A DNA stretch of 64,000 bases from Chloroflexota bacterium (GTDB lineage: Bacteria; Chloroflexota; Anaerolineae; UBA2200). Location of the stretch: positions 8,011-72,010 of the forward strand of contig JACIWW010000012.1 of assembly GCA_014360905.1 (NCBI GenBank). The letters run 5' to 3'. Positions 1 through 64,000 of this stretch are shown piece by piece. The number at the start of each line of letters is the position of its first letter. Within the stretch, counting starts at the first letter, position 1. The position numbers were made by a program, and so were the translations under genes. The notes beneath the pieces are model-generated. The model did no database searches and was not told the DNA's origin. It worked only from the letters and a program-made list of their open reading frames with translations.

Positions 1-3000
1 GTTCAAATTGGCTGTTTCCGCAGAGCACATTGCCGTGGATTTCGACCCCAGCCAGGCTGCCAGCATAAGTCCCTCCTGGGAAATAGATCCCTGCGTAGTT
101 GCCGGTGATGATGTTGCCGTAGATATCCACGCTGTCGTTCTTCCAGAGCTTCATGGCATCCGCTCGTCCTCCGATGGCGTCACGGCGGGAAACGTGCTGA
201 ATCCTGTTGTTGTACACATTCAGGTCGAGCGCATAGTTCACAATCAACGCTGCCCAGGTGCCAAATGGGACATTGTTGTTGCGGATGTAGGCAAAGCGAT
301 TGCCGTAGATGCTTACCGCTCTGGTCTTGGCTGCAGCACGTCCGCGCAGTGCGACGAGACCATCGCAATTGTGCACATAGTTATCGCCAAAGGTAACGAT
401 GTTCAGAGGCAAATCCCCCTCTTCGCTTGCGCCAAAGCCAAAGTTCACGTCCAGCACAGCCCAACCCAGGAGATTCTTGAACTCGTTGTTGGTGATGGTC
501 AGGTTGTCTCCAAAGCGCCTCCCGGCCAGGCCATGCCGATCGGCCACATTCTCCCCATCAATGACGCAATTGTCCAGAGTAAAGTTGTTGTTGGCGCCAG
601 TGTTGGTGCAGTTGATGACCTTATTGGAGCCGCCATCGCCTTTGAGATAGAGATTTTGCAACGTGAGGCCACTGATGGAGCTGTTCATCGCCATGCGCAC
701 TCCGCCGGTGACAATGGGACGGCTTGTTGCATCGCCGAGGACGGTTACGTTGTTCTTGTCGAACCCAGCGGCGAAAGTGAGCGTTTCGCCATACGTTCCG
801 GGCAACACATACACGATACTGCCCGAGACTAGATTCACGCCCTCTGTGATACGTCCAGTGCCACCGGTTTGCGGACTGTTGTCATCCACGTACAGCACGG
901 AGAAATCTCCCTGAAAGCCAGGCGCAGGGTCTATATCCGTGCCCGAATCCAGCCAGGGTGTATAATCCACGCTGGTGCCTGCCTTGTTTGCCACATCCAT
1001 CTGTTCGTTACTGCCCCACCAGTTGCCGGAGGCATCCGTCAGCGTGCCCAGGAGATGGTTCACTGCCAGCCCGCTGTTGCCTGCCAGGTTGTTCAAATTC
1101 ACGTGGGCTGTGCCCGAATGCAGGAGCACGCCGGCATTGTTGCCCGTGACAAAACTGTTCCTGATGGTGGCCGATCCGTTAGTTATGTCAATTCCTGTGG
1201 TATTGCCTGCGAAGGTGCATTCGCGGGCGTCGAGCGAGGCCTGCGAGCCCTGCACCAAGGCACCATAGGGGCTGCCTTGAACAACTGCCCCACCTCGCAG
1301 GTTCAGCGTAACGTTTTTCGTACCCGAGGCATGATCGTGCACCCGCACTCCCGCAGTGCCCGAATTGCGGATGGTCGTACCGCTCACCAGGAGCTGACTG
1401 GCTGCCGGTGCATCTCCGGAGACTTCGCTCTGGACACTGTAGTTGTGCAACCATACCCCAAAGTTGTTGCCCTCCAGCGTGCCACCGGTGATCGTCACTC
1501 CGCCCGTAGTGGCGATGTACCAAGCTTCGATGCCGGCATAGGCACCGCTGATGTTGTTGTCGAGCGCAGTTATGCTGGCTGTGTCGCGGATGGAAGTCAG
1601 CCACAAACCGGTGTTGTTCGCGGCGCCAAGGACGGTGGTCAGCTCGTTATCGCGCACGGTGAAGGGCGAAGCGCTGCCATAGTGGTCATGGAGCCAGATG
1701 CCAAGGCGATAGGACTGGATGCGGTTGTTGCGGATGAGCGCTGGTGAGCCGGCCACGCTCACATCATCCACCTGAATGCCCACGTAAACGCGGGTCAGCA
1801 CATTGCCGGAGACCTCAGCGTAGAAACTGTCTGGCATGAGGATGGCGCGTCCCAAGGGCGAGGAAGAGGGCATGTTGTCCAATAGGTTGTTCTGGATATA
1901 GTTGCCGGATGACCCGACATCCAAGCCACTGAGACAAATGCCACGGATGAGGTTCTTGAGGATATTGTTGCGTATGGTGATATTGCTCACGAGTGTGGAG
2001 TTGTTCTCGATGCCGGAACGGGCATTGGCATCTATGCCATTCAGGGAAATGCCCCCGCTGAGGTTGGGGTTGTCGCCGTCAATGGTGAATCCGTCTATGG
2101 TGACCGTGCTGCTCACCACATCTACGATAATGCCATTGGCGGTGTTGTTGACCTCCGGGACAAGCACGGCTTCAGGCCCACGGCTGCTCGTGTTGGGGTT
2201 GATGCCGGCGTTCGGCCCGTTCAAGATCACCGCTTTGTTCACCAGGAGGTTCTCGGCATACATGCCTGGCGCTACGTTGACGATGTCCGGGCTAGCGGCG
2301 GCATCTATGGCTGGTTGGATAGCCTCGAAGTGGTCGCGGCTGAGATCCCAAGTAACCTTGAACATGAAGATATTGCCATCGCCTCTGGCACTGCCATTCT
2401 TCTCCGAGCCATAGAAAAGGTACACGGTGGAGCCATCTACCAGGGCATCCGGCCACATGTCCCACCAGACCGTGGACTTGTAGCCCCCACTGGTAATGCG
2501 GCGCGGAACTGACCAAACGCTGCCATCGAGAGAAGTGATGACCCTGATTTGTTGGCGATCTGTTCCTCCAGCCCCTGGATCGCTCCACGGTGCCCAGAAC
2601 AACCCGTAACTTCCGCCCACCTGATAGAGGACAGGATCGTAGTCGAAATTGGGGCTAGCCCCGCCATCTACTATCTGCACGGGCGTGGACCATGTGCCGG
2701 CCATGCCGGTGGAAGAAGTAGTGAGCCAAATCTTGTCGGCGTTGGTATACACCACGTTGAACATGCCATTGCTTGCCTGTATTGCTCTAGGCACTCCACC
2801 GTAAGGCCCTGCCACGTGGATGCGCGAAGACCAGGTCAGACCGCCGTTAGCAGAGTAGATGGCGTCACAGGAAGAATCTGTTGCCTCGAAGAATATCCAG
2901 ATTTTGCCATCACGGGCCACGAGCGCGTCAATATGGTTGGCGAGCATGGTATTGGAAACCAAGGTTGGGCCACTCCAGGTGCCAGCGGAATATTTGTAAT

Positions 3001-3424
3001 AGCGGATCTTTTTGTCCGAACCCCCAAAGCCGCTGACGAACACCCAGATATTGCCTATGCCATCCTGAAAGGCGGCCACACTACGCTGGTTGGTTGAGGC
3101 CCGTGGTATCTTGGTGGGAGTGGACCAGGTATTGCCCTGATCGGTCGAAGTCATGTAGTAAATATCGTAACTATCGCTGTCAGGATCGTACCCTGGCCGC
3201 ACGTGCGGGGTGGCGGAATTCGCCCGTACAAAGAAGAGCCAGAAAGTGCCATCATAGGCTCTGAAGACGCTAGGGTTGCGCTCGTAGTGTGCGTCCATAG
3301 TGAGTTGCTTTGGTGCGCTGACCTCGAGGATGGTCGGTCCCTGGGCCATGACCGGGATACCCACCAGCAAAGAGGCGACGAGCAGCAGAGCGAAGATAAT
3401 GAAGAGCACTATTAGCCTTTTCAT
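1..3424 (-). CDS. Large secreted protein, 5'-partial in window (>1140 aa). Signal peptide, then Asp-box/BNR repeats (S-x-D-x-G-x-T-W), then long right-handed parallel beta-helix (PbH1-like NNxI/GN repeats) region. ORF runs off the left edge, which is why no stop-bounded ORF appears in the track.
   Basis: Reverse complement of 3361-3424 translates to MKRLIVLFIIFALLLVASLLVGIPVMAQ. GGAGG sits 7 nt upstream of the ATG. Asp-box motifs STDQGNTWS, SANGGLTWS and SLDGSVWS follow, then dozens of beta-helix-like repeats. No minus-strand ORF is listed in the track in this frame, consistent with an open frame continuing past position 1. Confidence 0.7.
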   Translation of the reverse strand, partial: MKRLIVLFIIFALLLVASLLVGIPVMAQGPTILEVSAPKQLTMDAHYERNPSVFRAYDGTFWLFFVRANSATPHVRPGYDPDSDSYDIYYMTSTDQGNTWSTPTKIPRASTNQRSVAAFQDGIGNIWVFVSGFGGSDKKIRYYKYSAGTWSGPTLVSNTMLANHIDALVARDGKIWIFFEATDSSCDAIYSANGGLTWSSRIHVAGPYGGVPRAIQASNGMFNVVYTNADKIWLTTSSTGMAGTWSTPVQIVDGGASPNFDYDPVLYQVGGSYGLFWAPWSDPGAGGTDRQQIRVITSLDGSVWSVPRRITSGGYKSTVWWDMWPDALVDGSTVYLFYGSEKNGSARGDGNIFMFKVTWDLSRDHFEAIQPAIDAAASPDIVNVAPGMYAENLLVNKAVILNGPNAGINPNTSSRGPEAVLVPEVNNTANGIIVDVVSSTVTIDGFTIDGDNPNLSGGISLNGIDANARSGIENNSTLVSNITIRNNILKNLIRGICLSGLDVGSSGNYIQNNLLDNMPSSSPLGRAILMPDSFYAEVSGNVLTRVYVGIQVDDVSVAGSPALIRNNRIQSYRLGIWLHDHYGSASPFTVRDNELTTVLGAANNTGLWLTSIRDTASITALDNNISGAYAGIEAWYIATTGGVTITGGTLEGNNFGVWLHNYSVQSEVSGDAPAASQLLVSGTTIRNSGTAGVRVHDHASGTKNVTLNLRGGAVVQGSPYGALVQGSQASLDARECTFAGNTTGIDITNGSATIRNSFVTGNNAGVLLHSGTAHVNLNNLAGNSGLAVNHLLGTLTDASGNWWGSNEQMDVANKAGTSVDYTPWLDSGTDIDPAPGFQGDFSVLYVDDNSPQTGGTGRITEGVNLVSGSIVYVLPGTYGETLTFAAGFDKNNVTVLGDATSRPIVTGGVRMAMNSSISGLTLQNLYLKGDGGSNKVINCTNTGANNNFTLDNCVIDGENVADRHGLAGRRFGDNLTITNNEFKNLLGWAVLDVNFGFGASEEGDLPLNIVTFGDNYVHNCDGLVALRGRAAAKTRAVSIYGNRFAYIRNNNVPFGTWAALIVNYALDLNVYNNRIQHVSRRDAIGGRADAMKLWKNDSVDIYGNIITGNYAGIYFPGGTYAGSLAGVEIHGNVLCGNSQFE

Positions 3425-3654
3425 GGAACTTGCCTCCTTCAGCAATTGAGCAGCACAGGCAATATCTATAGCAACTGTGCCTGCTTCTTATCCCCCCATT
3501 CAGCCACTTTCCTATCCATATCTATAGCATACCAAGATGAAAAGTGCATGAAAAATACATACCAATTAGATGAAAAGAATGCAACAATCTAAATCTGACA
3601 GGCCTGGGAGAACTGTCAGGTTCGCAATGAATGGCGAGAAGCAACCAGGGATTT

Positions 3655-3955
3655 CCAATACCTGGTATTGCTGCTCAGCGTGGGCAACAGCCCACGCAAA
3701 AAGCCCCTCTCCTACAGCGTAGGAGAGGGTGGCCGGGGGTGAGGCAATCCAAGCGCTGAAGCGCTCACTACAAACCCGCCCAGGGGACGGCGGACTGTGT
3801 TGTCCGCCTGAAGCAGGGATTGCAGGGCACGGCCGGGGAATGAATTCCCTGGCTGAAGATGAGAAGCCCCTGCATGGGACTTGTCATTGAGCGCTTCAGC
3901 GCTTACCGCGAACCTAGCGCTGAAGCGCTCGCTACGAATTCGGACCAAAACTGCA
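3655..3955. repeat. Cluster of mosaic palindromic intergenic repeat modules (REP/BIME-like): GTGGGCAACAGCCCACGC, CCCCTCTCCTAC-AGC-GTAGGAGAGGGG, GAGCGCTGAAGCGCTC, GGCGGACTGTTGTCCGCC, CCAGGGAATTCCCTGG
   Basis: The same hairpin modules recur at 4825-4975, 6300-6600 (inverted), 8725-8925, 15445-15600, 29155-29350, 40566-40925 and 41085-41180. Confidence 0.8.
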
Positions 3956-4362
3956 CAATTTTTCTACATTATCTCCATCGCGACTCCACATCTTGGCGGT
4001 ATCCTATATGCGAAAACAGGGGGACAGGTTTCCAAAGATGAAACTGGGAGCTTGTCGCTAGAGTGTAGCCCCCGCCATCAAATGAAAAGAGCAGAAAGGG
4101 AAGGAAAACCCAGTATGCCTTCACCAGCGCTCCCAGTGGCGAGCAGCAAACAGTGTCGCTGGGAACTATATGCACCAGTCTGTAAGGGAGTCTGACCAGC
4201 TACCCTACAGACCCTCCTCCTTACTGAGCTGGGGAGTCCTCAGCTCTAAGGGGCGGTCGAGCGGCACCTTAGCTCGGCTGCCTCTTGGCGTCTTAATCGA
4301 AATGCTCTGGTGTATGCTGTCCCATGCAATGCTCAACGATTACTCATCAAGGGAGATTTGAC

Positions 4363-4752
4363 ATGACAAGCAATGATATGAAGAACAAAACAATTACACG
4401 CAGGGAATTCCTGCGTCTAGGTGGTTTGACCATAGCGGCAGTTGGCGTGCTGCTGACCGGATGTCGTCCAGTGACGAACAACGAAACGCCCTCTGACGCT
4501 AAAGTTCCAGCCGATACACAGTTCACATTGGCCACGGCCACGCCCGCAGTACAGCAGAGCGCCGGCGCAAGCCAGGGTGCTATGCCCACGGCCACTCCAA
4601 CAACGGAGCAGATAGTCTTTGTGGCATGCCCAGTCGGGAGGGTCAACGATCCCTACCCCGGGCGATGCGCGCGCTATCGGGATAGCAATAACAATGGATA
4701 CTGTGACTTCTCCGAGCCTGGCTCAGGGAACGTGCCCGCACGAGAAAGCTGA
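4363..4752 (+). CDS. Small TAT-signal lipoprotein with Cys-rich C-terminus ([28 protein letters not shown]), function unknown
   Basis: AGGGAG RBS before ATG at 4363. Twin-arginine motif [10 protein letters not shown]. Lipobox LLTGC. Confidence 0.5.
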
Positions 4753-4824
4753 GCGTGGCCAAGCCGAAGAGAGTATAGTAGCCTTCCCTTGCTGCGGCAG
4801 TGCGCAATGACAGATGGCTCGGCG

Positions 4825-4975
4825 TGGGCAATAGCCCACGCAAAAAGCCCCTCTCCTACAGCGTAGGAGAGGGGGCCGGGGGTGAGGCAATCCAAGCGCT
4901 GAAGCGCTCACTACAAACCCGCGCCAGGGGACGGCGGACTGTTGTCCGCCTGAAGCAGGTATTACGGGCGGCTTT
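4825..4975. repeat. REP-like palindromic module cluster (same family as 3655-3955)
   Basis: Near-identical to 3690-3830: GTGGGCAATAGCCCACGC...CCCCTCTCCTACAGCGTAGGAGAGGGGG...GCGCTGAAGCGCTCACTACAAACC...GGCGGACTGTTGTCCGCC...GGCGGCTTTGCTAGCCGCC. Confidence 0.8.
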
Positions 4976-4976
4976 G

Positions 4977-6191
4977 CTAGCCGCCTTCCTTTGCTCTGCC
5001 GTGCCTTCCTACTGCCATCATAGTAGCGATGGCTAGTAGGAAGCCAAGCGTCGCTACCCCGAACGGCATGCGCAATCCCCAGGAAGCCGCAGCGGCTGCG
5101 CCCAGAGTTGGGCCAATGGCACTAGCCAGCGATACGACGCTGGATTGTAGCCCAAAGACCGCACCATGGCGTCCATCCGGCGCAGCATCAGCCAAAGCGG
5201 TGCTCAGCGCTACCAGGATGGCTCCAACGGCAAAACCTTCCACAGCTCTCAGCAGCAGCAACTGCATTGGGCTGTTGGAAAAGCCCTGCAGGGCACAACA
5301 AAGGGCATTCGTGACCAGGCAAACCAGCAATAGCCTCCGCGTCCCAATGCGTGTGCCATAGCGCCCCGCAATAACGGAACCGACCGCTGTAGTTGCCATG
5401 TAGATGCTGTTGATCACTCCCACCGTCGAGGCGATCTTTGCCTCTGCGGGCACCAAGGATTGCACGAACAAGGGCAGCATGGGGCTCACCGCACGTAAAG
5501 AGGAAGAAATCAATAGACGCATGCCAAACACAGAGAGCACCCCAGGCGAGCATAACACTTGACGCAGCCCTTCCAGGAACGAATCCCCCTCCTTCTTCAG
5601 GCTCGCTCGTACTTCGCGCACCATCACCGCTACCAGCAGTCCACCTGCCCCCAGTAAGACCCCCGTGATGAGGAAACATGCCCGGTAGCCCCAGATATCT
5701 GCTACAAATCCGCCCACCGCTGGGCCGAGCGATTCTCCCAAGTAAACGCCCATCTGCAGCATGCCCAAAGCGAACGCGCGCATGGCACCTGGCGTGCCGG
5801 CAGCCACCAAGGTGAAGGATGCCGCCACCGTGCCTGTTACCGCACCCTGCAAGACGCGCAGCACGAGAAGCTGGTGGACATTGCGCACAAAAGCCATCGC
5901 CCCAAGGACCAAAGCACCGCCGAACATGGCGCGCTGCAGCATCAGTTTCCGCCCCAGGCGGTCGGACAGCGAACCCCAGATGGGCCCCATGATGCCCATG
6001 GAGATGGCATTCGCCGAATAGAGCAAGCCAGTCCACAGTTCCACCTGCCCAGGCCCTGTGATGCCCAACTCTTGCACATAATAGGGTAAAAAGGGTAGTG
6101 CCGCATCAAAGCCCATGAGTGCCAGTACTTCGGCCAACCACACCACGTACAAGTTGCGTCGCCAATTGAGCTGCGATGACTCTTCTGCCAT
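4977..6191 (-). CDS. MFS transporter (12-TM major facilitator)
   Basis: 404-aa ORF. Hydrophobic helices throughout. Typical MFS motifs GSLSDRLGRK and GRYGTR. Confidence 0.8.
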   Translation of the reverse strand: MAEESSQLNWRRNLYVVWLAEVLALMGFDAALPFLPYYVQELGITGPGQVELWTGLLYSANAISMGIMGPIWGSLSDRLGRKLMLQRAMFGGALVLGAMAFVRNVHQLLVLRVLQGAVTGTVAASFTLVAAGTPGAMRAFALGMLQMGVYLGESLGPAVGGFVADIWGYRACFLITGVLLGAGGLLVAVMVREVRASLKKEGDSFLEGLRQVLCSPGVLSVFGMRLLISSSLRAVSPMLPLFVQSLVPAEAKIASTVGVINSIYMATTAVGSVIAGRYGTRIGTRRLLLVCLVTNALCCALQGFSNSPMQLLLLRAVEGFAVGAILVALSTALADAAPDGRHGAVFGLQSSVVSLASAIGPTLGAAAAASWGLRMPFGVATLGFLLAIATMMAVGRHGRAKEGG

Positions 6192-6299
6192 GTTTTTTCT
6201 TCGTCCTTGTGCCAGCGTGATAACGAGGCTATTCTAGGGCAAAATAGTGCACTTTCCAAACCACGAATCTAACCATCATTGCGAGCCACCACAAACGGC

Positions 6300-6600
6300 A
6301 GGGTTTGCTCTAGGCGGACAACAGTCCGCCGTCCCCTGGCGGGTTTGTAGTGAGCGCTTCAGCGCTTGGATTGCCTCACCCCCAGCCCCTCTCCTACGCT
6401 GTAGGAGAGGGGCTTTTTGCGTGGGCTGTTGCCCACGCCGAGTAGGGGGGCGTAATTCAATTGCGCCCCTACAGCGCTCATCGGCGCCAGGGATTGAAAT
6501 CCCTGGCTAAAAATGACAAGCCCCTTCAGGGGCTTCTCGTGGCGTGGGCTGTTGCCCATGCCGAGCAAGGATGGCTAGCAAAGCCGCCCTACGGACTGCT
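6300..6600. repeat. REP-like palindromic module cluster (inverted orientation relative to 3655-3955), includes CCAGGGATTGAAATCCCTGG and AAGCCCCTTCAGGGGCTT hairpins
   Basis: Reverse-complement copies of the 4825-4975 modules plus two further hairpin modules. Confidence 0.8.
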
Positions 6601-6646
6601 TTGCTTGTTTTGAATCAGCGCTTTATAATCCCCCTGGAGGTGCAAC

Positions 6647-7024
6647 ATGACAAGCCATCGCTGGATCGAGGAATTCCCAGCTGCCATCACCGTTTGCGAT
6701 GACCAAGGCATCATCCTGGAGATGAACGATCGCGCTGCACAGGTTTTTGCCAAAGAAGGCGGCCGGAAATTGATCGGGACCAATTTGCTCGATTGCCATC
6801 CGGAGCCAGCGCGCACCAAACTCAAGCGCTTGATGGAAACGCAATCCACGAACATCTATACCATCGAGAAAGGCGGCGTGCACAAGCTCATCTACCAGTC
6901 CCCCTGGTATGAAAACGGACGGTACCGCGGACTTGTGGAATTGTCCTTTGAGATTCCTGCTCAAGTACCCCATTTCATCCGCGACGTTTCAGCACAGAGG
7001 TCACAGGCAAAGGAGGTTTCATGA
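6647..7024 (+). CDS. Small PAS-domain protein
   Basis: 125 aa. PAS-like core (ITVCDDQGIILEMNDRAAQVF...GTNLLDCHPE). 4-nt overlap (ATGA) with the downstream ABC ATPase. Confidence 0.5.
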   Translation: MTSHRWIEEFPAAITVCDDQGIILEMNDRAAQVFAKEGGRKLIGTNLLDCHPEPARTKLKRLMETQSTNIYTIEKGGVHKLIYQSPWYENGRYRGLVELSFEIPAQVPHFIRDVSAQRSQAKEVS

Positions 7025-7929
7025 ACGACATCGTCATACACACGGAAAACCTGACCAAGTTCTATGGGCGGCGACGTGGCATCATTGATCTCAGTTTTGA
7101 GATTCAGCAAGGAGAAGTGTTTGGCTACCTTGGCCCCAATGGGGCGGGCAAAACGACCACCATCCGCACTCTGCTGGATTTCATCCGCCCGACGCGCGGT
7201 CATGCTACCATCTTCGGACTGGACACACGACGGGGTAGTCGTGAGATCCGCCGCCTTGTGGGCTACCTGCCCGGCGAACTGGCGCTGTACAATAACTTGA
7301 CCGGCGCCGAATTCCTCCGCTATATGGGATACCTGCGTGGCGGTGTGAAATGGCGCTTTGTGGAGGAGTTGTCCGAGCGGCTAGGGTCAGACCTGTCACA
7401 GCCCATCCGCATCCTCTCGCACGGCAATAAGCAAAAGCTCGGTCTTATCCAGGCATTCATGCACAAACCAGAGTTGCTCATCCTGGACGAGCCAACGCTG
7501 GGATTGGACCCGCTGGTGCAACAGGAATTCTACCGCCTAGTAGCGGAAGCCAGAAAGGAAGGGCGAACGGTGTTCCTTTCCTCGCATATCTTGCCTGAAG
7601 TGGAACGCATCTGCGACCGCGTGGGCATCATCCGCAGGGGGAAGCTCATCGCAGTGGAGGAAATTGCCACATTGAAAACACGCGCTCTGCGCCGATTGGA
7701 GATTCACTTTGCCGAACCAGTTGCGTCCTATCATTTCTCCCAATTGAGTGGGGTTCACGATCTGCACGTGACGGACAATGTAGTGCGTTGTACCATTAAA
7801 GGGAGCGTGGATGCGCTCATCAAAGCCGCGGCACAGTTCGAGGTCATCAACGTTATCAGCCAGGAGCCAAGCCTGGAGGAGATCTTCCTGGCGTACTACA
7901 ACACTGGGGAGGGGCGCGATGTTGCGTAA
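7021..7929 (+). CDS. ABC transporter ATP-binding protein (ABC-2 exporter type)
   Basis: Walker A GPNGAGKTT, signature LSHGNKQKL, Walker B LLILDEPT. GGAGG RBS. Confidence 0.9.
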   Translation: MNDIVIHTENLTKFYGRRRGIIDLSFEIQQGEVFGYLGPNGAGKTTTIRTLLDFIRPTRGHATIFGLDTRRGSREIRRLVGYLPGELALYNNLTGAEFLRYMGYLRGGVKWRFVEELSERLGSDLSQPIRILSHGNKQKLGLIQAFMHKPELLILDEPTLGLDPLVQQEFYRLVAEARKEGRTVFLSSHILPEVERICDRVGIIRRGKLIAVEEIATLKTRALRRLEIHFAEPVASYHFSQLSGVHDLHVTDNVVRCTIKGSVDALIKAAAQFEVINVISQEPSLEEIFLAYYNTGEGRDVA

Positions 7930-8722
7930 CGTGTTCGTGAAGAATCTGCGCGATCAGCGTAAGGCCATGTTTTGGTGGGTGCTGGGTCTACTGATCCTGG
8001 TCATGTATCTTATCTGGTTCTACCCTGGCTTCCGCGATCGAGGCGCTTTCGTGAACGAGTACATCCAACAGTTGCCTCCGGCGCTGAGAGCCACTTTCAT
8101 GGGTGAGCTAACCGACTTTACCTCACCAGAGGGCTATCTCAACACAGAAATGTTCTTTTTCACGATGCCCATGTTGCTCCTCATCTTCACCATTGGCTTT
8201 GGCAGTGCGGCCATTGCCGGGGAAGAGGAGCGGGGCACTTTGGATTTGCTGCTGGCCAACCCCATCCCGCGCTGGCGCGTGGTGCTGGAAAAATGGGCTG
8301 CGTTGCTTGTCCTGAGCGGCGCTTTGGTAGGGGTCGTCTGGCTTGGGGTGTTGGCGAGCGTGCAGTTTGTCGAGCTGGAGATCAACTTTGCATACCTGGC
8401 ACAGGCCTTTGTGAGCCTATGGCTCCTGAGCCTGACTTTCGGCACGTTGGCCCTGGCTCTGGGCAGCATTCGTGGTAGGCGTGGGCTGAGCGCAGGCGTG
8501 ACCAGCGCATTGGCAGTGGCAGCTTACTTCCTCAATTCGCTGGCGCCCCTCACGGACACGCTCAAGCCATATCGCAAGCTGTCCCTCTTCTACTACTACA
8601 TCGGCGCTGACCCGCTGAGCAACGGACTCGACGTCGGTCACGCCGCGGTTCTAGTCGGGGTGACGGTCATGCTGGCCGTGGTGGCTCTGGTCGCCTTCCA
8701 TTGGCGGGATGTGGGCGTGTAA
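7919..8722 (+). CDS. ABC-2 family transporter permease
   Basis: ATG at 7919 overlaps the ATPase stop. Six hydrophobic segments. ABC-2 permease-like topology. Confidence 0.7.
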   Translation: MLRNVFVKNLRDQRKAMFWWVLGLLILVMYLIWFYPGFRDRGAFVNEYIQQLPPALRATFMGELTDFTSPEGYLNTEMFFFTMPMLLLIFTIGFGSAAIAGEEERGTLDLLLANPIPRWRVVLEKWAALLVLSGALVGVVWLGVLASVQFVELEINFAYLAQAFVSLWLLSLTFGTLALALGSIRGRRGLSAGVTSALAVAAYFLNSLAPLTDTLKPYRKLSLFYYYIGADPLSNGLDVGHAAVLVGVTVMLAVVALVAFHWRDVGV

Positions 8723-8724
8723 AG

Positions 8725-8925
8725 CCAAGCGAGCGCGCTGAAGCGCACACTACGAACCCAACAGGAAAGGGGCGGCTAGAAAAGCCGTCTCTACCCCTTC
8801 ACGCTCCAGGCGGACAACAGCCCGCCGTTCCCTGGCGTGGGCTGTTGCCCACGTCGAGCAGAAAGAGGCGGCTAGAAAAGCCGCCCTACCCCTTCACGCT
8901 CCAGGCGGACAACATCCTCAGAAAA
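8725..8925. repeat. REP-like module cluster (GCGCTGAAGCGC, GGCGGCTAGAAAAGCCG, GGCGGACAACAGCCCGCC, GTGGGCTGTTGCCCAC)
   Basis: Same hairpin modules as the other clusters. GGCGGCTAGAAAAGCCGCC occurs twice. Confidence 0.8.
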
Positions 8926-9004
8926 TTTGACTTGAACAAAACATTTCACTATAATATTCTGACCCATCCCGTATATCAAGCATGAGGAAAGAGCAGAGGC
9001 AAGA

Positions 9005-10789
9005 TTGAGCACGAGCAGCACTTCGGGCAAACCCATCATCGTGCAGAGCGACAAAACCGTGCTGTTGGAGGTGGACAACCCCCTCTACGAGGAAGCACGC
9101 GATCACTTGGCGCGCTTTGCCGAGCTGGAGAAAAGTCCTGAATACGTCCATACCTATCGCATCACCCCATTGTCACTGTGGAACGCAGCCGCGGCGGGCA
9201 TGACCGCCGACACCATCCTCGACGCATTGAATGCGTACAGCAAGTACCCCGTGCCCGACAATGTGCGCGTGGACATCGTGGACTATATCTCGCGCTATGG
9301 CCGTGTGCGGCTCATCCGCGAGGATACGAAGTTGTTCCTGGAATCGCACGATGCTGCTTTGATGACGGAGTTGGCTCGCCACAAGCGCCTCCAGCCTTAT
9401 ATCCTGAAGCAGGTCAACCCCTTCCGCCTCATGGTGGATCCTCTCCGTCGGGGTCACATTAAGCAGGCACTGGTCTGGATTGGCTACCCTGCCGAGGACC
9501 TGGCTGGCTATGTGGAGGGTGCGCCATTGCATTTCTCCCTGCGCCAGGTTACGCGCAGCGGAGAGCCTTTTGTCCTTCGCCCTTATCAACTGGACGCCGC
9601 AGGCGCCTTCTACGCTGGAGGGGGGCCACAAGGCGGCAGCGGGGTCATTGTGCTACCCTGTGGAGCAGGCAAGACCATGGTTGGCATGGCGGTAATGGAG
9701 AAACTGCAGTGCGCAACCCTCATCCTTACCACCAACACCGTTGCCGCGCGGCAGTGGATCAGCGAACTGCTGGACAAAACAGACCTGCCCGAAGATGCCA
9801 TAGGGGAGTACACAGGACTGCGCAAGCAGGTGCGCCCGGTGACCATCAGCACCTACCAAATCATGACCTACCACCCCCGGCAGCGAGTCAAGGGCAAGAA
9901 AACAGAGGACGAGTTCCCGCACTTTGCCCTGTTCAACGAGGAAGATTGGGGTCTGATCATCTACGACGAGGTGCACCTGCTGCCCGCACCGGTGTTTCGC
10001 ATCACAGCCGAAATCCAGGCACGGCGGCGCCTAGGACTGACCGCGACGCTTGTGCGCGAGGATGGACGCGAGACGGACGTCTTTTCGCTCATTGGCCCAA
10101 AGAAGTACGACGCCCCGTGGAAAGACCTGGAGCGCCAGGGCTGGATCGCCACCGCCGAGTGCCACGAAGTGCGCATCCCGCTCCCAGATGACCAGCGCCT
10201 GCTCTACGCGCTGGCCGATGACCGTGACAAGTACCGCGTGGCGGCAGAGAATCCGCGCAAATTGCTCGTTCTCGACCAGTTGCTATCCAAACATAAGGAT
10301 GACAGCGTACTCATCATCGGCATGTACCTGGAGCAACTGCAGGAGGTAGCCGATCGCTACGGCTATCCGTTGATCACAGGCAAGACCACTGTGCGCGAGC
10401 GAGAGAAACTGTACGACGCCTTCCGGCGGGGCGAGATCAAATGCCTGATTGTCTCCAAGGTGGGCAACTTTGCCATAGACCTGCCCGATGCCAACGTCGC
10501 CATTCAGATTTCCGGCACCTTTGGCTCGCGGCAGGAGGAAGCACAGCGTCTGGGGCGCATCCTGCGTCCCAAGCGCCATGGCCTGCTGGCTCACTTCTAC
10601 GCCTTGGTCACGCGCGATACGCGCGATCAGGACTATGCCGCCAAACGGCAACTGTTCTTGACCGAGCAGGGCTATCGCTATGAGATCCTCTACGAGGACG
10701 AAATACCGCAATGGCAACCAACCGTGCTCGCACTCCAGCCCCGTCCGGCACGTCCCAAAGCTCTGATGGCAGGCCCGGGAGGGAACTAG
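9005..10789 (+). CDS. xpb: XPB/ERCC3(Rad25)-type superfamily-2 DNA helicase
   Basis: Walker A GAGKT (LPCGAGKTMVG), DEVH box, motif III TATL. Helicase C-terminal domain. N-terminal XPB-like damage-recognition region. Probable TTG start at 9005. Confidence 0.85.
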   Translation: MSTSSTSGKPIIVQSDKTVLLEVDNPLYEEARDHLARFAELEKSPEYVHTYRITPLSLWNAAAAGMTADTILDALNAYSKYPVPDNVRVDIVDYISRYGRVRLIREDTKLFLESHDAALMTELARHKRLQPYILKQVNPFRLMVDPLRRGHIKQALVWIGYPAEDLAGYVEGAPLHFSLRQVTRSGEPFVLRPYQLDAAGAFYAGGGPQGGSGVIVLPCGAGKTMVGMAVMEKLQCATLILTTNTVAARQWISELLDKTDLPEDAIGEYTGLRKQVRPVTISTYQIMTYHPRQRVKGKKTEDEFPHFALFNEEDWGLIIYDEVHLLPAPVFRITAEIQARRRLGLTATLVREDGRETDVFSLIGPKKYDAPWKDLERQGWIATAECHEVRIPLPDDQRLLYALADDRDKYRVAAENPRKLLVLDQLLSKHKDDSVLIIGMYLEQLQEVADRYGYPLITGKTTVREREKLYDAFRRGEIKCLIVSKVGNFAIDLPDANVAIQISGTFGSRQEEAQRLGRILRPKRHGLLAHFYALVTRDTRDQDYAAKRQLFLTEQGYRYEILYEDEIPQWQPTVLALQPRPARPKALMAGPGGN

Positions 10790-10823
10790 ACCTGTCAGGT
10801 TTAGATAGAGAAGAAACAGCCAG

Positions 10824-13121
10824 ATGAAGACCTCTGATTTGGATAATCTGTATGCCCTAGATGAAGTTCGGATCGCAGACATGCTCTTTGGCAAGATTTA
10901 CGAGCGTGCCTACGCGTATTATCGCGATCACCGCGTGCTGAATCCCCGGCGCATCGGTGCTGTGTTGGAGGCAGAAGTACAGGGTACGGAACTGTACTCC
11001 GTGCGCGTTGAGGCGCGCGAGGGCATGATTTTGGCGTCTTGCACCTGCCCCTTTGCCGAAACCGCCGTCTGCAAGCACATCGGTGCGGTCTTGCTGCAGT
11101 GGGTCCACCGACCAGAGTCTTTCCAAGTGGTAGAAGAAGAGGAGACAACCGTGTCCCAGCCTGCTGTAGCGCCCGCTCCACCTCAGGAAGCTTCACCCTT
11201 GAGCGAACAGCCTTGGTGGCAGGCTGACGAAGGCGGTGCTGCCCGAGAAACCAAGTCCATCCTGTCAGACCTGATCGAGCAGCTCTCGCTCAACGAACTG
11301 CGCGAGATCGCTCGCCTGCGGGAGTGGCGGATCAAGGGCAGCACCAAGGCGGACTACCGCACGGCACTGGCTCCCTTGCTTGTCAACCCCACCGAGATCG
11401 CTCGCGCCGTGACTTCCTTGCCGGATGCGCTGCGCGAGGCGTTGCGTGCGGCTTTTGTGGTGGAAGAGGGCAACGGCATTGCCCCCACGACCCTGGCACA
11501 AGCCATCACCGCGCTGCGCGGCGCAGCAGGTCCAGTGCTCAAGCCTGTGGAGGCGGCAGGGCTGCTGTCCGATCTGGCGCGCTGGGGGCTATTGCTCCGC
11601 TGGCACAACTCACCTGATGGCTCGCTGCGTTACCTATTTCCATGGGAAGTGCAACGGCATGTACCACCCTTGTTGGGTTGGTGTGCGCAGATAGCGCAAG
11701 CGCCAACCGATCAGATACAGTCTCAAAAGCGCGATGACATCGTGCATCTCCTGTACGCAGTGTGGGAGCGCATCGCTCAGCAGCCACTTACTTTGCCTTC
11801 CCCTCCTAAACCCCCATCCCGCAAGCATCACACGCCGGCTTTGGGGAATTGGCCCTACGAACCAGAGGAAGCGGAGATCAGGCTGGGGAAAAACCGCGAG
11901 TGGATGAACTCCCTGCAGTATGGAATGTCCGTGCCTGCCTCAGTTCGCTTGTTAGACGATGCAGTTCTGTCGGAACTCGCACCCCTGACGGGTGGCGATG
12001 TCGAGGAAGTGGAGTTTTTGTGCCACTTGCTATGCGATTTGGAACTGGTCAGCGGGGAAAAGGGATACCTGCTTGCTCGTCCTGCATTGATGAACGATTT
12101 TCTATCCAACCCCAAGCACCGACAATATGCATGGATCCTGCAGACCTATCTGTCCATGCAGAGATGGAGCGAACTGGACATGCTGCTGCGCGCTGACCGC
12201 CGTCTGACGTTATGGCGCAGGCCTATCCCATTCTTCACCTACGAGCAGTTTCGCTTCCAACTGCTCCGCATGCGCCATATATTGCTACGCTTTCTGGCGA
12301 CGGCAGGAGAAGAAGGCTGGTGCTTGCTGGCGGATATGGAAGCGGCATTGCGCTTGTTGTGGCCCCATTTCTCAGCCATTCTGGACATACAGAGGCAGAC
12401 CTGGCTTCAGAACCTGTGGGGACTGTCCTGGCGTGGGGACAAACGCGAACTGAAGACGGAGAATGAGCAGGATTGGCGCGCAGCCCAAGGCGGCTTCTTG
12501 CGCGCCCTACTGACAGGCCCGCTATTCTGGCTGGGCTTTGTCGAACTGAGCAGAAAAGACGGCGAGTTGGTCGCGGTGCGCATGCACGGACTGGCGGATT
12601 GGATGTGGAACCGTCCCAGCCCCGCCCCAGAGGAATTGCCCTTGGGCGAGCCAGTCACGATAGACGAGGCAAACCTGGCCATCGTGGTGCATCCTGGAAC
12701 TGTACCGCCACAGGCGCACACATTGTTGGGGCGCATCGCGCGTTTGGAAGAGGCAACGCCGACCCGCTTTGTCTATCGGTTGGATATGCGCACAGCATAC
12801 GCCACTTTCGAGCGTGGTGAGTTGCTGGATGACCTGCTTGGTACCTGGGAAAAAGTCATGCCCGTGCCTTTCCCTGCTTCCTTGCGCGAGGCACTGGCTG
12901 AATGGTGGGCGCGGTATGGCCAGGTGCGGCTCTACGAAGGATTTGCACTGCTGGAACTGGGCGACGATATCGCCCTGCTGGAACTGGAGGCAAGCACTCC
13001 GTTGCGGGAATACATCGTGGCCAAGCTGTCACCGCGCCTGGTGCTCGTGGCGGAGGATGCTGTGGATGAACTGCTGCAGGCATTCACCACCAAAGGGTAT
13101 ACGCCGAAAGAGATGAGGTGA
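10824..13121 (+). CDS. Large SWIM zinc-finger protein, function unknown, paralogous in part to the next gene
   Basis: SWIM motif C-x-C-x(n)-C-x-H: CTCPFAETAVCKH. Shares motif GPLFWLGFVELS with the GPLHWLGLVDIS of the next protein. Starts 35 nt after the helicase stop. Confidence 0.6.
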   Translation: MKTSDLDNLYALDEVRIADMLFGKIYERAYAYYRDHRVLNPRRIGAVLEAEVQGTELYSVRVEAREGMILASCTCPFAETAVCKHIGAVLLQWVHRPESFQVVEEEETTVSQPAVAPAPPQEASPLSEQPWWQADEGGAARETKSILSDLIEQLSLNELREIARLREWRIKGSTKADYRTALAPLLVNPTEIARAVTSLPDALREALRAAFVVEEGNGIAPTTLAQAITALRGAAGPVLKPVEAAGLLSDLARWGLLLRWHNSPDGSLRYLFPWEVQRHVPPLLGWCAQIAQAPTDQIQSQKRDDIVHLLYAVWERIAQQPLTLPSPPKPPSRKHHTPALGNWPYEPEEAEIRLGKNREWMNSLQYGMSVPASVRLLDDAVLSELAPLTGGDVEEVEFLCHLLCDLELVSGEKGYLLARPALMNDFLSNPKHRQYAWILQTYLSMQRWSELDMLLRADRRLTLWRRPIPFFTYEQFRFQLLRMRHILLRFLATAGEEGWCLLADMEAALRLLWPHFSAILDIQRQTWLQNLWGLSWRGDKRELKTENEQDWRAAQGGFLRALLTGPLFWLGFVELSRKDGELVAVRMHGLADWMWNRPSPAPEELPLGEPVTIDEANLAIVVHPGTVPPQAHTLLGRIARLEEATPTRFVYRLDMRTAYATFERGELLDDLLGTWEKVMPVPFPASLREALAEWWARYGQVRLYEGFALLELGDDIALLELEASTPLREYIVAKLSPRLVLVAEDAVDELLQAFTTKGYTPKEMR

Positions 13122-13130
13122 GAGCAACGC

Positions 13131-15380
13131 ATGGCTCACATGCTCCACGAAATCTTGGATGGCTATCACTACGAGGCATTGGCACGCATCGCCGAGTTCA
13201 ACCACATTGACACGGTGGATGCGCAAGGGCATAAATTGCGCAAGCGCGAGTTGATTGAGGCACTTTGCAAGTGGCTTTTCACGCCGGAGCGCATCGCGCA
13301 GGTGCTGGCTGCCCTTCGCCCTCTGGAACGGGCTGTCCTGGATCGTTTGCTGCTGCACGGTGGCGAAGCGGACACAGTGTCCTTGCGCGAAGAACTGCAG
13401 CGCGAGGGCATTGTGCAAGCGCAGCCCCTTTCCAAAGGGTGGCAAAAGAGCAACATCAACGATCCCTATGCATGCAACGGGGATTATTTTGAGGATGTCA
13501 TCGCTCGTTTGACCTTACGCGGGCTAGTGTTCAGCAGCAACGCTGAGTTGCTGTGGCCGCTGAACGCCAAACTGGGCTTTGCTCCAGGGCAACGCCTGAT
13601 CGTGCCGAAACCCCTGCGCCAGTATTTGCCCCGTCCCGAATTGCCTTCGCTGGAGTGGGGCCGGGGTAGCCTGCCTGCTCCAGTAGAAGAGACCGACACA
13701 GCGCTCGCACAAAGGGAGTTGTTCCTCTATTGGAGCATCGTGCGCGCCAAACCGTTGCCTCTGACCCAGGCTGGATTGCTCCAAAAACGGGCGTTGCGCA
13801 GCATCAACGAGCAGTTGCTCTTTCCGAACCATGCGCTGGAAAGCGCGAATAACGAGAGCGAAGCGCCCCACCTCTACTTTCTGCGTATGCTGTTGCAGGA
13901 ACTGGGGCTGTTGCTCTGCGAACGGGAGCAAGTGCGTGCCTCCGGTGAGCCAAGCCAGGTGCCCGAATTCTGGGAAAAGCCCATCGAGGAACGCGTGCGC
14001 GCCTGTCTTGAGGCATGGCAGCGCTTGACCCAATGGAGCGAACTGACGCATCTGGGAGTGTCTGCTTTTGACATTGACTTGCCACGCGCACGCGGTCTCT
14101 TGCTGGAGCAACTGCGGCATGTGCCGGTTGAAACCTGGCTCTCTGCGGATCGCTTCCTAAGCCGCTTGGCCATCACTACGCCGCGGCTGCTCTTCAAGTC
14201 GCGGGAGTTGCCTGCCAGAGGACGTTACTACCAGGATGTCAATCACGAGATGGAGCAGGATCGCTGGTTTGCCAAGGTCGAAGCGGCGTTTGTCGGTGGG
14301 GCATTGAGCGGGCCATTGCACTGGCTGGGATTGGTGGACATCTCAGCGGACGGAAACCGCCTGCTGGCTTTTCGCGTGAATGCCAGTGGCGCACGCGTAT
14401 TGGGCATTGCCCCCAAAAAGGCAGCAGAGGCTCCACCAGCTGAGACCAAGGTGATCGTGCAGCCCAATTTCGAGGTCTTTGCCTTGGGGCCAGTCCCGGA
14501 GGTGATTCTGGCCAGATTGGAGATGTTTGCCGACCGCGTGAAGGTGGATCGCAGCGCCTTTGCCTATGTGCTCTCGCGCGAGACGGTCTATCGCGGGCAA
14601 AGGTATGGCCTGTCCGTGCCGCAGATTATCGCCTTCCTCGAGGAGCAAACGCATGCCCCATTGCCGCAGAACGTCCTGCGCACGCTGCAGGAATGGAGCG
14701 AGCAACACGAACGCATTATCTTTCACCACACGGTCGCGCTCTGCCAAACGGCCAACCCGGAAGCGCTCGATGCACTGTGGAACGACTCTGCCGTGCAGAC
14801 GCATCTGGAGCGGCGCCTGACGCCTACCGTAGCATTGGTGAAAAGGGGACGTGCGGTAGCCTTGCGCGAACTGCTCCTTCAGCGCGGAATGCTGCCCGCT
14901 TTGAGCACAGAGCAGGATTCCTGTCTTGGGCGCGTGCAGGCCACTCCCGAAGGGGAGTTGCGCCCTGTCCATGCCGGCCCTGACTTGCTGCTGGAGAAGT
15001 TGTTGCAGGATTTGGCGGAGCAGCGGGATGGACGTTTCTACGTGACCGAGTCATCAGTGACGCGGGCGCTGGCTTCTGGCATGAGCGTGCACGAGTATCT
15101 GAAGCGCTTGGCCGCTCTGCAGCATGGGCCACTGCCGGCACAATTGCAACGGCGCATCAAGGCTTGGGGTCGCTACTATGGCAAAGCGGCGTTGCAAAAG
15201 ACAGTGCTATTAGAGGTGAAGGATGCCGCTACAGCGGAAGAACTGCTCGCCGATGAGGAACTGGCGCCGCTTTTGTCGCGCTTTGCCGCCGACACACGTG
15301 GATGCCTGTTGGAAGTGCGCACCGAAAATCTGGAGCACTTGCACCGTCTGCTGCGCGAGCGCGGGATAGAGGTAGCATAA
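13131..15380 (+). CDS. Large hypothetical protein, paralogue of the SWIM protein without the zinc finger
   Basis: 749 aa. Starts 10 nt after the previous stop. Shares an N-terminal helical segment and the GPLHWLGLVDIS...RLLAFR motif with the upstream gene. Confidence 0.5.
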   Translation: MAHMLHEILDGYHYEALARIAEFNHIDTVDAQGHKLRKRELIEALCKWLFTPERIAQVLAALRPLERAVLDRLLLHGGEADTVSLREELQREGIVQAQPLSKGWQKSNINDPYACNGDYFEDVIARLTLRGLVFSSNAELLWPLNAKLGFAPGQRLIVPKPLRQYLPRPELPSLEWGRGSLPAPVEETDTALAQRELFLYWSIVRAKPLPLTQAGLLQKRALRSINEQLLFPNHALESANNESEAPHLYFLRMLLQELGLLLCEREQVRASGEPSQVPEFWEKPIEERVRACLEAWQRLTQWSELTHLGVSAFDIDLPRARGLLLEQLRHVPVETWLSADRFLSRLAITTPRLLFKSRELPARGRYYQDVNHEMEQDRWFAKVEAAFVGGALSGPLHWLGLVDISADGNRLLAFRVNASGARVLGIAPKKAAEAPPAETKVIVQPNFEVFALGPVPEVILARLEMFADRVKVDRSAFAYVLSRETVYRGQRYGLSVPQIIAFLEEQTHAPLPQNVLRTLQEWSEQHERIIFHHTVALCQTANPEALDALWNDSAVQTHLERRLTPTVALVKRGRAVALRELLLQRGMLPALSTEQDSCLGRVQATPEGELRPVHAGPDLLLEKLLQDLAEQRDGRFYVTESSVTRALASGMSVHEYLKRLAALQHGPLPAQLQRRIKAWGRYYGKAALQKTVLLEVKDAATAEELLADEELAPLLSRFAADTRGCLLEVRTENLEHLHRLLRERGIEVA

Positions 15381-15444
15381 ACCCCGATTTTCACCGCAGA
15401 GCACGCGGAGAAAAACTTATGCGTCTCTGCATCCTCAGCGTGCT

Positions 15445-15600
15445 CTGCGCTGAACCAGGGATGACGGCGGATTGTTGTCCGCCTGGAGCATGAAGAGTTA
15501 GGACGGCTTTTCTAGCCGCCTTTCCTGTTGGGTTCGTAGTGCGCGCTAAAGCGCTCACTACGAACAAAGCCCCTGAAAGGGGCTTGTCATCCCCTAGCAA
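15445..15600. repeat. REP-like module cluster
   Basis: GGCGGATTGTTGTCCGCC, GGCGGCTTTTCTAGCCGCC (inverted), GCGCGCTAAAGCGCTC, AAGCCCCTGAAAGGGGCTTG. Confidence 0.8.
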
Positions 15601-15613
15601 GCGCAGCGGCCTC

Positions 15614-15642
15614 TTGACAAATCAATCGAAATGTGCTATAAT
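15614..15642 (+). promoter_or_regulatory. Consensus sigma70-type promoter TTGACA-N17-TATAAT, followed by a ~380-nt leader before the AOR operon
   Basis: TTGACA at 15614-15619 and TATAAT at 15637-15642, spacer exactly 17 nt. No ORF lies between it and 16028. Confidence 0.55.
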
Positions 15643-16027
15643 TATCTTGCAAATTCAAAAATCATAGTGCAACCGAGTTCGCGCTGAGCGCGCCTGAGGC
15701 ATTCTCCTGACAGTGTACCTGGGAGATGGCTTAAGAGAAGTGCTGTGTCGTAGGGGTCACAGCCTCCGACCTGTCTCCTCCCCCTGGGAGGAACGGGCGT
15801 TAGGGTACGGGGAGCAATTCCTGTGCCTGCCGTGTTTGCGAAGGAGGCGAATTCCAATCGAGTTAGCGATTGGCTATTTGCCTCCTTCTTGAATTTTATG
15901 GAGGGAATTGGGCAGCGTTTGCAGATTCACACTCAGAGAGGAGGTGGTGTGCAGGCAGTAGAACCCTTTGGACGTCCGTACGTAGACGCTACATTTCTTG
16001 ATCAATTTGGAGGAGGAGAGGAAAGAA

Positions 16028-16891
16028 ATGTCACAAAAGATGCAGGACAGAATTTCGGAACTGCAGGAGCAATTGCGGCAGGGCGTGATCAGCCGACGTG
16101 AATTCTTGCGCTATGTGACGTTGCTGGGTGTGTCGCTGGGAGCGGCGGAGGCTTTGGCTGCCTGCGCGCCCAAGCCCACACCGACCGTGGCGCCGCCTAC
16201 AGTGGCACCACCAACGGCACCACCGCCTACAACGGCACCACCACCGCCCACAGTTGCCCCCACGGCTCCACCGCCCGCAGCCGAGAAGCAAGCTTTGGCT
16301 GGGCACATGCTGCGCTTTAACCCCGCCATCTGCACCGGCTGCCTCATCTGCGCGGTAGCCTGCGCTGACAAGTGGGCCACGGAGTACTTCCCGGAGGAAG
16401 CCGCCAAGGGTGTCAACCTGGAATTCTCCCGCATTCGCCCCATGCGCTCGCAGTACGTGGATATCATCAACGTCTGCCAGGACTGCCGCCTGATTGAGTG
16501 GGCGGAAGGCTCAACTAAAGCGCCGTGCGAGCAGGTTTGCCCACAGGGAGCGATTTCAGTGGTGCCCGAAGGGCAGGGCAAGCCCGGCTACACCGGCATG
16601 GGCTACCTGAACGTAGACCGCGACCTGTGCCTTGGCCTTGATCTCTGCGGGCGCTGTCTGGAGGTCTGCGAGGACCAGTTCGGCAGCGGCATCTCCTTTG
16701 ACCCCATCGAGAAGAAGGCGCAAATCTGCACGCGTTGCGGCGGGTTGCCCACCTGCGTCGAGGTCTGCCCAGAGCCTGGCGCGCTGCTGTTCGTACCGTT
16801 GCAGACCAACGGCCGCTATTGGGCACAAACGCCAGAAGAGTACTTTGAACTTACCTATGCCAAGTTGTTCGCGGAGAGGAGGGACGTATAA
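16028..16891 (+). CDS. TAT-exported lipoprotein-type poly-[4Fe-4S] ferredoxin subunit with Pro/Thr-rich linker. Likely electron-transfer partner of the AOR.
   Basis: RBS GGAGGAGGAGAGG before ATG 16028. Twin-arginine SRREFLRY. Lipobox LAACAP. PTVAPP repeats. At least 4 Cys clusters (CTGCLICAVAC, CQDC...C, CLGLDLCGRCLEVC, CTRCGGLPTCVEVCP). Confidence 0.7.
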   Translation: MSQKMQDRISELQEQLRQGVISRREFLRYVTLLGVSLGAAEALAACAPKPTPTVAPPTVAPPTAPPPTTAPPPPTVAPTAPPPAAEKQALAGHMLRFNPAICTGCLICAVACADKWATEYFPEEAAKGVNLEFSRIRPMRSQYVDIINVCQDCRLIEWAEGSTKAPCEQVCPQGAISVVPEGQGKPGYTGMGYLNVDRDLCLGLDLCGRCLEVCEDQFGSGISFDPIEKKAQICTRCGGLPTCVEVCPEPGALLFVPLQTNGRYWAQTPEEYFELTYAKLFAERRDV

Positions 16892-18930
16892 TGGCCGAGT
16901 TAAAGGGTGCTACAGGAAAGATCGCACGTGTGGATCTGACCACAAAGAAAGTAACAGTCGTCGAGCCGCCAGTTGATGTATACAAGAAATTCCTCGGCGG
17001 CGAGGCGCTCGGGCTCTACTTTATGGTCGCGGAAGGCCTTATTGACCCCAAGGTGGAGCCGTTCAGCCCACAGAACATGGTGCAGTTCATGATCGGGCCG
17101 GTGACCGGCATAGGGCCCAATGCTCGGTCCGTGATCGTCACCAAGAGCGCGTACAACTTTATGACCGTCACGACGTCGGGTGGCCGCGCAGCGGCAGAAC
17201 TCAAGTTTGCTGGCTGGGACGGCATCCAGGTTGTGGGTAAGTCGGACAAGCCCGTCTACATCGCGGTGGTAGACGACAACATCGAGATCCGCGATGCCAG
17301 CCATATCTGGGGCATGGGCACCGAAGAGGCGGAATTGGAACTGCTCAAGTCGGTGCTAGCGCCCAACGAGTGGCGTGAGAGTATCCTCACCGACCGGGAT
17401 CTAACTCCAGAGTGGGCAGCGCTGCGCCCGGTCAAGCGCAAGGGCATCGGCGCCAAACGGCTGGCGGCGGCCTGGGTCATCGGCCCCGGCGGCGAAAACG
17501 GCGTCTGGTACGCCAACGTCATCACCGAGGGTGCGCGCGCCCATGGCCGCTACGGCGCTGGGGCGATTGTTGGCTCCAAGAATCTGAAGGGCATCGTCAT
17601 CCGCGGCACCAAGGGACACATGCTGGCTGACAAAGGCAAGTTCCTGCAACTGGCCAAAGAGATTCAGGCTTCCGAAGCCACCAACTACTTCTGGCGCTCC
17701 TTCGGCACAGCCGGCATCGGCGCCCGCTGCGCGAACGCTGAGGATGCCTTCCCCATCCGCAACTGGCAGTGGGGCGCCTGGGCGGATCCGATGGTTGTCA
17801 AAGCACTGGAAGGGCCGTGGATGGATGCCGCTAGCTTTGTCAAGCAGATGGCCTGCCCTGGCTGCACCTTGCACTGCATGTACCTCACTGAAATCACCAG
17901 CAAGGACCCGCTCATGGACGGCGTCATCACCGACATGCCCGACTGGGAGGCCATGGGCATGGTTGGCGGCAACCTGGGTTACTGCGAACTGGAAGGCACC
18001 ACGCCCAGCGATCAGTGGAAGGGTGACCACTGGGATTTGATGGAAGCCCTCGCCAAGACCCAGTATACCACCTTCCTCCATGACAACAATGGACTCGACT
18101 ACATCGAGGGTGGCGCGCTGCTGGCTATGCTGATGGAGCTCATCCAGCGCAACCTCATCACCCCAGCCGATCTGGATGGCATCAACCTCAAATGGGGCGA
18201 TGTCCATGCCGTGGATGCCATTATCAAGAAGATCGCGCACAAGGAAGGCATCGGCGCTGTGCTGGCCAAGGGCACCTACGAGACGGCCAAGTACTTTGCC
18301 GAAAAGAAGGGCAAGCCGGAGATCATGAATTACTCCATGACTGGCCATCGCTATACCCAGCCCGCGCACGACGTCCGCGGCTTTGACAAGGACGCTCTGG
18401 AGTACGTGACGGTGGAGCGGCCCTGCGAACACACCGGAGGCGGCGGCGCCGGGTTCATGAAGAAGGACTATCCCGCCGCCATTGCCGGGCAGAATACCCA
18501 GGCCACGCACAACTCCTTGGTCATATGCTCTTTCGCTGCTGGCAACTGGGCGGGCAAGATCGCGGCCATGGTGCAGGCAGCCACCGGCTGGACCGACTTT
18601 ACTGAGGACGACGTACCCAAGGTCGGCGCCCGCGCCTATGCCCTGGCCAGGATCTTTAACCTCACGACGCAAGGGATCAAGGACCCGAAGAAAGAATGGG
18701 ATAACCTTAACCTCTTCCCGCCTCGCTGGTTCTACGATCCACTGCCCACTGGCATCGGCAAGGGGCGTGTGGCGTACGAGGGCAAGCCAGAGGTGTTATT
18801 CAATGAAGCCCTGCCCGCTTACTGGAAGACCAGAGGCTGGAGCGAGGACAAGGGCGTGCCTCTCGCCGACACGCTCAAAGCCCTTGGCATTGACGACATC
18901 GCCGAACCGTACGCCGCCAAACTGCGCTAG
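16891..18930 (+). CDS. aor: Aldehyde:ferredoxin oxidoreductase family (tungsten/molybdopterin AOR)
   Basis: 679 aa. AOR N-terminal domain (MAELKGATGKIARVDLTTKKV...GGEALGLYF) and AOR C-terminal domains. RBS GGAGAGGAGGG. Overlaps the upstream stop by 1 nt. Confidence 0.9.
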   Translation: MAELKGATGKIARVDLTTKKVTVVEPPVDVYKKFLGGEALGLYFMVAEGLIDPKVEPFSPQNMVQFMIGPVTGIGPNARSVIVTKSAYNFMTVTTSGGRAAAELKFAGWDGIQVVGKSDKPVYIAVVDDNIEIRDASHIWGMGTEEAELELLKSVLAPNEWRESILTDRDLTPEWAALRPVKRKGIGAKRLAAAWVIGPGGENGVWYANVITEGARAHGRYGAGAIVGSKNLKGIVIRGTKGHMLADKGKFLQLAKEIQASEATNYFWRSFGTAGIGARCANAEDAFPIRNWQWGAWADPMVVKALEGPWMDAASFVKQMACPGCTLHCMYLTEITSKDPLMDGVITDMPDWEAMGMVGGNLGYCELEGTTPSDQWKGDHWDLMEALAKTQYTTFLHDNNGLDYIEGGALLAMLMELIQRNLITPADLDGINLKWGDVHAVDAIIKKIAHKEGIGAVLAKGTYETAKYFAEKKGKPEIMNYSMTGHRYTQPAHDVRGFDKDALEYVTVERPCEHTGGGGAGFMKKDYPAAIAGQNTQATHNSLVICSFAAGNWAGKIAAMVQAATGWTDFTEDDVPKVGARAYALARIFNLTTQGIKDPKKEWDNLNLFPPRWFYDPLPTGIGKGRVAYEGKPEVLFNEALPAYWKTRGWSEDKGVPLADTLKALGIDDIAEPYAAKLR

Positions 18931-18957
18931 GTCTGGCTAGTCCCGAGGAAGCACATG

Positions 18958-19002
18958 AGGGCCCCAACCTGTGTACTCCATCGGGTTGGGGCCCTTTGCG
19001 TA
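18958..19002 (+). terminator. Rho-independent terminator after aor
   Basis: GGGCCCCAACC-loop-GGTTGGGGCCC followed by TTTGCGT. Confidence 0.6.
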
Positions 19003-19018
19003 TGTGGTTGTGCGCCGT

Positions 19019-19115
19019 CAACGAATGGGGACACGAATAAACGAATAGCATGTTGTAGTTAGATCCGTCTGTTGCCTGATTCGTTGATGGCCCATTTGTC
19101 ATGCTGAGGCCAGCT
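19019..19115. repeat. Iterated-hexamer hairpin element (ACGAAT x3 ... ATTCGT), second repeat family
   Basis: TCAACGAATGGGGACACGAATAAACGAAT...ATTCGTTGATGG. Related copy at 41003-41080. Confidence 0.6.
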
Positions 19116-19214
19116 GAAGCATCTGACGCAGCCAAACGGTCTCACATAACTCGCGAGGAAAAATCGCAGGCCGGCGTGGGCGACAGTCCATAACTTTAAT
19201 ATGAAACTGCAGGT

Positions 19215-20141
19215 GTGATAATGCAAGAACAAAGGACGTGGAATTATAATGAATTCTTCTACCGCAATTATGGCATCTTCACGGAAGAGGAACAGCGCCG
19301 CATCAGGGATGCCAGAGTAGTAGTTGCTGGCTGTGGCGGTATCGGCGGGGTACTTGCGGTCGCTCTGGCACGCATGGGTATCAGCCACTTGGTGCTTATG
19401 GACCCTGAAAGCTACGAACCTTCGAACATGAACCGGCAGATTGCCTGTTTTTGCGAGAACATTGGCAAGAACAAGGCGCGTTGTATCGAAGAGCAGATAC
19501 GTTGCATTAATCCAGAGGCTGATGTTACGGTCTATGAGCGCGCCTTGGTATACGATGAAATCGAAGAGATTGCCAAACTGGGCGATGTCATCGCCCCGGC
19601 GATGGATGAATGGCCACTAAGCTTGATGGCGCTGGAAATCATTCGCAAATCCAAGCCCGCCGTGATGGCTTATCCCGTGGGCGCATTGGGACGCGTCTCC
19701 GTCTTCACTGCGGACAGCCCCACCGTGGCCGAATGCTTGGTGATGCCCTATGGATTTGGCTATCATGAATTGCAGGAGTATACTACGCGCCCGGACGCGC
19801 GGTGGCTTCTCTTGTATTATGTTACAGAAGGTCAGTGGAGGGAGGACTGGTTCGCGCAATGGGTGGAGGGCAAGCTCCCGCATGCCCAGATTTGTCCCAT
19901 TGTCTGGATTACCGGGACATTGGCGGCGCTGGAAATCATCAAACTGGTTAGTGGTAAATGGAAACCTGTTATTTCTCCCTATTATTGGTATATTACGCCG
20001 TCGCGAGCGCGTATCCGAAAGTTCGGGCTGAGGCGCAAATTGGCTTCGCGGCTATCGCGGCACAAGGCGCTGAGGGAACAGATGATCCGCTTGGCGCGCT
20101 CGAAAGCATTTGTACGCTTTTTCACACGTCTGATTGACTAG
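19215..20141 (+). CDS. ThiF/MoeB/HesA-family E1-like adenylyltransferase
   Basis: Rossmann GxGxxG motif VVVAGCGGIGGVLAVALARMGI. Typical ThiF-family core. GTG at 19215 or ATG at 19221. Confidence 0.7.
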   Translation: MIMQEQRTWNYNEFFYRNYGIFTEEEQRRIRDARVVVAGCGGIGGVLAVALARMGISHLVLMDPESYEPSNMNRQIACFCENIGKNKARCIEEQIRCINPEADVTVYERALVYDEIEEIAKLGDVIAPAMDEWPLSLMALEIIRKSKPAVMAYPVGALGRVSVFTADSPTVAECLVMPYGFGYHELQEYTTRPDARWLLLYYVTEGQWREDWFAQWVEGKLPHAQICPIVWITGTLAALEIIKLVSGKWKPVISPYYWYITPSRARIRKFGLRRKLASRLSRHKALREQMIRLARSKAFVRFFTRLID

Positions 20142-20158
20142 ATCGCAAGGAGTGACGG

Positions 20159-20662
20159 ATGAAACGATGGCTCTCCTTCCCCAATCTTCTGGCTCTCGTG
20201 GCAGTGGTTCTCATGGTCATGGGCATTACCCGCCCTTGGTGGAGCCTGACCTTGTTTGGCAATGAAAGCGATATTTATGTTTATCAGATCGTGGGCCCGC
20301 TCCGTGAACTCTTGGGCTACAAACGCAGTCCGCAGATGCTCCTTCTGACCAGGGTATTGATTGGCGCCGTGGTTCTGGTTGCATTGGGCAGTGTATTGCG
20401 CGGCTGGCCTGGACGGATCCTGATTGCCCTCGGAGGCATTGCTATCCTGCTGGGGGTCTCGCGCTTCCTGGGCAGAATTGCTGAGGTCGCGGAGGGGTTC
20501 AATGTGCCCATCCAGGGCCATGGCATTGGTGACTATGGTGGTTTTGCCAAAGTGGAAGTGAGCACTCGGCTGCGCACAGGGCTGTACCTGACAAGAGCGG
20601 GTGGTATAGTAGCCTTGCTAGCCAGCTTGCTGCACAGTATCATGCAACCGCGCCGGAAGTGA
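20159..20662 (+). CDS. Small integral membrane protein (4 predicted TM helices), unknown function
   Basis: RBS GGAGTGACGG. Hydrophobic segments. Confidence 0.5.
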   Translation: MKRWLSFPNLLALVAVVLMVMGITRPWWSLTLFGNESDIYVYQIVGPLRELLGYKRSPQMLLLTRVLIGAVVLVALGSVLRGWPGRILIALGGIAILLGVSRFLGRIAEVAEGFNVPIQGHGIGDYGGFAKVEVSTRLRTGLYLTRAGGIVALLASLLHSIMQPRRK

Positions 20663-20769
20663 AGATGGGTTTGAGGCTACCAGCCCTGGGCGGAGTGTGG
20701 TCGGCGCAAAGCCAATGGGAGCGCTGTGGTGCAACTCAAAACGACATATCGGAGATAACAGGATAGATT

Positions 20770-22218
20770 ATGCTTCATGAGATCAACCAATTGTTGGCTG
20801 AATGGCGGCAGGGCCGGCTCAGCCGACGTAGCTTTATCCGCTACGCTACGCTTTTGGGCTTGTCTTTGGGAGCAGCCGAAGCACTGGCTGCTTGCGCACC
20901 TTCTCCAACGCCTACAGCGGCCCCTACTCCTGTCCCTACACCTACAGCCACATTCATACCTAGTCAGATCGCCGGTGAAGACGCCGAGGTGCCAACCCCC
21001 GAATGGGTGCCAACACCCCTACCGCCCATGACGCCTACGCCGACCATTACCTGGCCCAAGCCAACTCCCACGCCGGTGATGTGGGAACCAGCCATGTGGG
21101 CTTGCCCTTCTTGTACAGAGCGCTTCTCCACGCAGGAGGAGCTCGTCAAGCACATCCTGGCGAAGCATGCACGCAAGATTCCCGGAGCCCGGCGCGTGGA
21201 CCAACCCACCTATGCCCGTTTCCTGACTGACCAGGTGGCGCGCTTTGACCAGCGCAATACCGTCTTCTCGCGTGTGATGTGGGATAAGGATTACCAGGAA
21301 CAGATTAGCAAAGTAACGTTGCGGCCAAGGCGCGAGACAGTGGAGGAAATGATCAAGGGCAGAGCGCTAGTCGCTGGTGCCATTTATGCGGACGACGTCG
21401 CCGGCAGCCTGGCGCCCAATTACCGCGGCTACAGTGGCCATGTGCACGGATATGGCGGGCTGTATGGGTGGGACGACCCAGTGAGTGCGGAACGCCTACC
21501 CGTGACCGACAAAGCAGAGATGTCGGAGCATATCAAGACCGTGGCACGCTTTTACGGCGCCGACCTGGTGGGGATTTGCGCAATCAACCCGCTATGGGTA
21601 TACTCGCATTACTATGACCGCGAAACCGGCGAATATGGAGAACTGGAAATCCCGTACAAATATGCCATTGTGATGGGGCTGGAGATGGACTTTGCCTGCA
21701 TCAATCAGTCCCCTGGCTTTGAAGCCAGTGCGGCAACGGCGCTGATTTATTCGAAGATGGCGGAAGTAACGGCCAAGCTAGCCAAGTACATCCGTGCTTT
21801 GGGTTACGAAGCGGTGCCCTCTGGAAATGACACGATGCAGAATATTCCACTAGCCATTGATGCCGGCTTGGGCGAAATCGGCCGGCTAGGCTTGCTACTC
21901 ACGCCCGAATTCGGACCACGGCAACGCCTCTGCAAGGTGCTGACAAACTTGCCGCTGGCAACAGACAAACCCATTGACTTTGGCATGCAGCGCTTTTGCG
22001 AGATGTGTCTTTTCTGTGCCCATGCCTGCCCCGCGAAGGCCATCCCCTTTGGCGAGCGTTCGCTGGAGCGGACTTCCATCTCCAACCGGCCAGGCATTTT
22101 GCGCTGGACGGTGAACGTGGGCAACTGCTACCTGTTCTGGCGTGCCAATGGCGGCACAGATTGCTCGAACTGCGTCGCAGCATGCCCATGGGGCCAGCAG
22201 AATCGTCCCTGGCTCTAG
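20770..22218 (+). CDS. TAT-exported RdhA/QueG-superfamily Fe-S (corrinoid-type) reductase, reductive-dehalogenase-like. N-terminal twin-arginine lipoprotein signal, Pro/Thr linker and a C2H2-type zinc-finger motif.
   Basis: Twin-arginine SRRSFIRY. Lipobox LAACAP. Finger CPSCTERFSTQEELVKHILAKH (C-x2-C-x12-H-x4-H). Family motifs RFYGADLVGI and AGLGEIGRLGLLLTPEFGPRQRL. Fe-S motifs FCEMCLFCAHACP (C-x2-C-x2-C-x3-CP) and C-x12-CSNCVAACP. Confidence 0.6.
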   Translation: MLHEINQLLAEWRQGRLSRRSFIRYATLLGLSLGAAEALAACAPSPTPTAAPTPVPTPTATFIPSQIAGEDAEVPTPEWVPTPLPPMTPTPTITWPKPTPTPVMWEPAMWACPSCTERFSTQEELVKHILAKHARKIPGARRVDQPTYARFLTDQVARFDQRNTVFSRVMWDKDYQEQISKVTLRPRRETVEEMIKGRALVAGAIYADDVAGSLAPNYRGYSGHVHGYGGLYGWDDPVSAERLPVTDKAEMSEHIKTVARFYGADLVGICAINPLWVYSHYYDRETGEYGELEIPYKYAIVMGLEMDFACINQSPGFEASAATALIYSKMAEVTAKLAKYIRALGYEAVPSGNDTMQNIPLAIDAGLGEIGRLGLLLTPEFGPRQRLCKVLTNLPLATDKPIDFGMQRFCEMCLFCAHACPAKAIPFGERSLERTSISNRPGILRWTVNVGNCYLFWRANGGTDCSNCVAACPWGQQNRPWL

Positions 22219-22294
22219 TCTGTACCCCAACTGCTTTGCTACAAGTCAATATCTTGAACACGACTATTTACATTGACAAGGAGGAACAAAGAGC

Positions 22295-22774
22295 ATGTTC
22301 GATGTGAACAAAGTGGATGCCATCATCGAGAAGCATGGAGCGGAACAGCGTGCTCTGACTGCTATGCTGCAGGACATCCAGGGCGAGTACAACTATTTGC
22401 CTCGTGAAGCTTTGGAGCATCTAGCGCAGAAGATGAAGTTACCTCTGATACAGGTGTATCAAGTCGCCAGGTTCTACAGAGCTTTCAGCCTGGAGCCGCG
22501 CGGCAAGCATTCCATCACGGTCTGCTTGGGTACTGCCTGCCACGTACGTGGCGGCGTTGCTGTCGCAGACCAGGTGGGGCGCTTGCTCGGCATAAAGCCG
22601 GGGGAAACGACCAAGGACAGGCGCTTCTCCTTTGACACCGTCAATTGCCTGGGCTGCTGCGCCCTGGGCCCCGTGATGGTTGTGGATGGCCAGTACTATG
22701 GCAAGATGGCTGCCAGCAAGGTGGAGCGCGTGCTCGCTAAATACTCGGGAGAGGAGGTTGCTACCAATGCCTAG
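22295..22774 (+). CDS. NuoE/HoxE/HndA-like [2Fe-2S] thioredoxin-fold subunit of an NADH-dependent oxidoreductase
   Basis: Cys motifs C-x4-C...C-x3-C (VCLGTACHV...NCLGCCALGP). RBS AAGGAGGAA. Confidence 0.85.
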   Translation: MFDVNKVDAIIEKHGAEQRALTAMLQDIQGEYNYLPREALEHLAQKMKLPLIQVYQVARFYRAFSLEPRGKHSITVCLGTACHVRGGVAVADQVGRLLGIKPGETTKDRRFSFDTVNCLGCCALGPVMVVDGQYYGKMAASKVERVLAKYSGEEVATNA

Positions 22775-24620
22775 GCTAACATCACGAGCCGAGTTCGAAG
22801 CGTGGCGCCAGTCCATACTTGCGAGCTGGGATCCAAGCAAACCCTGTATTACCGTATGCGGAGGAACAGGCTGTAGCGCCTTGGGTGCGAAAGAAGTCAC
22901 TGCCGCTCTGGGGCGTGAACTGAAAAAGCAAGGCTTACAGGACAAGGTAGATCTCAAGATGACTGGCTGCCATGGCTTCTGTGAACGAGGGCCTTTGGTC
23001 GTCGTCTACCCCCAGCATATCTTTTACCAGAGCGTGACGGCGGATGATGTCCCCGACATCGTCTCTGAGACGCTCATCAAAGGAAACCCCCTCGAGCGCA
23101 AGCTGTACAAAGATCTGGTGACCGGAGAGCCAATCGTCTATGAACCGGATGTCCCTTTCTACCGCGAACAACACCGCATTTTGATGAAGTACAATGGCCT
23201 GATTATCCCTACCAGGATTCAGGACTATATTGCCATCGGTGGGTATCAGGCGTTGTGCAAAGCTCTTTTCGAGATGAGCCCAGAGCAGGTGATTGAGGAA
23301 ATCAAGCGCTCTGGTCTGCGTGGCCGCGGTGGCGCTGGCTTTCCCACGGGTCGCAAGTGGGAAGAATGCCGCCGCGCTGATGGAGATATCAAGTATGTCA
23401 TCTGCAATGCCGACGAGGGCGACCCAGGTGCCTATCAAGACCGTAGCTTGGTCGAAGGCAACCCGCACAGCATCCTGGAGGGCATCATCATCGGCGCGTA
23501 CGCTGTTGGCGCTCACGAAGGCTTTATCTATATCCGTCATGAATACCCTCTGGCGGTCGAACACATCACCCGTGCCGCAGAGCAGGCTGAAGAGTACGGG
23601 CTGCTGGGGAAGAATATCCTTGGCTCAGGTTTCGATTTCACCTTCAAGGTGCATCGCGGGGCAGGCGCCTTCGTTTGTGGCGAGTCCAGTGCTCTGATGC
23701 GCTCCATCGAAGGCTATGCTGGCGAGCCGCGCGCGAAGCGCATTCATGCCACCGAAAAAGGGCTATGGGAGCGCCCCACCGTGCTGAACAACGTCAAGAC
23801 GTGGGCTTCGGTACCCCACATCATCAACAATGGCGCGGATTGGTTCGCTCAAATGGGCACGGAGACGAGCAAAGGGACGATGGTCTTTTCGCTAGTGGGC
23901 AAGGTCAACAACACCGGCCTGGTGGAGGTGCCCATGGGCGCGACTCTGCGCCATCTCGTGTACGACATTGGCGGTGGCATTTCCAGCGGCAAGAGATGTA
24001 AAGCTGTACAGACTGGCGGGCCATCAGGCGGTTGCATCCCGGAGCGCTTGCTCGACCTGCCCGTGGACTATGAAGCGCTGACCGAAGCCGGTTCCATCAT
24101 GGGTTCCGGTGGCCTCATCGTCATGGATGAGGACACTTGCATGGTGGACGTAGCGCGCTACTTCCTGCACTTTACCATGGAGGAATCCTGTGGCAAGTGT
24201 ACTGCCTGCCGCGAAGGAAGCCGACGCATGTACGAAATCCTGGAACGCATCGTGCATGGAAAGGGTCAGGAAGGAGACATTGAACGGTTGCAAGAAATTG
24301 GCACCACGATGATCAATGGCTCACTCTGTGCGTTAGGCCGCATGGCTCCGAACCCGGTTCTGAGCACCATCCGCTATTTCCGGGAGGAATACGAGGCCCA
24401 TATCCGCGACAAGCGCTGCCCAGCGGCGGTCTGCAAGGACCTGATCACCTATTCCATCATCGCCGAGAACTGCACCGGCTGTGGCGTTTGCCTACGCAAT
24501 TGCCCGCAAGGCGCCATCACTGGTGAAAAGAAACAGGTCCATCACATTGACCCAAGCAAGTGCATCCGTTGTGGCATCTGCCGCGAAGTCTGCAGATTCG
24601 ATGCGATCAAGGTAGAATAG
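22767..24620 (+). CDS. NuoF/HoxF/HndC-like NADH-binding FMN/[4Fe-4S] subunit with N-terminal 2Fe-2S domain and C-terminal 2x[4Fe-4S] ferredoxin domain
   Basis: RBS GAGGAGG before ATG 22767 (overlaps upstream gene end). FMN/NADH motifs GRGGAGFPTGRKW. SLBB domain. C-terminal CTGCGVCLRNCP and CIRCGICREVC. Confidence 0.85.
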   Translation: MPRLTSRAEFEAWRQSILASWDPSKPCITVCGGTGCSALGAKEVTAALGRELKKQGLQDKVDLKMTGCHGFCERGPLVVVYPQHIFYQSVTADDVPDIVSETLIKGNPLERKLYKDLVTGEPIVYEPDVPFYREQHRILMKYNGLIIPTRIQDYIAIGGYQALCKALFEMSPEQVIEEIKRSGLRGRGGAGFPTGRKWEECRRADGDIKYVICNADEGDPGAYQDRSLVEGNPHSILEGIIIGAYAVGAHEGFIYIRHEYPLAVEHITRAAEQAEEYGLLGKNILGSGFDFTFKVHRGAGAFVCGESSALMRSIEGYAGEPRAKRIHATEKGLWERPTVLNNVKTWASVPHIINNGADWFAQMGTETSKGTMVFSLVGKVNNTGLVEVPMGATLRHLVYDIGGGISSGKRCKAVQTGGPSGGCIPERLLDLPVDYEALTEAGSIMGSGGLIVMDEDTCMVDVARYFLHFTMEESCGKCTACREGSRRMYEILERIVHGKGQEGDIERLQEIGTTMINGSLCALGRMAPNPVLSTIRYFREEYEAHIRDKRCPAAVCKDLITYSIIAENCTGCGVCLRNCPQGAITGEKKQVHHIDPSKCIRCGICREVCRFDAIKVE

Positions 24621-24632
24621 AGGAGACAACAC

Positions 24633-26627
24633 ATGGTAGAACTCACTATTGATGGACAAAAAGTACAGGTTGAAGAAGGAACAACCATACTAGAAGCGGC
24701 GCGCAAGGTGGGCATCGAAATCCCCACCCTTTGCAGCCATCCCGACCTCAAGCCGTATGGCGCTTGCCGCGTTTGTGTCGTTGAGGTCAACCGCAAAGGA
24801 CGCTCTGTGGTCAGCACTTCCTGTGATTACCCGGTGGAAGAGGGGATGGAGGTCAAGACCAATTCCCCCGAAGCTGTCCGTACGCGCAAGATGATGATTG
24901 ACCTCTTGCTCTCGCGCGCTCCCAACGTGCGGCCATTACAGCTTCTGGCGAAGCAGTATGGCATCGAGAAGGCCAGCTTTCCCACGGATCATCCGGAGGA
25001 AGATTGCATCCTCTGTGGGCTCTGTGTGCGTGCGTGCGACGAAGTTGCGCAGAAGAACGTGATTGGCCTTGTGGATCGCAGCCAAAAGCGCCAAGTGAGC
25101 ACGCCTTTTGGTCAGCCCTCTCCAGAATGTGCCACCTGTGGCAAGTGTATCCCCTATTGTCCGACCGGCGCCATTGCCCATGTGCCCGGCATCGTGGTCA
25201 AGGGCGTGGGCGGGCTGTGGGTACGGCTGCGCCAAGTGGTGCAGTTGGGACTGTTGGCGCTGTTCCTGTACCTCGTGTGGAACACCACCAGAAAGGGAGT
25301 AGAGTCGCTGCCAATCAACCTCTTCAGCCGCTTCGATCCACTGATGGCGCTTGTCTCCATGCTGGGCTCCAAGCGCTTGATTGCCAATATGATCCCCGGC
25401 CTGGTCACCATCGTTGTCACGCTTTTGCTCGGCAGGGTCTGGTGCGGTTGGATCTGCCCTCTGGGGACGGTGCTGAACCTGTATGGTCCCAACAAAAACC
25501 CGCGCATCCCTGACAAACTGCGCCAGGTCAAATATTTCCTGCTCTTTGCCTTCATCGCCGCGGCATTGCTGGGCAGCCTGGCTCTGATGTGGTTAGATCC
25601 CATCACAATTTTTGTCCGTCCATTGGCTGGAGCGGTCTTTCCGGCCATTCTGCAGAAGCAAGCACCCGTGGCTGTTCCCAAGGGACTGGCTGCTGCGCGC
25701 GTAGCGGAGATTCCTTTGCGCCCTGTGGTGCATCCATTGCTGGCAGTGCCTTTGGTGATCGTGCTTGCCCTGAACTTGTTCGCCAAGCGTTTCTGGTGTC
25801 GCTACCTTTGCCCTCTGGGCGCGTGGGTAGCCTTCCTGTCCAAATTCTCCTGGATCAAGCGCTACATAGACAAGAAGATCTGTCTGGAATGGGGACGCTG
25901 CATCCCAGTCTGCCCTATGGATACCATTGCCTATGAGGATCTGAGCAGCGATCCTGGAGAATGCCTGATGTGCCTAGACTGCCTTGGCGTCTGTCCGTCT
26001 GGCGCTACCAAGTTTGGCCCGCAGCCGAAGCCTGGTTTCGGCTACAGTTATGATCCCTCACGCCGGCAGGTGCTGGCCTCGCTGGTGGTTGGTTTAGGTG
26101 GAGCAGCACTGCTCAAGACCGATATGCTCAAGAGCAAGAACCCCTACCAACTCCGACCACCGGGAGCGAAGGAGGAAGAGTTCCTGACCAAGTGTATTCG
26201 CTGTGGCCAGTGTGTCAAGGTCTGTCCGAACAATGCTCTGCATCTAGCCTTGTTTGAGGCTGGGCTGGAATCCATCTGGTCGCCGTTGCTTATCCCGCGC
26301 ATCGGCAACTGTGACTATGACTGCAATGCTTGCGGACAAGTCTGCCCGACCCAAGCCATTCCCAAACTGCCACTGGAAGAGAAACGCAAAGCCAAGATTG
26401 GCACAGCCGTGGTGGATTTCGACAAGTGCATCCGCTGTCTGCTCTGTGTTACGAGGTGTCCCGTGGAGGGGGCATTGGTACAGGGCGCAGTCGAAGGCCG
26501 CAAGGGCAAGTACCCCATCGTCAACCCAGACCTATGCATTGGCTGCGGCACTTGCGAGTTCGTCTGCCCGGTAGAAGGCGAATCAGCAATCCGCGTGCAG
26601 GCTGTAGGCACTGTCCCGCGTACCTAA
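24633..26627 (+). CDS. Fusion protein: NuoG/HydA N-terminal [2Fe-2S]+[4Fe-4S] module :: NapH/MauN-like integral-membrane polyferredoxin (CxxxCP TM motifs) :: C-terminal 4x[4Fe-4S] ferredoxin domains
   Basis: N-terminus [34 protein letters not shown]...C-x-x-C is NuoG-like. TM segments with CGWICPLG and CRYLCPLG are NapH-like. C-terminal clusters [33 protein letters not shown] and [12 protein letters not shown]. Confidence 0.6.
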
Positions 26628-26637
26628 TACGTACAAC

Positions 26638-26680
26638 CTCCCGCTGGTCAGAAACCTACGGGAGGTTGCTTTCTATTGTC
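26638..26680 (+). terminator. Rho-independent terminator
   Basis: CAACCTCCCG-loop-CGGGAGGTTG followed by CTTTCTATTGT. Confidence 0.55.
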
Positions 26681-26767
26681 AGCAAAGCAATTTGGTGGTA
26701 TAATAAAGTAGTAACGCAGCCAACTCATTCCCCATGTCATGAGGTGGTGAGGCTGAGAAAAGGAGGG

Positions 26768-26944
26768 ATGATGCCTCGTCTTGGCGTACCAGAACTGCTG
26801 ATCATACTCGTGATTGTGATCTTAATCTTTGGTGTGGGCAGGCTGACAGAACTCGGCGCTGCCCTGGGTAGAGCAATCCGCGAGTTCCGCGAGGCAACGA
26901 AGCCAGAGGATGATAAGAAGGAAGCAAGAGGGAATAAGCAGTGA
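26768..26944 (+). CDS. tatA: Twin-arginine translocase TatA/E-family protein
   Basis: RBS AAGGAGGG. Sequence [43 protein letters not shown] (TM helix plus amphipathic helix). Embedded in the track ORF 26330..26944. Confidence 0.8.
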
Positions 26945-27348
26945 ATCTTTTTAATATCGGTCCCATGGAATTGCTCTTCATTCTGATCTTGGCTTTGCTT
27001 ATCTTTGGTCCACGCCGTTTGCCACAGATAGCAAGGGACATTGGCAGGGCCATCGCGGAGTTCAGGAAGGCTTCCGAGGAACTGACTACGGAGCTGCGCA
27101 AGGAAATAGAGAGCACCGAGGCCGCGCTGGAAGAAGCCCAGAAAGAAGTCGCGGAATCTGCAAAGGCGGCTTTAGAGGGAACGACTCCGACGAAAGAGAC
27201 GCCTGCTCCACCACAACAGGGCAGGGAGGCAGCAGAGACTACCGTACCTTCCCTAGAGGAGTCCGCAGCAGAAACAAGCCTACCGGAAGAGTCCCCCGCA
27301 TCGTCGGAGCAGGGTGAGGACAAATCACCCGATGAATTGCTCGGCTGA
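26941..27348 (+). CDS. Second TatA/TatB-family protein (longer acidic C-terminal tail)
   Basis: [47 protein letters not shown] start overlaps the tatA stop. Confidence 0.7.
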
Positions 27349-27413
27349 AGAACGAGGCTTCCACTATTCGCAGGGAGCGCCTTAGAACGAATGCGCCATA
27401 GGTGAAAACAGCC

Positions 27414-28304
27414 ATGGAAGAATGGTTCGCGTTGGTGCAGAGCGCTCTTTCTGCTCTGCCCCGTCCGAGCGACACGGCAGAAATGCTTCACAACGCGGGA
27501 CTGCTGCCCGCCGAGTGGGACATGCTGGTAAGCTCTTACTTGTGCGAGCCCCCACCTTCTGTGGATCTATTGGCAGAATGGTTGCCCTATACTGCACCGC
27601 AATTATGTAAGGCGCGTCTGACTGCTTTGCTAGAAAAGGGCTTCCTGCAGGCGTTGAACGAGCAGGAATGTCTCCTGACCGACAGAGCAGTAGAGTTAAT
27701 CGAAACGTGGGTTGAGCGAAAACGGGCACAACTCGCTGCCCAGGCTCCTCTCCCTTGGCGAGACCTGCGTCAACTGGCGCATCTACTGTCGCGCATCGTG
27801 CAGGCAGCCCTTGCTGCGCCTCCTCCACCGCATAAAATTCACTTGCTGGGCAATCAGCGCTTGGCGCCCTCTGCCGATGCAGCACCGATGATGCACATTG
27901 ACCAATCCTTGACGGATTTGCTCTGGTTTCGCGACGATGCTCATATTGCTGCTTGGCGTGAGCATGGCTTCGATGGCCCCTCCATCGAAGTGCTAACCCT
28001 TGTGTGGCGTGGCGAGGCAACAGATCTGGATGGGCTGAGTGCTATGCTCAGCGAGCAGCGTGGCTATTCTCGGCAGGACTATGCCCGTGTTGTGGCGCGC
28101 TTGCAGGCGCGTGACTTTGTGCATGTCTCCGCAGCAGAGTTGAGCGTAACTCCCGCCGGTCGTGCCGTGCGCGAGGAAATCGAAAGCACTACCGATCGTT
28201 ATTTCATGTTCCCCTGGACTGCCTTGTTGCCGATAGAGGTACGACAACTGCGCGATCTACTGCAGTGCTTCGTGCATGCGAGCAGCGCGCCCTTTACGCC
28301 ATGA
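27414..28304 (+). CDS. Hypothetical protein, possibly with tandem winged-helix (MarR-like) domains, low-confidence regulator
   Basis: AGGTGA RBS before ATG 27414. No strong motif, helical. Confidence 0.35.
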   Translation: MEEWFALVQSALSALPRPSDTAEMLHNAGLLPAEWDMLVSSYLCEPPPSVDLLAEWLPYTAPQLCKARLTALLEKGFLQALNEQECLLTDRAVELIETWVERKRAQLAAQAPLPWRDLRQLAHLLSRIVQAALAAPPPPHKIHLLGNQRLAPSADAAPMMHIDQSLTDLLWFRDDAHIAAWREHGFDGPSIEVLTLVWRGEATDLDGLSAMLSEQRGYSRQDYARVVARLQARDFVHVSAAELSVTPAGRAVREEIESTTDRYFMFPWTALLPIEVRQLRDLLQCFVHASSAPFTP

Positions 28305-28355
28305 AGCGTTTGCTATGAACAGATTGGTCAAATCATTTGACGGAGGACGATCATC

Positions 28356-29129
28356 ATGCCCCAATTCCCTTGGCTCGATCCCAATCCCTTCTATTTCCCC
28401 GGTGGCTCAGTGGGTTGCCTGCTCATCCACGGCTTCACCGGTTCGCCGCCCGAGATGCGTCCCATGGGCGAGTACCTGGCCCAACAGGGCCTGACCGTCT
28501 CTGGCCCGCTCCTGGCTGGGCATGGCACGACCCACGAGGACCTAGCCCGCACCACCTGGGAGGACTGGTATGCTTCGGTCGAGGCGGATTATGACCATTT
28601 GCAACAGCATTGTCAGCAAGTGTTCGTAGCTGGGTTTTCCTTGGGTTCGCTCCTGGCCATGCATCTGGCTGTGCAACACAAACTGAGCGGTCTCATCCTG
28701 CTTGCCCCGGCGCTGCAGGTGCGGGACTGGCGGCTGCAATTCGTGCCACTCCTGCGCTTTTTCATCAAAGAAATGCCCAAGGACAACGACCCCAAACATT
28801 CGGATTTGACCGACCCTGAAGCCTACAAGCGCTTCTGGTCGTACGACATTATTCCCATCCCCGCCAGTTACCAGTTATACCGTCTGCAGAAAGTGGTGCG
28901 CGCGGAACTGGGGCACATCCGTGTTCCTACGCTGGTCATCTACTCCACCAGGGATATGTCCATCTCTTCACAGAGCGGACCGCTGACGTACCAGCGCATT
29001 GGCTCGGAGGATAAGGAACTGCTCGTGCTGCACAACTCCGGGCACGGCCTGGTCGTGGACAGCGAACGCCAGTTCGTCTTCCAGAAAGTGTACGAGTGGA
29101 TCACGGCACGCCAGCGCATCAGCGCATAG
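28356..29129 (+). CDS. Alpha/beta-hydrolase carboxylesterase
   Basis: RBS GGAGGA. LLIHGFTGSP oxyanion region. Nucleophile elbow GFSLGS. Confidence 0.8.
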   Translation: MPQFPWLDPNPFYFPGGSVGCLLIHGFTGSPPEMRPMGEYLAQQGLTVSGPLLAGHGTTHEDLARTTWEDWYASVEADYDHLQQHCQQVFVAGFSLGSLLAMHLAVQHKLSGLILLAPALQVRDWRLQFVPLLRFFIKEMPKDNDPKHSDLTDPEAYKRFWSYDIIPIPASYQLYRLQKVVRAELGHIRVPTLVIYSTRDMSISSQSGPLTYQRIGSEDKELLVLHNSGHGLVVDSERQFVFQKVYEWITARQRISA

Positions 29130-29154
29130 GGCAGCTTTTCTAGTCACTTTCTTC

Positions 29155-29350
29155 TGCTGGGCGTGGGCAACAGCCCATGCAAAAAGCCCCTCTCCTACAG
29201 CGTAGGAGAGGGGGCAGGGGGTGAGGCAATCCGAGCGCTGAAGCGCTCACTACAAACCCGCCAAGAGACGGCGGACTGTTGTCCGCCCGGAGCAGGCATT
29301 AAGCATAGCCAGGGATTTCAATCCCTGGCACTTGTGAGCGCTAAGGCGCT
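29155..29350. repeat. REP-like module cluster
   Basis: GTGGGCAACAGCCCATGC, CCCCTCTCCTACAGCGTAGGAGAGGGGG, GAGCGCTGAAGCGCTC, GGCGGACTGTTGTCCGCC, CCAGGGATTTCAATCCCTGG, GAGCGCTAAGGCGCTC. Confidence 0.8.
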
Positions 29351-29368
29351 CACTACAAGCCTCTCTGC

Positions 29369-30061
29369 TCACGCTAATCCTTCTACCCCCACCTCCTCGC
29401 GTCCTTCCCCGTCCATCTCTTCCATCTTGCCCGTGACGGTAAAGACCACACGCTCGCAGATGTTGGTCACACGGTCTGCAGTTCGCTCTAGGTTGTGCCC
29501 AACCCACAGCAGATACGTGGCTTGATCGAGGATGCGTGGGTCAGCGAGGATGAGCGTAATCAGCTCGCGATAAACCTGATTGTACAGCGCGTCCACCTCT
29601 GCGTCTTCTTCAGGAATGGCACGTGCGAGTTCCACATCGCGCTGCACAAAGGCTTCCAACGCCCGATGGAGCATGGAGCGTGCTTTCTCTGCCATGCGCG
29701 GCAAGTCAATCAAGGGCTTGATCAGTGGCTTTTTCCCAATCATCAAGGCAATTTTGGCAATGCCCTTGGCATAATCCCCCATGCGCTCCAACTCGGTCGT
29801 GATCTCCAACACCGCGGCCAAAACGCGCAGATCGCCAGCCATAGGCTGCTGCGTCGCAATCAACATGAGGGCATCTGACTCGATGGCAAAGCGCTTCTCG
29901 TTGATGGCACGATCTTGTGCGATCAACTGCTTGGCTGCTTCCAAATCCTGTCGCTTCAGGATGTCCACCGCCCTGACCAGAGCCTCCTCTACCATGCTGC
30001 CCATGACCAGCAACTCATCCTGCACCCTTTGCAGATGGCGCTCGAATGTCTCTCTTACCAT
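29369..30061 (-). CDS. phoU: Phosphate transport system regulator PhoU
   Basis: 230 aa. Duplicated PhoU repeats. RBS AGAGAGG. Confidence 0.9.
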   Translation of the reverse strand: MVRETFERHLQRVQDELLVMGSMVEEALVRAVDILKRQDLEAAKQLIAQDRAINEKRFAIESDALMLIATQQPMAGDLRVLAAVLEITTELERMGDYAKGIAKIALMIGKKPLIKPLIDLPRMAEKARSMLHRALEAFVQRDVELARAIPEEDAEVDALYNQVYRELITLILADPRILDQATYLLWVGHNLERTADRVTNICERVVFTVTGKMEEMDGEGREEVGVEGLA

Positions 30062-30093
30062 AGTGTTCCTCTCTTTCTAAATCGCGGCTTTCT

Positions 30094-30861
30094 TCATCCA
30101 AAACGTCCCGTGATATAGTCCTCCGTGCGCTGGTCCCGTGGATTGGTGAAAATCTGCGTGGTCAAGCCATATTCCACCAGCATGCCCGAGCGGCGCTCGT
30201 TCATCCAGAAGAAGCCGGTATAGTCCGAAACGCGTGCTGCTTGCTGCATGTTGTGCGTGACGATGACGATGGTGTATTGCTGCTTCAAGACGCGCATCAG
30301 TTCCTCGATGCGCAAAGTAGCAATGGGGTCCAGCGCCGAACAGGGCTCGTCCATCAGAATCACCTCGGGCTTGACCGCAATCACGCGCGCGATGCACAGG
30401 CGTTGCTGCTGTCCCAACGACAGAGAGAGGGCATCTTGGTTCAGGTTGTCCTTGACCTCGTCCCAAAGGTCAGCTCTGCGCAGGCTCTCCTCGACGATGT
30501 CGCGCAGATTGTTACCCTTGTCCAATCCCAGCACGCGCGGTCCGAAGGCAACGTTGTCGAAGACGGACTGGGGGAATGGGTTGGGACGCTGAAACACCAT
30601 CCCCACCCGTTGCCGTAACGCCACTACATCCGTGCCAGGAGCATAGATGTCCTTGCCATCCAGTAGTACCCGTCCCGTCAGCCGCACACCGGGAATCGTA
30701 TCGTTCATGCGGTTGAGACAACGCAAGAAGGTGGATTTGCCGCAGCCCGATGGCCCAATCAGTGCGGTGATATGCCGTTCCTGTATGACGACATCCACGT
30801 TCGACAGCGCTTGAAAACTGCCGTAGTAGAAGTCTAGTCCTTCTACTGCGATCTTGCTCAT
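30094..30861 (-). CDS. pstB: Phosphate ABC transporter ATP-binding protein PstB (copy 1)
   Basis: Walker [10 protein letters not shown], signature LSLGQQQRL, Walker B LMDEP. Confidence 0.9.
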
Positions 30862-30863
30862 GC

Positions 30864-31631
30864 TTATCCAAACCGCCCCGTAATGTAATCCTCAGTCCTC
30901 TTATCCCGCGGAGTTGTGAACAGCGCCTTCCCAGGCTGATGCTCGATCAGTTCGCCCATCAGGAAGAAGGCGGCATAGTCCGCAACCCGCGCTGCTTGTT
31001 GCACACTGTGCGGAACCAGCACGATGGTATAATCGCGCTTCAGTTGGTTAAGCGATTCCTCCACTTTGGCCGTTGAGATGGGGTCTAACCCCGAAGTGGG
31101 CTCATCCAGGAGCAAAACCTCTGGCTGCAGAGCTAGGCTGCGCGCAATGCACAACCGCTGTTGCTGCCCACCCGAGAGGTGGTTAGCCGCGTCATCCAGG
31201 CGGTCTTTGACCTCATCCCACAGCGCGGCCTGGTTGAGGCTACGCACCAGGATTTCCTCCAAACGGTTGCGATCCTTAATGCCAGCCAACTTGGGGCCAT
31301 ACAACACATTTTCGCGCACCGTGCCGGGCAGAGGCAGCGGCAGAGCAAAGACCATCCCTACGCGCCGCCGTAACTCGGGGACATCCGTGCCTGGGGCATA
31401 GATGTCCTGCCCATCGAGCAGAATCCTGCCCGTCATCTGCGTGCCTTCCACTAGGTCGTTCAGGCGGTTGATCAGGCGCAGCAGAGTCGTCTTGCCACCC
31501 CCGGCTGGACCCAGGAAGACCGTGATAGCGCAAGCCGGCACGTCCAGGGTGATATCCTTCAGCGCCGGCACGCCGCTATAGGCATAACTTACGTTCTCAA
31601 CGCGAATTTTGGGATTGAAACTCGCTTCCAT
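30864..31631 (-). CDS. pstB: Phosphate ABC transporter ATP-binding protein PstB (copy 2)
   Basis: Walker [26 protein letters not shown]. Paralogue of the downstream gene. Confidence 0.9.
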
Positions 31632-31674
31632 TACCCCTTACGTTTCCCGTTTTCCGTTTTCCTTCTCCCGTATC

Positions 31675-32520
31675 CTACCACTGCCTCCTCCGCCGGAAAT
31701 AACTGCGGATAAGCGTCGCCACAACGTTCATCGAAAGCACCACTGCCAACAGGACGAGCGCTGTGCCGTATTGGATGTGGGCAGGCATGCCAGGAACCTG
31801 GGTGCTGATGACGTACAAGTGATAGGGCAAAGCCATGGTCTGATCGAAGGGCGAGCGAGGCAGGCGAGGCAGGTAGAAGGCAGCCACTGTGAAGAGGATA
31901 GGTGCCGTCTCGCCCGCCGCGCGCAGCAAGCCCAGGATGATGCCGGTGATGATGCCGGGCAGTGCTTGGGGCAGGACGATGTGACGAATGCCTTGCCAGC
32001 GCGTTCCGCCCAGGCTAAAGCTCACCGTGCGGAACTCCATGGGCACGGCACGCAGCGCCTCCTCCGACGTGCTGATGATCACCGGTAGGGTCATGATGGC
32101 CAACGTCAACGAGCCGGCCAGGATGGATGTGCCGAACTGTAAGAACAGCACGAACAGCCCCAGTCCGAAAAGCCCATACACAATGGAAGGGATGCCGGCA
32201 AGATTGACGATTGCCAGGCGAATCGCGCGGGTAAGCCAGGTATCCTGCGCGTACTCGGACAGGTAAATGGCCCCGCCGACGCCCATTGGGATGCACACCA
32301 CTGCCGTGCCCAGGGTCAATAACACCGTGCCAACGAGTGCGGGGAAAATGCCCCCCGCCTTCATCCCATCCCGAGGCATAGAGGTGAGGAATTCCCAGTT
32401 GATGGCTACGAGTCCGCGCAGGACGATATTACCGATGACCAGCAGAATGGGCAGCACCACGACGATAGCTGCCAGACCGAGCAGGGCAAAGCCCATGCGT
32501 TGAACTTGGTGGCGATTCAT
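31675..32520 (-). CDS. pstA: Phosphate ABC transporter permease PstA
   Basis: 6-TM permease with EAA-like loop, in pst operon context. Confidence 0.85.
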   Translation of the reverse strand: MNRHQVQRMGFALLGLAAIVVVLPILLVIGNIVLRGLVAINWEFLTSMPRDGMKAGGIFPALVGTVLLTLGTAVVCIPMGVGGAIYLSEYAQDTWLTRAIRLAIVNLAGIPSIVYGLFGLGLFVLFLQFGTSILAGSLTLAIMTLPVIISTSEEALRAVPMEFRTVSFSLGGTRWQGIRHIVLPQALPGIITGIILGLLRAAGETAPILFTVAAFYLPRLPRSPFDQTMALPYHLYVISTQVPGMPAHIQYGTALVLLAVVLSMNVVATLIRSYFRRRRQW

Positions 32521-33410
32521 CGCAGCCCTCCTCGTCGTCGCTTGGTGAAAATGGCTCTAGCGGCAGTCAAATTGATGAAAAAGGTCACCACGAAGAGGAT
32601 GATGCCAATAGCGAAGAGCGCCCGGTAGTGCACGCTCCCTTTCGCCACCTCGCCCATCTCCGCTGCGATCGTGGCGGTCATGGTGCGCACCGGGCGGAAG
32701 AAGGAATCGAGGCTCAGCGGCATGCGCGCGGCATTGCCCGTGACCATCATCACCGCCATCGTCTCGCCGATAGCACGTCCCATGCCCAGCATCACTGCCG
32801 TGACGATGCCCGACCGAGCGGCTGGCACCACCACGCGCCAGATAGTCTGCCATTGCGTGGCACCGATGGCCAGCCCAGCATCGCGGTAACTCTTGGGTAC
32901 GGCATCGAGGGCATCTTCTGCCACGCTGATGATCGTGGGTAGTGCCATGTAGGCCAGAATGAGGGCGCCGGTGAAAGCGGTCAGCCCCGTCGGTGCCCCC
33001 AGGATTTCGCGCACATGCGGGGCCACGAACGTCATGCCAAAGAAGCCCAGCACGACCGAAGGGATGCCCGCCAGCACCTCGATGAGCGGTTTCAGAATCT
33101 CGCGTGTCCAGTTCGGCGCTACCTCGCGCACAAATACAGCCGTTGCCACTCCCAGCGGCAGGGCAATGGCAATGGCAGTGATCGTGACGAACGCTGAGCC
33201 CAAAAGCAATGGCAGCACGCCGAACATGCCAAAGGTGGGGTACCAACGCACGTCGAGGAAATTTGCCAGCGGCACCTGGGCAAAGACGGGCAAGCCCTCG
33301 CGCAGCAAAAAGGCGAAAATGAGCACGACCAGCCCAATCGTCGAGATGCCCAGCACTTGTACCAGAGCTTCTATGGCGAATTCAGCCCACCGCGAGCGTC
33401 TATCATGCAT
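32517..33410 (-). CDS. pstC: Phosphate ABC transporter permease PstC
   Basis: Permease, 4-nt overlap with pstA. Confidence 0.85.
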   Translation of the reverse strand: MHDRRSRWAEFAIEALVQVLGISTIGLVVLIFAFLLREGLPVFAQVPLANFLDVRWYPTFGMFGVLPLLLGSAFVTITAIAIALPLGVATAVFVREVAPNWTREILKPLIEVLAGIPSVVLGFFGMTFVAPHVREILGAPTGLTAFTGALILAYMALPTIISVAEDALDAVPKSYRDAGLAIGATQWQTIWRVVVPAARSGIVTAVMLGMGRAIGETMAVMMVTGNAARMPLSLDSFFRPVRTMTATIAAEMGEVAKGSVHYRALFAIGIILFVVTFFINLTAARAIFTKRRRGGLR

Positions 33411-33419
33411 ACTGTGGTC

Positions 33420-34328
33420 TCACCTCATCTTCAACGGCACAAACCCCAATTGACTGACCAGCGCCTGCCCATCGCTCAGGATCCATTCCAAATACGCCTT
33501 GATCTGTCCGCGTGGCTCTCCTGCCGTGTACATGTACAAGGGACGTGCGATGGGGTACGTGCCGTCGTTGACCGTCTCTACCGAGGGCAATACATACGGG
33601 CCACCGTCGTCCTCAGCCACTGCAATCACCTTTTGATCTGGCGTGACATAGCCCAAGCCATCGTAGCCGATGGCATTGGGATTCTGGCGCACTTCGCAGC
33701 TAATCCCTTCCGAGGAAGGCATCAATAGCGTCTCAGGGGAGAAGAGCAAGGTGCTTTCCTTCTTTCCCAGGCGGATGACATTCTCCAGAAAATACACGTA
33801 GGTCCCGGAATTCGACTCGCGTGAGAGCAGGACGATGGGGCGGTTTTCGCCACCGACCTGGCGCCAGTTCGTGATCTTCCCCGTGTAGATGTCGGAGATT
33901 TGCTGTAACGTGAGCTGTTGCACCGGATTGGAGGGGTGCACCACCACGGCGATGGCGTCGCGTGCTACGGTGAACTCAACGGGGTTGATGCCGTTGGCTT
34001 TTGCTGCTGCAATCTCCTCGGGTTTCATCTCCCGTGATGCATTGGCAATGTCCACCATGCCATTGATCATGGCGGCAATGCCCGTGCCCGATCCGCCGCC
34101 GGTGACGGAGATGCGCACTTCGGGATGCAATTGCATGTATGCTTCGGCCCAGGCCAGAGCCAGGTTCACCATCGTGTCCGAGCCCTTGTTCTCGATAGTC
34201 TGGACGGGCATGTTTGCCGGGGTTTGTCCGGGAGATGGCTTGGAACGGCACCCCCACATCAATGCCAAAAAGCCCAGCAACACCATGCTGCGCATTGCAA
34301 CGTCGAAGAGGGACTTGCCAGCCCTCAT
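33420..34328 (-). CDS. pstS: Phosphate-binding lipoprotein PstS
   Basis: Lipobox LMWGC. Type-2 periplasmic-binding fold motifs (SVTGGGSGTGIAA). Start Met at 34328 is more likely than the track's 34394. Confidence 0.8.
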   Translation of the reverse strand: MRAGKSLFDVAMRSMVLLGFLALMWGCRSKPSPGQTPANMPVQTIENKGSDTMVNLALAWAEAYMQLHPEVRISVTGGGSGTGIAAMINGMVDIANASREMKPEEIAAAKANGINPVEFTVARDAIAVVVHPSNPVQQLTLQQISDIYTGKITNWRQVGGENRPIVLLSRESNSGTYVYFLENVIRLGKKESTLLFSPETLLMPSSEGISCEVRQNPNAIGYDGLGYVTPDQKVIAVAEDDGGPYVLPSVETVNDGTYPIARPLYMYTAGEPRGQIKAYLEWILSDGQALVSQLGFVPLKMR

Positions 34329-34679
34329 TGCGCCATTGCCCTGACCCAGTTCGTGTTCCCTCGAACCACTCGCATCAATCATCTCGACTGACAATTGTAC
34401 CCAGTAGTTCCGTGCGCGTCAAAAAGCTGCCTGCTCTTCTTTTGGCACAAGGCTCTCTACAACCATCTCAGCACCGCGGCGGAGAAACTAGCCAGGCTCT
34501 TGGGGAAATAGAGCTTGGCATAGGCACTCTGCGGGAGCAACTTGGCAGCTATGTCCGCCGGCAAAGTCACATCTTTTGACTGATCGCTCCGCTAGCAGTA
34601 CTATTAACCCAATTGGCAGGTGAATACAAAGAGTGCCCTTGTGCGTAACTCCATGCCAAGAAAAGGAGGGTTTGTTGCG

Positions 34680-35246
34680 ATGAAACAGAAACGAGTGCTG
34701 GGCATTGTGGGCAGCCCCAGGCGGGGCGGGAATACCGAGACCCTGGTGGATGAAGCATTGCGTGGTGCAGAGGAAGCGGGTGCGTCAACGGAAAAGATTA
34801 TCCTCAGCACATTGGACATTGCGCCATGCGAGGGCTGTGATGCCTGTGAAGATAGCGGCGTATGCATCCACGCGGATGACATGGAGGGCTTGCTGCGCAA
34901 GATGTCCGACAGCGACGTGTGGGTGCTAGGCACGCCCGTGTACTGGTGGGGGCCGAGCGCGCAGTTCAAGACGTTCGTTGACCGCTGGTATGCCAAGGTC
35001 TTCCGCGACGAGGACAAGGCGATGTTCCAGGGGCGGCGCATCGTTCTGGTTGTTCCTTTTGGCGATAGCGAGGTGAAAACGGCCCGCCATGTGGTGGGCA
35101 TGATGACAGACGCATTGGATTATGTCGAGGCGGAGCTTTTTGCCACCGTGTTGGCGCCAGGCGTGAACGATCCGGGCGAGGTACGCCAATATCCAGACGT
35201 GCTGGCTGCAGCCTACCGCGCAGGGAAAGAGGCAGTAAGCCGATAA
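34680..35246 (+). CDS. NAD(P)H-dependent FMN reductase / iron-sulfur-flavoprotein-like flavodoxin-fold protein
   Basis: RBS AAAGGAGGG. LGIVGSPRRGGNT motif. Cys cluster CEGCDACEDSGVC. Confidence 0.7.
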   Translation: MKQKRVLGIVGSPRRGGNTETLVDEALRGAEEAGASTEKIILSTLDIAPCEGCDACEDSGVCIHADDMEGLLRKMSDSDVWVLGTPVYWWGPSAQFKTFVDRWYAKVFRDEDKAMFQGRRIVLVVPFGDSEVKTARHVVGMMTDALDYVEAELFATVLAPGVNDPGEVRQYPDVLAAAYRAGKEAVSR

Positions 35247-35355
35247 GGGCAAACACAAGGTTTGCCTCTACGGGATAGTCCAAACGGGATTCATTACAGC
35301 ATGTAGGGGCGAATCTCGCATTTGCCCAAAAGAGATTTCGCGAGGAGAAAAAACG

Positions 35356-36342
35356 ATGAAACATAAGATGACCAAACGCGAACGGTTGGAAGCGACGGTG
35401 GCTGGCTATCCGGTGGATCGGCCGGCGATCGCGCTGTGGCGGCATTGGCCTGGCGATGACCAACGCGCTGCCAACCTGGCGCGCGCCACACTCGATTTTC
35501 AACGCATGTACGATTTCGATTTCGTCAAATGCATGCCCGCCAGCAACTATTGCCTTGCCGATTGGGGCGCAGAGTCGCGCTGGCTGGGCAATGAGGAGGG
35601 CACGCGCGAATGGGGACGGCGGGTGATCCAGCATCCGGAAGACTGGACGCGCTTGCCTCTGCTCGATCCCGCTCGGGGCATGCTGCACGAGATGCACCGT
35701 GCCCTGCAACTCATCGGTCAGGGGCTGGGACGGGACGTGCCCTTCATCTGGACCATTTTCAATCCCCTGGCCCAGGCCAAGAACCTGGCAGGCGATCTGC
35801 TGCTGGCGCACATGCGCCAATACCCCGATGCACTCAAGGCAGGGTTGGAAACCATCACCGAGAGCACCATTCGCTTCATCGAGGAGGTGCGCGATACTGG
35901 CGTCTCGGGCATCTTCCTCGCGTTGCAACATGCCACTCACGATCTGCTCACCGAGGCGGAATACCGCGAGTTTGGCCGTCCCTATGACCTGCGCATCCTG
36001 GGGGCAACGGAAGGGATGTGGTTCAACGTCGTACACCTGCACGGCGAGCATGTCATGTTCGACGTAGTGGCTGACTATCCGGTGCAGGCTATCAATTGGC
36101 ACGACCGCGAGACACCACCCTCGCTGTCCGAGGCCAAGACGCGTTTTCGCCGCGCTCTCATTGGCGGATTGCACCGCATAGATACCATGCTGCGCGGCAC
36201 GCCAGAGCAGGTGCGTGCGGAAATCCACACTGCCATCGAGGAGACCGGTGGGCAGCGCCTCATCGTGGGCACAGGCTGTGTCATGCTCCTCACCACGCCG
36301 GTGGGCAACATCCGCGCCGCACGCGAGGCCGTGGGGATCTGA
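35356..36342 (+). CDS. Uroporphyrinogen-decarboxylase (URO-D)-like family protein (may be a corrinoid-methyltransferase-like paralogue)
   Basis: 328 aa. TIM-barrel URO-D-like pattern. RBS GAGGAGAAAAAACG. Confidence 0.6.
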   Translation: MKHKMTKRERLEATVAGYPVDRPAIALWRHWPGDDQRAANLARATLDFQRMYDFDFVKCMPASNYCLADWGAESRWLGNEEGTREWGRRVIQHPEDWTRLPLLDPARGMLHEMHRALQLIGQGLGRDVPFIWTIFNPLAQAKNLAGDLLLAHMRQYPDALKAGLETITESTIRFIEEVRDTGVSGIFLALQHATHDLLTEAEYREFGRPYDLRILGATEGMWFNVVHLHGEHVMFDVVADYPVQAINWHDRETPPSLSEAKTRFRRALIGGLHRIDTMLRGTPEQVRAEIHTAIEETGGQRLIVGTGCVMLLTTPVGNIRAAREAVGI

Positions 36343-36374
36343 CGCCCCTCACTGATTGCTCGTCACTCCTCATC

Positions 36375-39300
36375 CTATGGCGTCGGGAACAGGCTAGGCG
36401 TGGGTGCGGGAGTAGGCGGTGGGGGCAGCGTGGCTATGGGCGTCTGCACAGGTGCAGGTTGCCACATGAGATGGGTGGGATCCAACGGCGCGACACGCCC
36501 GTAAATGTCCCCCGCCCACATCTGCCCATCTGGAGCCAAAGCCAAGATGCAGATGCGCTCATCCAAATTGGTGGCCTCTTGCCAGTTCTGCCCGTTATCG
36601 GTAGAGCGGAGCAGCACTCTGGCTTCGCTTCCTCCATACAGCCCTTGCACCACCAGCACGTAAACCATCTGCTGCTCGGCGGTGCCTGGCGGGAAGAGGA
36701 AATGACAGGCCAAGATAGTGTAGTTCAACGCTGGGCCAACCTGTCTCCAACTCCGTCCGCCATCGGTAGAGCGCAGCAAGCCGTACTGTTCCGCGGCAAT
36801 GAACGCGGTTGTGTCTTGGCCAAAGCGTGGCGATAAAGCTAGCCCCTTGATGAGGTAGGTAGGAATGGGAAGCACGCCGATGCGCAGGATATTGCCTGTT
36901 CGCTCCGATGGGGCATAGAGAAGCGTTTGCCTGGCATATTGCTTGTCCTCGGCCAGGGCAATGAATGTAGGCTTCCCGACGCCGGTGAGTGCCATGGCGA
37001 TGTGCGTGGCCACAATGGGCGAGAGACGTGTCCAGCTCTGTCCAGCATCCTGAGTGTGGAAGATGCCGCTGTCGCCGGCGAGGAGCAGCGCAGTCCCATC
37101 CTGGCGGAAATTGGGGGATAAGGCCATGCCCCGCACGTGCAAGTCGGTTAGCCCAGTCATAGCAGGTTGCCAACTTCGGCCCCCATCTTGCGAACGGAAC
37201 AGTCCGTAAGGTTGCCAGAATTCACTGGAGAAGGCAAAGAACATACTGCTATCACCTGGCGCCGCCAGGATAGCAGGCTTGCCTGGAGTAGGTAATGCCC
37301 CTTTCACCAATAGCCAACCCCTGCCATCCCGCCGCAGCAGGCCAAGCACGCTGCCGGAATCCGCCTGGCTCACTGCCAGAACCGTCCCATCGGCGCTGAT
37401 GGCCAGTTGCTGCACTGGATGGAGAGGCAGCACATCCACCTCCTCCATTTCGGGCACAGAGAGTTGCCCGGGAATGAAGGTCAGCACGTCAGAGCTATTC
37501 GCAGCGGCTGTGTACAGACGGTGCCGTGCCGCGCTGAAAAGCGCGAACGGGGCATAGGCAAGGTTCAGCGACTGGTAGCCAATCACGTTGGCCGCGCTGG
37601 CATCTACCGTGACCAGCCCACCCCAATCCACTACGTACAGCAAGCCCCTTTCTGCATCGAGGAACAGTGGGCCGCCCAGCCCCTGCAAATGTGCCACCAG
37701 GTCGCCATTGCTCGTGTAGGCGGCTAGATCGGTGCTCGGAAAAGCGCTTGCCACCCAGATGCGATCGGGTCTCTCATGCACAGCCAGTCCGCGCACGAAT
37801 TGCTGGTATGCTTTGATGGGGCGTTCTATCCTCTGCAGGGTCGCTCCATCGTAAATCTGCAGCCAGGTGCTGGCGCTGGAGCCTGGGGAATTGTTGCTCA
37901 TGATGACGAACAACAAGTCATGTACCTGGTCGTAGTGGGCTTCGATGGCCCCAGGTACCACAAGCAAGGGATCCGTGCGCACCGTATCCTGGATCGCTCC
38001 ACTTATCTGATACGTGGTGCTGTCCACGACATAAACGCCTTGCTGGGTGATGAAGATGCGGTTGCGCGGCAAATCCGCGGCGATCTGTCCCGCTTTGGGG
38101 ATGGATGCCACGAGCGCGCCGGTGGCAGCATCCAGCACCAGCGTGACATCCTGTGCGAAATCCGCCACATAGAGCCGGCCATTGGCCACAGCCATGGGGG
38201 CGCGGAGCATGGCGTCGAAACCAGGGATCAGAATGTTGGACCATGTGCTGAGCAAATTCAGCATGGATGCATCCAAGACGTGCACAGCGCCGCTGGAATC
38301 GAGCACGAACAGACGACCCGAAGTGTCATCCAGTGCTGCACTCACCAGACGGATGCCCAGATGAATGGGCGCAGCGGCTTCGCCGGTTTGCATGCGAATG
38401 GCAGTCAGCATTTCGCTGGCCACTCCGCTTTGGCGCCAACTATAGAGCACACCCCGGTGAGCGAAAACTAAGCGGGGGTATCCAACATAGGTCCAATTCA
38501 TATAGGGAGTGTTCACGCTTCTCACCACTTGCCCGGACCCTGTGTCCACTGTACGTATCCTGGATTGAGGTTCCTCCGCTTTGCTGTCCTCCAGGAGCAG
38601 GAGATTGCCGCTATCGCGATCCAGCACGATTTGTCCGATCTCCCAGCCTGGGTCAGGTTCCCAGTAACTTGTGGACAGGCGTGTGCCCTGTATGAGGACC
38701 ACGCGCTTGGGGATGGTAGGCTGGGATGGCTCGGTCAGCACATAGGTTTGATCGCGATGCGGGGCAGAGAGGATGGTTACGATGCGCCCACCAGGGGCGA
38801 TGCCGGCTTCGTGGCGCAGGTCCTCCAGATGATAGACCGCGATGGCTTCACTGCCCGGCCCGGTGGCATAGAGCAGGCCAGCGTGGTGGTTCACGGTCAA
38901 CCAGGCAATGGAGAAGCCCGGGCCAGATTCTGGGAGGGTGACCTGTGCTTCCTCGGCCAAGGTCCGGGCATGTAGGCGACGCAATACCCCTTCGCCAGCA
39001 ACGTACAGCCGCTCTGCACTTGCATCGAGAGCCATCATACTCACATCATCCACTCTGCCTAGAATGGTGCCTAGTGGCTCAGTGCCAGCGCCCGTGCTCA
39101 CTACGAGCAGTCTATTGCCTGCGTTGCTGCCCCGGTCTACGATGTACAGGCGCGTGCCATCGCTGGACAGCGCTACCTGCGGAATCTCGATGAAGGCAGC
39201 GGGCATTGGCACAGAGGTACGCACCTGAGCACGATTCAGGTCCACCATCGTCAAGACGCCCTGGCCGATGCTGGCATCACCACCCGACGCCAGCACGTAG

Positions 39301-39587
39301 AGCAGCCCACGCGCATTATCCACAGCAGTGGCGCGGATGTCGTAGGTATCTCCAGCCGGCACACCCAAATCAGTGCTACCGGTCGCTTCCGGGGTAGGAG
39401 ACGGGGAAGGCGAAGGCGTGTACGTGGCGAATGGATAGGGCGTTGCAGTAGCGGCAGCAGGCGTCGCAGTAGGGCTAGCCAGCACCGTGGGGGTAGAAGT
39501 GGGCGTGGGCGTCCTGAAGATGAGTTGGCAGCCAGTGGTCAATAACAGGGCCAGGCACAGACCTGCAATTAGGCATATGCGACGCAT
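36375..39587 (-). CDS. Large lipoprotein (1070 aa) with beta-propeller repeats and C-terminal Asp-box/BNR repeats (Ycf48/sialidase-like)
   Basis: RBS GGAGGGG. Lipobox LLLTTGC. Asp-boxes RSQDGGRSW, TQDAGQSW, RSTDGGRSW, RSTDNGQNW. Confidence 0.7.
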   Translation of the reverse strand: MRRICLIAGLCLALLLTTGCQLIFRTPTPTSTPTVLASPTATPAAATATPYPFATYTPSPSPSPTPEATGSTDLGVPAGDTYDIRATAVDNARGLLYVLASGGDASIGQGVLTMVDLNRAQVRTSVPMPAAFIEIPQVALSSDGTRLYIVDRGSNAGNRLLVVSTGAGTEPLGTILGRVDDVSMMALDASAERLYVAGEGVLRRLHARTLAEEAQVTLPESGPGFSIAWLTVNHHAGLLYATGPGSEAIAVYHLEDLRHEAGIAPGGRIVTILSAPHRDQTYVLTEPSQPTIPKRVVLIQGTRLSTSYWEPDPGWEIGQIVLDRDSGNLLLLEDSKAEEPQSRIRTVDTGSGQVVRSVNTPYMNWTYVGYPRLVFAHRGVLYSWRQSGVASEMLTAIRMQTGEAAAPIHLGIRLVSAALDDTSGRLFVLDSSGAVHVLDASMLNLLSTWSNILIPGFDAMLRAPMAVANGRLYVADFAQDVTLVLDAATGALVASIPKAGQIAADLPRNRIFITQQGVYVVDSTTYQISGAIQDTVRTDPLLVVPGAIEAHYDQVHDLLFVIMSNNSPGSSASTWLQIYDGATLQRIERPIKAYQQFVRGLAVHERPDRIWVASAFPSTDLAAYTSNGDLVAHLQGLGGPLFLDAERGLLYVVDWGGLVTVDASAANVIGYQSLNLAYAPFALFSAARHRLYTAAANSSDVLTFIPGQLSVPEMEEVDVLPLHPVQQLAISADGTVLAVSQADSGSVLGLLRRDGRGWLLVKGALPTPGKPAILAAPGDSSMFFAFSSEFWQPYGLFRSQDGGRSWQPAMTGLTDLHVRGMALSPNFRQDGTALLLAGDSGIFHTQDAGQSWTRLSPIVATHIAMALTGVGKPTFIALAEDKQYARQTLLYAPSERTGNILRIGVLPIPTYLIKGLALSPRFGQDTTAFIAAEQYGLLRSTDGGRSWRQVGPALNYTILACHFLFPPGTAEQQMVYVLVVQGLYGGSEARVLLRSTDNGQNWQEATNLDERICILALAPDGQMWAGDIYGRVAPLDPTHLMWQPAPVQTPIATLPPPPTPAPTPSLFPTP

Positions 39588-39624
39588 GTTCCCCTCCGCT
39601 TCCGTTTTTACACATTACGTTTTT

Positions 39625-40455
39625 CTATACGTGCTTTCCCAGCCACTCCACCATCATGTCAAAGACCTGTTGCTGTTCGGGTTCGTTGTGCATCTCGTGG
39701 TACAGGCCATCCCACAGTCTGAAAGTGCAATCGCCCGGGACACGTGCGGCAAATTCACGGCTGGCCTGCGCGGAACAGATAGGGTCGTCTGCACCGTGCA
39801 TGAGCAGGAGCGGCAGTGGGAATTCCGCTGCGTGCTCCAGGGCCCATTCGCCGGCCGTGAGCATATCCATAGCCAAGCGTGCCGAGACGCGGTTGTGCAC
39901 GAGTGGGTCCTGGATATAGGCGTCCACCACCTTTTGGTCGTGGGCAAGTCCCCGTGGGTCCAGTTCATTGCTCAGAGAGAAGGCGGGCAACAGGCTGTAC
40001 AGCGTCTTGCCCAGCCAGAGCTTCCATGCGGGCGGCTGGAAGGCTGTGCGCAGCAAGGGTGAAGTGACGATGGTGCCAGAGAGTTGTGGCTTGCGGCGCA
40101 GGGCATAGCTCAGCACCAGGATGCCGCCCATGCTGTGGCCGTACAGGAAGAGCGGATGGTCTGGGAAACGCTGCTTCGCTTCCTGTAGGAATTGGCCGAT
40201 GTCATCTAGCAGAGCATCCCAGGAGGGAGCGTGCCCGCGCTGTCCCTGCGATTTTCCGTGTCCGCGCAGGTCAAAGCCCAGCAAGACGTAGCCAGCACGG
40301 TTCAGCGCCGCCGCGACGTGATGGTAGCGACTACTGTGTTCTCCCAGGCCATGCACCAGGCAGACCACAGCACGAGGCGTGTCCTCTGGAAGCCAATCCC
40401 GGGCAAAGAGCTGCAAGCCATCAGAAGTCTGGAATGTGCGTTCAGAGCTTGGCAC
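39625..40455 (-). CDS. Alpha/beta hydrolase (lysophospholipase / monoacylglycerol-lipase-like)
   Basis: GTG start at 40455 with GGAGGTG RBS 5 nt upstream. The track ORF's 28-aa N-extension has no RBS. Motifs HGLGEHS and GHSMGG. Confidence 0.8.
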   Translation of the reverse strand: MPSSERTFQTSDGLQLFARDWLPEDTPRAVVCLVHGLGEHSSRYHHVAAALNRAGYVLLGFDLRGHGKSQGQRGHAPSWDALLDDIGQFLQEAKQRFPDHPLFLYGHSMGGILVLSYALRRKPQLSGTIVTSPLLRTAFQPPAWKLWLGKTLYSLLPAFSLSNELDPRGLAHDQKVVDAYIQDPLVHNRVSARLAMDMLTAGEWALEHAAEFPLPLLLMHGADDPICSAQASREFAARVPGDCTFRLWDGLYHEMHNEPEQQQVFDMMVEWLGKHV

Positions 40456-40565
40456 TTGGCACCTCCATTGGTGTGAGATTGTCGTGCAGTTATATGATAC
40501 TGTCAAATGAACCAGAGGGCAAGTGGGGGAGTGAGGCATGTTGCGTGAGGTTTTATCGCCTGGCG

Positions 40566-40925
40566 TGGAGTTCGTAGTGAGCGCTTCAGCGCTTATTGGT
40601 GCCAGGGAGTGAAATCCCTGGCTAAAAATGACAAGCCCCTTTCAGGGGCTTGCTCACGTTCAGCCGAGGAATTCACTCCCCGACCAAGGAATGCTGGGCA
40701 TGGGAGCCCAGCCTGCTGCGCCTTTGCAGAGGCGGCTCCCCCTGGGTGAGTTTGTAGTGAGCGCTTCAGCGCTTATTGGTGCCAGGGATTGAAATCCCTG
40801 GCTAAAAATGACAAGCCCCTTTCAGGGGCTTGCTCACGTTCAGCCGGGGAATTCACTCCCCGACCAAGGAATGCTGGGCATGGGAGCCCAGCCTGCTGCG
40901 CCTTTGCAGAGGCGGCTCCCATGCC
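40566..40925. repeat. ~180-bp tandem duplication (2 copies, ~98% identical) composed of REP-like hairpin modules
   Basis: 40566-40745 and 40746-40925 align with about 4 mismatches. Contains GAGCGCTTCAGCGCTT, CCAGGGATTGAAATCCCTGG, AAGCCCCTTTCAGGGGCTT and GGGAGCC...GGCTCCC. Confidence 0.85.
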
Positions 40926-40989
40926 GCCATCGTCCGGGCACTCTGTCATCGCGAGCCGCCGCAGGCGGACCACAGGCCGTCACGAGCAG

Positions 40990-41180
40990 TTGAGTGGCAG
41001 CCATCAACGAATAGGGGAACGAATAAACGAATGGGTAGTGATTCGTTCATTCGTTTTGGCGCAGCCATTCGTTGACGGCATCCCTGCTCCAGGCGGACAA
41101 CAGGTCGCCGTCTCTTGGCGTGGACTGTTGTCCACGCCGAGCAGAAGAAGGCGGCTAGAAAAGCCGCCCTACCTATTCAA
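40990..41180. repeat. ACGAAT-iteron hairpin element (41003-41080) followed by REP-like modules (GGCGGACAACAGGTCGCC, GTGGACTGTTGTCCAC, GGCGGCTAGAAAAGCCGCC)
   Basis: TCAACGAATAGGGGAACGAATAAACGAATGGG...ATTCGTTCATTCGTTTTGGCGCAGCCATTCGTTGA. Confidence 0.7.
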
Positions 41181-41699
41181 GGCTTGGTAGCGGGTCCGAA
41201 AATGCTCCAACAACCTCAGATGTAATGTAAATAGTTGCCAATTTTACTGGTTCATGGTAAAATGATGTTGGTTGCTGACAGCTAACCCCTGAACTAGGGA
41301 AGTACGGATAGGATATGGTGATCTGGAAGTTGCCTTAGGACCTCTATCCAATTCACCTGGCCCAGCGCTTGCTGAAAGCGAAGAACAGCCGTGAAACCAA
41401 GAGGCCGAAGTTGCTTGCCTAAATACAACATTGGTGCGCACTTGCTCATGGCCAAGGCTTTGAACCATGTTCCCTTTTTGCGCAACCCGCTATGTATGCA
41501 CAGGTTGTGCGAGCAATGGCGGACCCTGCACGCCCGATATGACTCCCGCACTCTGGGCTTTGCTCCCCGATCACACGAGATTCTAGGAACCTCTTATTTC
41601 CCGACGTTTGGACCAAATGCGCCTAGCGCGGGAACCGCTTGGTTCTCACGGTCATGCTATACTTGAGGTAGTGAAAGCATTGAGCAAAGGAGGGGCAGC

Positions 41700-42707
41700 A
41701 TGGACTATGAGCAATGGCTGCCGGGTCAAGGACGTGACAACACAATCCGTCGTACGGCGCGCGTCCTGGAGATCATCCAGCAGATTGCTGTAGCACCGCA
41801 TCGCTGGAGCCGACGGGCCCTGGCCGAACGCCATGAAGTCTCCGAGCGGATGATCCAGAAGGATTTAGAACTCATTCGTTACCGCTTGGGCTTGTCTCTG
41901 GTGCACGAGAACGGCACCTATTACTTCGAACGGCTTCCCCATCTGCCAACTACAACCTATTCTTTGCCCGAGGCTTTGGCACTGCTGGCGGCAGCACGGG
42001 CAGCGCAGGCTATCCCCGGCATCAATTCAGCGGAACTGGCGGCAGCAATCGCTAGGCTAGAGTCCATCTTTCCGCCGGAATTCGGGCGCTTGGTGCGTGA
42101 AGCCACGGAGAAACTGCCTCGCCAAGCGATCAAAGCACACCGTCAGATCATGCTTTCCCTATTGCACAGAGCCTTGGCCGAACGGAGACGGGTTAGGATG
42201 ATTTATGCCACCGGCTCCCGTGCAGGCGAAGTGAGCGAACGAGTGGTGGAGCCATATCACATCATGGCTTATGGCCGTTCCTGGCACCTCATTGCCTACG
42301 ACCATTGTCGTGGGGAGGTGCTCCAGTTCAAGGTGGACCGTGTGCAGGAGGCCGAGATACTGGATACGACCTACACTGTGCCCCGGGATTTTGACGTGGA
42401 TGCTTATCTGGGTGATACGTGGGGACTGATGCGTGGGGCGGCGGGGGAGCCGGAGCGGGTGGTGCTCCAGTTTGAGCCACAAGCTGGGCGATGGGTGGCA
42501 GAGGAATCGTGGCACAAAAGCCAGGAATGTGAGGTGCTGCCCGACGGCTGCGTGCAGGTAACCTTCCACGTCGGCGTGACACCGGAGATGATCAACTGGC
42601 TGCTCTACTACGGCAGTCGAGTGCAAGTTCTGGAGCCGGCCTGGCTGCGGGAGCGCGTGGCAGAGGAGCATCAGAGAGCGGCGGAGATGAACCAAGTTGG
42701 CGCTTGA
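41700..42707 (+). CDS. WYL-domain transcriptional regulator (HTH-WYL-WCX), probable regulator of the adjacent cas operon
   Basis: RBS AAAGGAGGGG. N-terminal HTH. WYL core GRSWHLIAYDHCRGEVLQFKVDRV. Confidence 0.8.
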   Translation: MDYEQWLPGQGRDNTIRRTARVLEIIQQIAVAPHRWSRRALAERHEVSERMIQKDLELIRYRLGLSLVHENGTYYFERLPHLPTTTYSLPEALALLAAARAAQAIPGINSAELAAAIARLESIFPPEFGRLVREATEKLPRQAIKAHRQIMLSLLHRALAERRRVRMIYATGSRAGEVSERVVEPYHIMAYGRSWHLIAYDHCRGEVLQFKVDRVQEAEILDTTYTVPRDFDVDAYLGDTWGLMRGAAGEPERVVLQFEPQAGRWVAEESWHKSQECEVLPDGCVQVTFHVGVTPEMINWLLYYGSRVQVLEPAWLRERVAEEHQRAAEMNQVGA

Positions 42708-42894
42708 CCAACACGGTGATACAAGCCAGTAGAGCTGTGGCTCAACGTGTGAACAGCGATTCAGGCACTGTTGTGAGGGAGTTTGTGGCTGGAGATCGCA
42801 TAGGAGATAAGCCAGAGGTGACAAAAATGGCTGGATAAACGCTGAATCCATGCGTGTATCACTACTATCCGATCCAAATATGGGGGTGCAAGTC

Positions 42895-45576
42895 ATGGAA
42901 TATAACGTTATCTATAAAGCAATTGAATGGATGTTGAATCGTGGTTGGAAGCAGCTGACAGCTAAAAGCCGCTACTTCGAGCAGAGCTTGTTTGAACATG
43001 CATTGGTAGAACTAGATGCTTTGCTTCAAATTCTGCCGATCCTCAGGTTACCTAACCATTTCAACTTATCCGAGGAAGAAGAAAGGGTGCTCATCATGTC
43101 GCTTGTCGCCCATGATGTAGGAAAGGAGCGACCTGAGTGGCAAGAATATATTTTGGGGCGGCGAGGTTTTGTGCCAGACATTGACCCTGCCTTGACCAAA
43201 AAGGTTGTGCCCGATCTTGCCCAAGCACTTGGCTTTGAGGGGCTCAATGAACAAGTGATAGCGGTTATCGAGAACTGCGTGAACCTGCATATGAGCGGTG
43301 CGCGGGGTGATGCCAATGTTGTCCAGGCTATATTACAGGGCACAAATCGGTGGTATACCCTGGCGAACATCGTGTACCATATTGACAATATCTGCTCGGC
43401 CAAAGGGGTGTTCGAGGCTATGAATGCTCTGGAGCGAAGCCCCCTGCGAAAGCACCTTGAGCCAGCATACCACCAAGTGGTTATTCGGGGCGTCTCCACG
43501 ACGATGTTACATCGGGCTGCTTTGGAAAGCTTCGTAGAAGCTGGCTGGCGACCTCTATTGCACTTCAGCAATGCCAGTTTGTACGTTTGCTCGGCTGCAC
43601 AACGCGTGCTGGAGCCTTCTGCCAGCAATATCAAGTATAAATTGTCAAATATCCTCGAAGAAGCTACAGGGCGTGAGGTAATAGAATTCATGGTCGGCAG
43701 CCCCGTTGCTAGCATCATGCCCAAGCCCGAGCTATTCGACTATCGCGAGGTACGGCAATATTTAGAAAACGCAGCGAAGAAAATCGGGCGTGTTGCTTTT
43801 GCAAAGAAGGAAGAGAATGCGCGAAAAAGTACTGTCACCACATACTTGACCTTCAAACGTTTATCCGAAGAGGGCTATGAACTTAGCAAACTAACGATTA
43901 AGCAGGCCAAAGGCTCATCGCTTTGGGATGAGATCGCCACAGCACTAAGCCCGTCCGAGCTTGCATTGCAAACGGAAAGGATCAGTGCTGCCTATCCGGA
44001 AATGATGGTCTTCAAGTTCTTCAAGGCGATGATGGAAAAGGAGATAGTCGGCAATGAAGGTGCAGAGATTGCCCGAAAGGAGTACGAAGCGGTGTTCGGG
44101 CCAGGTTCATGGGCCGCACTGCTCAGCACCTCGACTCTCATGCCTGCACAGGATATGGCCAAGACAGTAGATCTTTTTTGGAAGCTTCCAGGCCGGCGAT
44201 TTGAATTATCAGTGACCAAGGTAGAAGAACTCGAGCCGAAGGAGCGCACTGAGTTGTTGATCGATACCCTTACGAACATCGCTAATCAAGTCTATGCTGC
44301 AATAGAACAGCCACCTACCCGGGCCACGCTGGCAGGGGAGATGGCGGCAGGTTTTGTCCAAGACTTGGTGCATCCGGTGGAGAAAGTAGATCTGGCTGAG
44401 CTGGCGCGTCATCAATTGGAATTCTATGCTGCCTCCAAGCCCGTTGCTGGCAAGGAACTCAAAAACGCCCAATTCCTCTGTCCTATCTGTAACTCACCCT
44501 TTGAATCGGGCACCAAAGCGAAGGCAGATTTCATCAACAAGCCCGAGTCCCACACCAACCGCGCCATCTCTCACGGACCCTTTGGCTACGTAATGATCTG
44601 CGATACTTGCAAGTACGAGCGCATCCTACGCCAGCTTCTCTTGGGAGAAAGAGCCAAGGAGTTAATCGTGATCTTTCCCCGCATGAACATCGGACCGGGA
44701 GCAGGTGAACTACTGGTTCGCAAGGCTCAAGCCCTCTACGATAAAGCCTATGCTATCATGACAGGCGAAACTACAGACCCCGATCAGCGAATTTGGCTAG
44801 CATTCACGCCTATTATCGCCAGCAACATTCTGGATCGTGACATCTATCGCCTGACACCCGAGCAACTTGTCGATCTGCTTTCGTATCGCACAGGAGAGCA
44901 AGACCGCCGCAAGAACTGGCGTGAACTAAGCAAGGCCATCAAGGAAGCGTACGGTGAGGATTTGGAAGGAGCTAACCTGGAATGGGGTACCGAGTTCGCC
45001 ACATGGGAAGAGGCTATTGACGAGGTCATTGCTAATCGGGTTGACGATCCCACGGTCCGCCAGATTCGGGCCGAGGTTTATGGGCTCCGCCCGCAGATGA
45101 AACTGGTTTGCCAAACACCACATATGATTATGCTGCCGATGACCTATTCCATTGTCCTGGGTGATGACTCCGAGACTAACGCGGCGTTGCGGCGGGTCTT
45201 TGTAGCCCTCTTGTTGGGCCTGGCCTTGGATGCTTCAGTGGCCATCGTCCGAGACAGTGAAGAGATTGACTTCCAAGGTGGGGAAGGCGTGGCCTATGTG
45301 CCCCCGGTGGCGGCGGCAAGAGCACTCATCGGTACCAACTGGGTCCCCATTCACCAGGCCGAGCGCTGGCTTCGAGCCATTGGGCTGGCTAGCATTCTGG
45401 CTAGTGCTGGGCAGTACTCTGAGCGCTCTGGCCTTTTCGAGGTACTGACAGCACCAACCCTAGGTCACATTCTGAGACGGATCGAACAACAGAGGGAGAA
45501 GGATCAAAGAAAATTTAGCTACCAAGATATTGCTTACCTTAAAGCCTTTGGGGAGGTGATGCCTATGGTGCATTAG
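42895..45576 (+). CDS. cas10d: Cas10d (type I-D large subunit) with N-terminal HD nuclease domain and Zn-finger
   Basis: HD motifs (FEHALV..., LVAHDVGK). Cys-rich treble clef CPICNSPF...CDTCKYE. ~900 aa. Confidence 0.8.
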   Translation: MEYNVIYKAIEWMLNRGWKQLTAKSRYFEQSLFEHALVELDALLQILPILRLPNHFNLSEEEERVLIMSLVAHDVGKERPEWQEYILGRRGFVPDIDPALTKKVVPDLAQALGFEGLNEQVIAVIENCVNLHMSGARGDANVVQAILQGTNRWYTLANIVYHIDNICSAKGVFEAMNALERSPLRKHLEPAYHQVVIRGVSTTMLHRAALESFVEAGWRPLLHFSNASLYVCSAAQRVLEPSASNIKYKLSNILEEATGREVIEFMVGSPVASIMPKPELFDYREVRQYLENAAKKIGRVAFAKKEENARKSTVTTYLTFKRLSEEGYELSKLTIKQAKGSSLWDEIATALSPSELALQTERISAAYPEMMVFKFFKAMMEKEIVGNEGAEIARKEYEAVFGPGSWAALLSTSTLMPAQDMAKTVDLFWKLPGRRFELSVTKVEELEPKERTELLIDTLTNIANQVYAAIEQPPTRATLAGEMAAGFVQDLVHPVEKVDLAELARHQLEFYAASKPVAGKELKNAQFLCPICNSPFESGTKAKADFINKPESHTNRAISHGPFGYVMICDTCKYERILRQLLLGERAKELIVIFPRMNIGPGAGELLVRKAQALYDKAYAIMTGETTDPDQRIWLAFTPIIASNILDRDIYRLTPEQLVDLLSYRTGEQDRRKNWRELSKAIKEAYGEDLEGANLEWGTEFATWEEAIDEVIANRVDDPTVRQIRAEVYGLRPQMKLVCQTPHMIMLPMTYSIVLGDDSETNAALRRVFVALLLGLALDASVAIVRDSEEIDFQGGEGVAYVPPVAAARALIGTNWVPIHQAERWLRAIGLASILASAGQYSERSGLFEVLTAPTLGHILRRIEQQREKDQRKFSYQDIAYLKAFGEVMPMVH

Positions 45577-45630
45577 TGAAATTCCAGCCAATATTGACAC
45601 CGATTCAATTAGACGAGAGGAGGTCTATTC

Positions 45631-46281
45631 ATGAGAACACCGATTTTTGTGCGGGTCGAACGATTTGACTTGGAAAGTGTGGCACCCCGGATTGAAGCTA
45701 TCCGGAACGACTTCGAGCGCTACCTAGACAGCTATCCGGTAAGGGCGGCACGCAGCAAACACAGCCTCATGGGGCCAGTGGGTAAGCTCTTGCAGGAGGC
45801 CAAGACCGGCAAATGGGACGCCGAAGCCCTAACTGGCTATGCCCTCAATATCCACCTCTCCAACCCGAGGGCCAAAGGGTTCATCAGTCAGGAAGCCAGG
45901 GAGGCTCTAAAGGATGGCGTCAGCAAGTTAATGACTCTGCTGCACGAAGTCCCGCCCACCGCCCAGGACAAGATCCTGGATCGTATTGACTACGGTCTGT
46001 ACTTCATCCGCCGGGCCAAAGGGCTGGAATGGCTGGAGGACGTGCGTCGAGAATTTGTCCAATTCCTGCGGAAGCGCTACAACTCTGCTGAGGAACTGGC
46101 AAAGGCGTGGGGGGAGAAACTGGAGAACATAGGGCAGGATTTTGAGAGAATCCCCTACCCCAGCCGTCGGCTGTTTGAGGAAGCCAAGGATCAGAAGAAG
46201 AAGGACATTGCCGAGTTTGCTGAAAAAATCGCCAAACTGAAAGGCTACGAACTCGTCGAAGAAGAGGAGGAGGAACTCTAA
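45631..46281 (+). CDS. Uncharacterised 216-aa alpha-helical protein embedded between cas10d and cas7d. Possible stand-alone small-subunit (Cas11-like) or accessory protein. Acidic C-terminus EEEEEEL.
   Basis: Strong RBS GAGGAGG. 1-nt overlap (TAATG) with the cas7d start, so translationally coupled. No recognisable motif. Confidence 0.5.
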   Translation: MRTPIFVRVERFDLESVAPRIEAIRNDFERYLDSYPVRAARSKHSLMGPVGKLLQEAKTGKWDAEALTGYALNIHLSNPRAKGFISQEAREALKDGVSKLMTLLHEVPPTAQDKILDRIDYGLYFIRRAKGLEWLEDVRREFVQFLRKRYNSAEELAKAWGEKLENIGQDFERIPYPSRRLFEEAKDQKKKDIAEFAEKIAKLKGYELVEEEEEEL

Positions 46282-47219
46282 TGGATGCTTTCGCGAAAGT
46301 ACAACCATACCTGGTTGAGCGGCCACGCCCGCTCATCGGTGCTGAGACAGTGCAACTCATCGTGATGCGCGAGATCCTTGATTACACAGTTCTGCGCACC
46401 GAGGAGACACGAGAGCTTAACGTTGTGCACACACCTCTCTCAGCCAAAAACAGCAGCGAACCAGTCCGCAGAGTGGCTTTTCTGGCCACAAAGCAAAAAG
46501 CAGCTGAGTCGCGGGAATTGGAGCATCTCTTGCGCACAGCACGTAGGGCTGTGGGCTTGCCCGAGCAGGAATGCTATCTCAAGGATAACCTCTGCATGCG
46601 GTGCCCTCGCTGTGGGCTTTTCGGCGGGACCAGCGTCGTCCCAGGGCAGGAGGAACGCGCGAACATTAAACACCGCATTGAATACTCTACTGCTTTCTCG
46701 CTGATGCCCTTCGAGGACATTGCCACCCGACTCACCTTCAACGCTATCAATGATCGCAACCTCACCACTGGACAGGCACTCGGTGACCGCCACGCTGTTC
46801 TGCCAGCCACTCTATTCCCCTCAGTTGTGACCCTGAAGAGCGTAACCCAACGGGAGCTGATCCTGACGATCAAGACCCTTCTGGCCTGCAAGAGCTATGG
46901 GGCGGAAAGCCGTATCGGTGGAGACGTACGCAACAGCATCTGGGGCATGGTGGCTGGCTGGGAGGAAGTCATCACCTCACTTGAGCTGACCCTTGAACTG
47001 TTCGATGAGATGGAAAACCTCTCTCCAGCCAAAGTGCTCGAGATTATCGCGCAAAAGTACGTGCCGCTAGCGGGTAATCCTGACAAGGTAGTGGTTCTGA
47101 CGCTGGAAGAGGTTGACGCCCTGGTCACAGCCTGCGCCAGCACTGAGCTAGATCGTCCATTTATCGAGGAAGCCTATAAGGATATCGAAAAGTATCGCAG
47201 CGAGCAACTGGCTCGCTAA
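46281..47219 (+). CDS. cas7: Cas7d (Csc2) RAMP backbone subunit with zinc finger
   Basis: CMRCPRCGLFGG zinc knuckle. Gly-rich loop GAESRIGGDVRNSIWGMVAG. RBS GAGGAGGAGG. Confidence 0.8.
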   Translation: MDAFAKVQPYLVERPRPLIGAETVQLIVMREILDYTVLRTEETRELNVVHTPLSAKNSSEPVRRVAFLATKQKAAESRELEHLLRTARRAVGLPEQECYLKDNLCMRCPRCGLFGGTSVVPGQEERANIKHRIEYSTAFSLMPFEDIATRLTFNAINDRNLTTGQALGDRHAVLPATLFPSVVTLKSVTQRELILTIKTLLACKSYGAESRIGGDVRNSIWGMVAGWEEVITSLELTLELFDEMENLSPAKVLEIIAQKYVPLAGNPDKVVVLTLEEVDALVTACASTELDRPFIEEAYKDIEKYRSEQLAR

Positions 47220-47232
47220 GGAGGCCACGACT

Positions 47233-47952
47233 ATGCTTGAAGCCATCCGCTTGCAGGAGCATGGCATCCGGCTCTTTGTCTGCCGGTTATACAATCACGA
47301 CTACCTGTGGTTTTCCTCGTACGAGATCAGCAAGCTATCGGTAGCATGGCCCATCATCCACAATTACGCCCTGACCTACTCTCTGGGGGATTTCTCTTAT
47401 GGTATCTCCACCGAGACGGCGCCCCAGTACGAAGAGAACTTGGCTCACATTCCCTTGTACGCGACCCCAGCTGTAGCAACACAATGGAGTCGTACACGCA
47501 TCACCTACAACGCTGTTAACGCTCGGTCGCTGCGTACAGATGATGCGCCACGGGGGATCAACAGTCCCGACTTGGGCTGGCGTCACTACATTGACCCGGT
47601 GTTTGCTGGTGGTGATGCCCTGAAAAGCAACCTGGGATTCAGTTGTTACCTATTCACCTTTGATGGAAGCAGGCCTAAGGGCGTGACCCGGCTGGGTAAG
47701 AAGGGGGCAGCCATGCGCATTCACTGGGAGGAGATACATAACCCGCTGGCACTTTTCAAGGACGAGCCAATACGACCTACCCATCCTGTGAACCCGCTGG
47801 ATATCAGTGGGAACGCTGAGGTATACGATCCAGTACGTATCCCACCCCACTTGATCCTGCGTACAGCAGCCATTCGTGACGATTGGTTCGTCTTCGCTGG
47901 CTTTCACCGAGTACATGTGCCTAAGAGGGTGTTGGACCGATGCCGAGGGTAA
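47233..47952 (+). CDS. cas5: Cas5d (Csc1) RAMP subunit
   Basis: RBS AAGGAGG. RAMP Gly-rich loop RLGKKGAAMRI. Position after cas7d. Confidence 0.75.
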   Translation: MLEAIRLQEHGIRLFVCRLYNHDYLWFSSYEISKLSVAWPIIHNYALTYSLGDFSYGISTETAPQYEENLAHIPLYATPAVATQWSRTRITYNAVNARSLRTDDAPRGINSPDLGWRHYIDPVFAGGDALKSNLGFSCYLFTFDGSRPKGVTRLGKKGAAMRIHWEEIHNPLALFKDEPIRPTHPVNPLDISGNAEVYDPVRIPPHLILRTAAIRDDWFVFAGFHRVHVPKRVLDRCRG

Positions 47953-49961
47953 AGACCAAACCGCTAACTCTGTCTCTGGTGAAGCATCCAGAGACTCAAC
48001 ACACTCTCTATCCTCACCAAGCAGTAATGTTGGATGCTTGGGAAAAGCATGACTCTTTTCTGCTGGTCACGAAGACGGGCACGGGCAAGACCATTGGTGC
48101 ACTCCTGCCCGTGCTCAAACATCGCCAACGGGCTATCTGCGTTTACCCGACCAATGAACTGATCCGCGACCAGGTATGGAACATTGCCAAAATCGCAAAG
48201 CGGGAAGGCCTCAGCGTTTGCATTCAAATCCCAGATACCCCACCTGCGCAGTATGCTGCAGCCGACATTATCCTTGTCCACATCGACGCTGCTATGTTGG
48301 AGGCCTGGCGCAAGAAAAAGCACTTTAGCGCCAAATGGCAAGCGCTCAGGGAATTGCTAGAGGCAGACAAGCCCAAGATCATACTTACCAACCCAGACAT
48401 CCTGTTTCTCATCTTTGCCTTGCGTTACCATGCCGAGCCTTTGGCAGCTCTCCAGGCGTATGATGCCTTAATCATTGATGAGTTTCACCTCTACTCCGGT
48501 GTCGAGTTGGCTCATGCCCTATTTATGGTGCACCTCGGCCGCAACTTGGGGACATTCCGCAAGGTCGTGCTGCTCAGCGCCACCCCTGCACGAGAGGTAG
48601 ACGAGTATCTGGAGAAACTTCTTAACCCCTTCCGCATAGATGAAACCTCAACTTGCACTTATCCCGTAGTGGGTGAGCGCATAGCCGTAGAAACTGTTGA
48701 AGTCATCCCTAAGCTCGTGGGGACTGATGTAGTGGAGACGGCGGTGTCCATCATCAATGAACTACGAGAAGAGATCGTAAGCCTAAGGCAAAGCAACAAC
48801 GCCACCGACTATATTCCGGCCGTCATTGTGCTTGATTCGGTGGTGAATGCGATCCGCTTAGAAGACAGGTTAGTTGAAGAAGGCTTTGAACGGGATGCCT
48901 TGGCCATTATCCGAGGGTTGTCGACACGAGAGGTACGCGACACGAGTGGGAAGCTCCTGGCTATTGGCACCTCAGCCATTGAAGTAGGGATTGACTTTAA
49001 GTGTGACTACCTGATCTTTGAGGCAAGTGAAGCTGCTTCTTTTATGCAACGTTTTGGCCGAGTGGGTCGGCACACTCCTGGCGCGGCTTATGTGCTTTGC
49101 AGGGCCAACGTTCTGGCCGGCATTGAAAATCTACCACCTCAGGTTGAGCGTGGCGCCCTGGAGGCACGTGTCTATGATTGGTATCCTAGCCCCGAACCCA
49201 GGGCATGGTTTGTCACGACATTCTCGGGGTTGCTGACAGCTTTCACTTTGGCAGAAAACATCGTCAGCAAGGTACGTGATGACTTCCGAGCCAGCCCTGG
49301 GCAAGTAGCTATCGTGGAAGCGCACATGGAACAGATCTGTGCCAATTATGCGACTATTATCGGGGCATCCGAAAAAATCTTCAAAAGAGCCAAGTCCTAC
49401 ATACGGAAGACGCATCAAGGGGATCAGGAAAAGCGTTGGTTGCAAGTTTACCGTGACCTCAATACATTCCGCACATCGTTGCCCAGCGAATGGGTATTAG
49501 ATTTCGCTGAGCTGCAACGGCGTGGGGGTAACTGGGACAGAGCCAAATATACAGCAGATATAGCAACTCTGTTACGTCGAGCCGATGGCTTACGCTTTAA
49601 CGAAAAGATCCCACATCCAGATGGTGGAATGGGAATGCTGACGGTGAAGGGATATGGGCGGTATAAGAAAGTCTGGGTCACCCCGAGCTTCACTGATGAC
49701 CAGTGTGGAATCCCGTTCTGCACCAGCGACTTCCGAGAATTGCGCTTCATCCAGGAAGGGCACAAAACGTCAATTTCGCACGTGATGACCTTGCGTGATC
49801 ACGTCTTCGTGGTTGTACCAAAAACCACTTGGCCCGACCTGGATTGGCGCTTACCAGTCTTCGAATGTGGCCAGCATTTGATAGCCTTCGATGGGACAGC
49901 ATTGATGCTTTTGGAAATCTACAATCAGAAGTTAGCAAGATGGGGTCGGTCGAGCTCTTGA
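47940..49961 (+). CDS. cas3: Cas3' helicase (SF2, no HD domain), type I-D
   Basis: Motif I TGTGKT. DEFH box (LIIDEFH). SAT (LLSATP). Helicase C-terminal motifs FGRVGR. Confidence 0.85.
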   Translation: MPRVKTKPLTLSLVKHPETQHTLYPHQAVMLDAWEKHDSFLLVTKTGTGKTIGALLPVLKHRQRAICVYPTNELIRDQVWNIAKIAKREGLSVCIQIPDTPPAQYAAADIILVHIDAAMLEAWRKKKHFSAKWQALRELLEADKPKIILTNPDILFLIFALRYHAEPLAALQAYDALIIDEFHLYSGVELAHALFMVHLGRNLGTFRKVVLLSATPAREVDEYLEKLLNPFRIDETSTCTYPVVGERIAVETVEVIPKLVGTDVVETAVSIINELREEIVSLRQSNNATDYIPAVIVLDSVVNAIRLEDRLVEEGFERDALAIIRGLSTREVRDTSGKLLAIGTSAIEVGIDFKCDYLIFEASEAASFMQRFGRVGRHTPGAAYVLCRANVLAGIENLPPQVERGALEARVYDWYPSPEPRAWFVTTFSGLLTAFTLAENIVSKVRDDFRASPGQVAIVEAHMEQICANYATIIGASEKIFKRAKSYIRKTHQGDQEKRWLQVYRDLNTFRTSLPSEWVLDFAELQRRGGNWDRAKYTADIATLLRRADGLRFNEKIPHPDGGMGMLTVKGYGRYKKVWVTPSFTDDQCGIPFCTSDFRELRFIQEGHKTSISHVMTLRDHVFVVVPKTTWPDLDWRLPVFECGQHLIAFDGTALMLLEIYNQKLARWGRSSS

Positions 49962-50083
49962 GCCCAAAGAGTACGATTCACTTTGAGGATGCTGGGAACA
50001 AACGCTCATCCATGCACTACCTTACTGCCTATCGCTTGCACGGGATTAGAACATTGTTGAAACAAGAGTGTACTGGAGGCCCT

Positions 50084-50812
50084 ATGACCAACGATGACCA
50101 TGCACCGGCCCTATTCCAGGGCAAATATCGCGTCCCGTCTGCACGCCTAAAGGGGTGGGATTATACCTCATCCGGCCTGTATTTCGTTACCATCTGTACC
50201 AAGGAGCGCATTCCGTTCCTGGGGGACATCGTGAACGGCGAAATGCACCTTTCCTCCATCGGTGAAATCGTGGCCGAAGAATGGCGGAAAACCGAACAAA
50301 TCCGTCCCAACGTGATCCTGGATGCCTGGGTCATCATGCCCAATCACATGCACGCCATTATCGGCATTACCGCCGTTACGGTAGAGACGCCCCAACGGGA
50401 TTTGGTTTCCGTAGAGACGCCCCAACGGGATCTGGTTTCCGTAGAGACGCCCCAACGGGATCTGGTTTCCGTAGAGACGCCCCAACGGGATCTGGTTTCC
50501 GTAGAGACGCCCCAACGGGATTTGGTTTCCGTAGAGACGCCCCAACGGGGCGTCTCTACGGCGACAACGACGACAACCACGTCTGTGCCACGGTTGCCAC
50601 CCAATTCGCTGGGATCTATCATTGGGCAATTCAAATCGGTATGCACCAAACGCATCTGGGCCATGGGTTGGCACGATTTCGCCTGGCAGGCACGGTTCTA
50701 TGACCACATTATTCGCCATGAGGTCTCCCTGCAGCGCATCCGACAGTACATCGTGGAGAATCCATCCCAATGGGAACAGGACCAAAACAATCCGACAAAT
50801 CTATATATGTAA
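50084..50812 (+). CDS. REP-associated tyrosine transposase (RAYT; IS200/IS605 TnpA-like HUH Y1 enzyme) embedded in the cas operon. Contains an in-frame 5.5x 30-bp tandem repeat (VETPQRDLVS)n insertion.
   Basis: GGAGG RBS before ATG 50084. The upstream part of the 49829 ORF overlaps cas3' and has no homology. HUH motif MPNHMHAII. C-terminal FAWQARFYDHIIRHE Tyr motif. Tandem repeats at 50381-50559. Confidence 0.75.
   Translation: MTNDDHAPALFQGKYRVPSARLKGWDYTSSGLYFVTICTKERIPFLGDIVNGEMHLSSIGEIVAEEWRKTEQIRPNVILDAWVIMPNHMHAIIGITAVTVETPQRDLVSVETPQRDLVSVETPQRDLVSVETPQRDLVSVETPQRDLVSVETPQRGVSTATTTTTTSVPRLPPNSLGSIIGQFKSVCTKRIWAMGWHDFAWQARFYDHIIRHEVSLQRIRQYIVENPSQWEQDQNNPTNLYM
50381..50559 (+). repeat. 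Tandem repeat 5 x 30 bp (GTAGAGACGCCCCAACGGGAT[T/C]TGGTTTCC) ending in a perfect 13-bp-stem hairpin GTAGAGACGCCCC-AACG-GGGGCGTCTCTAC, inside the RAYT coding sequence
   Basis: Direct reading of 50381-50559. Units 1 and 5 carry T and units 2-4 carry C at position 22. Confidence 0.9.
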
Positions 50813-50898
50813 AATGGCGCTTGTGTTCCTGCGCCCTGCACAGCCATTGGATGAGGGAAAGGCACACGGCCTAATTATGAGAGAGTGGGAGTTGATGT

Positions 50899-51882
50899 AT
50901 GCACCATTTCGCGGCTCATCGCCTGCGCTTCGTGGCCGAAGTGCAGACGCCCATTGAATTGAATGAGCACCAGGGCTCGGCCATTCGCGGAGCACTGTTC
51001 AAGGTCCTGCGGCGCAATTTTTGCCTGCAGCAGCACTTGGACTCCTGCCAGCCTTGCCCTCTGCACGCTTCCTGTCCGGTCAGTTTTCTGCTGGCCACCG
51101 TAGAGAATGAAGGATGGCGCGGTGCTGACTTGCCCCGCCCCTACACCATCGAGCCGCCGCTAGGAGCCACGCCATCCTATGCCCCTGGCGAGCGCCTGGA
51201 GTTCGGCCTGACCATGTTCTCACGCGCCCTCAACCTTTTCCCCTACGTGGTGGTTGGCGTCAATGCCCTGCAACGCGAGGGAATCGGGCGCAAGGTCAAA
51301 GCCAATGGCTGGCGTCGCGGCACTTTCCTCCTGCGTGAAATCTGGGCCGAAAACCCGCTCACTGGCTATCGCCAGCCGGTCATGCGTGCGGATGACCCTC
51401 TGGTCAACGTCCCCGACATACCGATCACGCACGAACAGATTATGGACTCATGCGCCGCTCTGGAAGGGAATGGGCCCGGGGGTGAGGTCACCTTGTTCTT
51501 CCTAACTCCCACGCGTCTCATCGAACAGGGGCGCCTTTTGCACACTCCGCTTTTCCGCCCGCTGCTGCAACGCCTGTTCGAACGGCTCTCCGCCCTCGCC
51601 CGGGCGTACTCGGATACGCCGCTGGAATTGGACTTTCGCGCCTTGCTGCAAGAGGCAGAGCAGATACGCTTGGCAGCAGATCACACCTACTGGGTGGAAT
51701 GGGATAGTTACTCCACACGCCGCCAAACCCGCACGCCCATGAGCGGCTTCATGGGACGGGTTACCTATGCCGGACCTATTGAGCCATTCCTGCCCTGGTT
51801 GCTGTGGGGACAGTTCACTCACGTGGGCAAGGACGCGGTCAAAGGCAACGGCTGGTACCAACTGCTGGAGAAAGCGCTGTGA
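50899..51882 (+). CDS. cas6: Cas6 crRNA endoribonuclease
   Basis: C-terminal glycine-rich loop GKDAVKGNGWY. RAMP fold. Position before cas1. Confidence 0.8.
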   Translation: MHHFAAHRLRFVAEVQTPIELNEHQGSAIRGALFKVLRRNFCLQQHLDSCQPCPLHASCPVSFLLATVENEGWRGADLPRPYTIEPPLGATPSYAPGERLEFGLTMFSRALNLFPYVVVGVNALQREGIGRKVKANGWRRGTFLLREIWAENPLTGYRQPVMRADDPLVNVPDIPITHEQIMDSCAALEGNGPGGEVTLFFLTPTRLIEQGRLLHTPLFRPLLQRLFERLSALARAYSDTPLELDFRALLQEAEQIRLAADHTYWVEWDSYSTRRQTRTPMSGFMGRVTYAGPIEPFLPWLLWGQFTHVGKDAVKGNGWYQLLEKAL

Positions 51883-51904
51883 ACAGTCCAAAAGGAGCAC
51901 CGCA

Positions 51905-52927
51905 GTGGAGACGCAATACCTTATTGTAGATGAATTCGGCGTCTTTGTAGGCAAACACTCCGAGAGATTGCAGGTACGCAAAGGAGAGGAACTCCTGCAG
52001 GAAGCGCCGCTGTTCAACCTGGAAGGAGTCATTATCACCGGACGTGGTGTGGCTCTCTCTGCTGACGCCGTTACTGCCTGTGCCGATGCCGGCATCCCTG
52101 TGCACTTTGTCCATGTTTCGGGACGCATCAGCGCCAGCATCTTCTCTGCGGGGCTGACCGGCACCATCCAAACGCGTCGCTCACAACTGGAAGCTGCCCA
52201 CAGCCGCCATGGCGTTGCCCTAGCCAAAGCTTTTGCCCTGGGCAAAATATCGAATCAGGCTGTCTTGATCCGCTATCTGGCCAAGTACCGCAAGGGCATC
52301 AAGCCCGACCTGCACCGTGAATTAGAGCAGCGCGCCGCCGAAATCATGGCTTGTGCCGCAGAATTGCGCGCTCTGCCCGGCCGCACCGCCGAAGAAATAC
52401 GGCTCTCACTCCTGTCTATCGAGGGACATGCCGCAGAAAAATACTGGGAGGCCATACGCCTGGTTGTCCGTGTGCCCTCCGATTGGAAAGGGCGCAGCGG
52501 ACGAGGCGCGACCGACCCAGTGAACGCCGCGCTGAACTATGGCTATGGCATCTTATACAGCCAAGTGGAACGGGCCATCGTTCTGGCCGGGCTCGACCCC
52601 TACGCTGGCTTCATCCACGCCGACCGGCCAGGCAAGCCAAGCCTGGTCTTGGACTTGGTGGAAGAATTTCGCGTCCCTGTGGTTGACCGCACGGTCTTTG
52701 CTATGATCAACCGTGGCACTCAGTTGGAATTGGATGCCGACAACCTCCTGGTGCAAAAGACACGCCGCACTATTGCGGAGAATGTCCTGGCACGGCTGGA
52801 CAAAGCGGAGCGCTATGAACGTAAGAAACTGTCCTTGCGCCATATCATCCAATACCAAGCGCGGCATATCGCCACTTTCGTGCGCGGAGAGCGCGCCACG
52901 TACAAACCCTTTGTGGTCAGGTGGTGA
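51905..52927 (+). CDS. cas1: Cas1 integrase
   Basis: GTG start at 51905 with AAAGGAG RBS. N-terminus VETQYLIVDEFGVFVGKHSERLQV. Conserved ...NAALNYGYG... and E/H/D catalytic residues. Confidence 0.85.
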   Translation: METQYLIVDEFGVFVGKHSERLQVRKGEELLQEAPLFNLEGVIITGRGVALSADAVTACADAGIPVHFVHVSGRISASIFSAGLTGTIQTRRSQLEAAHSRHGVALAKAFALGKISNQAVLIRYLAKYRKGIKPDLHRELEQRAAEIMACAAELRALPGRTAEEIRLSLLSIEGHAAEKYWEAIRLVVRVPSDWKGRSGRGATDPVNAALNYGYGILYSQVERAIVLAGLDPYAGFIHADRPGKPSLVLDLVEEFRVPVVDRTVFAMINRGTQLELDADNLLVQKTRRTIAENVLARLDKAERYERKKLSLRHIIQYQARHIATFVRGERATYKPFVVRW

Positions 52928-52931
52928 GATC

Positions 52932-53195
52932 ATGCGCTGCGTTGTCGTCTATGACATCCCAGATGATCGCGTTCGCACCCGAGTGGCAGACGTGTGCCTT
53001 GATTATGGCCTGGAACGCATCCAGTTTTCTGCCTTCCAGGGTTCGTTGGAACCATTCTATCAGGAGGAACTATTGCTCAAGGCAAAAAAGAAGGTGGGCA
53101 ACAAGGAAGCCAACATCCAAGTCTTTCCCATTTGCGAAAGGGATTGGGAGAAGAGGCTAGTATGGATTCAGAAGGCAAAACAGGACAAGAAGTAG
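52932..53195 (+). CDS. cas2: Cas2
   Basis: MRCVVVYDIPDDRVRTRVADVCLDYGLERIQFSAFQ. 87 aa. Confidence 0.85.
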   Translation: MRCVVVYDIPDDRVRTRVADVCLDYGLERIQFSAFQGSLEPFYQEELLLKAKKKVGNKEANIQVFPICERDWEKRLVWIQKAKQDKK

Positions 53196-53788
53196 AAGCG
53201 GTCTCTTTTCGCGTCAGCGACCTGAAACAATATTTCTTCTGCCCACGGATCGTCTATTACCACTACTGCCTGCCCGCTGTGCGCCCGGTCATCTTCAAAA
53301 TGCTCGTGGGTCGTGAACAGGGCGAGGAGGAGCACCTACGGGAGGAGCGACGTTCGCTGAAGGCATACGGGCTGCGGCAAGGGGAACGCTTCTTCAACCT
53401 GATGCTCTCCTCTCTACGGCTTGGACTGCATGGGCGGCTTGACTTGGCGATCAAAACAGATGATAATATCAGTAGGACCCTGGAAGCGATCCCGGTGGAC
53501 TATAAACTGACGCCTGGGCGGACGGTGACGCATTTCATCCTCCAGGTGGTGGCCTACGGGATGCTGTTGGAAGAAGCGTGGAACATGCCGGTGCAGCGAG
53601 GATTTCTGTACCTGATTCCGGCACGCAGGGCGCGGGAGGTAGCGCTTACGCCCGAGTTACGTCGGCAAGTGCAGGCAGCGGTGGAGGCGATGCGGTATAT
53701 CGTGACACGCGAAGCGATGCCTGCGCCGCCCCGCCAGCAGGCGAAATGCCGCATTTGTGAGTTTCGGCGCTTTTGCAACGACGTGTGA
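53162..53788 (+). CDS. cas4: Cas4 (RecB-like nuclease with 4Cys Fe-S cluster)
   Basis: N-terminal CPRIVYY. QVVAYGMLL (QxxxY). C-terminal CRICEFRRFC. Start uncertain (ATG 53162 overlapping cas2, or track start 53132). Confidence 0.8.
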   Translation: MDSEGKTGQEVEAVSFRVSDLKQYFFCPRIVYYHYCLPAVRPVIFKMLVGREQGEEEHLREERRSLKAYGLRQGERFFNLMLSSLRLGLHGRLDLAIKTDDNISRTLEAIPVDYKLTPGRTVTHFILQVVAYGMLLEEAWNMPVQRGFLYLIPARRAREVALTPELRRQVQAAVEAMRYIVTREAMPAPPRQQAKCRICEFRRFCNDV

Positions 53789-54017
53789 TTTTTGGGCTCG
53801 CGACTGTCGCAAATGGAGCCTTTTTTGGCGCAAAAAGCGCTTTGCGCAGCCCGTGCACCTTAACAATTGCATCAGGACAAGCAAAGAGCAGTTATGGCAG
53901 GCAATCAGCTCTCGATCCGGGCATAGGATACGTGGAAATGCGGGGATAAGCGCATCAAACAGGGTTGATGACACGGCGTAGTGCTATCTGGCCTTTTAAA
54001 GCGGGGCGAATGAGTGA
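53789..54017 (+). promoter_or_regulatory. CRISPR leader. Contains a degenerate repeat-like segment CTCGATCCGGGCATAGGATAC at ~53907-53927.
   Basis: Non-coding, A/T-richer than its surroundings, lies between cas4 and the first repeat. Partial match to the repeat core CTCGATCCGAGGATAGGATAC. Confidence 0.6.
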
Positions 54018-57000
54018 GTTGCAGACACTCGATCCGAGGATAGGATACTGAAAGATGGGCAACAGTGCTGCAAACCTGGGGCACTGACAGAGTTGCAGAC
54101 ACTCGATCCGAGGATAGGATACTGAAAGACCATTCCGTCCACCAATGCACCTTCCACACAATCAAGTTGCAGACACTCGATCCGAGGATAGGATACTGAA
54201 AGCACCAAAGCCCTAAATGGTCTTTTATCGGCACAGTCGTTGCAGACACTCGATCCGAGGATAGGATACTGAAAGTCGCTGCCCTTGACGCCGCCCGTTG
54301 GTCTGTGCCTTGTTGCAGACACTCGATCCGAGGATAGGATACTGAAAGATACAACCTGGTCTCCACGTGCCGCCGACAAAAACCAGTTGCAGACACTCGA
54401 TCCGAGGATAGGATACTGAAAGAAAAAGTAACCGATTTATTGCGAAACGTTTTAGAGAAGTTGCAGACACTCGATCCGAGGATAGGATACTGAAAGAATG
54501 ATGCTTTTGCTGTTTCGACAACGGATACTAGCAGTTGCAGACACTCGATCCGAGGATAGGATACTGAAAGGTTTTTAACTATTGCTTTACTATAAATGGC
54601 TGAGATTGTTGCAGACACTCGATCCGAGGATAGGATACTGAAAGTTCTTACCCACAGGCGGGGGGCGGCAAGGGATTAGTGTTGCAGACACTCGATCCGA
54701 GGATAGGATACTGAAAGCGTGGCTGAGCCTAATGAGCATGGCGGTAGTGACCAGTTGCAGACACTCGATCCGAGGATAGGATACTGAAAGGCTACTGTGC
54801 CAGAAGCCTACGTTCGGGTCAGGGCCGTTGCAGACACTCGATCCGAGGATAGGATACTGAAAGGTATAAATTGTGCCCCCAGATACGCGCTTTGTATAGT
54901 GGTTGCAGACACTCGATCCGAGGATAGGATACTGAAAGTGTTGCGATGCGCTTGATTCCACAGGGCTGGCAAAAAGTTGCAGACACTCGATCCGAGGATA
55001 GGATACTGAAAGAGTCGCCAATCATGGCGTATACAATACCGCCCGTGTAGGTTGCAGACACTCGATCCGAGGATAGGATACTGAAAGGCTGAAAATTGAA
55101 GGCGACGCCGCCATCATCGTTTCAGTTGCAGACACTCGATCCGAGGATAGGATACTGAAAGCAATGCACAAAACGAAGGCCAATGGCAAAATAAACTAGT
55201 TGCAGACACTCGATCCGAGGATAGGATACTGAAAGTGAGATATCCGCCAAACTACACGCCTTGCATGAGGAAGTTGCAGACACTCGATCCGAGGATAGGA
55301 TACTGAAAGTATGTGGAAACGGCCATTGAGCATGTAGTGCCAGTAGGTTGCAGACACTCGATCCGAGGATAGGATACTGAAAGTTCGCTGAAACGCGAGT
55401 TGTACCCATTTCAGCGTGAGTTGCAGACACTCGATCCGAGGATAGGATACTGAAAGCTCGCCCTGTCCACATATGCGCATTTCTATGTATGCGTTGCAGA
55501 CACTCGATCCGAGGATAGGATACTGAAAGGAGTTGACGTTAGGCGCATGTATCAAATGGGCGTGCTAGTTGCAGACACTCGATCCGAGGATAGGATACTG
55601 AAAGAGGAGCCTCAGTGGTCGCTTCAACACCCCTGCGGTTGCAGACACTCGATCCGAGGATAGGATACTGAAAGATGCCGAACGAGCCCGCGATCTGCAG
55701 GAATGGCACATGTTGCAGACACTCGATCCGAGGATAGGATACTGAAAGTTGTGGCTGAGCCTAATGAGCATGGCGGTAGTGACCAGTTGCAGACACTCGA
55801 TCCGAGGATAGGATACTGAAAGAGTGCAGCGCGATAAGGTAATCGAGTATCTGTCCCCGAGTTGCAGACACTCGATCCGAGGATAGGATACTGAAAGTGC
55901 AAGTTCAAATGGTGCCAGTCAGGGTAAGCGCCGGTTGCAGACACTCGATCCGAGGATAGGATACTGAAAGTCATCAAAGAGATCACAAGCGACGCGGTAT
56001 ACCGCGTTGCAGACACTCGATCCGAGGATAGGATACTGAAAGTCAGCGACTGAATAAGCACGCTCTGTCCTAGGAGTTCGTTGCAGACACTCGATCCGAG
56101 GATAGGATACTGAAAGGTCGGTACTCACCCTGGAGTGGGATGAGGCTATTTATGTTGCAGACACTCGATCCGAGGATAGGATACTGAAAGCTTTTGGAGT
56201 GGTGTACCCAGGGATAGTTATCCGAGAAGTTGCAGACACTCGATCCGAGGATAGGATACTGAAAGAAACGTCCGCCACCAACTTGGCCAACGAATGGAAC
56301 ATGTTGCAGACACTCGATCCGAGGATAGGATACTGAAAGCTTGTCCAGGAATCGTTTTTGTGCAAATTTGCATCGTGTTGCAGACACTCGATCCGAGGAT
56401 AGGATACTGAAAGGTGTGCCGCCCAATAGCGTTCAGCCCACTCTCTCGATAGTTGCAGACACTCGATCCGAGGATAGGATACTGAAAGCAGGTGAAGAAG
56501 AAAAGGGCATTGCCAGGTTAGCAGCAGGTTGCAGACACTCGATCCGAGGATAGGATACTGAAAGCATCTTTCGTCCCTCCTTACCGCAATCCATCCGCTG
56601 GTTGCAGACACTCGATCCGAGGATAGGATACTGAAAGACTACTATGACTACGACGTTGGTGTAAGCGCTATACAGAGTTGCAGACACTCGATCCGAGGAT
56701 AGGATACTGAAAGGCCACGTCGCGGATTACGTTTGGCAAGTCACGCTCCCGGTTGCAGACACTCGATCCGAGGATAGGATACTGAAAGCTCAGCAAGTTC
56801 GGGAGTAAATGCCTCACGGACAGCCAGTTGCAGACACTCGATCCGAGGATAGGATACTGAAAGGCACCCGTTCAATTGTGTCCAGGACTGGTGCGTGGCG
56901 TTGCAGACACTCGATCCGAGGATAGGATACTGAAAGTTATGCGCATATGCAGTAATGCGTGGCAGATTATCCAGTTGCAGACACTCGATCCGAGGATAGG

Positions 57001-60000
57001 ATACTGAAAGAGGTAGGCTTGCAGAGGGCGCAAGTTCCCGCTGTAAAGTTGCAGACACTCGATCCGAGGATAGGATACTGAAAGGCGTTTGTAAACGATC
57101 TCATGATAACTCCACCCAAACAGTTGCAGACACTCGATCCGAGGATAGGATACTGAAAGAATAAATTTGACAAATGGCGTCTACGACCTCGATAGGTTGC
57201 AGACACTCGATCCGAGGATAGGATACTGAAAGGTCGCTGACACTTCAGAGGGTTTCTGGCGCAGGATACGTGTTGCAGACACTCGATCCGAGGATAGGAT
57301 ACTGAAAGTCCAAGTTCAGACAAAACATTCACATCCCACTCTGCCAGGTTGCAGACACTCGATCCGAGGATAGGATACTGAAAGCATGAGCGCAAAAACG
57401 TTCCAGTGATAGCCATCACGAGTTGCAGACACTCGATCCGAGGATAGGATACTGAAAGCAAATGGCATCAGCCGCTGTACATCAACTGGCAAATTGTTGC
57501 AGACACTCGATCCGAGGATAGGATACTGAAAGCAAATAACAATGTAAACCCAGGGCGTTTGTTGGCTCAGTTGCAGACACTCGATCCGAGGATAGGATAC
57601 TGAAAGATTGTGGCTGAGCCTAACGAGCACGGCGGTAGTGACCAGTTGCAGACACTCGATCCGAGGATAGGATACTGAAAGTGCAGCAATAACAACTGCA
57701 ACGCCATATCCTACTTAGTTGCAGACACTCGATCCGAGGATAGGATACTGAAAGTGAGGGTAAGCGAGGGACACACGAAAAGCCATTGGATGTTGCAGAC
57801 ACTCGATCCGAGGATAGGATACTGAAAGCCGAAGGATGCGCAATGGCTACAGTTACGTCAACTAAGTTGCAGACACTCGATCCGAGGATAGGATACTGAA
57901 AGGCCTTGCGGGTCGGCTATGTCTTGTCTGCATCGCAGGTTGCAGACACTCGATCCGAGGATAGGATACTGAAAGTGATTGGTATGATGAGCTTGAGAAG
58001 CGGGCGCTTATAGGTTGCAGACACTCGATCCGAGGATAGGATACTGAAAGTGAGACGCTGGACAGCCCTGCCTGCGTCCGTTATATGTTGCAGACACTCG
58101 ATCCGAGGATAGGATACTGAAAGGTAATTTCCACGGGCCCTCGGCGCAAGCAATGAAAAGTTGCAGACACTCGATCCGAGGATAGGATACTGAAAGGTTT
58201 ATGCCCTGGCGGTTTTGTTCCGCCTTGAGTAGCGTTGCAGACACTCGATCCGAGGATAGGATACTGAAAGCGTGACGCACTTCAGATCCTGGGTCAAGTT
58301 CTGCCAGTGTTGCAGACACTCGATCCGAGGATAGGATACTGAAAGAGCAATTGTAAAAGCCGGATTTCATCACGCAGTGAGCGTTGCAGACACTCGATCC
58401 GAGGATAGGATACTGAAAGTGAATCGTACCGATCGTCCGCCAACCCAGATATATGTTGCAGACACTCGATCCGAGGATAGGATACTGAAAGGCGGCTACT
58501 GGTGCAAAGAATGCACAGCGTGCAAATGGGTTGCAGACACTCGATCCGAGGATAGGATACTGAAAGTTTCACGCTTGAAGCTGCGAATGCTCTGTATCTT
58601 GAGTTGCAGACACTCGATCCGAGGATAGGATACTGAAAGTTCCTTTTCCATCTTTAGCACTCTCCTTCAAGATTTGTTGCAGACACTCGATCCGAGGATA
58701 GGATACTGAAAGAAACACTTGCCGCATATGGGCCGCCATCACCAGTTCCGTTGCAGACACTCGATCCGAGGATAGGATACTGAAAGTTCGTCGGCGCCAA
58801 ACTTGTCGCACAAACTCTGCAGCAGTTGCAGACACTCGATCCGAGGATAGGATACTGAAAGTGCGTCTCGATTTGTGTGTCACGGGTCACTCATGTTTAG
58901 TTGCAGACACTCGATCCGAGGATAGGATACTGAAAGACTGGATTGGCATGGGCGACTATGCAGAATTGATTAGGTTGCAGACACTCGATCCGAGGATAGG
59001 ATACTGAAAGATTGATGCTGACCTAATCCACTTGCCAGCCCACAGCAGGTTGCAGACACTCGATCCGAGGATAGGATACTGAAAGTCGTTTCATCAATTT
59101 CTTGTTTCGTCAGGCCAAGATTGGTTGCAGACACTCGATCCGAGGATAGGATACTGAAAGCAAACTAAATATTTAGCATCGCGGTCATCAGTCCAGGTTG
59201 CAGACACTCGATCCGAGGATAGGATACTGAAAGTGCGTGACTTGATGCGGCGTAAAACGCACTGCGATACGTTGCAGACACTCGATCCGAGGATAGGATA
59301 CTGAAAGTGATAGCAGCAATAATTTTCAGGTTTTCCTTAGTCCAAGTTGCAGACACTCGATCCGAGGATAGGATACTGAAAGACTGCTTGAGGAGTTTTT
59401 CGTCTGCTAATGCGTTGCGTTGCAGACACTCGATCCGAGGATAGGATACTGAAAGGCCACAGCCAAAACAATGCGCGTGGCCATCAGGATAAGTTGCAGA
59501 CACTCGATCCGAGGATAGGATACTGAAAGCGACGAGGAGGCCGCGGCACAACTGCGCCAGGATTGGTTGCAGACACTCGATCCGAGGATAGGATACTGAA
59601 AGACCGATTAAGGGACCACCCCCGACCGCATCATCAATGGTTGCAGACACTCGATCCGAGGATAGGATACTGAAAGCATGGTTGCCGCGCAGTAGTGCCA
59701 AACACTTTGGCGGTTGCAGACACTCGATCCGAGGATAGGATACTGAAAGTCAATTTGCGTTAACGAGGGTGCTCCCCCTCCCTCGGTGTTGCAGACACTC
59801 GATCCGAGGATAGGATACTGAAAGCGTTCTCGCAAAAACCGGTTTCGTGTTGTCGGGCCGTGAGTTGCAGACACTCGATCCGAGGATAGGATACTGAAAG
59901 CAAATGCTGGCATAATGGCTGCCACATGGGCGCCGACCAGTTGCAGACACTCGATCCGAGGATAGGATACTGAAAGCAGGTCTTCAAGTTCTCCTCCTGG

Positions 60001-63000
60001 CTGTAGGTCCCTAGTTGCAGACACTCGATCCGAGGATAGGATACTGAAAGAATCGGCAAAAATGTCGCTCGTCAGTCACGGTTATAAGTTGCAGACACTC
60101 GATCCGAGGATAGGATACTGAAAGCGAGGTAAATTCGTGGTGCCGTGGGCTTTATCTCGAGTTGCAGACACTCGATCCGAGGATAGGATACTGAAAGGAA
60201 TACTGTGAATATTATGCACATTGCAGGAGGTAAAGTTGCAGACACTCGATCCGAGGATAGGATACTGAAAGTTTCATAACTGCCAGTGGTAGTTGTAAGC
60301 CGCGTCAGAGTTGCAGACACTCGATCCGAGGATAGGATACTGAAAGCCCGAGTTGCCTTTCGTGAACGTACTACCTTGCGCTAGTTGCAGACACTCGATC
60401 CGAGGATAGGATACTGAAAGAGACAACAAGCCTGGCGAGACATGGACCACGCTGAAGTTGCAGACACTCGATCCGAGGATAGGATACTGAAAGAGTCTTT
60501 GATGTGGTTTTCCACTAGCATCTTGACATCGTTGCAGACACTCGATCCGAGGATAGGATACTGAAAGCTCTGGCTATGCAGGTAGCCACTCACACAGCGT
60601 GGCAGTTGCAGACACTCGATCCGAGGATAGGATACTGAAAGCTGAGTTTTCCGATAACGCCCGCACATAATCATCGGTTGCAGACACTCGATCCGAGGAT
60701 AGGATACTGAAAGTCTTGCAACAATGCGCGCCAATGTGGTCTTGCCGCAGTTGCAGACACTCGATCCGAGGATAGGATACTGAAAGTCGTAAGCAGGCTG
60801 TAGTGCTTTTTCTCATCCTACAGTTGCAGACACTCGATCCGAGGATAGGATACTGAAAGCGTTGTCACCTAAGGGCATGATGGCATTAATTCAGCGTTGC
60901 AGACACTCGATCCGAGGATAGGATACTGAAAGCGAATCTGGCGCACTTGCATTGTATCGCCACTAATTGTTGCAGACACTCGATCCGAGGATAGGATACT
61001 GAAAGGTTCAGCGTCTGCAATTTGGACTAAGAGTTCAGCGTCGTTGCAGACACTCGATCCGAGGATAGGATACTGAAAGTTCCCCAGGCGGAGGCGATTG
61101 GCGCGGCTGAGGAAGTGTTGCAGACACTCGATCCGAGGATAGGATACTGAAAGCTGTGCGATCGCCGAACTAGAACACAACAGCCAGGTTATGTTGCAGA
61201 CACTCGATCCGAGGATAGGATACTGAAAGGTGAAATCCCAAAGCATTTTGTTTATCGCATCCGCAAGTTGCAGACACTCGATCCGAGGATAGGATACTGA
61301 AAGGCACTTGCGCGGTGCAGATCCGCACTCATTGAATGGGAGTTGCAGACACTCGATCCGAGGATAGGATACTGAAAGTGTCTGGGTGACGCTCGTCTTT
61401 CACCATGTACGGCAAGTTGCAGACACTCGATCCGAGGATAGGATACTGAAAGCTTGCCCCCGCAAATCTTCACTGTTTTCTTTCACGTGTTGCAGACACT
61501 CGATCCGAGGATAGGATACTGAAAGCAAAGAACCGTCGCGCCTATCGCGCACCCAGCCGTTGAGTTGCAGACACTCGATCCGAGGATAGGATACTGAAAG
61601 GCCGTAAATCTATGATTGCATCCATGATTTCACGATTGTTGCAGACACTCGATCCGAGGATAGGATACTGAAAGCGGCAAAAAAGCAGCGGAAATCAATC
61701 CCCTACGCGAGAGTTGCAGACACTCGATCCGAGGATAGGATACTGAAAGACCGTCTCCACGCCAGCGACTAAAAAGTCAACGCTAAGTTGCAGACACTCG
61801 ATCCGAGGATAGGATACTGAAAGTTGATGATGCGCCAAAGTGGGAGTGCAACATTAGATGTTGCAGACACTCGATCCGAGGATAGGATACTGAAAGACAA
61901 TGCGCAACTTCAGTGGCTCATCGGTACTGCGGAGTTGCAGACACTCGATCCGAGGATAGGATACTGAAAGGTTCATTCACTCGGCGCGAGTAGCCAAGCG
62001 ACAAGAGTTGCAGACACTCGATCCGAGGATAGGATACTGAAAGGTGAGCTTCCGGTAGTAGCTCAATAGCCGACAGCCACAGTTGCAGACACTCGATCCG
62101 AGGATAGGATACTGAAAGGCGATGTTGCAAATCCCTAGTGCAGGGTCATCAAAGTAAGTTGCAGACACTCGATCCGAGGATAGGATACTGAAAGCCTGAT
62201 TCCATGGGACTTCAGCAGCTTCACTGTATCTGTTGCAGACACTCGATCCGAGGATAGGATACTGAAAGGTCGGGGGAGTGTGAACGGTCGGACCGTGAGA
62301 AACTTGTTGCAGACACTCGATCCGAGGATAGGATACTGAAAGAAAGCAAACAGGTTTTTCACCACCCAGTCGTTCATGTGGTTGCAGACACTCGATCCGA
62401 GGATAGGATACTGAAAGAATGACACCCTCCACTCGCTGGAAATTGAACTGGGCGAGTTGCAGACACTCGATCCGAGGATAGGATACTGAAAGATCACTTT
62501 AAGTCTCTGCTGGCCAAAGGTATTGTTCAAGTTGCAGACACTCGATCCGAGGATAGGATACTGAAAGTTCTCTTGGCTACCTCCAATCGCTGTTCGGCGG
62601 GGAGTTGCAGACACTCGATCCGAGGATAGGATACTGAAAGGACTACGATGGGGGAGCGAGGACAGTATCCACTGGTTCCAGTTGCAGACACTCGATCCGA
62701 GGATAGGATACTGAAAGGCTGCTGAAAATCCTGCAGGTACAACAATTACAATCGTTGCAGACACTCGATCCGAGGATAGGATACTGAAAGCTTTCCACGG
62801 TCAAATTGATGTCCAGGCATACAGAAGTTGCAGACACTCGATCCGAGGATAGGATACTGAAAGCTCTGCAGTGCCGCCCTAAATTGGGCTTCGGTCGGTT
62901 GTTGCAGACACTCGATCCGAGGATAGGATACTGAAAGAATATGGCTCGCCTGCAAATGCCTCAAAACCTCCCAGTTGCAGACACTCGATCCGAGGATAGG

Positions 63001-64000
63001 ATACTGAAAGCCTTTCTCCATTGCCTATGCCTGGTTGGGGCGGCGAGGGTTGCAGACACTCGATCCGAGGATAGGATACTGAAAGCTTGCTAAACTTCTA
63101 GAAGCCCAAATACTTGCAGAGAAGTTGCAGACACTCGATCCGAGGATAGGATACTGAAAGTCATCAGAGAAGCCCGCCTTGGCTAGTTCAGTTCGCAAAG
63201 TTGCAGACACTCGATCCGAGGATAGGATACTGAAAGTACTTGCTGTACCTAAACTTTGCCATGATGTCAAACCAGGTTGCAGACACTCGATCCGAGGATA
63301 GGATACTGAAAGTTTCGTCTGGGCTGGGCTTTGTTTTACCGTGTCAGAAATAGTTGCAGACACTCGATCCGAGGATAGGATACTGAAAGGCGTTTTGAGA
63401 CGAACCAGGCGCACACAATCTGATGCGTTGCAGACATTCGATCCGAGGATAGGATACTGAAAGCACGCCATTTTGCATACACGCCGTAGTCTTGGGCATA
63501 GAGTTGCAGACACTCGATCCGAGGATAGGATACTGAAAGCCGCCAGGTCATTTGGCTCCCCTCCCAGCAAGATTGGTTGCAGACACTCGATCCGAGGATA
63601 GGATACTGAAAGACGACTGCGCCATACTTGACCAAGGGCGAGGATGGGGTTGCAGACACTCGATCCGAGGATAGGATACTGAAAGGCAGAGAGGAACACA
63701 AGCGGCAATTAGCATGCCCAAAGTTGCAGACACTCGATCCGAGGATAGGATACTGAAAGTAACTTTGTAAATGACCTTGCAGACCCTTCACCAAGGTTGC
63801 AGACACTCGATCCGAGGATAGGATACTGAAAGCCTCTTCTGTAGTGTCTGCAACTTTGGCTAGGAAGTCAAGTTGCAGACACTCGATCCGAGGATAGGAT
63901 ACTGAAAGGCATATCCGAAGCCCGTGCACGTGCACTTCTGGAGCAGTTGCAGACACTCGATCCGAGGATAGGATACTGAAAGGTGATCTCCAGGGCCGGG
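54018..64000 (+). CRISPR. CRISPR array, 135 repeats in window, continuing past the window end. Repeat GTTGCAGACACTCGATCCGAGGATAGGATACTGAAAG (37 nt). Spacers 35-39 nt. Transcribed on + strand (repeat ends in 8-nt 5'-handle ACUGAAAG).
   Basis: 135 repeat starts counted by hand (54018, 54092, ... 63944), period ~73-76 bp. Leader and cas genes are immediately upstream. One variant repeat (C to T, CAGACATTCG) at ~63427. Confidence 0.97.

What the first reader, a model, noticed from the sequence alone, without database searches (positions are those of the whole stretch)
9005..15380. Conserved-looking operon: bacterial XPB-type helicase with two large paralogous partner proteins (one SWIM zinc finger)
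A bona fide XPB/ERCC3 helicase is followed, within 35 and 10 nt, by two ~750-aa proteins that share internal motifs with each other (GPLFWLGFVELS...VAVRM versus GPLHWLGLVDIS...LAFRV, and similar N-terminal helical SAP-like segments). The first additionally carries an N-terminal SWIM finger (CTCPFAETAVCKH). To my recollection, bacterial XPB homologues are frequently encoded next to a large uncharacterised protein and SWIM proteins accompany SF2/SNF2 helicases, but the function of these partners is unknown. The operon is bracketed by REP clusters. This could be a repair module or a helicase-based defence system (inference).
Basis: partly seen in the sequence, partly recalled or inferred. Interest (0 to 1): 0.62.

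Follow-up and report, generated by a model that had tools for sequence, protein, structure and literature searches.

The report
Bacterial XPB helicase with p52-like partners
A Chloroflexota bacterium encodes, in one operon, the repair/transcription helicase XPB and two large proteins that are remote relatives of p52/Tfb2, the subunit that holds and regulates XPB in eukaryotic TFIIH. A 2012 paper on M. tuberculosis XPB states that bacteria have no p52 homologue.

Summary
Three co-directional genes (XPB 9005-10789, ORF2 10824-13121, ORF3 13131-15380) form one unit. It lies between a strong promoter-like site (8927-8955) and a hairpin (15390-15454), followed by a separate promoter with a Moco riboswitch.

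ORF2 and ORF3 are true paralogues (hhalign E=2e-33). They are not orphan proteins. High-confidence AlphaFold models (pLDDT 85-86) match TFIIH p52/Tfb2 chains first and almost exclusively in the PDB (Foldseek E down to 3e-11, about 600 aligned columns). Each carries a "clutch" domain (PF13625) homologous to the XPB N-terminal domain. Of 39 ORF3 relatives, 15 hit Pfam Tfb2, and one fused relative passes its gathering score.

ORF2 adds an N-terminal SWIM finger (CxCx7CxH). ORF3 adds a second clutch-like domain. No nuclease domain was found.

The gene order XPB, ORF2-like, ORF3-like recurs in every one of 65 Chloroflexota species loci with enough upstream DNA. A single ORF3-type partner sits beside or near XPB in Actinomycetota (including M. 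leprae), Deinococcus and Paenibacillus, and a shorter PF13625 protein adjoins XPB in two cyanobacteria. Flanking genes are ordinary metabolic genes and no phage homologues were found, so a defence role is not supported.

Best reading: a TFIIH-bottom-lobe-like XPB translocase complex. I found no paper describing it. The biological role is unknown.

The parts
8927..8955 (+). Promoter-like site TTGACT-17-TATAAT, about 50 nt upstream of the XPB start codon
   Evidence: 11 of 12 consensus positions; sequence. No comparable site lies inside the operon.
9005..10789 (+). XPB/ERCC3-type SF2 DNA translocase/helicase, 594 aa
   Evidence: NCBIfam repair_heli_XPB 872.8 bits. Pfam ERCC3_RAD25_C, ResIII and Helicase_C. 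296 bits to yeast and about 281 bits to human XPB, against 148 and 108 bits to archaeal XPBs.
9035..9412 (+). XPB N-terminal domain (residues 11-136, PF13625), the domain that docks onto the p52 clutch in TFIIH
   Evidence: Pfam Helicase_C_3 E=1e-41. Aligns to yeast Rad25 130-253. Its role in TFIIH is described in PMC6422496.
10824..13121 (+). ORF2, 765 aa: SWIM finger, linker, then a p52/Tfb2-like body ending in a clutch domain. Chloroflexota-specific paralogue.
   Evidence: AF2 pLDDT 86. Foldseek top 21 PDB hits are p52/Tfb2 chains, best E=1.2e-9, about 635 columns. hhalign against the ORF3 family E=1.9e-33.
11040..11078 (+). SWIM zinc-finger motif C73-x-C-x7-C-x-H85, within the N-terminal domain (about residues 20-100)
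12678..13022 (+). ORF2 clutch domain (residues 619-733, PF13625)
   Evidence: Pfam 34.7 bits, gathering score 34.2. NCBIfam XPB N-terminal region hit at 631-760.
13131..15380 (+). ORF3, 749 aa: p52/Tfb2-like body (winged-helix array plus clutch) followed by a second clutch-like domain. It is of the same type as the single XPB partner in other phyla.
   Evidence: AF2 pLDDT 85. Foldseek top 16 PDB hits are p52/Tfb2 chains, best E=3.4e-11. 15 of 39 relatives hit Pfam Tfb2. hhalign to the M. leprae partner: probability 96% over 559 columns.
14451..14819 (+). ORF3 clutch domain (residues 441-563, PF13625), with an IVQPNF strand like Tfb2 IVETNF
   Evidence: Pfam E=3e-27. Aligned to yeast Tfb2 337-408. 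The family profile hits the human XPB N-terminal domain (E=1e-4) and C. thermophilum Tfb2 (E=0.033).
14928..15377 (+). ORF3 C-terminal second clutch-like domain (about residues 600-749)
   Evidence: Second PF13625 stretch. BLASTP to XPB 51-133, E=6e-5. The sub-profile A3 hits only XPB N-terminal domains in the PDB, best E=0.011.
15390..15454 (+). Inverted repeat (21-nt arms, 90% complementary) 10 nt after the ORF3 stop codon; likely the end of the transcription unit
   Evidence: The next promoter-like site (15614-15642, 12 of 12) and a Moco riboswitch (15752-15862) start an independent unit.

Best explanation
The operon encodes a bacterial counterpart of the XPB-p52 'bottom lobe' of eukaryotic TFIIH.

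Shown:
- XPB here is the eukaryote-like form with the N-terminal PF13625 domain.
- ORF2 and ORF3 are paralogous structural homologues of p52/Tfb2. Each has a winged-helix-rich body followed by a clutch domain homologous to the XPB N-terminal domain.
- The three genes are co-transcribed by all appearances and strictly syntenic across Chloroflexota.
- An ORF3-type partner accompanies XPB in several other phyla.

Inferred:
- As in TFIIH, the XPB N-terminal domain pairs with the clutch of ORF3 to form a pseudo-symmetric heterodimer that anchors the motor and tunes its ATPase.
- ORF3's extra clutch-like domain pairs with the clutch of ORF2. The four PF13625 domains would then form two pairs and the proteins a heterotrimer.
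- The partners' winged-helix arrays, HeH/SAP-like motifs and the SWIM finger hold DNA or another protein while XPB pumps double-stranded DNA against that anchor. This would open or remodel DNA locally.
- No nuclease is encoded, so any incision would be done by unlinked enzymes.

The cellular role is most likely chromosomal DNA repair or rescue of blocked transcription, not immunity, but that step is the weakest.
For: - XPB identity and eukaryote-like N-terminal domain.
- p52/Tfb2 fold for both partners: Foldseek probability 1.00, E=3e-11 and 1e-9, 560-640 aligned columns, with p52/Tfb2 chains filling the top 16 and top 21 ranks and XPB N-terminal domains next.
- Sequence-level support: PF13625 in all partners. 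TIGR tfb2 and yeast Tfb2 give weak hits at the clutch. The family profile hits XPB N-terminal domains and C. thermophilum Tfb2. 15 of 39 relatives hit Pfam Tfb2. Fused relative P0418 scores 42.5 bits, above the gathering score of 34.5.
- Paralogy.
- Operon signals.
- Synteny: XPB, ORF2-like, ORF3-like in this order in all 65 Chloroflexota species loci that include the upstream DNA. These are the only conserved genes in those loci.
- Pairing outside Chloroflexota: Deinococcus, Paenibacillus, Actinomyces, Tsukamurella (5 kb apart), two cyanobacteria and M. leprae. In an Armatimonadota-labelled contig only two adjacent PF13625 proteins were seen; no XPB lies on the contig.
- An ORF2-ORF3 fusion protein exists.
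- The role of the clutch/N-terminal-domain dimer in TFIIH is documented in PMC6422496 and PMC7708078.
- Housekeeping flavour: metabolic flanks, no phage copies, retention in M. leprae.
- An M. tuberculosis ercc3 deletion mutant is hypersusceptible to the RNA polymerase inhibitor rifampin (PMC10534295).
Against: - No complex prediction or experiment was possible, so every protein-protein contact is inferred from homology.
- TM-scores to p52 are low (0.2-0.3, rmsd above 20 A) because the multi-domain chains adopt different overall shapes.
- The N-terminal half of p52 alone (6tru) matched only at E=0.34, so homology is solid for the middle domains, the clutch and the C-terminal side and weaker for the extreme N-terminus.
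- The window's own ORF2 and ORF3 do not reach the Pfam or TIGR Tfb2 thresholds.
- The p8-binding C-terminal domain of p52 is not recognisable. No p8, p34, p44, p62 or XPD gene is linked.
- The 'two pairs of four domains' scheme does not obviously fit lineages with one partner or with three.
- The biological process is unknown. The rifampin phenotype comes from a distant organism and was not reproduced by CRISPRi.
Confidence: 0.66

Rival explanations
1. A helicase-based anti-phage or anti-plasmid defence system. XPB would translocate on foreign DNA and the SWIM/p52-like proteins would act as sensors or adaptors.
For: - PADLOC gives domain-level hits: the XPB core to PbeA (E=1e-21), and the ORF2 N-terminus to DpdE and to candidate PDC-S62 (E about 1e-10).
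- Some XPB-partner pairs lie on megaplasmids or near toxin-antitoxin and IS elements in cyanobacteria.
- The flanks of the module vary between genomes.
Against: - There is no effector (nuclease, NADase or membrane protein) in or next to the module.
- ORF3 has no PADLOC hit.
- Flanks in the window and in 10 sampled loci are metabolic or housekeeping genes.
- XPB is 62-88% identical across 65 Chloroflexota species and about 55% identical across phyla, unlike fast-evolving patchy defence genes.
- Both genes are intact in the reduced M. leprae genome.
- There are no phage homologues or counter-copies.
Confidence: 0.08
2. The partners are free-standing DNA-binding regulators that sense DNA damage or another signal and control transcription, including that of xpb. 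They would not form a stable complex with the helicase, and the shared PF13625 domain would be only a common DNA- or ligand-binding module.
For: - Database names such as 'DNA-binding protein' and 'MerR regulator' appear for some relatives, and some actinobacterial relatives have precomputed WYL-domain hits.
- The models contain a winged-helix-rich body.
- In Tsukamurella the partner lies 5 kb from XPB, next to a sigma factor gene.
Against: - The one structurally documented role of this domain in p52 (per PMC6422496) is heterodimerisation with the XPB N-terminal domain.
- Gene linkage is tight and strictly conserved, with 9-34 nt gaps or overlapping genes.
- Similarity to p52 extends well beyond the clutch.
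Confidence: 0.14
3. An archaeal-style helicase-nuclease repair pair, analogous to XPB-Bax1, in which one of the large partners carries a cryptic nuclease.
For: Archaeal XPB is encoded next to its nuclease partner Bax1 (PMC7293015 and PMC7672443, listed).
Against: - Pfam, NCBIfam and PADLOC report no nuclease family.
- Both AF2 models are accounted for by SWIM, p52-like and clutch domains. No Bax1, XPG or PD-(D/E)xK chain appears among the significant PDB hits.
- This XPB resembles eukaryotic XPB far more than archaeal XPB.
Confidence: 0.03

Closest known systems
Eukaryotic TFIIH XPB-p52(Tfb2)-p8 module (PDB 6NMI, 6TRS, 8EBS and others)
   Same: - XPB has the PF13625 N-terminal domain plus a DRD-like linker and two RecA domains.
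- The partner has a winged-helix-rich body followed by a clutch domain homologous to the XPB N-terminal domain.
- Foldseek ranks p52/Tfb2 chains first for both partners.
- The clutch carries the Tfb2-like strand IVQPNF, against IVETNF in Tfb2.
   Different: - There are two (in some lineages one or three) p52-like subunits instead of one.
- One has an N-terminal SWIM finger. The other has a second clutch-like domain where p52 has its p8-binding C-terminal domain.
- No p8, p34, p44, p62, XPD or CAK genes are linked.
- The partners are about 750 aa, against about 460-510 aa for p52.
- Sequence identity is about 12-15%, and the window proteins fall below the Pfam and TIGR Tfb2 thresholds.
Actinobacterial XPB (M. 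tuberculosis Rv0861c/Ercc3) and its neighbouring 'helicase-associated domain-containing protein' (the gene I recall as Rv0862c; M. leprae pair in L073)
   Same: - XPB is about 55% identical across these phyla.
- The partner is ORF3-type over nearly its full length (hhalign probability 96%, 559 columns).
- The two genes are adjacent and co-directional.
   Different: - There is a single partner, gene order is partner then XPB, and no SWIM paralogue is present.
- Only XPB has been studied biochemically (PMC3353954). That paper states that p52 homologues are absent from bacteria.
- The six papers that mention Rv0862c are genomics or screening studies by title and abstract; I did not open them, and none appears to characterise the protein. 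The Rv0862c locus name is from my memory.
Archaeal XPB-Bax1 helicase-nuclease complex
   Same: An XPB-family motor is encoded next to a dedicated partner protein.
   Different: - Archaeal XPB lacks the PF13625 N-terminal domain and is much less similar (108-148 bits against about 281-296 for eukaryotic XPB).
- Bax1 is a nuclease that binds the ThM/HD2 region.
- The partners here are p52-like and have no nuclease fold.
Bacterial SWIM-domain proteins linked to SF2/SNF2 helicases (for example the DpdE N-terminus and PADLOC candidate PDC-S62)
   Same: The N-terminal roughly 100 aa of ORF2 match these N-termini (E about 1e-10), and the CxCxnCxH finger is conserved.
   Different: The similarity is confined to the SWIM domain. 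The rest of ORF2 is p52-like, and the helicase is XPB rather than an SNF2 or Dpd helicase.

Membership tests
DNA repair helicase XPB (NCBIfam NF045503; Pfam ERCC3_RAD25_C with Helicase_C_3) | Whole-protein score above the curated equivalog cut-off | tested here: met
   872.8 bits against a cut-off of 610. The eukaryotic TIGR00603 rad25 model also passes, 357.8 against 328.7.
DNA repair helicase XPB (NCBIfam NF045503; Pfam ERCC3_RAD25_C with Helicase_C_3) | N-terminal PF13625 domain plus SF2 core with Walker A (GAGKT), DEVH and RED motifs | tested here: met
   PF13625 at 11-136, E=1e-41; ResIII and Helicase_C. GAGKT, DEVH and VREDGRE are visible in the translation.
TFIIH subunit p52/Tfb2 (Pfam PF03849, TIGR00625) | Sequence-model score above the curated threshold | tested here: not met
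   - Window ORF3: no Pfam Tfb2 hit at E<=0.1; TIGR00625 12.4 bits against a cut-off of 320.7.
- ORF2: no hit.
- Relatives: 15 of 39 hit PF03849 below the gathering score (best 29.2 bits). One fused relative, P0418, passes (42.5 against 34.5).
TFIIH subunit p52/Tfb2 (Pfam PF03849, TIGR00625) | Clutch (MD2) domain structurally homologous to the XPB N-terminal domain | tested here: met
   - PF13625 in ORF3 (441-563, E=3e-27) and ORF2 (619-733).
- Aligned to yeast Tfb2 337-408.
- The family profile hits XPB N-terminal domains and C. thermophilum Tfb2.
TFIIH subunit p52/Tfb2 (Pfam PF03849, TIGR00625) | Overall p52 fold: winged-helix N-terminal and middle domains preceding the clutch | tested here: inconclusive
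   - Foldseek aligns 425-640 columns to p52/Tfb2 chains at E=1e-9 to 3e-11, including the 6TRS construct (MD1, MD2 and CTD).
- TM-scores are only 0.2-0.3, and the isolated p52 N-terminal half (6tru) scores E=0.34.
TFIIH subunit p52/Tfb2 (Pfam PF03849, TIGR00625) | C-terminal domain that dimerises with p8/Tfb5 | tested here: not met
   - The ORF3 C-terminal domain is a second PF13625-like domain. Its profile hits only XPB N-terminal domains.
- ORF2 ends at its clutch.
- No p8-like gene lies in the operon.
TFIIH subunit p52/Tfb2 (Pfam PF03849, TIGR00625) | Physical binding to XPB and stimulation of its ATPase | not testable with these tools
   Only genetic linkage and an ORF2-ORF3 fusion bear on this.
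SWIM zinc finger (PF04434) | CxCxnCxH signature in a beta-strands-then-helix fold; Pfam gathering score | tested here: inconclusive
   - The motif C73xCx7CxH85 is present and conserved in 20 of 20 relatives that have the domain.
- The model shows four strands followed by helices, and there is a ZSWIM8 fold hit at E=1.6e-3.
- Pfam scores 17.3 bits, below the gathering score of 19.6.
Bax1 / XPG-like or PD-(D/E)xK nuclease partner of XPB | Recognisable nuclease domain in a partner protein | tested here: not met
   No nuclease family appears in Pfam, NCBIfam or PADLOC. No nuclease chain appears among the significant Foldseek hits.
Known anti-phage defence systems (PADLOC-DB v2) | Matches to the component models of one system across the gene set | tested here: not met
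   Only partial domain hits were found (PbeA helicase core; SWIM region of DpdE and PDC-S62), and ORF3 has none. Flanks are not defence genes.

The most novel reading that the evidence does not exclude
Bacteria possess an ancient, widespread XPB-p52 module, and the eukaryotic TFIIH bottom lobe (XPB with its N-terminal domain plus p52) descends from it by transfer from a bacterial lineage into the eukaryotic stem, not from the archaeal XPB-Bax1 system. This would make bacterial XPB-p52-like complexes a minimal, tractable model of how p52 regulates the XPB translocase. It would also give the first handle on the long-unknown function of bacterial XPB.
Probability: 0.3. Interest if true: 0.85.

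Novelty: new variant of a known kind. Interest (0 to 1): 0.66.

Why it matters
Bacterial XPB has been known since 1997, but its function is still called elusive in a 2026 review (PMC13024598). The key biochemical paper states that p52 homologues do not exist in bacteria (PMC3353954).

Showing that the conserved neighbour of bacterial XPB is a p52/Tfb2 homologue has three consequences:
- It turns an 'uncharacterised helicase-associated protein' into a testable regulatory subunit.
- It predicts a simple two- or three-protein system in which the XPB-clutch mechanism, which is mutated in human XP/TTD, can be studied.
- It bears on the origin of TFIIH, because this XPB is about twice as similar to eukaryotic XPB as to archaeal XPB.

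The family is sizeable: 939 clusters at 50% identity score E<=1e-30. It includes pathogens such as M. leprae.

Tried and rejected
1. REP elements as the boundaries of a mobile cassette. Rejected: the same repeats occur at many other intergenic sites in the window.
2. A p8/Tfb5-like small subunit.
   - The 99-aa genes next to the partners in Deinococcus and Actinomyces are unrelated to each other.
   - The Deinococcus one looks by eye like the beta-alpha-beta-beta-alpha tail of a clutch domain, but this was not tested.
   - The ORF3 C-terminal domain profile found only XPB N-terminal domains, not p8 or the Tfb2 C-terminal domain.
3. Nuclease domains in the partners. None were found.
4. Defence system. 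PADLOC, flanking-gene and phage checks were negative.
5. A conserved extra neighbour gene. Clustering of all ORFs in the 65 loci found none.
7. phmmer of fusion protein P0418 against PDB sequences returned nothing. The A1 profile did not reach human p52 by sequence even at E<=10. The identification of chain D in 8EBS, 8EBT, 8EBU and 6NMI as p52 therefore rests on my knowledge of those entries and on chain length. The Tfb2/p52 identity of 7o4i_2, 7zs9_2 and 6trs is confirmed.
8. Eight literature searches found no description of a bacterial p52 homologue. Subscription-only papers were not searched.

Full report
**1. Observation**

The three ORFs exist as described.
- XPB: 9005-10789, 594 aa, TTG start behind a GAGGAAAGAG ribosome-binding site.
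- ORF2: 10824-13121, 765 aa.
- ORF3: 13131-15380, 749 aa.
- The gaps between them are 34 and 9 nt.

A near-consensus promoter-like site (TTGACT-17-TATAAT, 8927-8955) precedes XPB, and nothing comparable lies inside the cluster. A 21-nt-arm inverted repeat follows ORF3 (15390-15454). The next unit starts with a perfect promoter-like site (15614-15642) and a Moco/tungsten riboswitch (RF01055, 15752-15862, 46.6 bits), which lead into Fe-S and aldehyde:ferredoxin oxidoreductase genes. The finding is therefore a self-contained three-gene operon.

The flanking REP-like repeats are real. They recur at many other intergenic sites in the window, so they are genome-wide elements.

**2. The helicase**

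ORF1 is an unambiguous XPB.
- NCBIfam equivalog score is 872.8 bits (cut-off 610). It even passes the eukaryotic rad25 model.
- It has the N-terminal PF13625 domain (residues 11-136, E=1e-41).
- Against PDB sequences it scores 296 bits to yeast and about 281 bits to human XPB, with both the N-terminal domain and the motor aligned. It scores only 148 and 108 bits to the archaeal XPBs.
- Archaeal XPB lacks this N-terminal domain (PMC3353954).

**3. The partners**

- BLASTP (E=1e-13) and profile-profile comparison (probability 99.9%, E=1.9e-33) show that ORF3 residues 5-591 are homologous to ORF2 residues 147-763.
- ORF2 adds an N-terminal SWIM domain. The motif C73xCx7CxH85 is conserved in every relative that has the domain. 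Supporting hits come from PADLOC DpdE and PDC-S62 N-termini at E about 1e-10 and from a ZSWIM8 fold hit. Pfam SWIM scores 17.3 bits, just under its gathering score.
- ORF3 adds a C-terminal domain (about residues 600-749) that is a second PF13625-like domain.
- Both proteins contain a PF13625 domain: ORF3 441-563 (E=3e-27) and ORF2 619-733.

In TFIIH this domain type occurs in two places, the XPB N-terminal domain and the p52 'clutch'. The two pair as a pseudo-symmetric heterodimer that recruits XPB (PMC6422496).

Weak direct hits already pointed to Tfb2: TIGR00625, and yeast Tfb2 337-408 aligned to ORF3 439-511 with IVQPNF against IVETNF.

**4. Structure**

AlphaFold2 models built on family alignments are confident (ORF3 pLDDT 85.1, ORF2 86.2).

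Foldseek against the PDB gave these results:
- ORF3: the top 16 hits are all p52/Tfb2 chains of TFIIH structures. Examples are 8ebs_D (3.4e-11), the 6TRS p52-p8 crystal (1.2e-9), yeast 7zs9_2 (1.6e-9) and 6nmi_D (1.1e-8). Alignments span 425-620 columns, followed by XPB chains through their N-terminal domains.
- ORF2: the top 21 hits are p52/Tfb2 chains (best 1.2e-9, about 635 columns), then ZSWIM8.
- Nothing else in the PDB is significant.

TM-scores are low (0.2-0.3), as expected for flexible multi-domain chains. The isolated N-terminal half of p52 (6tru) is not significant. Homology is therefore firm for the middle domain(s) plus the clutch (the 6TRS construct covers MD1, MD2 and CTD; PMC7708078) and less firm for the extreme N-terminus.

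At the sequence level, 15 of 39 ORF3 relatives hit Pfam Tfb2 (best E=5.7e-7).

No nuclease or other enzymatic domain was found.

**5. Conservation**

- A scan of one genome per species returned 65 Chloroflexota loci. Every locus with enough upstream DNA has XPB, ORF2-like and ORF3-like genes in that order and on the same strand. XPB is 62-88% identical across them and the partners only 25-70%.
- Clustering all ORFs in those loci shows no other conserved neighbour. Sampled flanks are ordinary metabolic genes.
- Three loci carry a third PF13625 paralogue.
- Outside Chloroflexota, XPB at about 55% identity sits next to one 'helicase-associated domain-containing protein' in Deinococcus, Paenibacillus (overlapping genes) and Actinomyces, and in M. 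leprae amid surrounding ORFs that are mostly short and lack Pfam hits, consistent with that genome's known decay.
- In Tsukamurella the two genes lie within 5 kb of each other.
- In two cyanobacteria XPB sits next to a shorter PF13625 protein.
- An Armatimonadota-labelled contig shows two adjacent PF13625 proteins but no XPB.
- The M. leprae partner aligns to the ORF3 family over 559 columns (probability 96%) but to ORF2 only at the clutch. ORF3 is therefore the universal partner type and ORF2 a lineage-specific SWIM-bearing duplicate.
- The ORF3 profile finds 6587, 3754 and 939 cluster representatives at E<=1e-3, 1e-10 and 1e-30 among 1.84 billion proteins. The weaker hits may be reached through the shared PF13625 domain (for example XPBs); this was not checked.

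**6. Mechanism**

Shown: the domain homologies, the paralogy, the operon and the synteny.

Inferred, by analogy with TFIIH:
- The XPB N-terminal domain docks on a partner clutch, most likely that of ORF3.
- The second clutch-like domain of ORF3 may pair with the clutch of ORF2, giving a heterotrimer.
- The partners' winged-helix, HeH-like and SWIM modules anchor the complex on DNA or on another protein while XPB translocates on duplex DNA. This would regulate its ATPase and convert translocation into local DNA opening.

The biological role is not established. Slow evolution, housekeeping flanks, absence from phages, retention in M. leprae and the rifampin hypersusceptibility of an M. tuberculosis ercc3 deletion mutant (PMC10534295) favour genome maintenance or transcription-linked repair over immunity.

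**7. Rivals**

- A defence system has only domain-level PADLOC hits and no effector.
- Stand-alone regulators are possible, but tight linkage and the known role of the clutch in p52 argue against them.
- A Bax1-like nuclease partner is excluded by the absence of any nuclease fold.

**8. Known or new**

Databases already label these proteins 'helicase-associated domain-containing' or 'XPB/Ssl2 N-terminal domain-containing', so the shared domain is known at the annotation level.

I found no paper that identifies the bacterial partner as a p52/Tfb2 homologue or proposes an XPB-p52-like complex in bacteria.
- Balasingham et al. [quoted passage not shown]
- A 2026 review calls bacterial XPB function elusive.
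- Eight full-text searches were negative.
- Subscription-only literature was not searched, so prior recognition cannot be excluded.

I class the finding as a new variant of a known kind: the TFIIH XPB-p52 module in a bacterial form that is duplicated, SWIM-bearing, and lacking p8 and the rest of the TFIIH core.

**9. Limits**

- The p52 identity of some PDB chains (chain D of 8EBS, 8EBT, 8EBU and 6NMI) comes from my knowledge of those entries. The Tfb2/p52 identity of 7o4i_2, 7zs9_2 and 6trs is confirmed.

Noticed in passing
window 15614-15862 (+), leading into 15998-20141: A perfect sigma-70-like promoter (15614-15642) is followed by a Moco/tungsten riboswitch (RF01055, 15752-15862, 46.6 bits against a gathering score of 36). 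It sits upstream of an Fe-S protein, an aldehyde:ferredoxin oxidoreductase and a ThiF-like gene. This is a cofactor-sensing operon independent of the XPB module.
   Followed up: partly
window 3761-3939, 4904-4985, 6307-6357, 8733-8917, 15473-15565, 29243-29360, 39094-39108, 40570-41166: Several kinds of REP-like palindromic repeats are dispersed in intergenic DNA, far above chance. Examples are GGCGGCTAGAAAAGCCG hairpins, GCTCCAGGCGGACAACA boxes and GCGCTCACTACGAAC palindromes. They form composite clusters in either orientation.
   Followed up: partly
L008 4178-6007, L017 4672-6519, L060 1843-3690: Some Chloroflexota carry a fourth gene (609-615 aa, PF13625 at about 461-572) between XPB and the SWIM paralogue. 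That gives three p52-like partners in one operon. The cyanobacterial XPB neighbours (622 aa) have a similar short architecture.
   Followed up: partly
protein P0418 (1346 aa, metagenomic): This is a single polypeptide fusing an ORF2-like and an ORF3-like body, with three PF13625 stretches. It passes the Pfam Tfb2 gathering score and has a Rho_N/SAP-like motif at 157-198. It could be a genuine fusion or a read-through or sequencing artefact, given the 9-nt gap between the genes.
   Followed up: partly
L066 8744-9043 (Deinococcus sp. QL22 plasmid): A 99-aa ORF lies between XPB and its partner. Its C-terminal 60 residues look by eye like the beta-alpha-beta-beta-alpha tail of a clutch domain (LSVLEVQDSADLDALLLD...). 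It might be a small p8-like or clutch-fragment subunit. The equally sized ORF in Actinomyces is unrelated and looks membrane-embedded.
   Followed up: partly
L073 6001-9948 (Mycobacterium leprae): The partner (753 aa) and XPB (549 aa) are intact and adjacent. Most surrounding called ORFs are short and lack Pfam hits, consistent with the known decay of this genome (that link is my inference). Some actinobacterial partners also carry precomputed WYL-domain (PF13280) hits.
   Followed up: partly
window 20770-22218 (+): A 482-aa protein has 4Fe-4S dicluster domains and a weak reductive-dehalogenase hit. It lies downstream of the AOR/ThiF cluster.
   Followed up: no

What the first reader, a model, noticed from the sequence alone, without database searches (positions are those of the whole stretch)
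16028..18930. Tungsten-type AOR paired with a TAT-exported lipoprotein ferredoxin: possible extracytoplasmic AOR via Tat hitch-hiking
AOR-family enzymes characterised so far (archaeal AOR/FOR/GAPOR, bacterial AorABC) are cytoplasmic. Here the AOR (no signal peptide) is translationally coupled (1-nt overlap) to a poly-ferredoxin that has a twin-arginine signal, a lipobox and a long PT tether. That is the configuration used for Tat co-export of cofactor-containing partner subunits. An outward-facing pterin-dependent aldehyde oxidoreductase anchored to the membrane would be unusual.
Basis: partly seen in the sequence, partly recalled or inferred. Interest (0 to 1): 0.58.

Follow-up and report, generated by a model that had tools for sequence, protein, structure and literature searches.

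The report
Membrane-tethered exported tungsten oxidoreductase pair
Two overlapping genes encode a tungsten-type aldehyde-oxidoreductase and an iron-sulfur partner whose export signal and lipid anchor should carry both to the outer face of the cell membrane. The principle was published in 2026 for another branch of this enzyme family, so this is a new variant, not a new principle.

Summary
Gene 16028-16891 encodes a ferredoxin with four [4Fe-4S] clusters. It carries a twin-arginine leader, an LAAC lipobox and a 43-residue Pro/Thr/Ala tether. It overlaps by one base a 679-aa AOR-family gene (16891-18930) that has no signal peptide.

The pairing is conserved in about 55 loci from Anaerolineae, Desulfobacterota and archaea. 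The anchoring style changes with the lineage. The same leader also occurs on ABC solute-binding lipoproteins, so export is very likely, though it has not been shown experimentally.

The idea is not unprecedented. "Class V" tungsten oxidoreductases (E. coli YdhV type) were defined in 2026 by a Tat signal on the small subunit. This large subunit, however, is WOR5-like and is not in the YdhV clade.

A P3-less (tungsten-cofactor type) riboswitch at 15752-15862 precedes the operon. In Chloroflexota the pair heads a conserved eight-gene block. The block also holds a Tat-lipoprotein reductive-dehalogenase homologue and a NuoE/NuoF-like module. The third subunit of that module is fused to a NapH/NapG-type transmembrane polyferredoxin. 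This fusion could wire the outside enzymes to cytoplasmic NAD(H), which is an inference.

Verdict: real, and a new variant of a known kind. Interest is moderate to high.

The parts
15614..15642 (+). Sigma-70-type promoter-like site, TTGACA-17-TATAAT, with TG before the -10 hexamer
   Evidence: 12 of 12 consensus matches. It is a consensus match only. It is not conserved in L003, where DNA homology begins at 15742.
15752..15862 (+). Moco/Tuco riboswitch aptamer (Rfam RF01055) of the P3-less variant, in the 5' leader of the operon
   Evidence: 46.6 bits against a gathering score of 36, E 5.8e-8. The P3 stem columns are deleted in the alignment to the model. P3-less variants associate with tungsten-cofactor genes (PMC2408646; PMC11725836). 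The same element lies upstream of the small subunit gene in L003, L021, L047 and L055. A downstream CCUCCUUC segment can pair with the aptamer 3' strand in the minimum-free-energy fold, z = -4.8.
16028..16165 (+). Leader of the small subunit (WorS): helical n-region, SRREFL (16091-16108), h-region, and lipobox LAAC (16154-16165, Cys46)
   Evidence: TIGR01409 19.6 bits against a cut-off of 16.7. RR and F are invariant. The same leader type occurs on SBP_bac_5, SBP_bac_8 and NMT1 solute-binding proteins.
16166..16294 (+). Pro/Thr/Ala-rich tether, 43 aa
   Evidence: Composition. Length (0-45 aa) and sequence are hypervariable across homologues, while the reading frame is kept.
16295..16891 (+). 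Fe-S domain of the small subunit (WorS), four [4Fe-4S] clusters
   Evidence: 16 invariant Cys. The best solved-structure matches of the family profile are the small Fe-S subunits of AOR-family enzymes: 8c0z_C at 1.2e-8, 6x6u_B at 1.6e-7 and 9mqx_E at 1.7e-7.
16891..18930 (+). Large pterin subunit (WorL, AOR family), no signal peptide, start codon overlapping the stop of the small subunit gene by 1 nt
   Evidence: AFOR_N and AFOR_C domains. Bit scores: P. furiosus AOR 259, WOR5 243.5, YdhV only 112.5. It groups with WOR5 at 100% bootstrap in a small NJ tree. The four cluster Cys (322, 325, 329, 546), E353/H514, R79/R216 and D398...D403 are conserved in 39-41 of 41 family members.
18959..18994 (+). 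GC-rich hairpin with an 11-bp stem, 29 nt after the large subunit stop codon; possible terminator
   Evidence: Read directly from the sequence. The T tract is short, and the terminator scan did not call it.
19215..20141 (+). ThiF/MoeB-family adenylyltransferase, conserved neighbour
   Evidence: PF00899 at 1.3e-37. Present after the large subunit gene in 32 loci. A role in pterin cofactor synthesis is inferred.
20159..20662 (+). 167-aa membrane protein with 3-4 hydrophobic segments and no family match, conserved neighbour
   Evidence: Present in 28 loci.
20770..22218 (+). Reductive-dehalogenase homologue with its own Tat leader, lipobox and PT linker, and a C2H2-like motif (21103-21168)
   Evidence: TIGR02486 at 200.6 bits against a cut-off of 160. 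Matches PceA 4uqu_A at 9.3e-55. Its leader is 25/32 identical to that of the small subunit. Present in 29 loci.
22295..22774 (+). NuoE/HydC/WorC-like [2Fe-2S] protein
   Evidence: PF01257 at 5.9e-49. Present in 24 loci.
22767..24620 (+). NuoF/HydB/WorB-like FMN and NAD(H) subunit
   Evidence: PF01512 and PF10589. 797 bits to 7t2r_B and 769 bits to 9mqx_B. ATG 22767 overlaps the NuoE-like stop codon.
24633..26627 (+). 664-aa fusion protein. Parts: WorA/NuoG-N-terminal-like [2Fe-2S]/[4Fe-4S] domain (24633-25187); NapH-like membrane part with WCxxxCPLG motifs (25440-25466 and 25794-25820); internal twin-arginine transmembrane segment (26058-26117); NapG-like polyferredoxin domain
   Evidence: Pfam domains. 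Hydrophobic segments. The N-terminal 183 aa best match 9mqx_A at 2.2e-42. The internal segment matches the NapG N-terminus, E 0.006. RR plus a weakly hydrophobic segment plus following Lys/Arg is conserved in 20 of 20 orthologues. This protein class was shown to be Tat-dependent by Tooke et al. 2017 (PMC5449189).

Best explanation
Naming: WorL is the large pterin subunit, WorS the small four-cluster ferredoxin, and PFD the 664-aa membrane polyferredoxin fusion.

Proposed sequence of events:
1. The bicistron 16028-18930 encodes a WorS/WorL heterodimer of the tungsten-oxidoreductase (AOR/WOR) family.
2. The heterodimer is assembled in the cytoplasm with its cofactors.
3. It is exported folded by the Tat pathway through the leader on WorS. 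WorL has no signal and rides along.
4. It is then lipid-anchored at Cys46 to the outer face of the cytoplasmic membrane, on a flexible tether of about 43 residues.
5. Expression is gated by a tungsten-cofactor-type riboswitch in the 5' leader.
6. Outside the cell, WorL oxidises an aldehyde or a related low-potential substrate (unknown), or reduces the corresponding product. Electrons pass through its [4Fe-4S] cluster and the four clusters of WorS.
7. In Chloroflexota the likely partners are the exported NapG-like domain of PFD, which continues inside the cell as a WorA-like domain docked to a NuoE/NuoF-like NAD(H) module, and/or the co-encoded exported reductive-dehalogenase homologue.

Shown: gene anatomy, homology, conservation, the riboswitch and the synteny.
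Inferred: export itself, heterodimer formation, metal content, substrate and the electron path.
For: Leader:
- The Tat consensus reaches the TIGR01409 cut-off.
- RR and F are invariant.
- 52 of 54 complete loci and 112 of 120 cluster representatives carry RR.

Anchoring co-varies with lineage:
- a lipobox with a PT or PA linker in one Anaerolineae subclade and in archaea;
- a Gly-rich, apparently uncleaved anchor in other Anaerolineales;
- AxA-type cleavage sites and no tether in Desulfobacterota.

The same leader cassette is used on ABC solute-binding proteins, which must be extracytoplasmic.

Coupling: the 1-nt stop/start overlap is kept in 50 of 57 loci. In Desulfobacterota the pair is the only conserved unit.

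Small subunit identity: the family profile's four best solved-structure matches are the small Fe-S subunits that bind the large subunit in AorABC, WOR5 and 9mqx.

The large subunit looks intact: the cluster Cys, E353/H514 and the pterin motif are all conserved.

Other support:
- 6 of 7 archaeal loci carry a TorD/NarJ-family chaperone (PF02613, E 4e-16) next to the pair.
- A second AOR lineage in L055 carries the same Tat-lipoprotein leader directly on the catalytic subunit, while sister sequences have none.
- Riboswitch evidence.
- Partner module: the order S-L-ThiF-mem-RDH-E-F-PFD occurs on one strand in about 22 loci, and L047 has S-L-E-F-PFD directly. Its homology to the class IV WOR module and to the NapH-NapG polyferredoxin is shown.

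Precedent: Class V WORs.
Against: - There is no experimental localisation for any member.
- The Pfam TAT_signal model does not score the leader significantly.
- Two relatives have Sec-type lipoprotein signals instead of RR (L052 and P0178). This is hard to reconcile with export of a folded Fe-S protein.
- L046 has RK in place of RR.
- No tatA/tatC, lgt or lspA gene, and no TorD-like chaperone, was seen in the window. The rest of the genome was not available.
- The neighbouring NuoE/NuoF/WorA-like genes resemble the cytoplasmic module of class IV WORs. Taken alone, that would suggest a cytoplasmic complex.
- The AlphaFold model of the small subunit was poor (pLDDT 52.9), and no heterodimer model could be evaluated.
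- The only Class V enzyme tested (CsWOR41L) showed no activity with 46 aldehydes, and its small subunit did not co-purify.
Confidence: 0.72

Rival explanations
1. The complex stays in the cytoplasm as a class IV-like WOR, that is WorL-WorS with WorA-, WorB- and WorC-like subunits. The N-terminus of the small subunit would act only as a membrane tether or be non-functional. Only the NapG-like end of the polyferredoxin fusion and the dehalogenase homologue would be outside.
For: The gene order (small and large subunit genes followed by E, F and a WorA-like gene) mirrors class IV operons. The WorA-like and WorB-like proteins match 9mqx_A and 9mqx_B strongly. In class IV enzymes the small subunit contacts the WorABC module.
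Against: A lipobox and PT tether have no function without export. The same leader sits on solute-binding proteins. Desulfobacterota and archaeal homologues have cleavable or lipobox Tat leaders but no E/F/polyferredoxin genes nearby. Archaeal loci carry a TorD-like chaperone. Class IV small subunits have no Tat signal.
Confidence: 0.08
2. Only the ferredoxin is exported, as a free extracytoplasmic electron carrier that might serve the dehalogenase homologue. The AOR remains a cytoplasmic single-subunit enzyme.
For: Most AOR-family members (65%) are single-subunit enzymes. Recombinant CsWOR41L purified without its small subunit.
Against: The 1-nt translational coupling is kept in 50 of 57 loci across three bacterial and archaeal lineages, and the pair is the only conserved unit in Desulfobacterota. 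The ferredoxin's closest solved relatives are all obligate partners of a large subunit. A related AOR lineage has the leader fused directly to the catalytic subunit, so outward-facing AORs do exist in these organisms.
Confidence: 0.08
3. The pair is exported as proposed, but it is not an aldehyde oxidoreductase. It would act on another low-potential substrate, for example aliphatic sulfonates as WOR5/ASOR does, or it would run reductively as an electron sink.
For: The nearest characterised relative in the tree is WOR5, now considered an aliphatic sulfonate oxidoreductase. The large subunit shares WOR5's altered second pterin motif, xS(A/L)VIC. The Class V enzyme CsWOR41L had no aldehyde activity. 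The family also includes a benzoyl-CoA reductase.
Against: The catalytic Glu/His pair of aldehyde-oxidising AORs is conserved in 41 of 41 members, and the first cluster Cys, which WOR5 lacks, is present. Identity to WOR5 is low, and bit scores to true AORs are equal or higher.
Confidence: 0.3

Closest known systems
Class V tungsten-containing oxidoreductases (E. coli YdhV with YdhY/YdhX; Cetobacterium somerae CsWOR41), Putumbaka et al. 2026, PMC13328260
   Same: A large subunit without a signal sits next to a four-cluster small subunit that carries a Tat signal. A periplasmic or membrane-associated location is predicted, and the function is unknown.
   Different: - The large subunit here is not of the YdhV clade (112 bits to YdhV against 243-259 to WOR5 and AOR; the tree groups it with WOR5).
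- None of that paper's 37 genera is from Chloroflexota, Desulfohalobiaceae or archaea.
- The anchor here is a lipobox plus PT tether, not extra TM or cytochrome subunits.
- A tungsten-type riboswitch is present, whereas most Class V enzymes are suspected to use Mo.
- The small subunit is only 27-30% identical to YdhX and YdhY.
P. furiosus WOR5/ASOR (Class II; PDB 6x6u, 6x1o) and A. aromaticum AorABC (8c0z)
   Same: Large/small subunit architecture with a four-cluster small subunit. These are the closest solved relatives of both proteins. WOR5 shares the insertion near residue 160 and the xSxVIC motif.
   Different: Those enzymes are cytoplasmic and their small subunits have no leader. WOR5 has Asp where this enzyme has the first cluster Cys.
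Class IV electron-bifurcating WORs (E. limosum / A. mobile WOR1; PDB 9mqx)
   Same: The small and large subunit genes are followed by NuoE-like, NuoF-like and 2Fe-2S/4Fe-4S 'WorA' genes. A P3-less riboswitch lies upstream.
   Different: Here the small subunit carries a Tat-lipoprotein leader, and the WorA-like domain is fused to a NapH/NapG-type transmembrane polyferredoxin. ThiF, a membrane protein and a dehalogenase homologue are inserted between the two gene groups.
NapH-NapG fused polytopic polyferredoxin (delta proteobacterium MLMS-1 Q1NSB0), Tooke et al. 2017, PMC5449189
   Same: Five transmembrane segments, CxxxCP motifs, an internal twin-arginine before a weakly hydrophobic last segment followed by positive charges, and an exported four-cluster domain. 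Homologues are noted in Chloroflexi.
   Different: The window protein has an extra N-terminal WorA/NuoG-like domain and is encoded next to NuoE/NuoF-like genes.
E. coli periplasmic aldehyde oxidoreductase PaoABC, and the [NiFe]-hydrogenase small/large subunit hitch-hiking pair (from my own knowledge; not tested here)
   Same: It works like these systems: a Tat signal on the Fe-S subunit carries a signal-less, cofactor-loaded catalytic subunit across the membrane. PaoABC also oxidises aldehydes outside the cytoplasm. The leader weakly resembles the hydrogenase small-subunit leader (TIGR00391, E 0.01).
   Different: These are unrelated enzyme families (xanthine-oxidase family and hydrogenases). 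Neither is lipid-anchored.

Membership tests
AOR/WOR family, large subunit (WorL) | AFOR_N plus AFOR_C domains | tested here: met
   E 8.5e-53 and 4.3e-71, both far above the Pfam cut-offs.
AOR/WOR family, large subunit (WorL) | Four Cys ligands of the [4Fe-4S] cluster, and the Glu/His pair near the metal (P. furiosus C288, C291, C295, C494, E313, H448; numbering from my own knowledge, and it matches the 1aor sequence as reconstructed from the, 45 alignments) | tested here: met
   C322, C325, C329, C546, E353 and H514, conserved in 41 of 41 family members.
AOR/WOR family, large subunit (WorL) | Two DxxGL(C/D) pterin-binding motifs | tested here: inconclusive
   The first motif is intact (D398-G401-D403). 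The second reads N541-S-L-V-I-C546, similar to WOR5's DSAVIC.
AOR/WOR family, large subunit (WorL) | Tungsten (not molybdenum) bis-pterin cofactor | not testable with these tools
   Indirect evidence only: a P3-less riboswitch upstream.
WOR small subunit (WorS) | Four [4Fe-4S] motifs, homology to solved small subunits, and a gene adjacent to the large subunit gene | tested here: met
   16 invariant Cys. Matches 8c0z_C, 6x6u_B and 9mqx_E at 1e-8 to 2e-7. 1-nt overlap with the large subunit gene.
Class V WOR (PMC13328260) | [quoted passage not shown] | tested here: met
   TIGR01409 above its cut-off. RR is conserved.
Class V WOR (PMC13328260) | Large subunit belongs to clade 41 (YdhV clade) | tested here: not met
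   YdhV is the most distant reference (112.5 bits). The NJ tree places the family with WOR5 at 100% bootstrap. The full 92-clade tree was not available.
Class V WOR (PMC13328260) | At least one further, membrane-associated subunit | tested here: inconclusive
   No such gene lies in the bicistron, and none is conserved in Desulfobacterota. In Chloroflexota the polyferredoxin fusion and a 167-aa membrane protein are conserved nearby.
Class IV WOR (bifurcating WorLSABC) | WorA, WorB and WorC genes next to the small and large subunit genes | tested here: met
   NuoE-like, NuoF-like and WorA-like proteins; best or near-best solved matches are 9mqx_B and 9mqx_A.
Class IV WOR (bifurcating WorLSABC) | An entirely cytoplasmic complex, with no signal on the small subunit | tested here: not met
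   The small subunit has a Tat leader and lipobox. The WorA-like domain is fused to a membrane polyferredoxin.
Tat substrate / bacterial lipoprotein | S/T-R-R-x-F-L motif, a moderately hydrophobic h-region, and a lipobox [LVI][ASTVI][GAS]C | tested here: met
   SRREFL at aa 22-27 and LAAC at aa 43-46.
Tat substrate / bacterial lipoprotein | Demonstrated Tat-dependent export and lipidation; Tat, Lgt and Lsp machinery present in the genome | not testable with these tools
   The window holds no such genes, and the rest of the genome was not available.
Moco/Tuco riboswitch RF01055 | Score above the Rfam gathering threshold; P3 stem absent for the tungsten-associated variant | tested here: met
   46.6 bits against 36. 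The P3 columns are deleted.
Dual Sec-Tat polytopic polyferredoxin (NapH-NapG fusion) | NapH-like transmembrane segments with CxxxCP motifs, an internal RR before the last weakly hydrophobic segment, positive charges after it, and a C-terminal four-cluster domain | tested here: met
   (20 of 20 orthologues). Compared with the description.

The most novel reading that the evidence does not exclude
The eight-gene block 15752-26627 would encode a single transmembrane redox machine, a hybrid of class IV and class V WORs.

- Outside: a lipid-tethered tungsten enzyme and a tethered reductive-dehalogenase homologue.
- Inside: a HydB/HydC-type NAD(H) flavoprotein module.
- Connection: an iron-sulfur wire formed by the WorA-NapH-NapG fusion protein.

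Oxidising a very low-potential substrate outside would release protons there. NAD+ reduction inside would consume protons. Together this would form a redox loop that conserves energy from aldehyde oxidation (about -580 mV against -320 mV; values from my own knowledge). Alternatively, the machine could feed an extracellular, quinone-independent dehalogenase-type reductase, as in the Dehalococcoides respiratory complex.
Probability: 0.3. Interest if true: 0.8.

Novelty: new variant of a known kind. Interest (0 to 1): 0.6.

Why it matters
Outward-facing members of the AOR/WOR family are so far only predicted. They are reported to be confined to one clade (YdhV type), and they are suspected to be mostly molybdenum enzymes with no known activity.

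This locus shows a second, WOR5-like lineage with the same export logic.
- It is very common in Anaerolineae metagenome-assembled genomes (more than 120 clusters at 64% identity or higher).
- It also occurs in sulfate-reducer relatives and in Methanocellales and Halobacteriota archaea.
- It carries a tungsten-type riboswitch.

This widens the taxonomic and phylogenetic scope of exported tungsten enzymes. It also offers clean natural experiments, because three anchoring styles exist for one enzyme.

In Chloroflexota it points to a testable route by which extracellular low-potential substrates could be coupled to cytoplasmic NAD(H), or to a dehalogenase-like reductase, without quinones. That bears on how abundant but poorly understood Anaerolineae make a living in sediments and digesters.

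Tried and rejected
1. AlphaFold2 of the small subunit with an 18-sequence alignment gave a poor model (mean pLDDT 52.9, pTM 0.28). I ran no fold search on it. A heterodimer model was not attempted, because the tool takes one chain and returns no coordinates or inter-chain error.
2. The Pfam TAT_signal model gave nothing significant for the leaders. TIGR01409 did.
3. Membership of the YdhV clade is rejected on bit scores and on a small NJ tree. The NCBIfam hit to PRK09849, which I took from memory to be the YdhV-type model (the output names it only 'aldehyde ferredoxin oxidoreductase'), scores 171 bits against a cut-off of 868. It is probably just the only general AOR model in that library.
4. 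I tried to place the family in the published 92-clade scheme through the paper's supplements. No organism names or InterPro codes could be found there.
5. I looked for a Mo/W transporter. The ABC system at 29369-34394 has PhoU, two ATPases, two permeases and a PstS-type binding protein. It reads as a phosphate transporter, not TupABC or ModABC.
6. An alternative start at Met94 is rejected. It has no Shine-Dalgarno sequence, and the Met is not conserved.
7. The terminator scan did not call the hairpin after the large subunit gene. I list it only as a hairpin.
8. Literature searches for this module in Anaerolineae found nothing in the held library.

Full report
NAMING. WorL is the large pterin subunit of the tungsten-oxidoreductase (AOR/WOR) family. 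WorS is its small four-cluster ferredoxin partner. RDH-like is the reductive-dehalogenase homologue. PFD is the 664-aa membrane polyferredoxin fusion.

OBSERVATION. The two genes are as described.
- The ferredoxin gene starts at ATG 16028, behind a strong ribosome-binding site, and ends at 16891.
- Its product has SRREFL at residues 22-27 and a hydrophobic stretch ending in the lipobox LAAC (Cys46). A 43-residue linker follows, made almost only of Pro, Ala and Thr. The rest is a domain with 16 Cys in four [4Fe-4S] motifs.
- The stop codon shares its last base with the ATG of a 679-aa protein that has both AOR-family domains.
- That protein aligns with P. furiosus AOR from its sixth residue, so it has no leader of its own.
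- The ferredoxin leader passes the curated cut-off of NCBIfam's twin-arginine model.

IS IT MORE THAN CHANCE?
- A scan of one genome per species returned 59 related loci.
- Of 57 loci with an upstream ORF, 50 have the ferredoxin gene ending exactly one base into the AOR gene.
- 52 of 54 complete N-termini carry the twin arginine.
- Among 120 database cluster representatives of the ferredoxin, 112 carry RR. Nearly all the rest are truncated gene calls.
- In an 18-sequence alignment the two Arg, the following Phe and all 16 Cys are invariant. The linker varies from 0 to about 45 residues with no sequence conservation. This is the pattern expected for a functional signal followed by a spacer.

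IS THE LEADER A REAL EXPORT SIGNAL? Four comparative results say yes.
1. Anchoring changes with lineage in a way that makes sense only for an exported protein. One Anaerolineae subclade, which includes the window, and the archaeal homologues have a lipobox and a low-complexity tether. Most other Anaerolineales have a Gly-rich hydrophobic segment with no Cys and no obvious cleavage site. The Desulfobacterota homologues have short leaders ending in Ala-rich signal-peptidase-type sites and no tether.
2. An exhaustive search of 1.8 billion representatives found only about ten full-length relatives at E of 1e-30 or lower. It also found more than a hundred proteins that match only the first 60-90 residues. 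Those I examined are ABC-transporter solute-binding proteins of three families and RDH-like proteins. Solute-binding proteins work outside the membrane, so this leader type is a general export-and-anchor cassette of the lineage.
3. Six of seven archaeal loci have a TorD/NarJ-family chaperone gene beside the pair. This family escorts Tat-exported cofactor enzymes (role from my own knowledge).
4. In the related locus L055 a different AOR carries the same leader, lipobox and PT linker directly on the catalytic subunit. Its close relatives of 677-684 aa have none. Outward-facing AOR-family enzymes are therefore a recurring theme in these organisms.

WHAT THE PROTEINS ARE.
- A profile of the ferredoxin family finds, as its four best solved structures, the small Fe-S subunits of AOR-family enzymes: AorA (8c0z_C), WOR5-S (6x6u_B, 6x1o_B) and 9mqx_E. 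It is therefore a WorS.
- The large subunit keeps the four cluster Cys, the Glu/His pair and the first pterin motif. The second motif has the WOR5-like form.
- On one bit-score scale it scores 259 to P. furiosus AOR, 243.5 to WOR5 and 112.5 to E. coli YdhV. YdhV in turn scores only 99 to WOR5.
- I built a neighbour-joining tree on 570 columns, using references reconstructed from the printed alignments. It places the family (92% bootstrap) with WOR5 (100%), away from the AOR group and YdhV. The taxon set is small, but the result is unambiguous about YdhV.

COMPARISON WITH WHAT IS KNOWN.
Putumbaka et al. 2026 divide the family into five classes. They define Class V by a Tat signal or TM domain on WorS and infer a periplasmic, membrane-associated location.
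- They report 380 members (10.6%), all in clade 41, which includes E. coli YdhV and C. somerae WOR41. [quoted passage not shown]
- Their 37 genera include no Chloroflexota, Desulfohalobiaceae or archaea.
- The window's enzyme meets the class definition but fails the clade criterion. It is a second lineage with the same export logic. [quoted passage not shown]

NEW PARTS FOUND.
- Promoter and riboswitch: upstream lie a perfect -35/-10 consensus (15614-15642) and an RF01055 riboswitch aptamer (15752-15862; 46.6 bits, E 5.8e-8).
- The riboswitch's P3 stem is absent. P3-less variants track tungsten-cofactor genes and precede the E. limosum WOR1 operon. This supports 'tungsten type', and it fits cofactor loading in the cytoplasm before export.
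- The riboswitch is also present before WorS in L003, L021, L047 and L055. It was not found in the other subclades scanned.
- DNA homology to the closest relative (L003, 87%) begins exactly at the riboswitch.

SURROUNDINGS.
- In Desulfobacterota only the pair is conserved.
- In Chloroflexota about 22 loci keep the order WorS-WorL-ThiF-like-167-aa membrane protein-RDH-like-NuoE-like-NuoF-like-PFD on one strand. L047 has WorS-WorL-NuoE-NuoF-PFD directly.
- The RDH-like protein matches PceA (9.3e-55). Its leader is 25/32 identical to that of WorS.
- The NuoF-like protein belongs with HydB/WorB-type subunits: 797 bits to 7t2r_B and 769 to 9mqx_B.
- PFD begins with a domain whose best solved match is 9mqx_A, the WorA subunit of a class IV WOR (2.2e-42).
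- PFD continues with NapH-like membrane segments bearing two WCxxxCPLG motifs. An internal [20 protein letters not shown] segment follows, and then a NapG-like polyferredoxin.
- The internal twin arginine, the weak hydrophobicity and the following positive charges are conserved in 20 of 20 orthologues. These are the features that Tooke et al. showed to direct Tat-dependent insertion of NapH-NapG fusion proteins.

MECHANISM.
Shown: the anatomy, the homologies, the conservation and the synteny.
Inferred, in decreasing order of confidence:
(i) WorS and WorL form a heterodimer. This rests on homology to solved complexes and on the translational coupling.
(ii) The heterodimer is exported folded by Tat and tethered by a lipid at Cys46.
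(iii) It contains tungsten.
(iv) Its electrons pass to or from the exported NapG-like domain of PFD, and so across the membrane to the NAD(H) module, and/or to the RDH-like protein.
(v) The substrate is an aldehyde.
A redox loop is thermodynamically plausible from textbook potentials (my own knowledge). In such a loop substrate oxidation outside releases protons, and NAD+ reduction inside consumes them. It remains speculative.

RIVALS. I consider a wholly cytoplasmic class IV-like complex, and export of the ferredoxin alone, both unlikely. The reasons are given under the rival explanations. That the substrate is not an aldehyde remains a serious possibility.

LIMITS.
- There are no experiments and no whole genome.
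- The reference tree is small.
- The AlphaFold model of WorS was poor, and no complex model could be made.
- Two relatives with Sec-type lipoprotein signals are unexplained.

VERDICT. The principle is already published, but this lineage, its anchor, its riboswitch and its gene block are not. It is a new variant of a known kind. Interest 0.6.

Noticed in passing
window 20770-22218 (motif 21103-21168); L049 and L051 WorS; P0257; P0409: A C2H2 zinc-finger-like motif (C-x2-C-x12-H-x3/4-H) sits just after the anchor and linker in several unrelated exported redox proteins. These are the window's reductive-dehalogenase homologue, two archaeal small subunits, an AOR and another dehalogenase homologue. 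It could be a shared docking module. Its function is unknown.
   Followed up: partly
window 20770-20900 vs 16082-16177: The leader of the dehalogenase homologue is 25/32 aa identical to that of the ferredoxin (65/96 nt). The same leader type is found on many solute-binding lipoproteins in metagenomes, so it is a lineage-wide Tat-lipoprotein cassette with a helical n-region (ELQEQLRQG).
   Followed up: yes
L055:1483-4004: A second P3-less riboswitch precedes a 747-aa AOR that carries its own Tat leader, lipobox and PT linker. A ThiF fragment, a membrane protein and a dehalogenase homologue follow, so the module is duplicated upstream of the small/large subunit module.
   Followed up: partly
L061:269-2684: A cytochrome b561 (PF01292) is fused to a WorS-like Fe-S domain and is followed 14 nt later by an AOR-family gene. 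This is a further way of attaching a WOR to the membrane.
   Followed up: partly
L049, L051-L053, L056, L057 (archaeal loci): The archaeal versions of the pair are followed by a polyferredoxin of about 480 aa with an MvhD/FlpD domain, and by a TorD/NarJ-family chaperone.
   Followed up: partly
L052 WorS; P0178: Two family members have Sec-type lipoprotein signals (no RR) on a four-cluster ferredoxin. This is hard to reconcile with export of a folded Fe-S protein.
   Followed up: no
L031:3829-10034: Two small/large subunit gene pairs lie in tandem in one Anaerolineaceae metagenome-assembled genome.
   Followed up: no
window 53998-64000: A very long CRISPR array: 135 repeats of about 37 nt (GTTGCAGACACTCGATCCGAGGATAGGATACTGAAAG) at 73-75 nt spacing. 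It runs to the window end and explains the drop in GC and the strong skew there.
   Followed up: partly
window 41700-53788: A WYL-domain regulator and a cas gene set (Csc2, Cas3-like helicase, Cas6, Cas1, Cas4) lie next to the array. The set looks type I-D-like. Several of its ORFs have no Pfam match.
   Followed up: no
window 9005-15380: An XPB/ERCC3-type helicase (594 aa) is followed by two large proteins (765 and 749 aa) that carry the Helicase_C_3 domain. This three-gene unit of unknown role lies directly upstream of the riboswitch. It is not syntenic in L003.
   Followed up: no
window 29369-34394 (- strand): A Pst-type phosphate ABC transporter with PhoU and two ATPase genes. It is not a tungstate or molybdate transporter.
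   Followed up: partly
window 1-4752: Five ORFs of 142-292 aa with no Pfam match.
   Followed up: no

Follow-up and report, generated by a model that had tools for sequence, protein, structure and literature searches.

Organohalide respiration in Dehalococcoides relies on a quinone-independent complex, RdhAB-OmeAB-HupXSL, in which an external pterin protein of the DMSO-reductase type, an external polyferredoxin and RdhA are proposed to be wired by Fe-S clusters into one complex that receives its input from an external hydrogenase. Tungsten-dependent oxidation of aldehydes is linked to electron bifurcation in WorABCSL of Acetomicrobium mobile (Wor-Bfu, the "Class IV" WOR; PDB 9MQX) (PMC12318220; PMC9304861), and the Class V WORs, namely E. 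coli YdhYVWXUT and its relatives, are reported from clade 41 alone, without members in Chloroflexota (PMC13328260). Homologues from Chloroflexi have been noted for the NapH::NapG fusion family of membrane polyferredoxins, for which a topology based on dual Sec/Tat insertion has been demonstrated by experiment (Tooke et al. 2017, PMC5449189).

The window analysed here, a 64,000-nucleotide stretch of a Chloroflexota genome, contains a gene cluster that shares features with each of these systems (Table 1). A preliminary description had delimited a cluster of six co-directional genes at 20770-27348, and all six were verified among the plus-strand open reading frames of the window. This span, however, starts 5 kb too late: the unit begins at 15614 and is larger than six genes, with worS and worL upstream, apparently in the same operon. 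As had been stated, there is no hydrogenase or FDH gene near the cluster; the sort of neighbour that the preliminary description had named as speaking against its proposal, a catalytic subunit just beyond the cluster, is nevertheless there in a modified form, namely WorS/WorL immediately upstream. The cluster contains neither rdhB nor nap genes. The upstream promoter-like site is the best one in 15300-28500 (12 of 12 matches, a consensus match only) and sits 110 nt 5' of a riboswitch; the stop codon of worS overlaps the worL start, and worL and thiF are spaced by 285 nt. Judging from the consensus promoter, the riboswitch and the short gaps, 15614-27348 is probably one operon. Its arrangement is kept in at least 12 independent Chloroflexota contigs (45-88% identity), which bears out the expected conservation, and a WorL gene is present in every class-1 locus with sufficient upstream sequence. 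The tat genes are neighbours of the cluster in close relatives only: tatA adjoins it in the window and in three further loci (L089, L004, L091), and the pair has a promoter-like site of its own. Both had originally been taken for TatA; the second passes the tatB cut-off and is TatA/B-like.

Table 1. Coordinates of the features of the cluster in the window
Feature	Position	Strand	Description
sigma-70-type promoter-like site	15614..15642	+	TTGACA-17-TATAAT with TG extension
Moco/Tuco riboswitch aptamer (RF01055)	15752..15862	+	P3-lacking variant; score 46.6 bits
worS	15998..16891	+	Tat-exported lipoprotein polyferredoxin, tungsten oxidoreductase small subunit
worL	16891..18930	+	AOR/WOR-family tungstopterin catalytic subunit
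ThiF/MoeB-like adenylyltransferase	19215..20141	+	PF00899
4-TM membrane protein	20159..20662	+	hydropathy
rdhA	20770..22218	+	482 aa; Tat-exported lipoprotein reductive-dehalogenase homologue
bfuC	22295..22774	+	NuoE/HoxE-like [2Fe-2S] subunit; PF01257, 166 bits
bfuB	22767..24620	+	NuoF-like FMN/NADH subunit, bifurcating type
fusion protein	24633..26627	+	664 aa; BfuA domain and NapH-NapG polyferredoxin
BfuA/WorA-like domain of fusion protein	24633..25181	+	[2Fe-2S] and two [4Fe-4S]
NapH-like membrane domain	25209..26015	+	Fer4_5 x2, TIGR02163
internal twin-arginine signal-anchor (TM5)	26055..26123	+	alignments
NapG-like extracytoplasmic polyferredoxin domain	26145..26597	+	NapG NF007012, MauM/NapG TIGR00397
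second promoter-like site	26676..26704	+	precedes tat genes; 11/12 matches, TG extension; consensus match only
tatA	26768..26944	+	PF02416; TIGR01411 above cut-off
tatA/tatB-like gene	26941..27348	+	PF02416; TIGR01410 tatB 58.4 bits vs cut-off 56.5

We consider it rather probable that 15614-27348 encodes a membrane-spanning variant of WorABCSL together with an external reductive dehalogenase, controlled by a riboswitch of the tungsten-cofactor type. On this reading, the oxidation of aldehydes and the reduction of organohalides outside the cell would be tied to NAD and ferredoxin in the cytoplasm. Such an arrangement was not found in the literature searched. Of the NADH:NuoEF-NapH-RdhA architecture for which novelty was claimed earlier, one part has a precedent: in Sulfurospirillum, an exported RdhA has already been proposed to be served by a NapGH-like module (PMC4585668).

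WorS, for which an ATG start at 16028 is more likely, contains ISRREFLRYVTLLGVSLGAAEALAAC and then a Pro/Thr linker; its RR pair does not vary among 10 homologues, and the protein carries Fer4 domains. The best PDB matches of its profile are AorA 8c0z_C (2e-13), WOR5-S 6x6u_B and WorS 9mqx_E (1e-11). WorL, when compared with solved structures, matches 1aor (E=8e-76) and the WorL chain 9mqx_D (E=4e-71), but BamB at only 3e-34; its cluster ligands (CxxCxxxC and a fourth Cys) are kept, and Glu/His residues align to the presumed active-site residues of the P. furiosus AOR. There is no signal peptide on WorL, which presumably is co-exported with WorS. The adjacent ThiF/MoeB-like gene, kept at the same position in at least nine loci, probably serves in the maturation of the pterin cofactor. 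The 4-TM protein, which had no match in family profile searches, shows invariant PWW and GY..R motifs in an alignment of 10 homologues and is always encoded between thiF or worL and rdhA; it is a candidate membrane partner or anchor. The riboswitch directly upstream of worS matched the RF01055 model in full length except for the deleted P3 hairpin, with a score above the gathering score of 36, and it recurs 5' of worS/worL in L089, L087 and L007. Since P3-lacking Moco riboswitch RNAs correlate with the use of the tungsten cofactor (Regulski et al. 2008, PMC2408646), this riboswitch type and the family membership of WorL, the only basis for the choice, suggest that the metal is tungsten rather than molybdenum.

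The subunits initially annotated as NuoE-like and NuoF-like are both present (PF01257 and Complex1_51K, respectively), but they are of the BfuBC type. BfuB comprises an N-terminal 2Fe-2S thioredoxin-like domain, Complex1_51K, SLBB, NADH_4Fe-4S and a C-terminal 2x[4Fe-4S] domain, and it scores 770-797 bits against the bifurcating HydB/WorB/NfnB compared to ~385 bits against NuoF of complex I; a complex I-type identity of NuoEF was rejected by this measure. In class-1 loci, bfuC is always paired with bfuB. The third member of the set is the N-terminal domain of the fusion protein, for which WorA (9mqx_A) is both the best PDB sequence match (E=2e-42) and the top Foldseek match (44% identity); like WorA, it lacks the A3 cluster site, with no Cys between residues 65 and 124. 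By these sequence and structural matches, the set is a BfuABC electron-bifurcation core. WorSL, with which such a module is usually partnered, is encoded upstream and carries its own Tat signal on WorS.

The fusion protein was correctly recognized at the outset as a NuoG-like N-terminus joined to a NapH-like polyferredoxin and four more ferredoxin domains; its residues 1-183 are NuoG/HoxU-like, 196-461 NapH-like and 475-655 NapG-like, although the NCBIfam cut-offs for NapH and NapG are not reached. The NapH-like domain has four TM helices (predicted at 193-221, 251-266, 295-312 and 368-380; pLDDT mostly 75-93) together with CX3CP motifs and cytoplasmic [4Fe-4S] motifs, two of each, and WCGWxCPLG and WCRYLCPLG are invariant in the alignments. 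In the signal-anchor, neither P475 nor R478 varies in the two alignments (13 and 89 sequences), and R477 is invariant among the 13 and at least 90% conserved among the 89. TM5 is of low hydrophobicity and is followed by Lys residues, features that agree with the rule for dual Sec/Tat insertion given by Tooke et al. (2017, PMC5449189). By the family topology and the internal RR, the NapG-like domain, with its LRPPGA motif and four [4Fe-4S] motifs in which all cysteines are invariant, is predicted to face outside, which bears on the question of sidedness posed by the preliminary description.

RdhA carries the twin-arginine motif SRRSF and the lipobox LAAC, signals nearly identical to those of WorS, and the RdhA/QueG motifs quoted initially are all there. 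It scores 200.6 bits against TIGR02486 (cut-off 160) and matches PceA 4uqu at E=9e-55, with ~50% identity over the cobalamin/Fe-S core; a QueG identity was rejected (TIGR00276, 42.7 bits vs a cut-off of 200). By these profile matches the protein is, as suggested before, a genuine, Tat-targeted RdhA. Its Y327, N353 and R386 align to the catalytic Tyr/Asn/Arg of PceA, presumably Y246, N272 and R305. Among 26 orthologues, these three residues, R19 and F22 of the Tat motif, the eight Fe-S cysteines and W110-C112-C115-H128 are invariant, and conservation reaches at least 90% at R20, H133 and the lipobox Cys. RdhA also has an N-terminal C2H2 zinc-finger-like motif. One orthologue (L088) is found in an ars-like island without WorSL.

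The placement of these proteins can largely be read from the sequence; the mechanism is our inference. Outside, WorS would carry the tungstopterin subunit WorL along, next to RdhA; BfuC, BfuB and the BfuA domain would stay on the cytoplasmic side; and the membrane would be crossed from the BfuA domain via the four NapH helices and the twin-arginine anchor to the NapG domain, placed outside by Tat. A single Fe-S relay would then join NAD(H) and ferredoxin in the cytoplasm, which meet it at the Bfu flavin site, to an Fe-S pool on the extracytoplasmic side. WorSL would supply this pool by oxidizing aldehydes at ~-580 mV, and RdhA would empty it through organohalide reduction. If aldehyde alone is available, electrons would flow inward to NAD+ and ferredoxin, as in WorABCSL, and this flow would be electrogenic. 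With an organohalide present, the RdhA cobalamin could receive electrons from the aldehyde or, alternatively, from confurcation of NADH and reduced ferredoxin at ~-400 mV, in both cases without a quinone pool. Because outward flow to RdhA would use up membrane potential, an energy-conserving "respiration" is not implied.

Passage through the NapH helices could involve clusters at the CX3CP motifs or a bound quinone. A broader role of quinone, whereby Bfu would reduce quinone on the cytoplasmic side and NapH-NapG, acting as a (mena)quinol dehydrogenase, would serve the exported enzymes from the general pool, appears unlikely. In that case, quinol and not a protein-bound relay would take the electrons across the membrane. 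This version would be in keeping with the characterized quinol dehydrogenase NapGH (PMC5449189), with the NapGH-like pair proposed to feed PceA in Sulfurospirillum (PMC4585668), and with the relatives that have no cytoplasmic donor module (see below); moreover, the NapH helices show no evident redox cofactor site, and no NapH-type protein was found among solved structures. However, direct fusion of a BfuA or NADPH domain to NapH suggests that the cytoplasmic clusters of NapH are the point of entry or exit. In addition, menaquinol, at ~-75 mV, is a poor donor for cob(II)/cob(I), and its exchange at Bfu potentials would entail a large loss of energy.

The variation among relatives bears on the initial proposal that a NuoEF(G')-NapH/NapG conduit is dedicated to carrying electrons from NADH to the exported RdhA, under which the upstream AOR genes would be unrelated neighbours. 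That RdhA is genuine and Tat-exported, and that rdhA immediately precedes nuoE in most relatives as it does in the window, would fit this proposal, as would L084, where an NfnB/GltD-type NADPH domain inserted in NapHG replaces the NuoEF module in the same context; this swap likewise supports the idea that a pyridine-nucleotide module in the cytoplasm feeds or drains a conduit across the membrane. Nevertheless, we regard a dedicated conduit as very unlikely: the module is of the Bfu type, with WorA as the closest solved match of the BfuA domain; wherever a locus extends far enough, WorSL is encoded upstream, following the same riboswitch and promoter; in L010, L012 and L007, WorSL directly adjoins Bfu-NapHG without an intervening RdhA, and in the first two RdhA is absent from the set; and L087 and L091 keep WorSL, RdhA and NapHG with neither an NADH nor any other NAD(P)H module. 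As the core works without NADH in these Bfu-less relatives, the NADH/ferredoxin link may be peripheral. In L007, even a second site links RdhA to WorL. NapHG has a Tat-signal DUF362 protein as its partner in 54 other Chloroflexota loci.

There is a similarly slim chance that the RdhA homologue is a B12/Fe-S reductase for some other extracellular compound, perhaps one akin to the aldehyde or acid substrates of WOR, or that WorL itself is a reductase, both enzymes being terminal sinks for cytoplasmic reducing power. The orthologue group comes without an assigned substrate, its invariant C2H2 motif is unusual and rdhB is missing, and the RdhA-WorL linkage at the second site in L007 and the orthologue in the ars-like island could be taken in the same sense; against this, the catalytic triad and the core of PceA are retained and the NCBIfam RdhA model is passed. 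Reduction of acids by WorL at -580 mV would be unfavourable from NADH and ferredoxin, and the characterized clade-87-type WORs oxidize aldehydes in vivo.

The favoured reading, a membrane-spanning Wor-Bfu with an external dehalogenase, can be set against the known systems. With the Dehalococcoides complex, the cluster shares an external pterin protein, an external polyferredoxin and RdhA, but here the pterin enzyme is of the AOR type and a cytoplasmic Bfu module is attached across the membrane. PceA/PceB and the NapGH-like quinol dehydrogenase of the organohalide-respiration region of Sulfurospirillum multivorans (PMC4585668) resemble it in that RdhA is Tat-exported, has two Fe-S clusters and the catalytic triad, and is encoded beside a NapGH-type membrane module; they differ in that here a lipoprotein anchor and the zinc-finger-like motif stand in place of RdhB, a single protein unites NapH with NapG and joins them to a Bfu NADH/ferredoxin module, and a tungsten oxidoreductase is co-encoded. 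The membrane part has the build of the NapH::NapG protein of delta proteobacterium MLMS-1 (PFD; PMC5449189), in that four TM helices carry two CX3CP motifs, two [4Fe-4S] clusters lie on the cytoplasmic side, TM5 is weakly hydrophobic and preceded by a twin-arginine motif, and a NapG domain with four clusters is placed outside; unlike PFD, it has a BfuA domain fused at the N-terminus (in one relative, an inserted NADPH domain), and its partners are WorSL and RdhA. The Class V WORs also are membrane-associated and face outward, their small Fe-S subunit bearing a Tat signal, but their partners are cytochromes or other membrane subunits instead of BfuABC or NapHG, and WorL of the window is closest to solved enzymes of the AOR/WOR1 type. 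The nearest counterpart is WorABCSL: all five subunit types (WorL, WorS, BfuC, BfuB and BfuA) are encoded here, including a BfuB with the extra clusters of the bifurcating type and a BfuA that, without the A3 cluster, has WorA as its best solved relative. However, WorABCSL is a soluble cytoplasmic complex of Synergistetes or Firmicutes, whereas in this chloroflexotal cluster WorS bears a Tat signal and a lipobox, rdhA is included, and the zinc finger and adaptor helix by which WorA docks WorS are replaced by the NapH-NapG membrane polyferredoxin.

The six co-directional genes with which the preliminary description began, from rdhA to the two tat genes, are all present, the rdhA product with the motifs quoted for it. 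Homologues of the fusion protein encoded in this cluster are abundant, and those that are named come almost all from Chloroflexota, chiefly from Anaerolineae/Anaerolineales. In the neighborhoods of these homologues, the conserved block starts further upstream, with genes for an Fe-S protein, an AOR-family protein (AFOR_N/AFOR_C), ThiF and a membrane protein of ~167 amino acids, followed by those for RdhA, NuoE, NuoF and the fusion protein; four window genes match the upstream part of this block (see the table). The membrane protein, with four transmembrane (TM) segments, had no family match either in family searches or by alignment. The tat genes adjoin the cluster in close relatives only, and a second promoter-like site is found ahead of tatA.

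Features of the probable operon and of its leader region (window positions)
Feature	Position	Strand	Remarks
sigma-70-type promoter-like site	15614-15642	+	perfect consensus (consensus match)
Moco/Tuco riboswitch	15752-15862	+	Rfam RF01055, 46.6 bits vs gathering score 36
worS	15998-16891	+	Fe-S protein; matches conserved block
worL	16891-18930	+	AOR; matches conserved block
thiF	19215-20141	+	ThiF; matches conserved block
4-TM gene	20159-20662	+	membrane protein; matches conserved block
rdhA	20770-22218	+	482 aa; twin-arginine motif, lipobox, RdhA model passed
bfuC	22295-22774	+	NuoE-like
bfuB	22767-24620	+	NuoF-like; extra N-terminal 2Fe-2S domain, C-terminal 2x[4Fe-4S] domain
fusion gene	24633-26627	+	664 aa; NuoG/HoxU-like N-terminus, NapH-like membrane domain, NapG-like four-cluster domain
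tatA	26768-26944	+	TatA
tatA/B-like gene	26941-27348	+	TatA/B-like protein

Ahead of the operon, three consecutive large genes, all with Helicase_C_3, occupy positions 9005-15380 of the + strand, namely that of an XPB/ERCC3-type helicase (9005-10789) and then those of proteins of 765 and 749 amino acids. These genes have no relation to the redox operon, and they are missing upstream of it in L089, one of the loci of relatives compared with the window, which marks the left boundary of the operon. Toward the other end of the window, a very large CRISPR-like array spans positions 54091-63983 and continues past the window end, with a 37-nt repeat (GTTGCAGACACTCGATCCGAGGATAGGATACTGAAAG), a period of ~74 nt and ~130 or more units. 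This array explains the drop in GC content and the strong purine skew of the 54-64 kb region; Rfam found no rRNA there, so that an assignment of this low-GC region to rRNA was rejected. Upstream of the array lie a gene for a WYL/WCX regulator (41700-42707) and several large unassigned ORFs (42850-53788) that may be cas genes. On the - strand, a stop-free frame of 1162 codons (2-3487) extends past the window start, and in it an internal Met is followed by a hydrophobic stretch that resembles a signal peptide (MKRLIVLFIIFALLLVASLLVG); the + strand ORFs called within it had no Pfam match and are probably spurious.

The riboswitch is located between the consensus promoter-like site and worS, with a Moco/Tuco-related gene downstream of it. 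Its P3 hairpin is deleted, and the riboswitch class that lacks P3 correlates with the use of the tungsten cofactor (Regulski et al. 2008, PMC2408646). A Moco/Tuco riboswitch also precedes worS or worL in three of the compared loci (L089, L087 and L007); in more distant relatives, a histidine kinase and a LuxR-type regulator are found in its place.

The product of worL has the AFOR_N and AFOR_C domains, keeps the CxxCxxxC motif and the fourth Cys that serve as [4Fe-4S] ligands, and is conserved at the aligned Glu/His positions of the pterin site. Its best solved relatives are the AOR of P. furiosus (1aor, E=8e-76) and the WorL subunit (E=4e-71) of WorABCSL, the bifurcating tungsten aldehyde oxidoreductase of Acetomicrobium mobile (PDB 9MQX), assigned to clade 87 in PMC12318220; the YdhV-like clade 41 corresponds to Class V. 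A BamB-type enzyme, as in benzoyl-CoA reductase, was rejected, since BamB reaches only 3e-34 against 8e-76 for AOR and Hdr-like genes are lacking. For WorS, the gene of which overlaps worL at 16891, a phmmer search of the PDB gave no match and a profile was required; the profile search retrieved AorA, WOR5-S and WorS as the best solved relatives. WorS starts with ISRREFLRYVTLLGVSLGAAEALAAC, and its Tat/lipobox signal, with a twin-arginine pair that is invariant in 10 homologues, is almost identical to that of RdhA. At the DNA level, the two signals are only ~70% identical, with synonymous differences, which rules out recent gene conversion and indicates that their likeness is maintained by selection. 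The signals of WorS (16028-16180) and RdhA (20770-20900) have in common a long n-region (…ELQEQLRQGxISRR(E/S)F(L/I)RY…), an h-region and a lipobox; the long n-region is seen also in many RdhA orthologues and in WorS of L084 and L089. It may point to a dedicated Tat proofreading chaperone, although no candidate for such a chaperone was identified.

The NuoE- and NuoF-like subunits are of the bifurcating type. Specifically, BfuB reaches 770-797 bits with the B subunits from the bifurcating HydABC(SL), WorABCSL and NfnABC, as compared to ~385 bits with NuoF of complex I; its FMN/NADH site is flanked by an N-terminal [2Fe-2S] domain and by a 2x[4Fe-4S] domain at the C-terminus, and BfuC is encoded as well. 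The possibility that these subunits belong to complex I or to a Hox diaphorase is dismissed by the twice as high scores of the BfuB-type matches and by the extra Fe-S domains; no genes for the Nuo membrane arm or Q-module occur within ~15 kb to the left or right of the cluster. The AlphaFold model of the fusion protein (pLDDT 81) has WorA (9MQX chain A, 44% identity) as its best solved match, and a sequence search with the BfuA domain likewise finds WorA (E=2e-42); as in WorA, the A3 cluster is missing from this domain. Thus, with the matches of WorL, WorS, BfuB, BfuC and the BfuA domain, all five subunit types of WorABCSL are encoded in the window. It had been proposed earlier that a NuoEF-type module and a NapH conduit were dedicated to feeding electrons from NADH to the exported reductase; the cytoplasmic NAD(P)H module and the conduit remain plausible, but it had been overlooked that an exported tungsten oxidoreductase, the known type of partner of such a module, is encoded alongside.

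The remaining part of the fusion protein, as judged from its sequence, has the traits of the NapH::NapG "polyferredoxin" family: four putative TM helices, two [4Fe-4S] clusters predicted to be cytoplasmic, an RR pair before a weakly hydrophobic TM5 and a four-cluster domain predicted to be external. In this family, as shown experimentally, TM1-4 are inserted by Sec, and TM5 with the C-terminal domain by Tat (Tooke et al. 2017, PMC5449189); Chloroflexi homologues are mentioned in the same work. In alignments of 13 and 89 sequences, P475 and R478 are invariant, as is R477 in the smaller set (at least 90% in the larger one); the same holds for both CX3CP motifs of the fusion protein and for every one of its cluster cysteines, which do not vary. 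The twin-arginine pair is followed by a weakly hydrophobic stretch, then by lysines and then by the NapG-type LRPPGA motif. TM1 and TM5, which a simple hydropathy threshold missed, were placed from the alignment together with the secondary structure of the AF2 model; modelling NapH-NapG by itself with AF2 gave an unusable result (pLDDT 45). The NCBIfam equivalog cut-offs are reached neither for NapH (115 vs 213) nor for NapG (107 vs 269), and the window contains no nap genes. Membership in the Sec/Tat-inserted family places the BfuA domain and the two [4Fe-4S] clusters of NapH in the cytoplasm and the NapG-like domain outside; WorS and RdhA are predicted, from their Tat signals, to be external as well. 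NapH-like proteins have been proposed to serve as modular transmembrane conduits (PMC8238504).

The exported reductase, which had been left between RdhA and QueG, can be assigned to the RdhA family. It scores 200.6 bits with the NCBIfam model TIGR02486 (cut-off 160.35) and, among solved structures, matches Sulfurospirillum PceA with E=9e-55 and ~50% identity over residues 297-478; the score with the Pfam Dehalogenase model (19 bits) is below the cut-off of 24.3. A QueG identity is rejected by the 42.7 bits with TIGR00276 (cut-off 200), by the weak matches to QueG structures (E about 1e-5 to 1e-6) and by the presence of a Tat signal. The catalytic residues Tyr246, Asn272 and Arg305 of PceA align with Y327, N353 and R386. 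All three are invariant across 26 aligned RdhA orthologues, as are the Fe-S cysteines of the two C-terminal motifs and R19 and F22 of the Tat signal, with R20 and the lipobox cysteine conserved in at least 90%. An RdhB-sized ORF with 2-3 TM segments does not adjoin rdhA, the lipobox being found instead. The 20770 protein is therefore, by homology, a true reductive-dehalogenase homologue, for which corrinoid-dependent dehalogenation is predicted.

Between the Pro/Thr lipoprotein linker and the catalytic domain, RdhA contains an extracytoplasmic C2H2 zinc-finger-like motif (W-x-C-x2-C...H; window 20770-21170), in which W110, C112, C115 and H128 are invariant among the orthologues and H133 is conserved in at least 90%. 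Since this motif lies outside the PceA-aligned region, PceA-type RdhAs seem to lack it. In the PNAS 2025 structure, WorA docks WorS by means of a zinc finger and helix at its C-terminus (PMC12318220), so that, by analogy, the motif of RdhA could be a docking element.

Two further settings of RdhA were noted among the relatives. L088 (9001-10140) encodes an orthologue (71% identity) without WorSL or NapHG, in an ars-like island with an ArsR-type HTH_5 protein, an ArsP_1 permease, an LMW phosphatase/ArsC-type protein, thioredoxins and DsbD_TM; its N-terminus may be mis-called, given a 450-nt gap upstream. In more distant relatives (L008:183-464, L013:6076-6372, L015:5880-6176 and L017:5876-6175), a gene for a small monohaem cytochrome c lipoprotein (CxxCH), absent from the window, directly precedes rdhA.

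Full-length BfuA::NapHG is always accompanied by BfuC and BfuB, and WorS/WorL are found in every such locus with enough upstream sequence. In L010 and L012, Tat-WorS and WorL directly precede bfuC-bfuB-fusion, without RdhA; in L007, WorSL directly precede the Bfu-fusion genes, and the RdhA orthologue is found 7 kb away beside a second AOR. The close relatives L087 and L091 (60-65% identity in NapHG) have the order WorS-WorL-membrane protein-RdhA-NapHG with no Bfu gene, L091 sharing its downstream genes with the window, and in L084 and P0018 the same cluster has an NfnB/GltD-type NADPH domain inserted into NapHG. This comparison of loci indicates a conserved core of WorSL, RdhA and NapHG with an exchangeable cytoplasmic pyridine-nucleotide module.

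Other associations of the conduit family were also seen. In 54 other loci (L018-L083, e.g. L018:8916-9989), mostly of Chloroflexota, a short NapH::NapG of ~490 amino acids almost always follows a Tat-signal DUF362 protein, a second, uncharacterised exported partner of the family. In L010 (12009-15469) and L012 (12048-15319), the RdhA-less WorSL-Bfu-NapHG genes are followed by two rhodanese-domain lipoproteins flanking a MoaA gene, which could reflect sulfur chemistry or cofactor sulfuration. In L090 (19-10515), a short NapH::NapG gene, 69% identical to that of the window, precedes genes of Mrp/Mbh type for a complex that resembles group-4 [NiFe]-hydrogenases (MbhD, Oxidored_q2, three Proton_antipo_M, Oxidored_q6, 30kDa/49kDa/NiFeSe), the upstream side being cut off by the contig end.

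The system can be envisaged as a single Fe-S relay that would lead from the flavin site of Bfu via BfuA to the cytoplasmic clusters of NapH, then through the NapH helices to the clusters of NapG and by the WorS wire to WorL and RdhA. WorSL would be the low-potential donor and RdhA the high-potential acceptor; Bfu cores are reversible. We favor a hub in which electrons from aldehydes would pass to RdhA when an organohalide is present and, when it is not, inward to NAD+ and ferredoxin in an electrogenic reaction; in reverse, NADH and reduced ferredoxin would supply RdhA. That a flavin-based bifurcating Bfu core acts across the membrane, with external tungsten-dependent aldehyde oxidation driving electrogenic inward transfer to NAD+ and ferredoxin and, in reverse, with NADH and reduced ferredoxin (~-400 mV) feeding the exported RdhA through NapH::NapG without quinones, is put forward tentatively, as a proposal we would sooner expect to fail than to hold.

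If this is correct, a bifurcating complex of such kind would for the first time be seen to span the membrane, NapH-type proteins would be shown directly to be true conduits for electrons across it, and Anaerolineae would have a new way of reducing organohalides, driven by NADH/ferredoxin or by aldehydes. NapH/NosR/RdhC-type proteins are widespread, and it is a standing question how, or even if, electrons cross the membrane through them; a NapH fused at its cytoplasmic face to an NADH/ferredoxin module (in a relative, an NADPH module) and at its outer face to NapG offers a self-contained test system. Another standing problem is where respiratory dehalogenases obtain the low-potential electrons that their cobalamin needs, and the co-encoded external aldehyde oxidase (~-580 mV) and Bfu module (~-400 mV) are plausible sources for RdhA. 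The Bfu and WOR families are extended by a membrane-spanning form that is frequent among Anaerolineae from digesters, sediments and groundwater. It raises the prospect that abundant "fermentative" Chloroflexota carry out dehalogenation and the detoxification of aldehydes extracellularly.

Among known systems, WorABCSL is matched by the window genes in WorL, WorS, the BfuB-type architecture and BfuC. However, in that soluble cytoplasmic complex, WorS is recruited by the C-terminal zinc finger and adaptor helix of WorA (PMC12318220), whereas the fusion protein of the window runs at residue ~183 straight into TM1, NapH-NapG replacing the WorS-docking part of WorA, and WorS carries a Tat signal. 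Descriptions of Wor-Bfu are limited to a soluble form from Synergistetes and Firmicutes (PMC9304861). WOR enzymes of Class V have a twin-arginine signal or a TM anchor on WorS, the former being shared by WorS of the window; Tat-WorS of this class has been reported in clade 41 only, without Chloroflexota, NapH or a dehalogenase (PMC13328260). With respiratory RdhAs, the window RdhA shares the Tat signal but not the adjoining rdhB membrane anchor; a NapGH-like link to PceA has been proposed in Sulfurospirillum (PMC4585668). In the literature searched, we found no description of BfuA::NapHG, of exported clade-87-like WorSL with RdhA, of a zinc-finger RdhA, or of a cluster in Anaerolineae that joins RdhA to NuoF/NapH or to AOR. 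The system is a novel combination built from known kinds of components.
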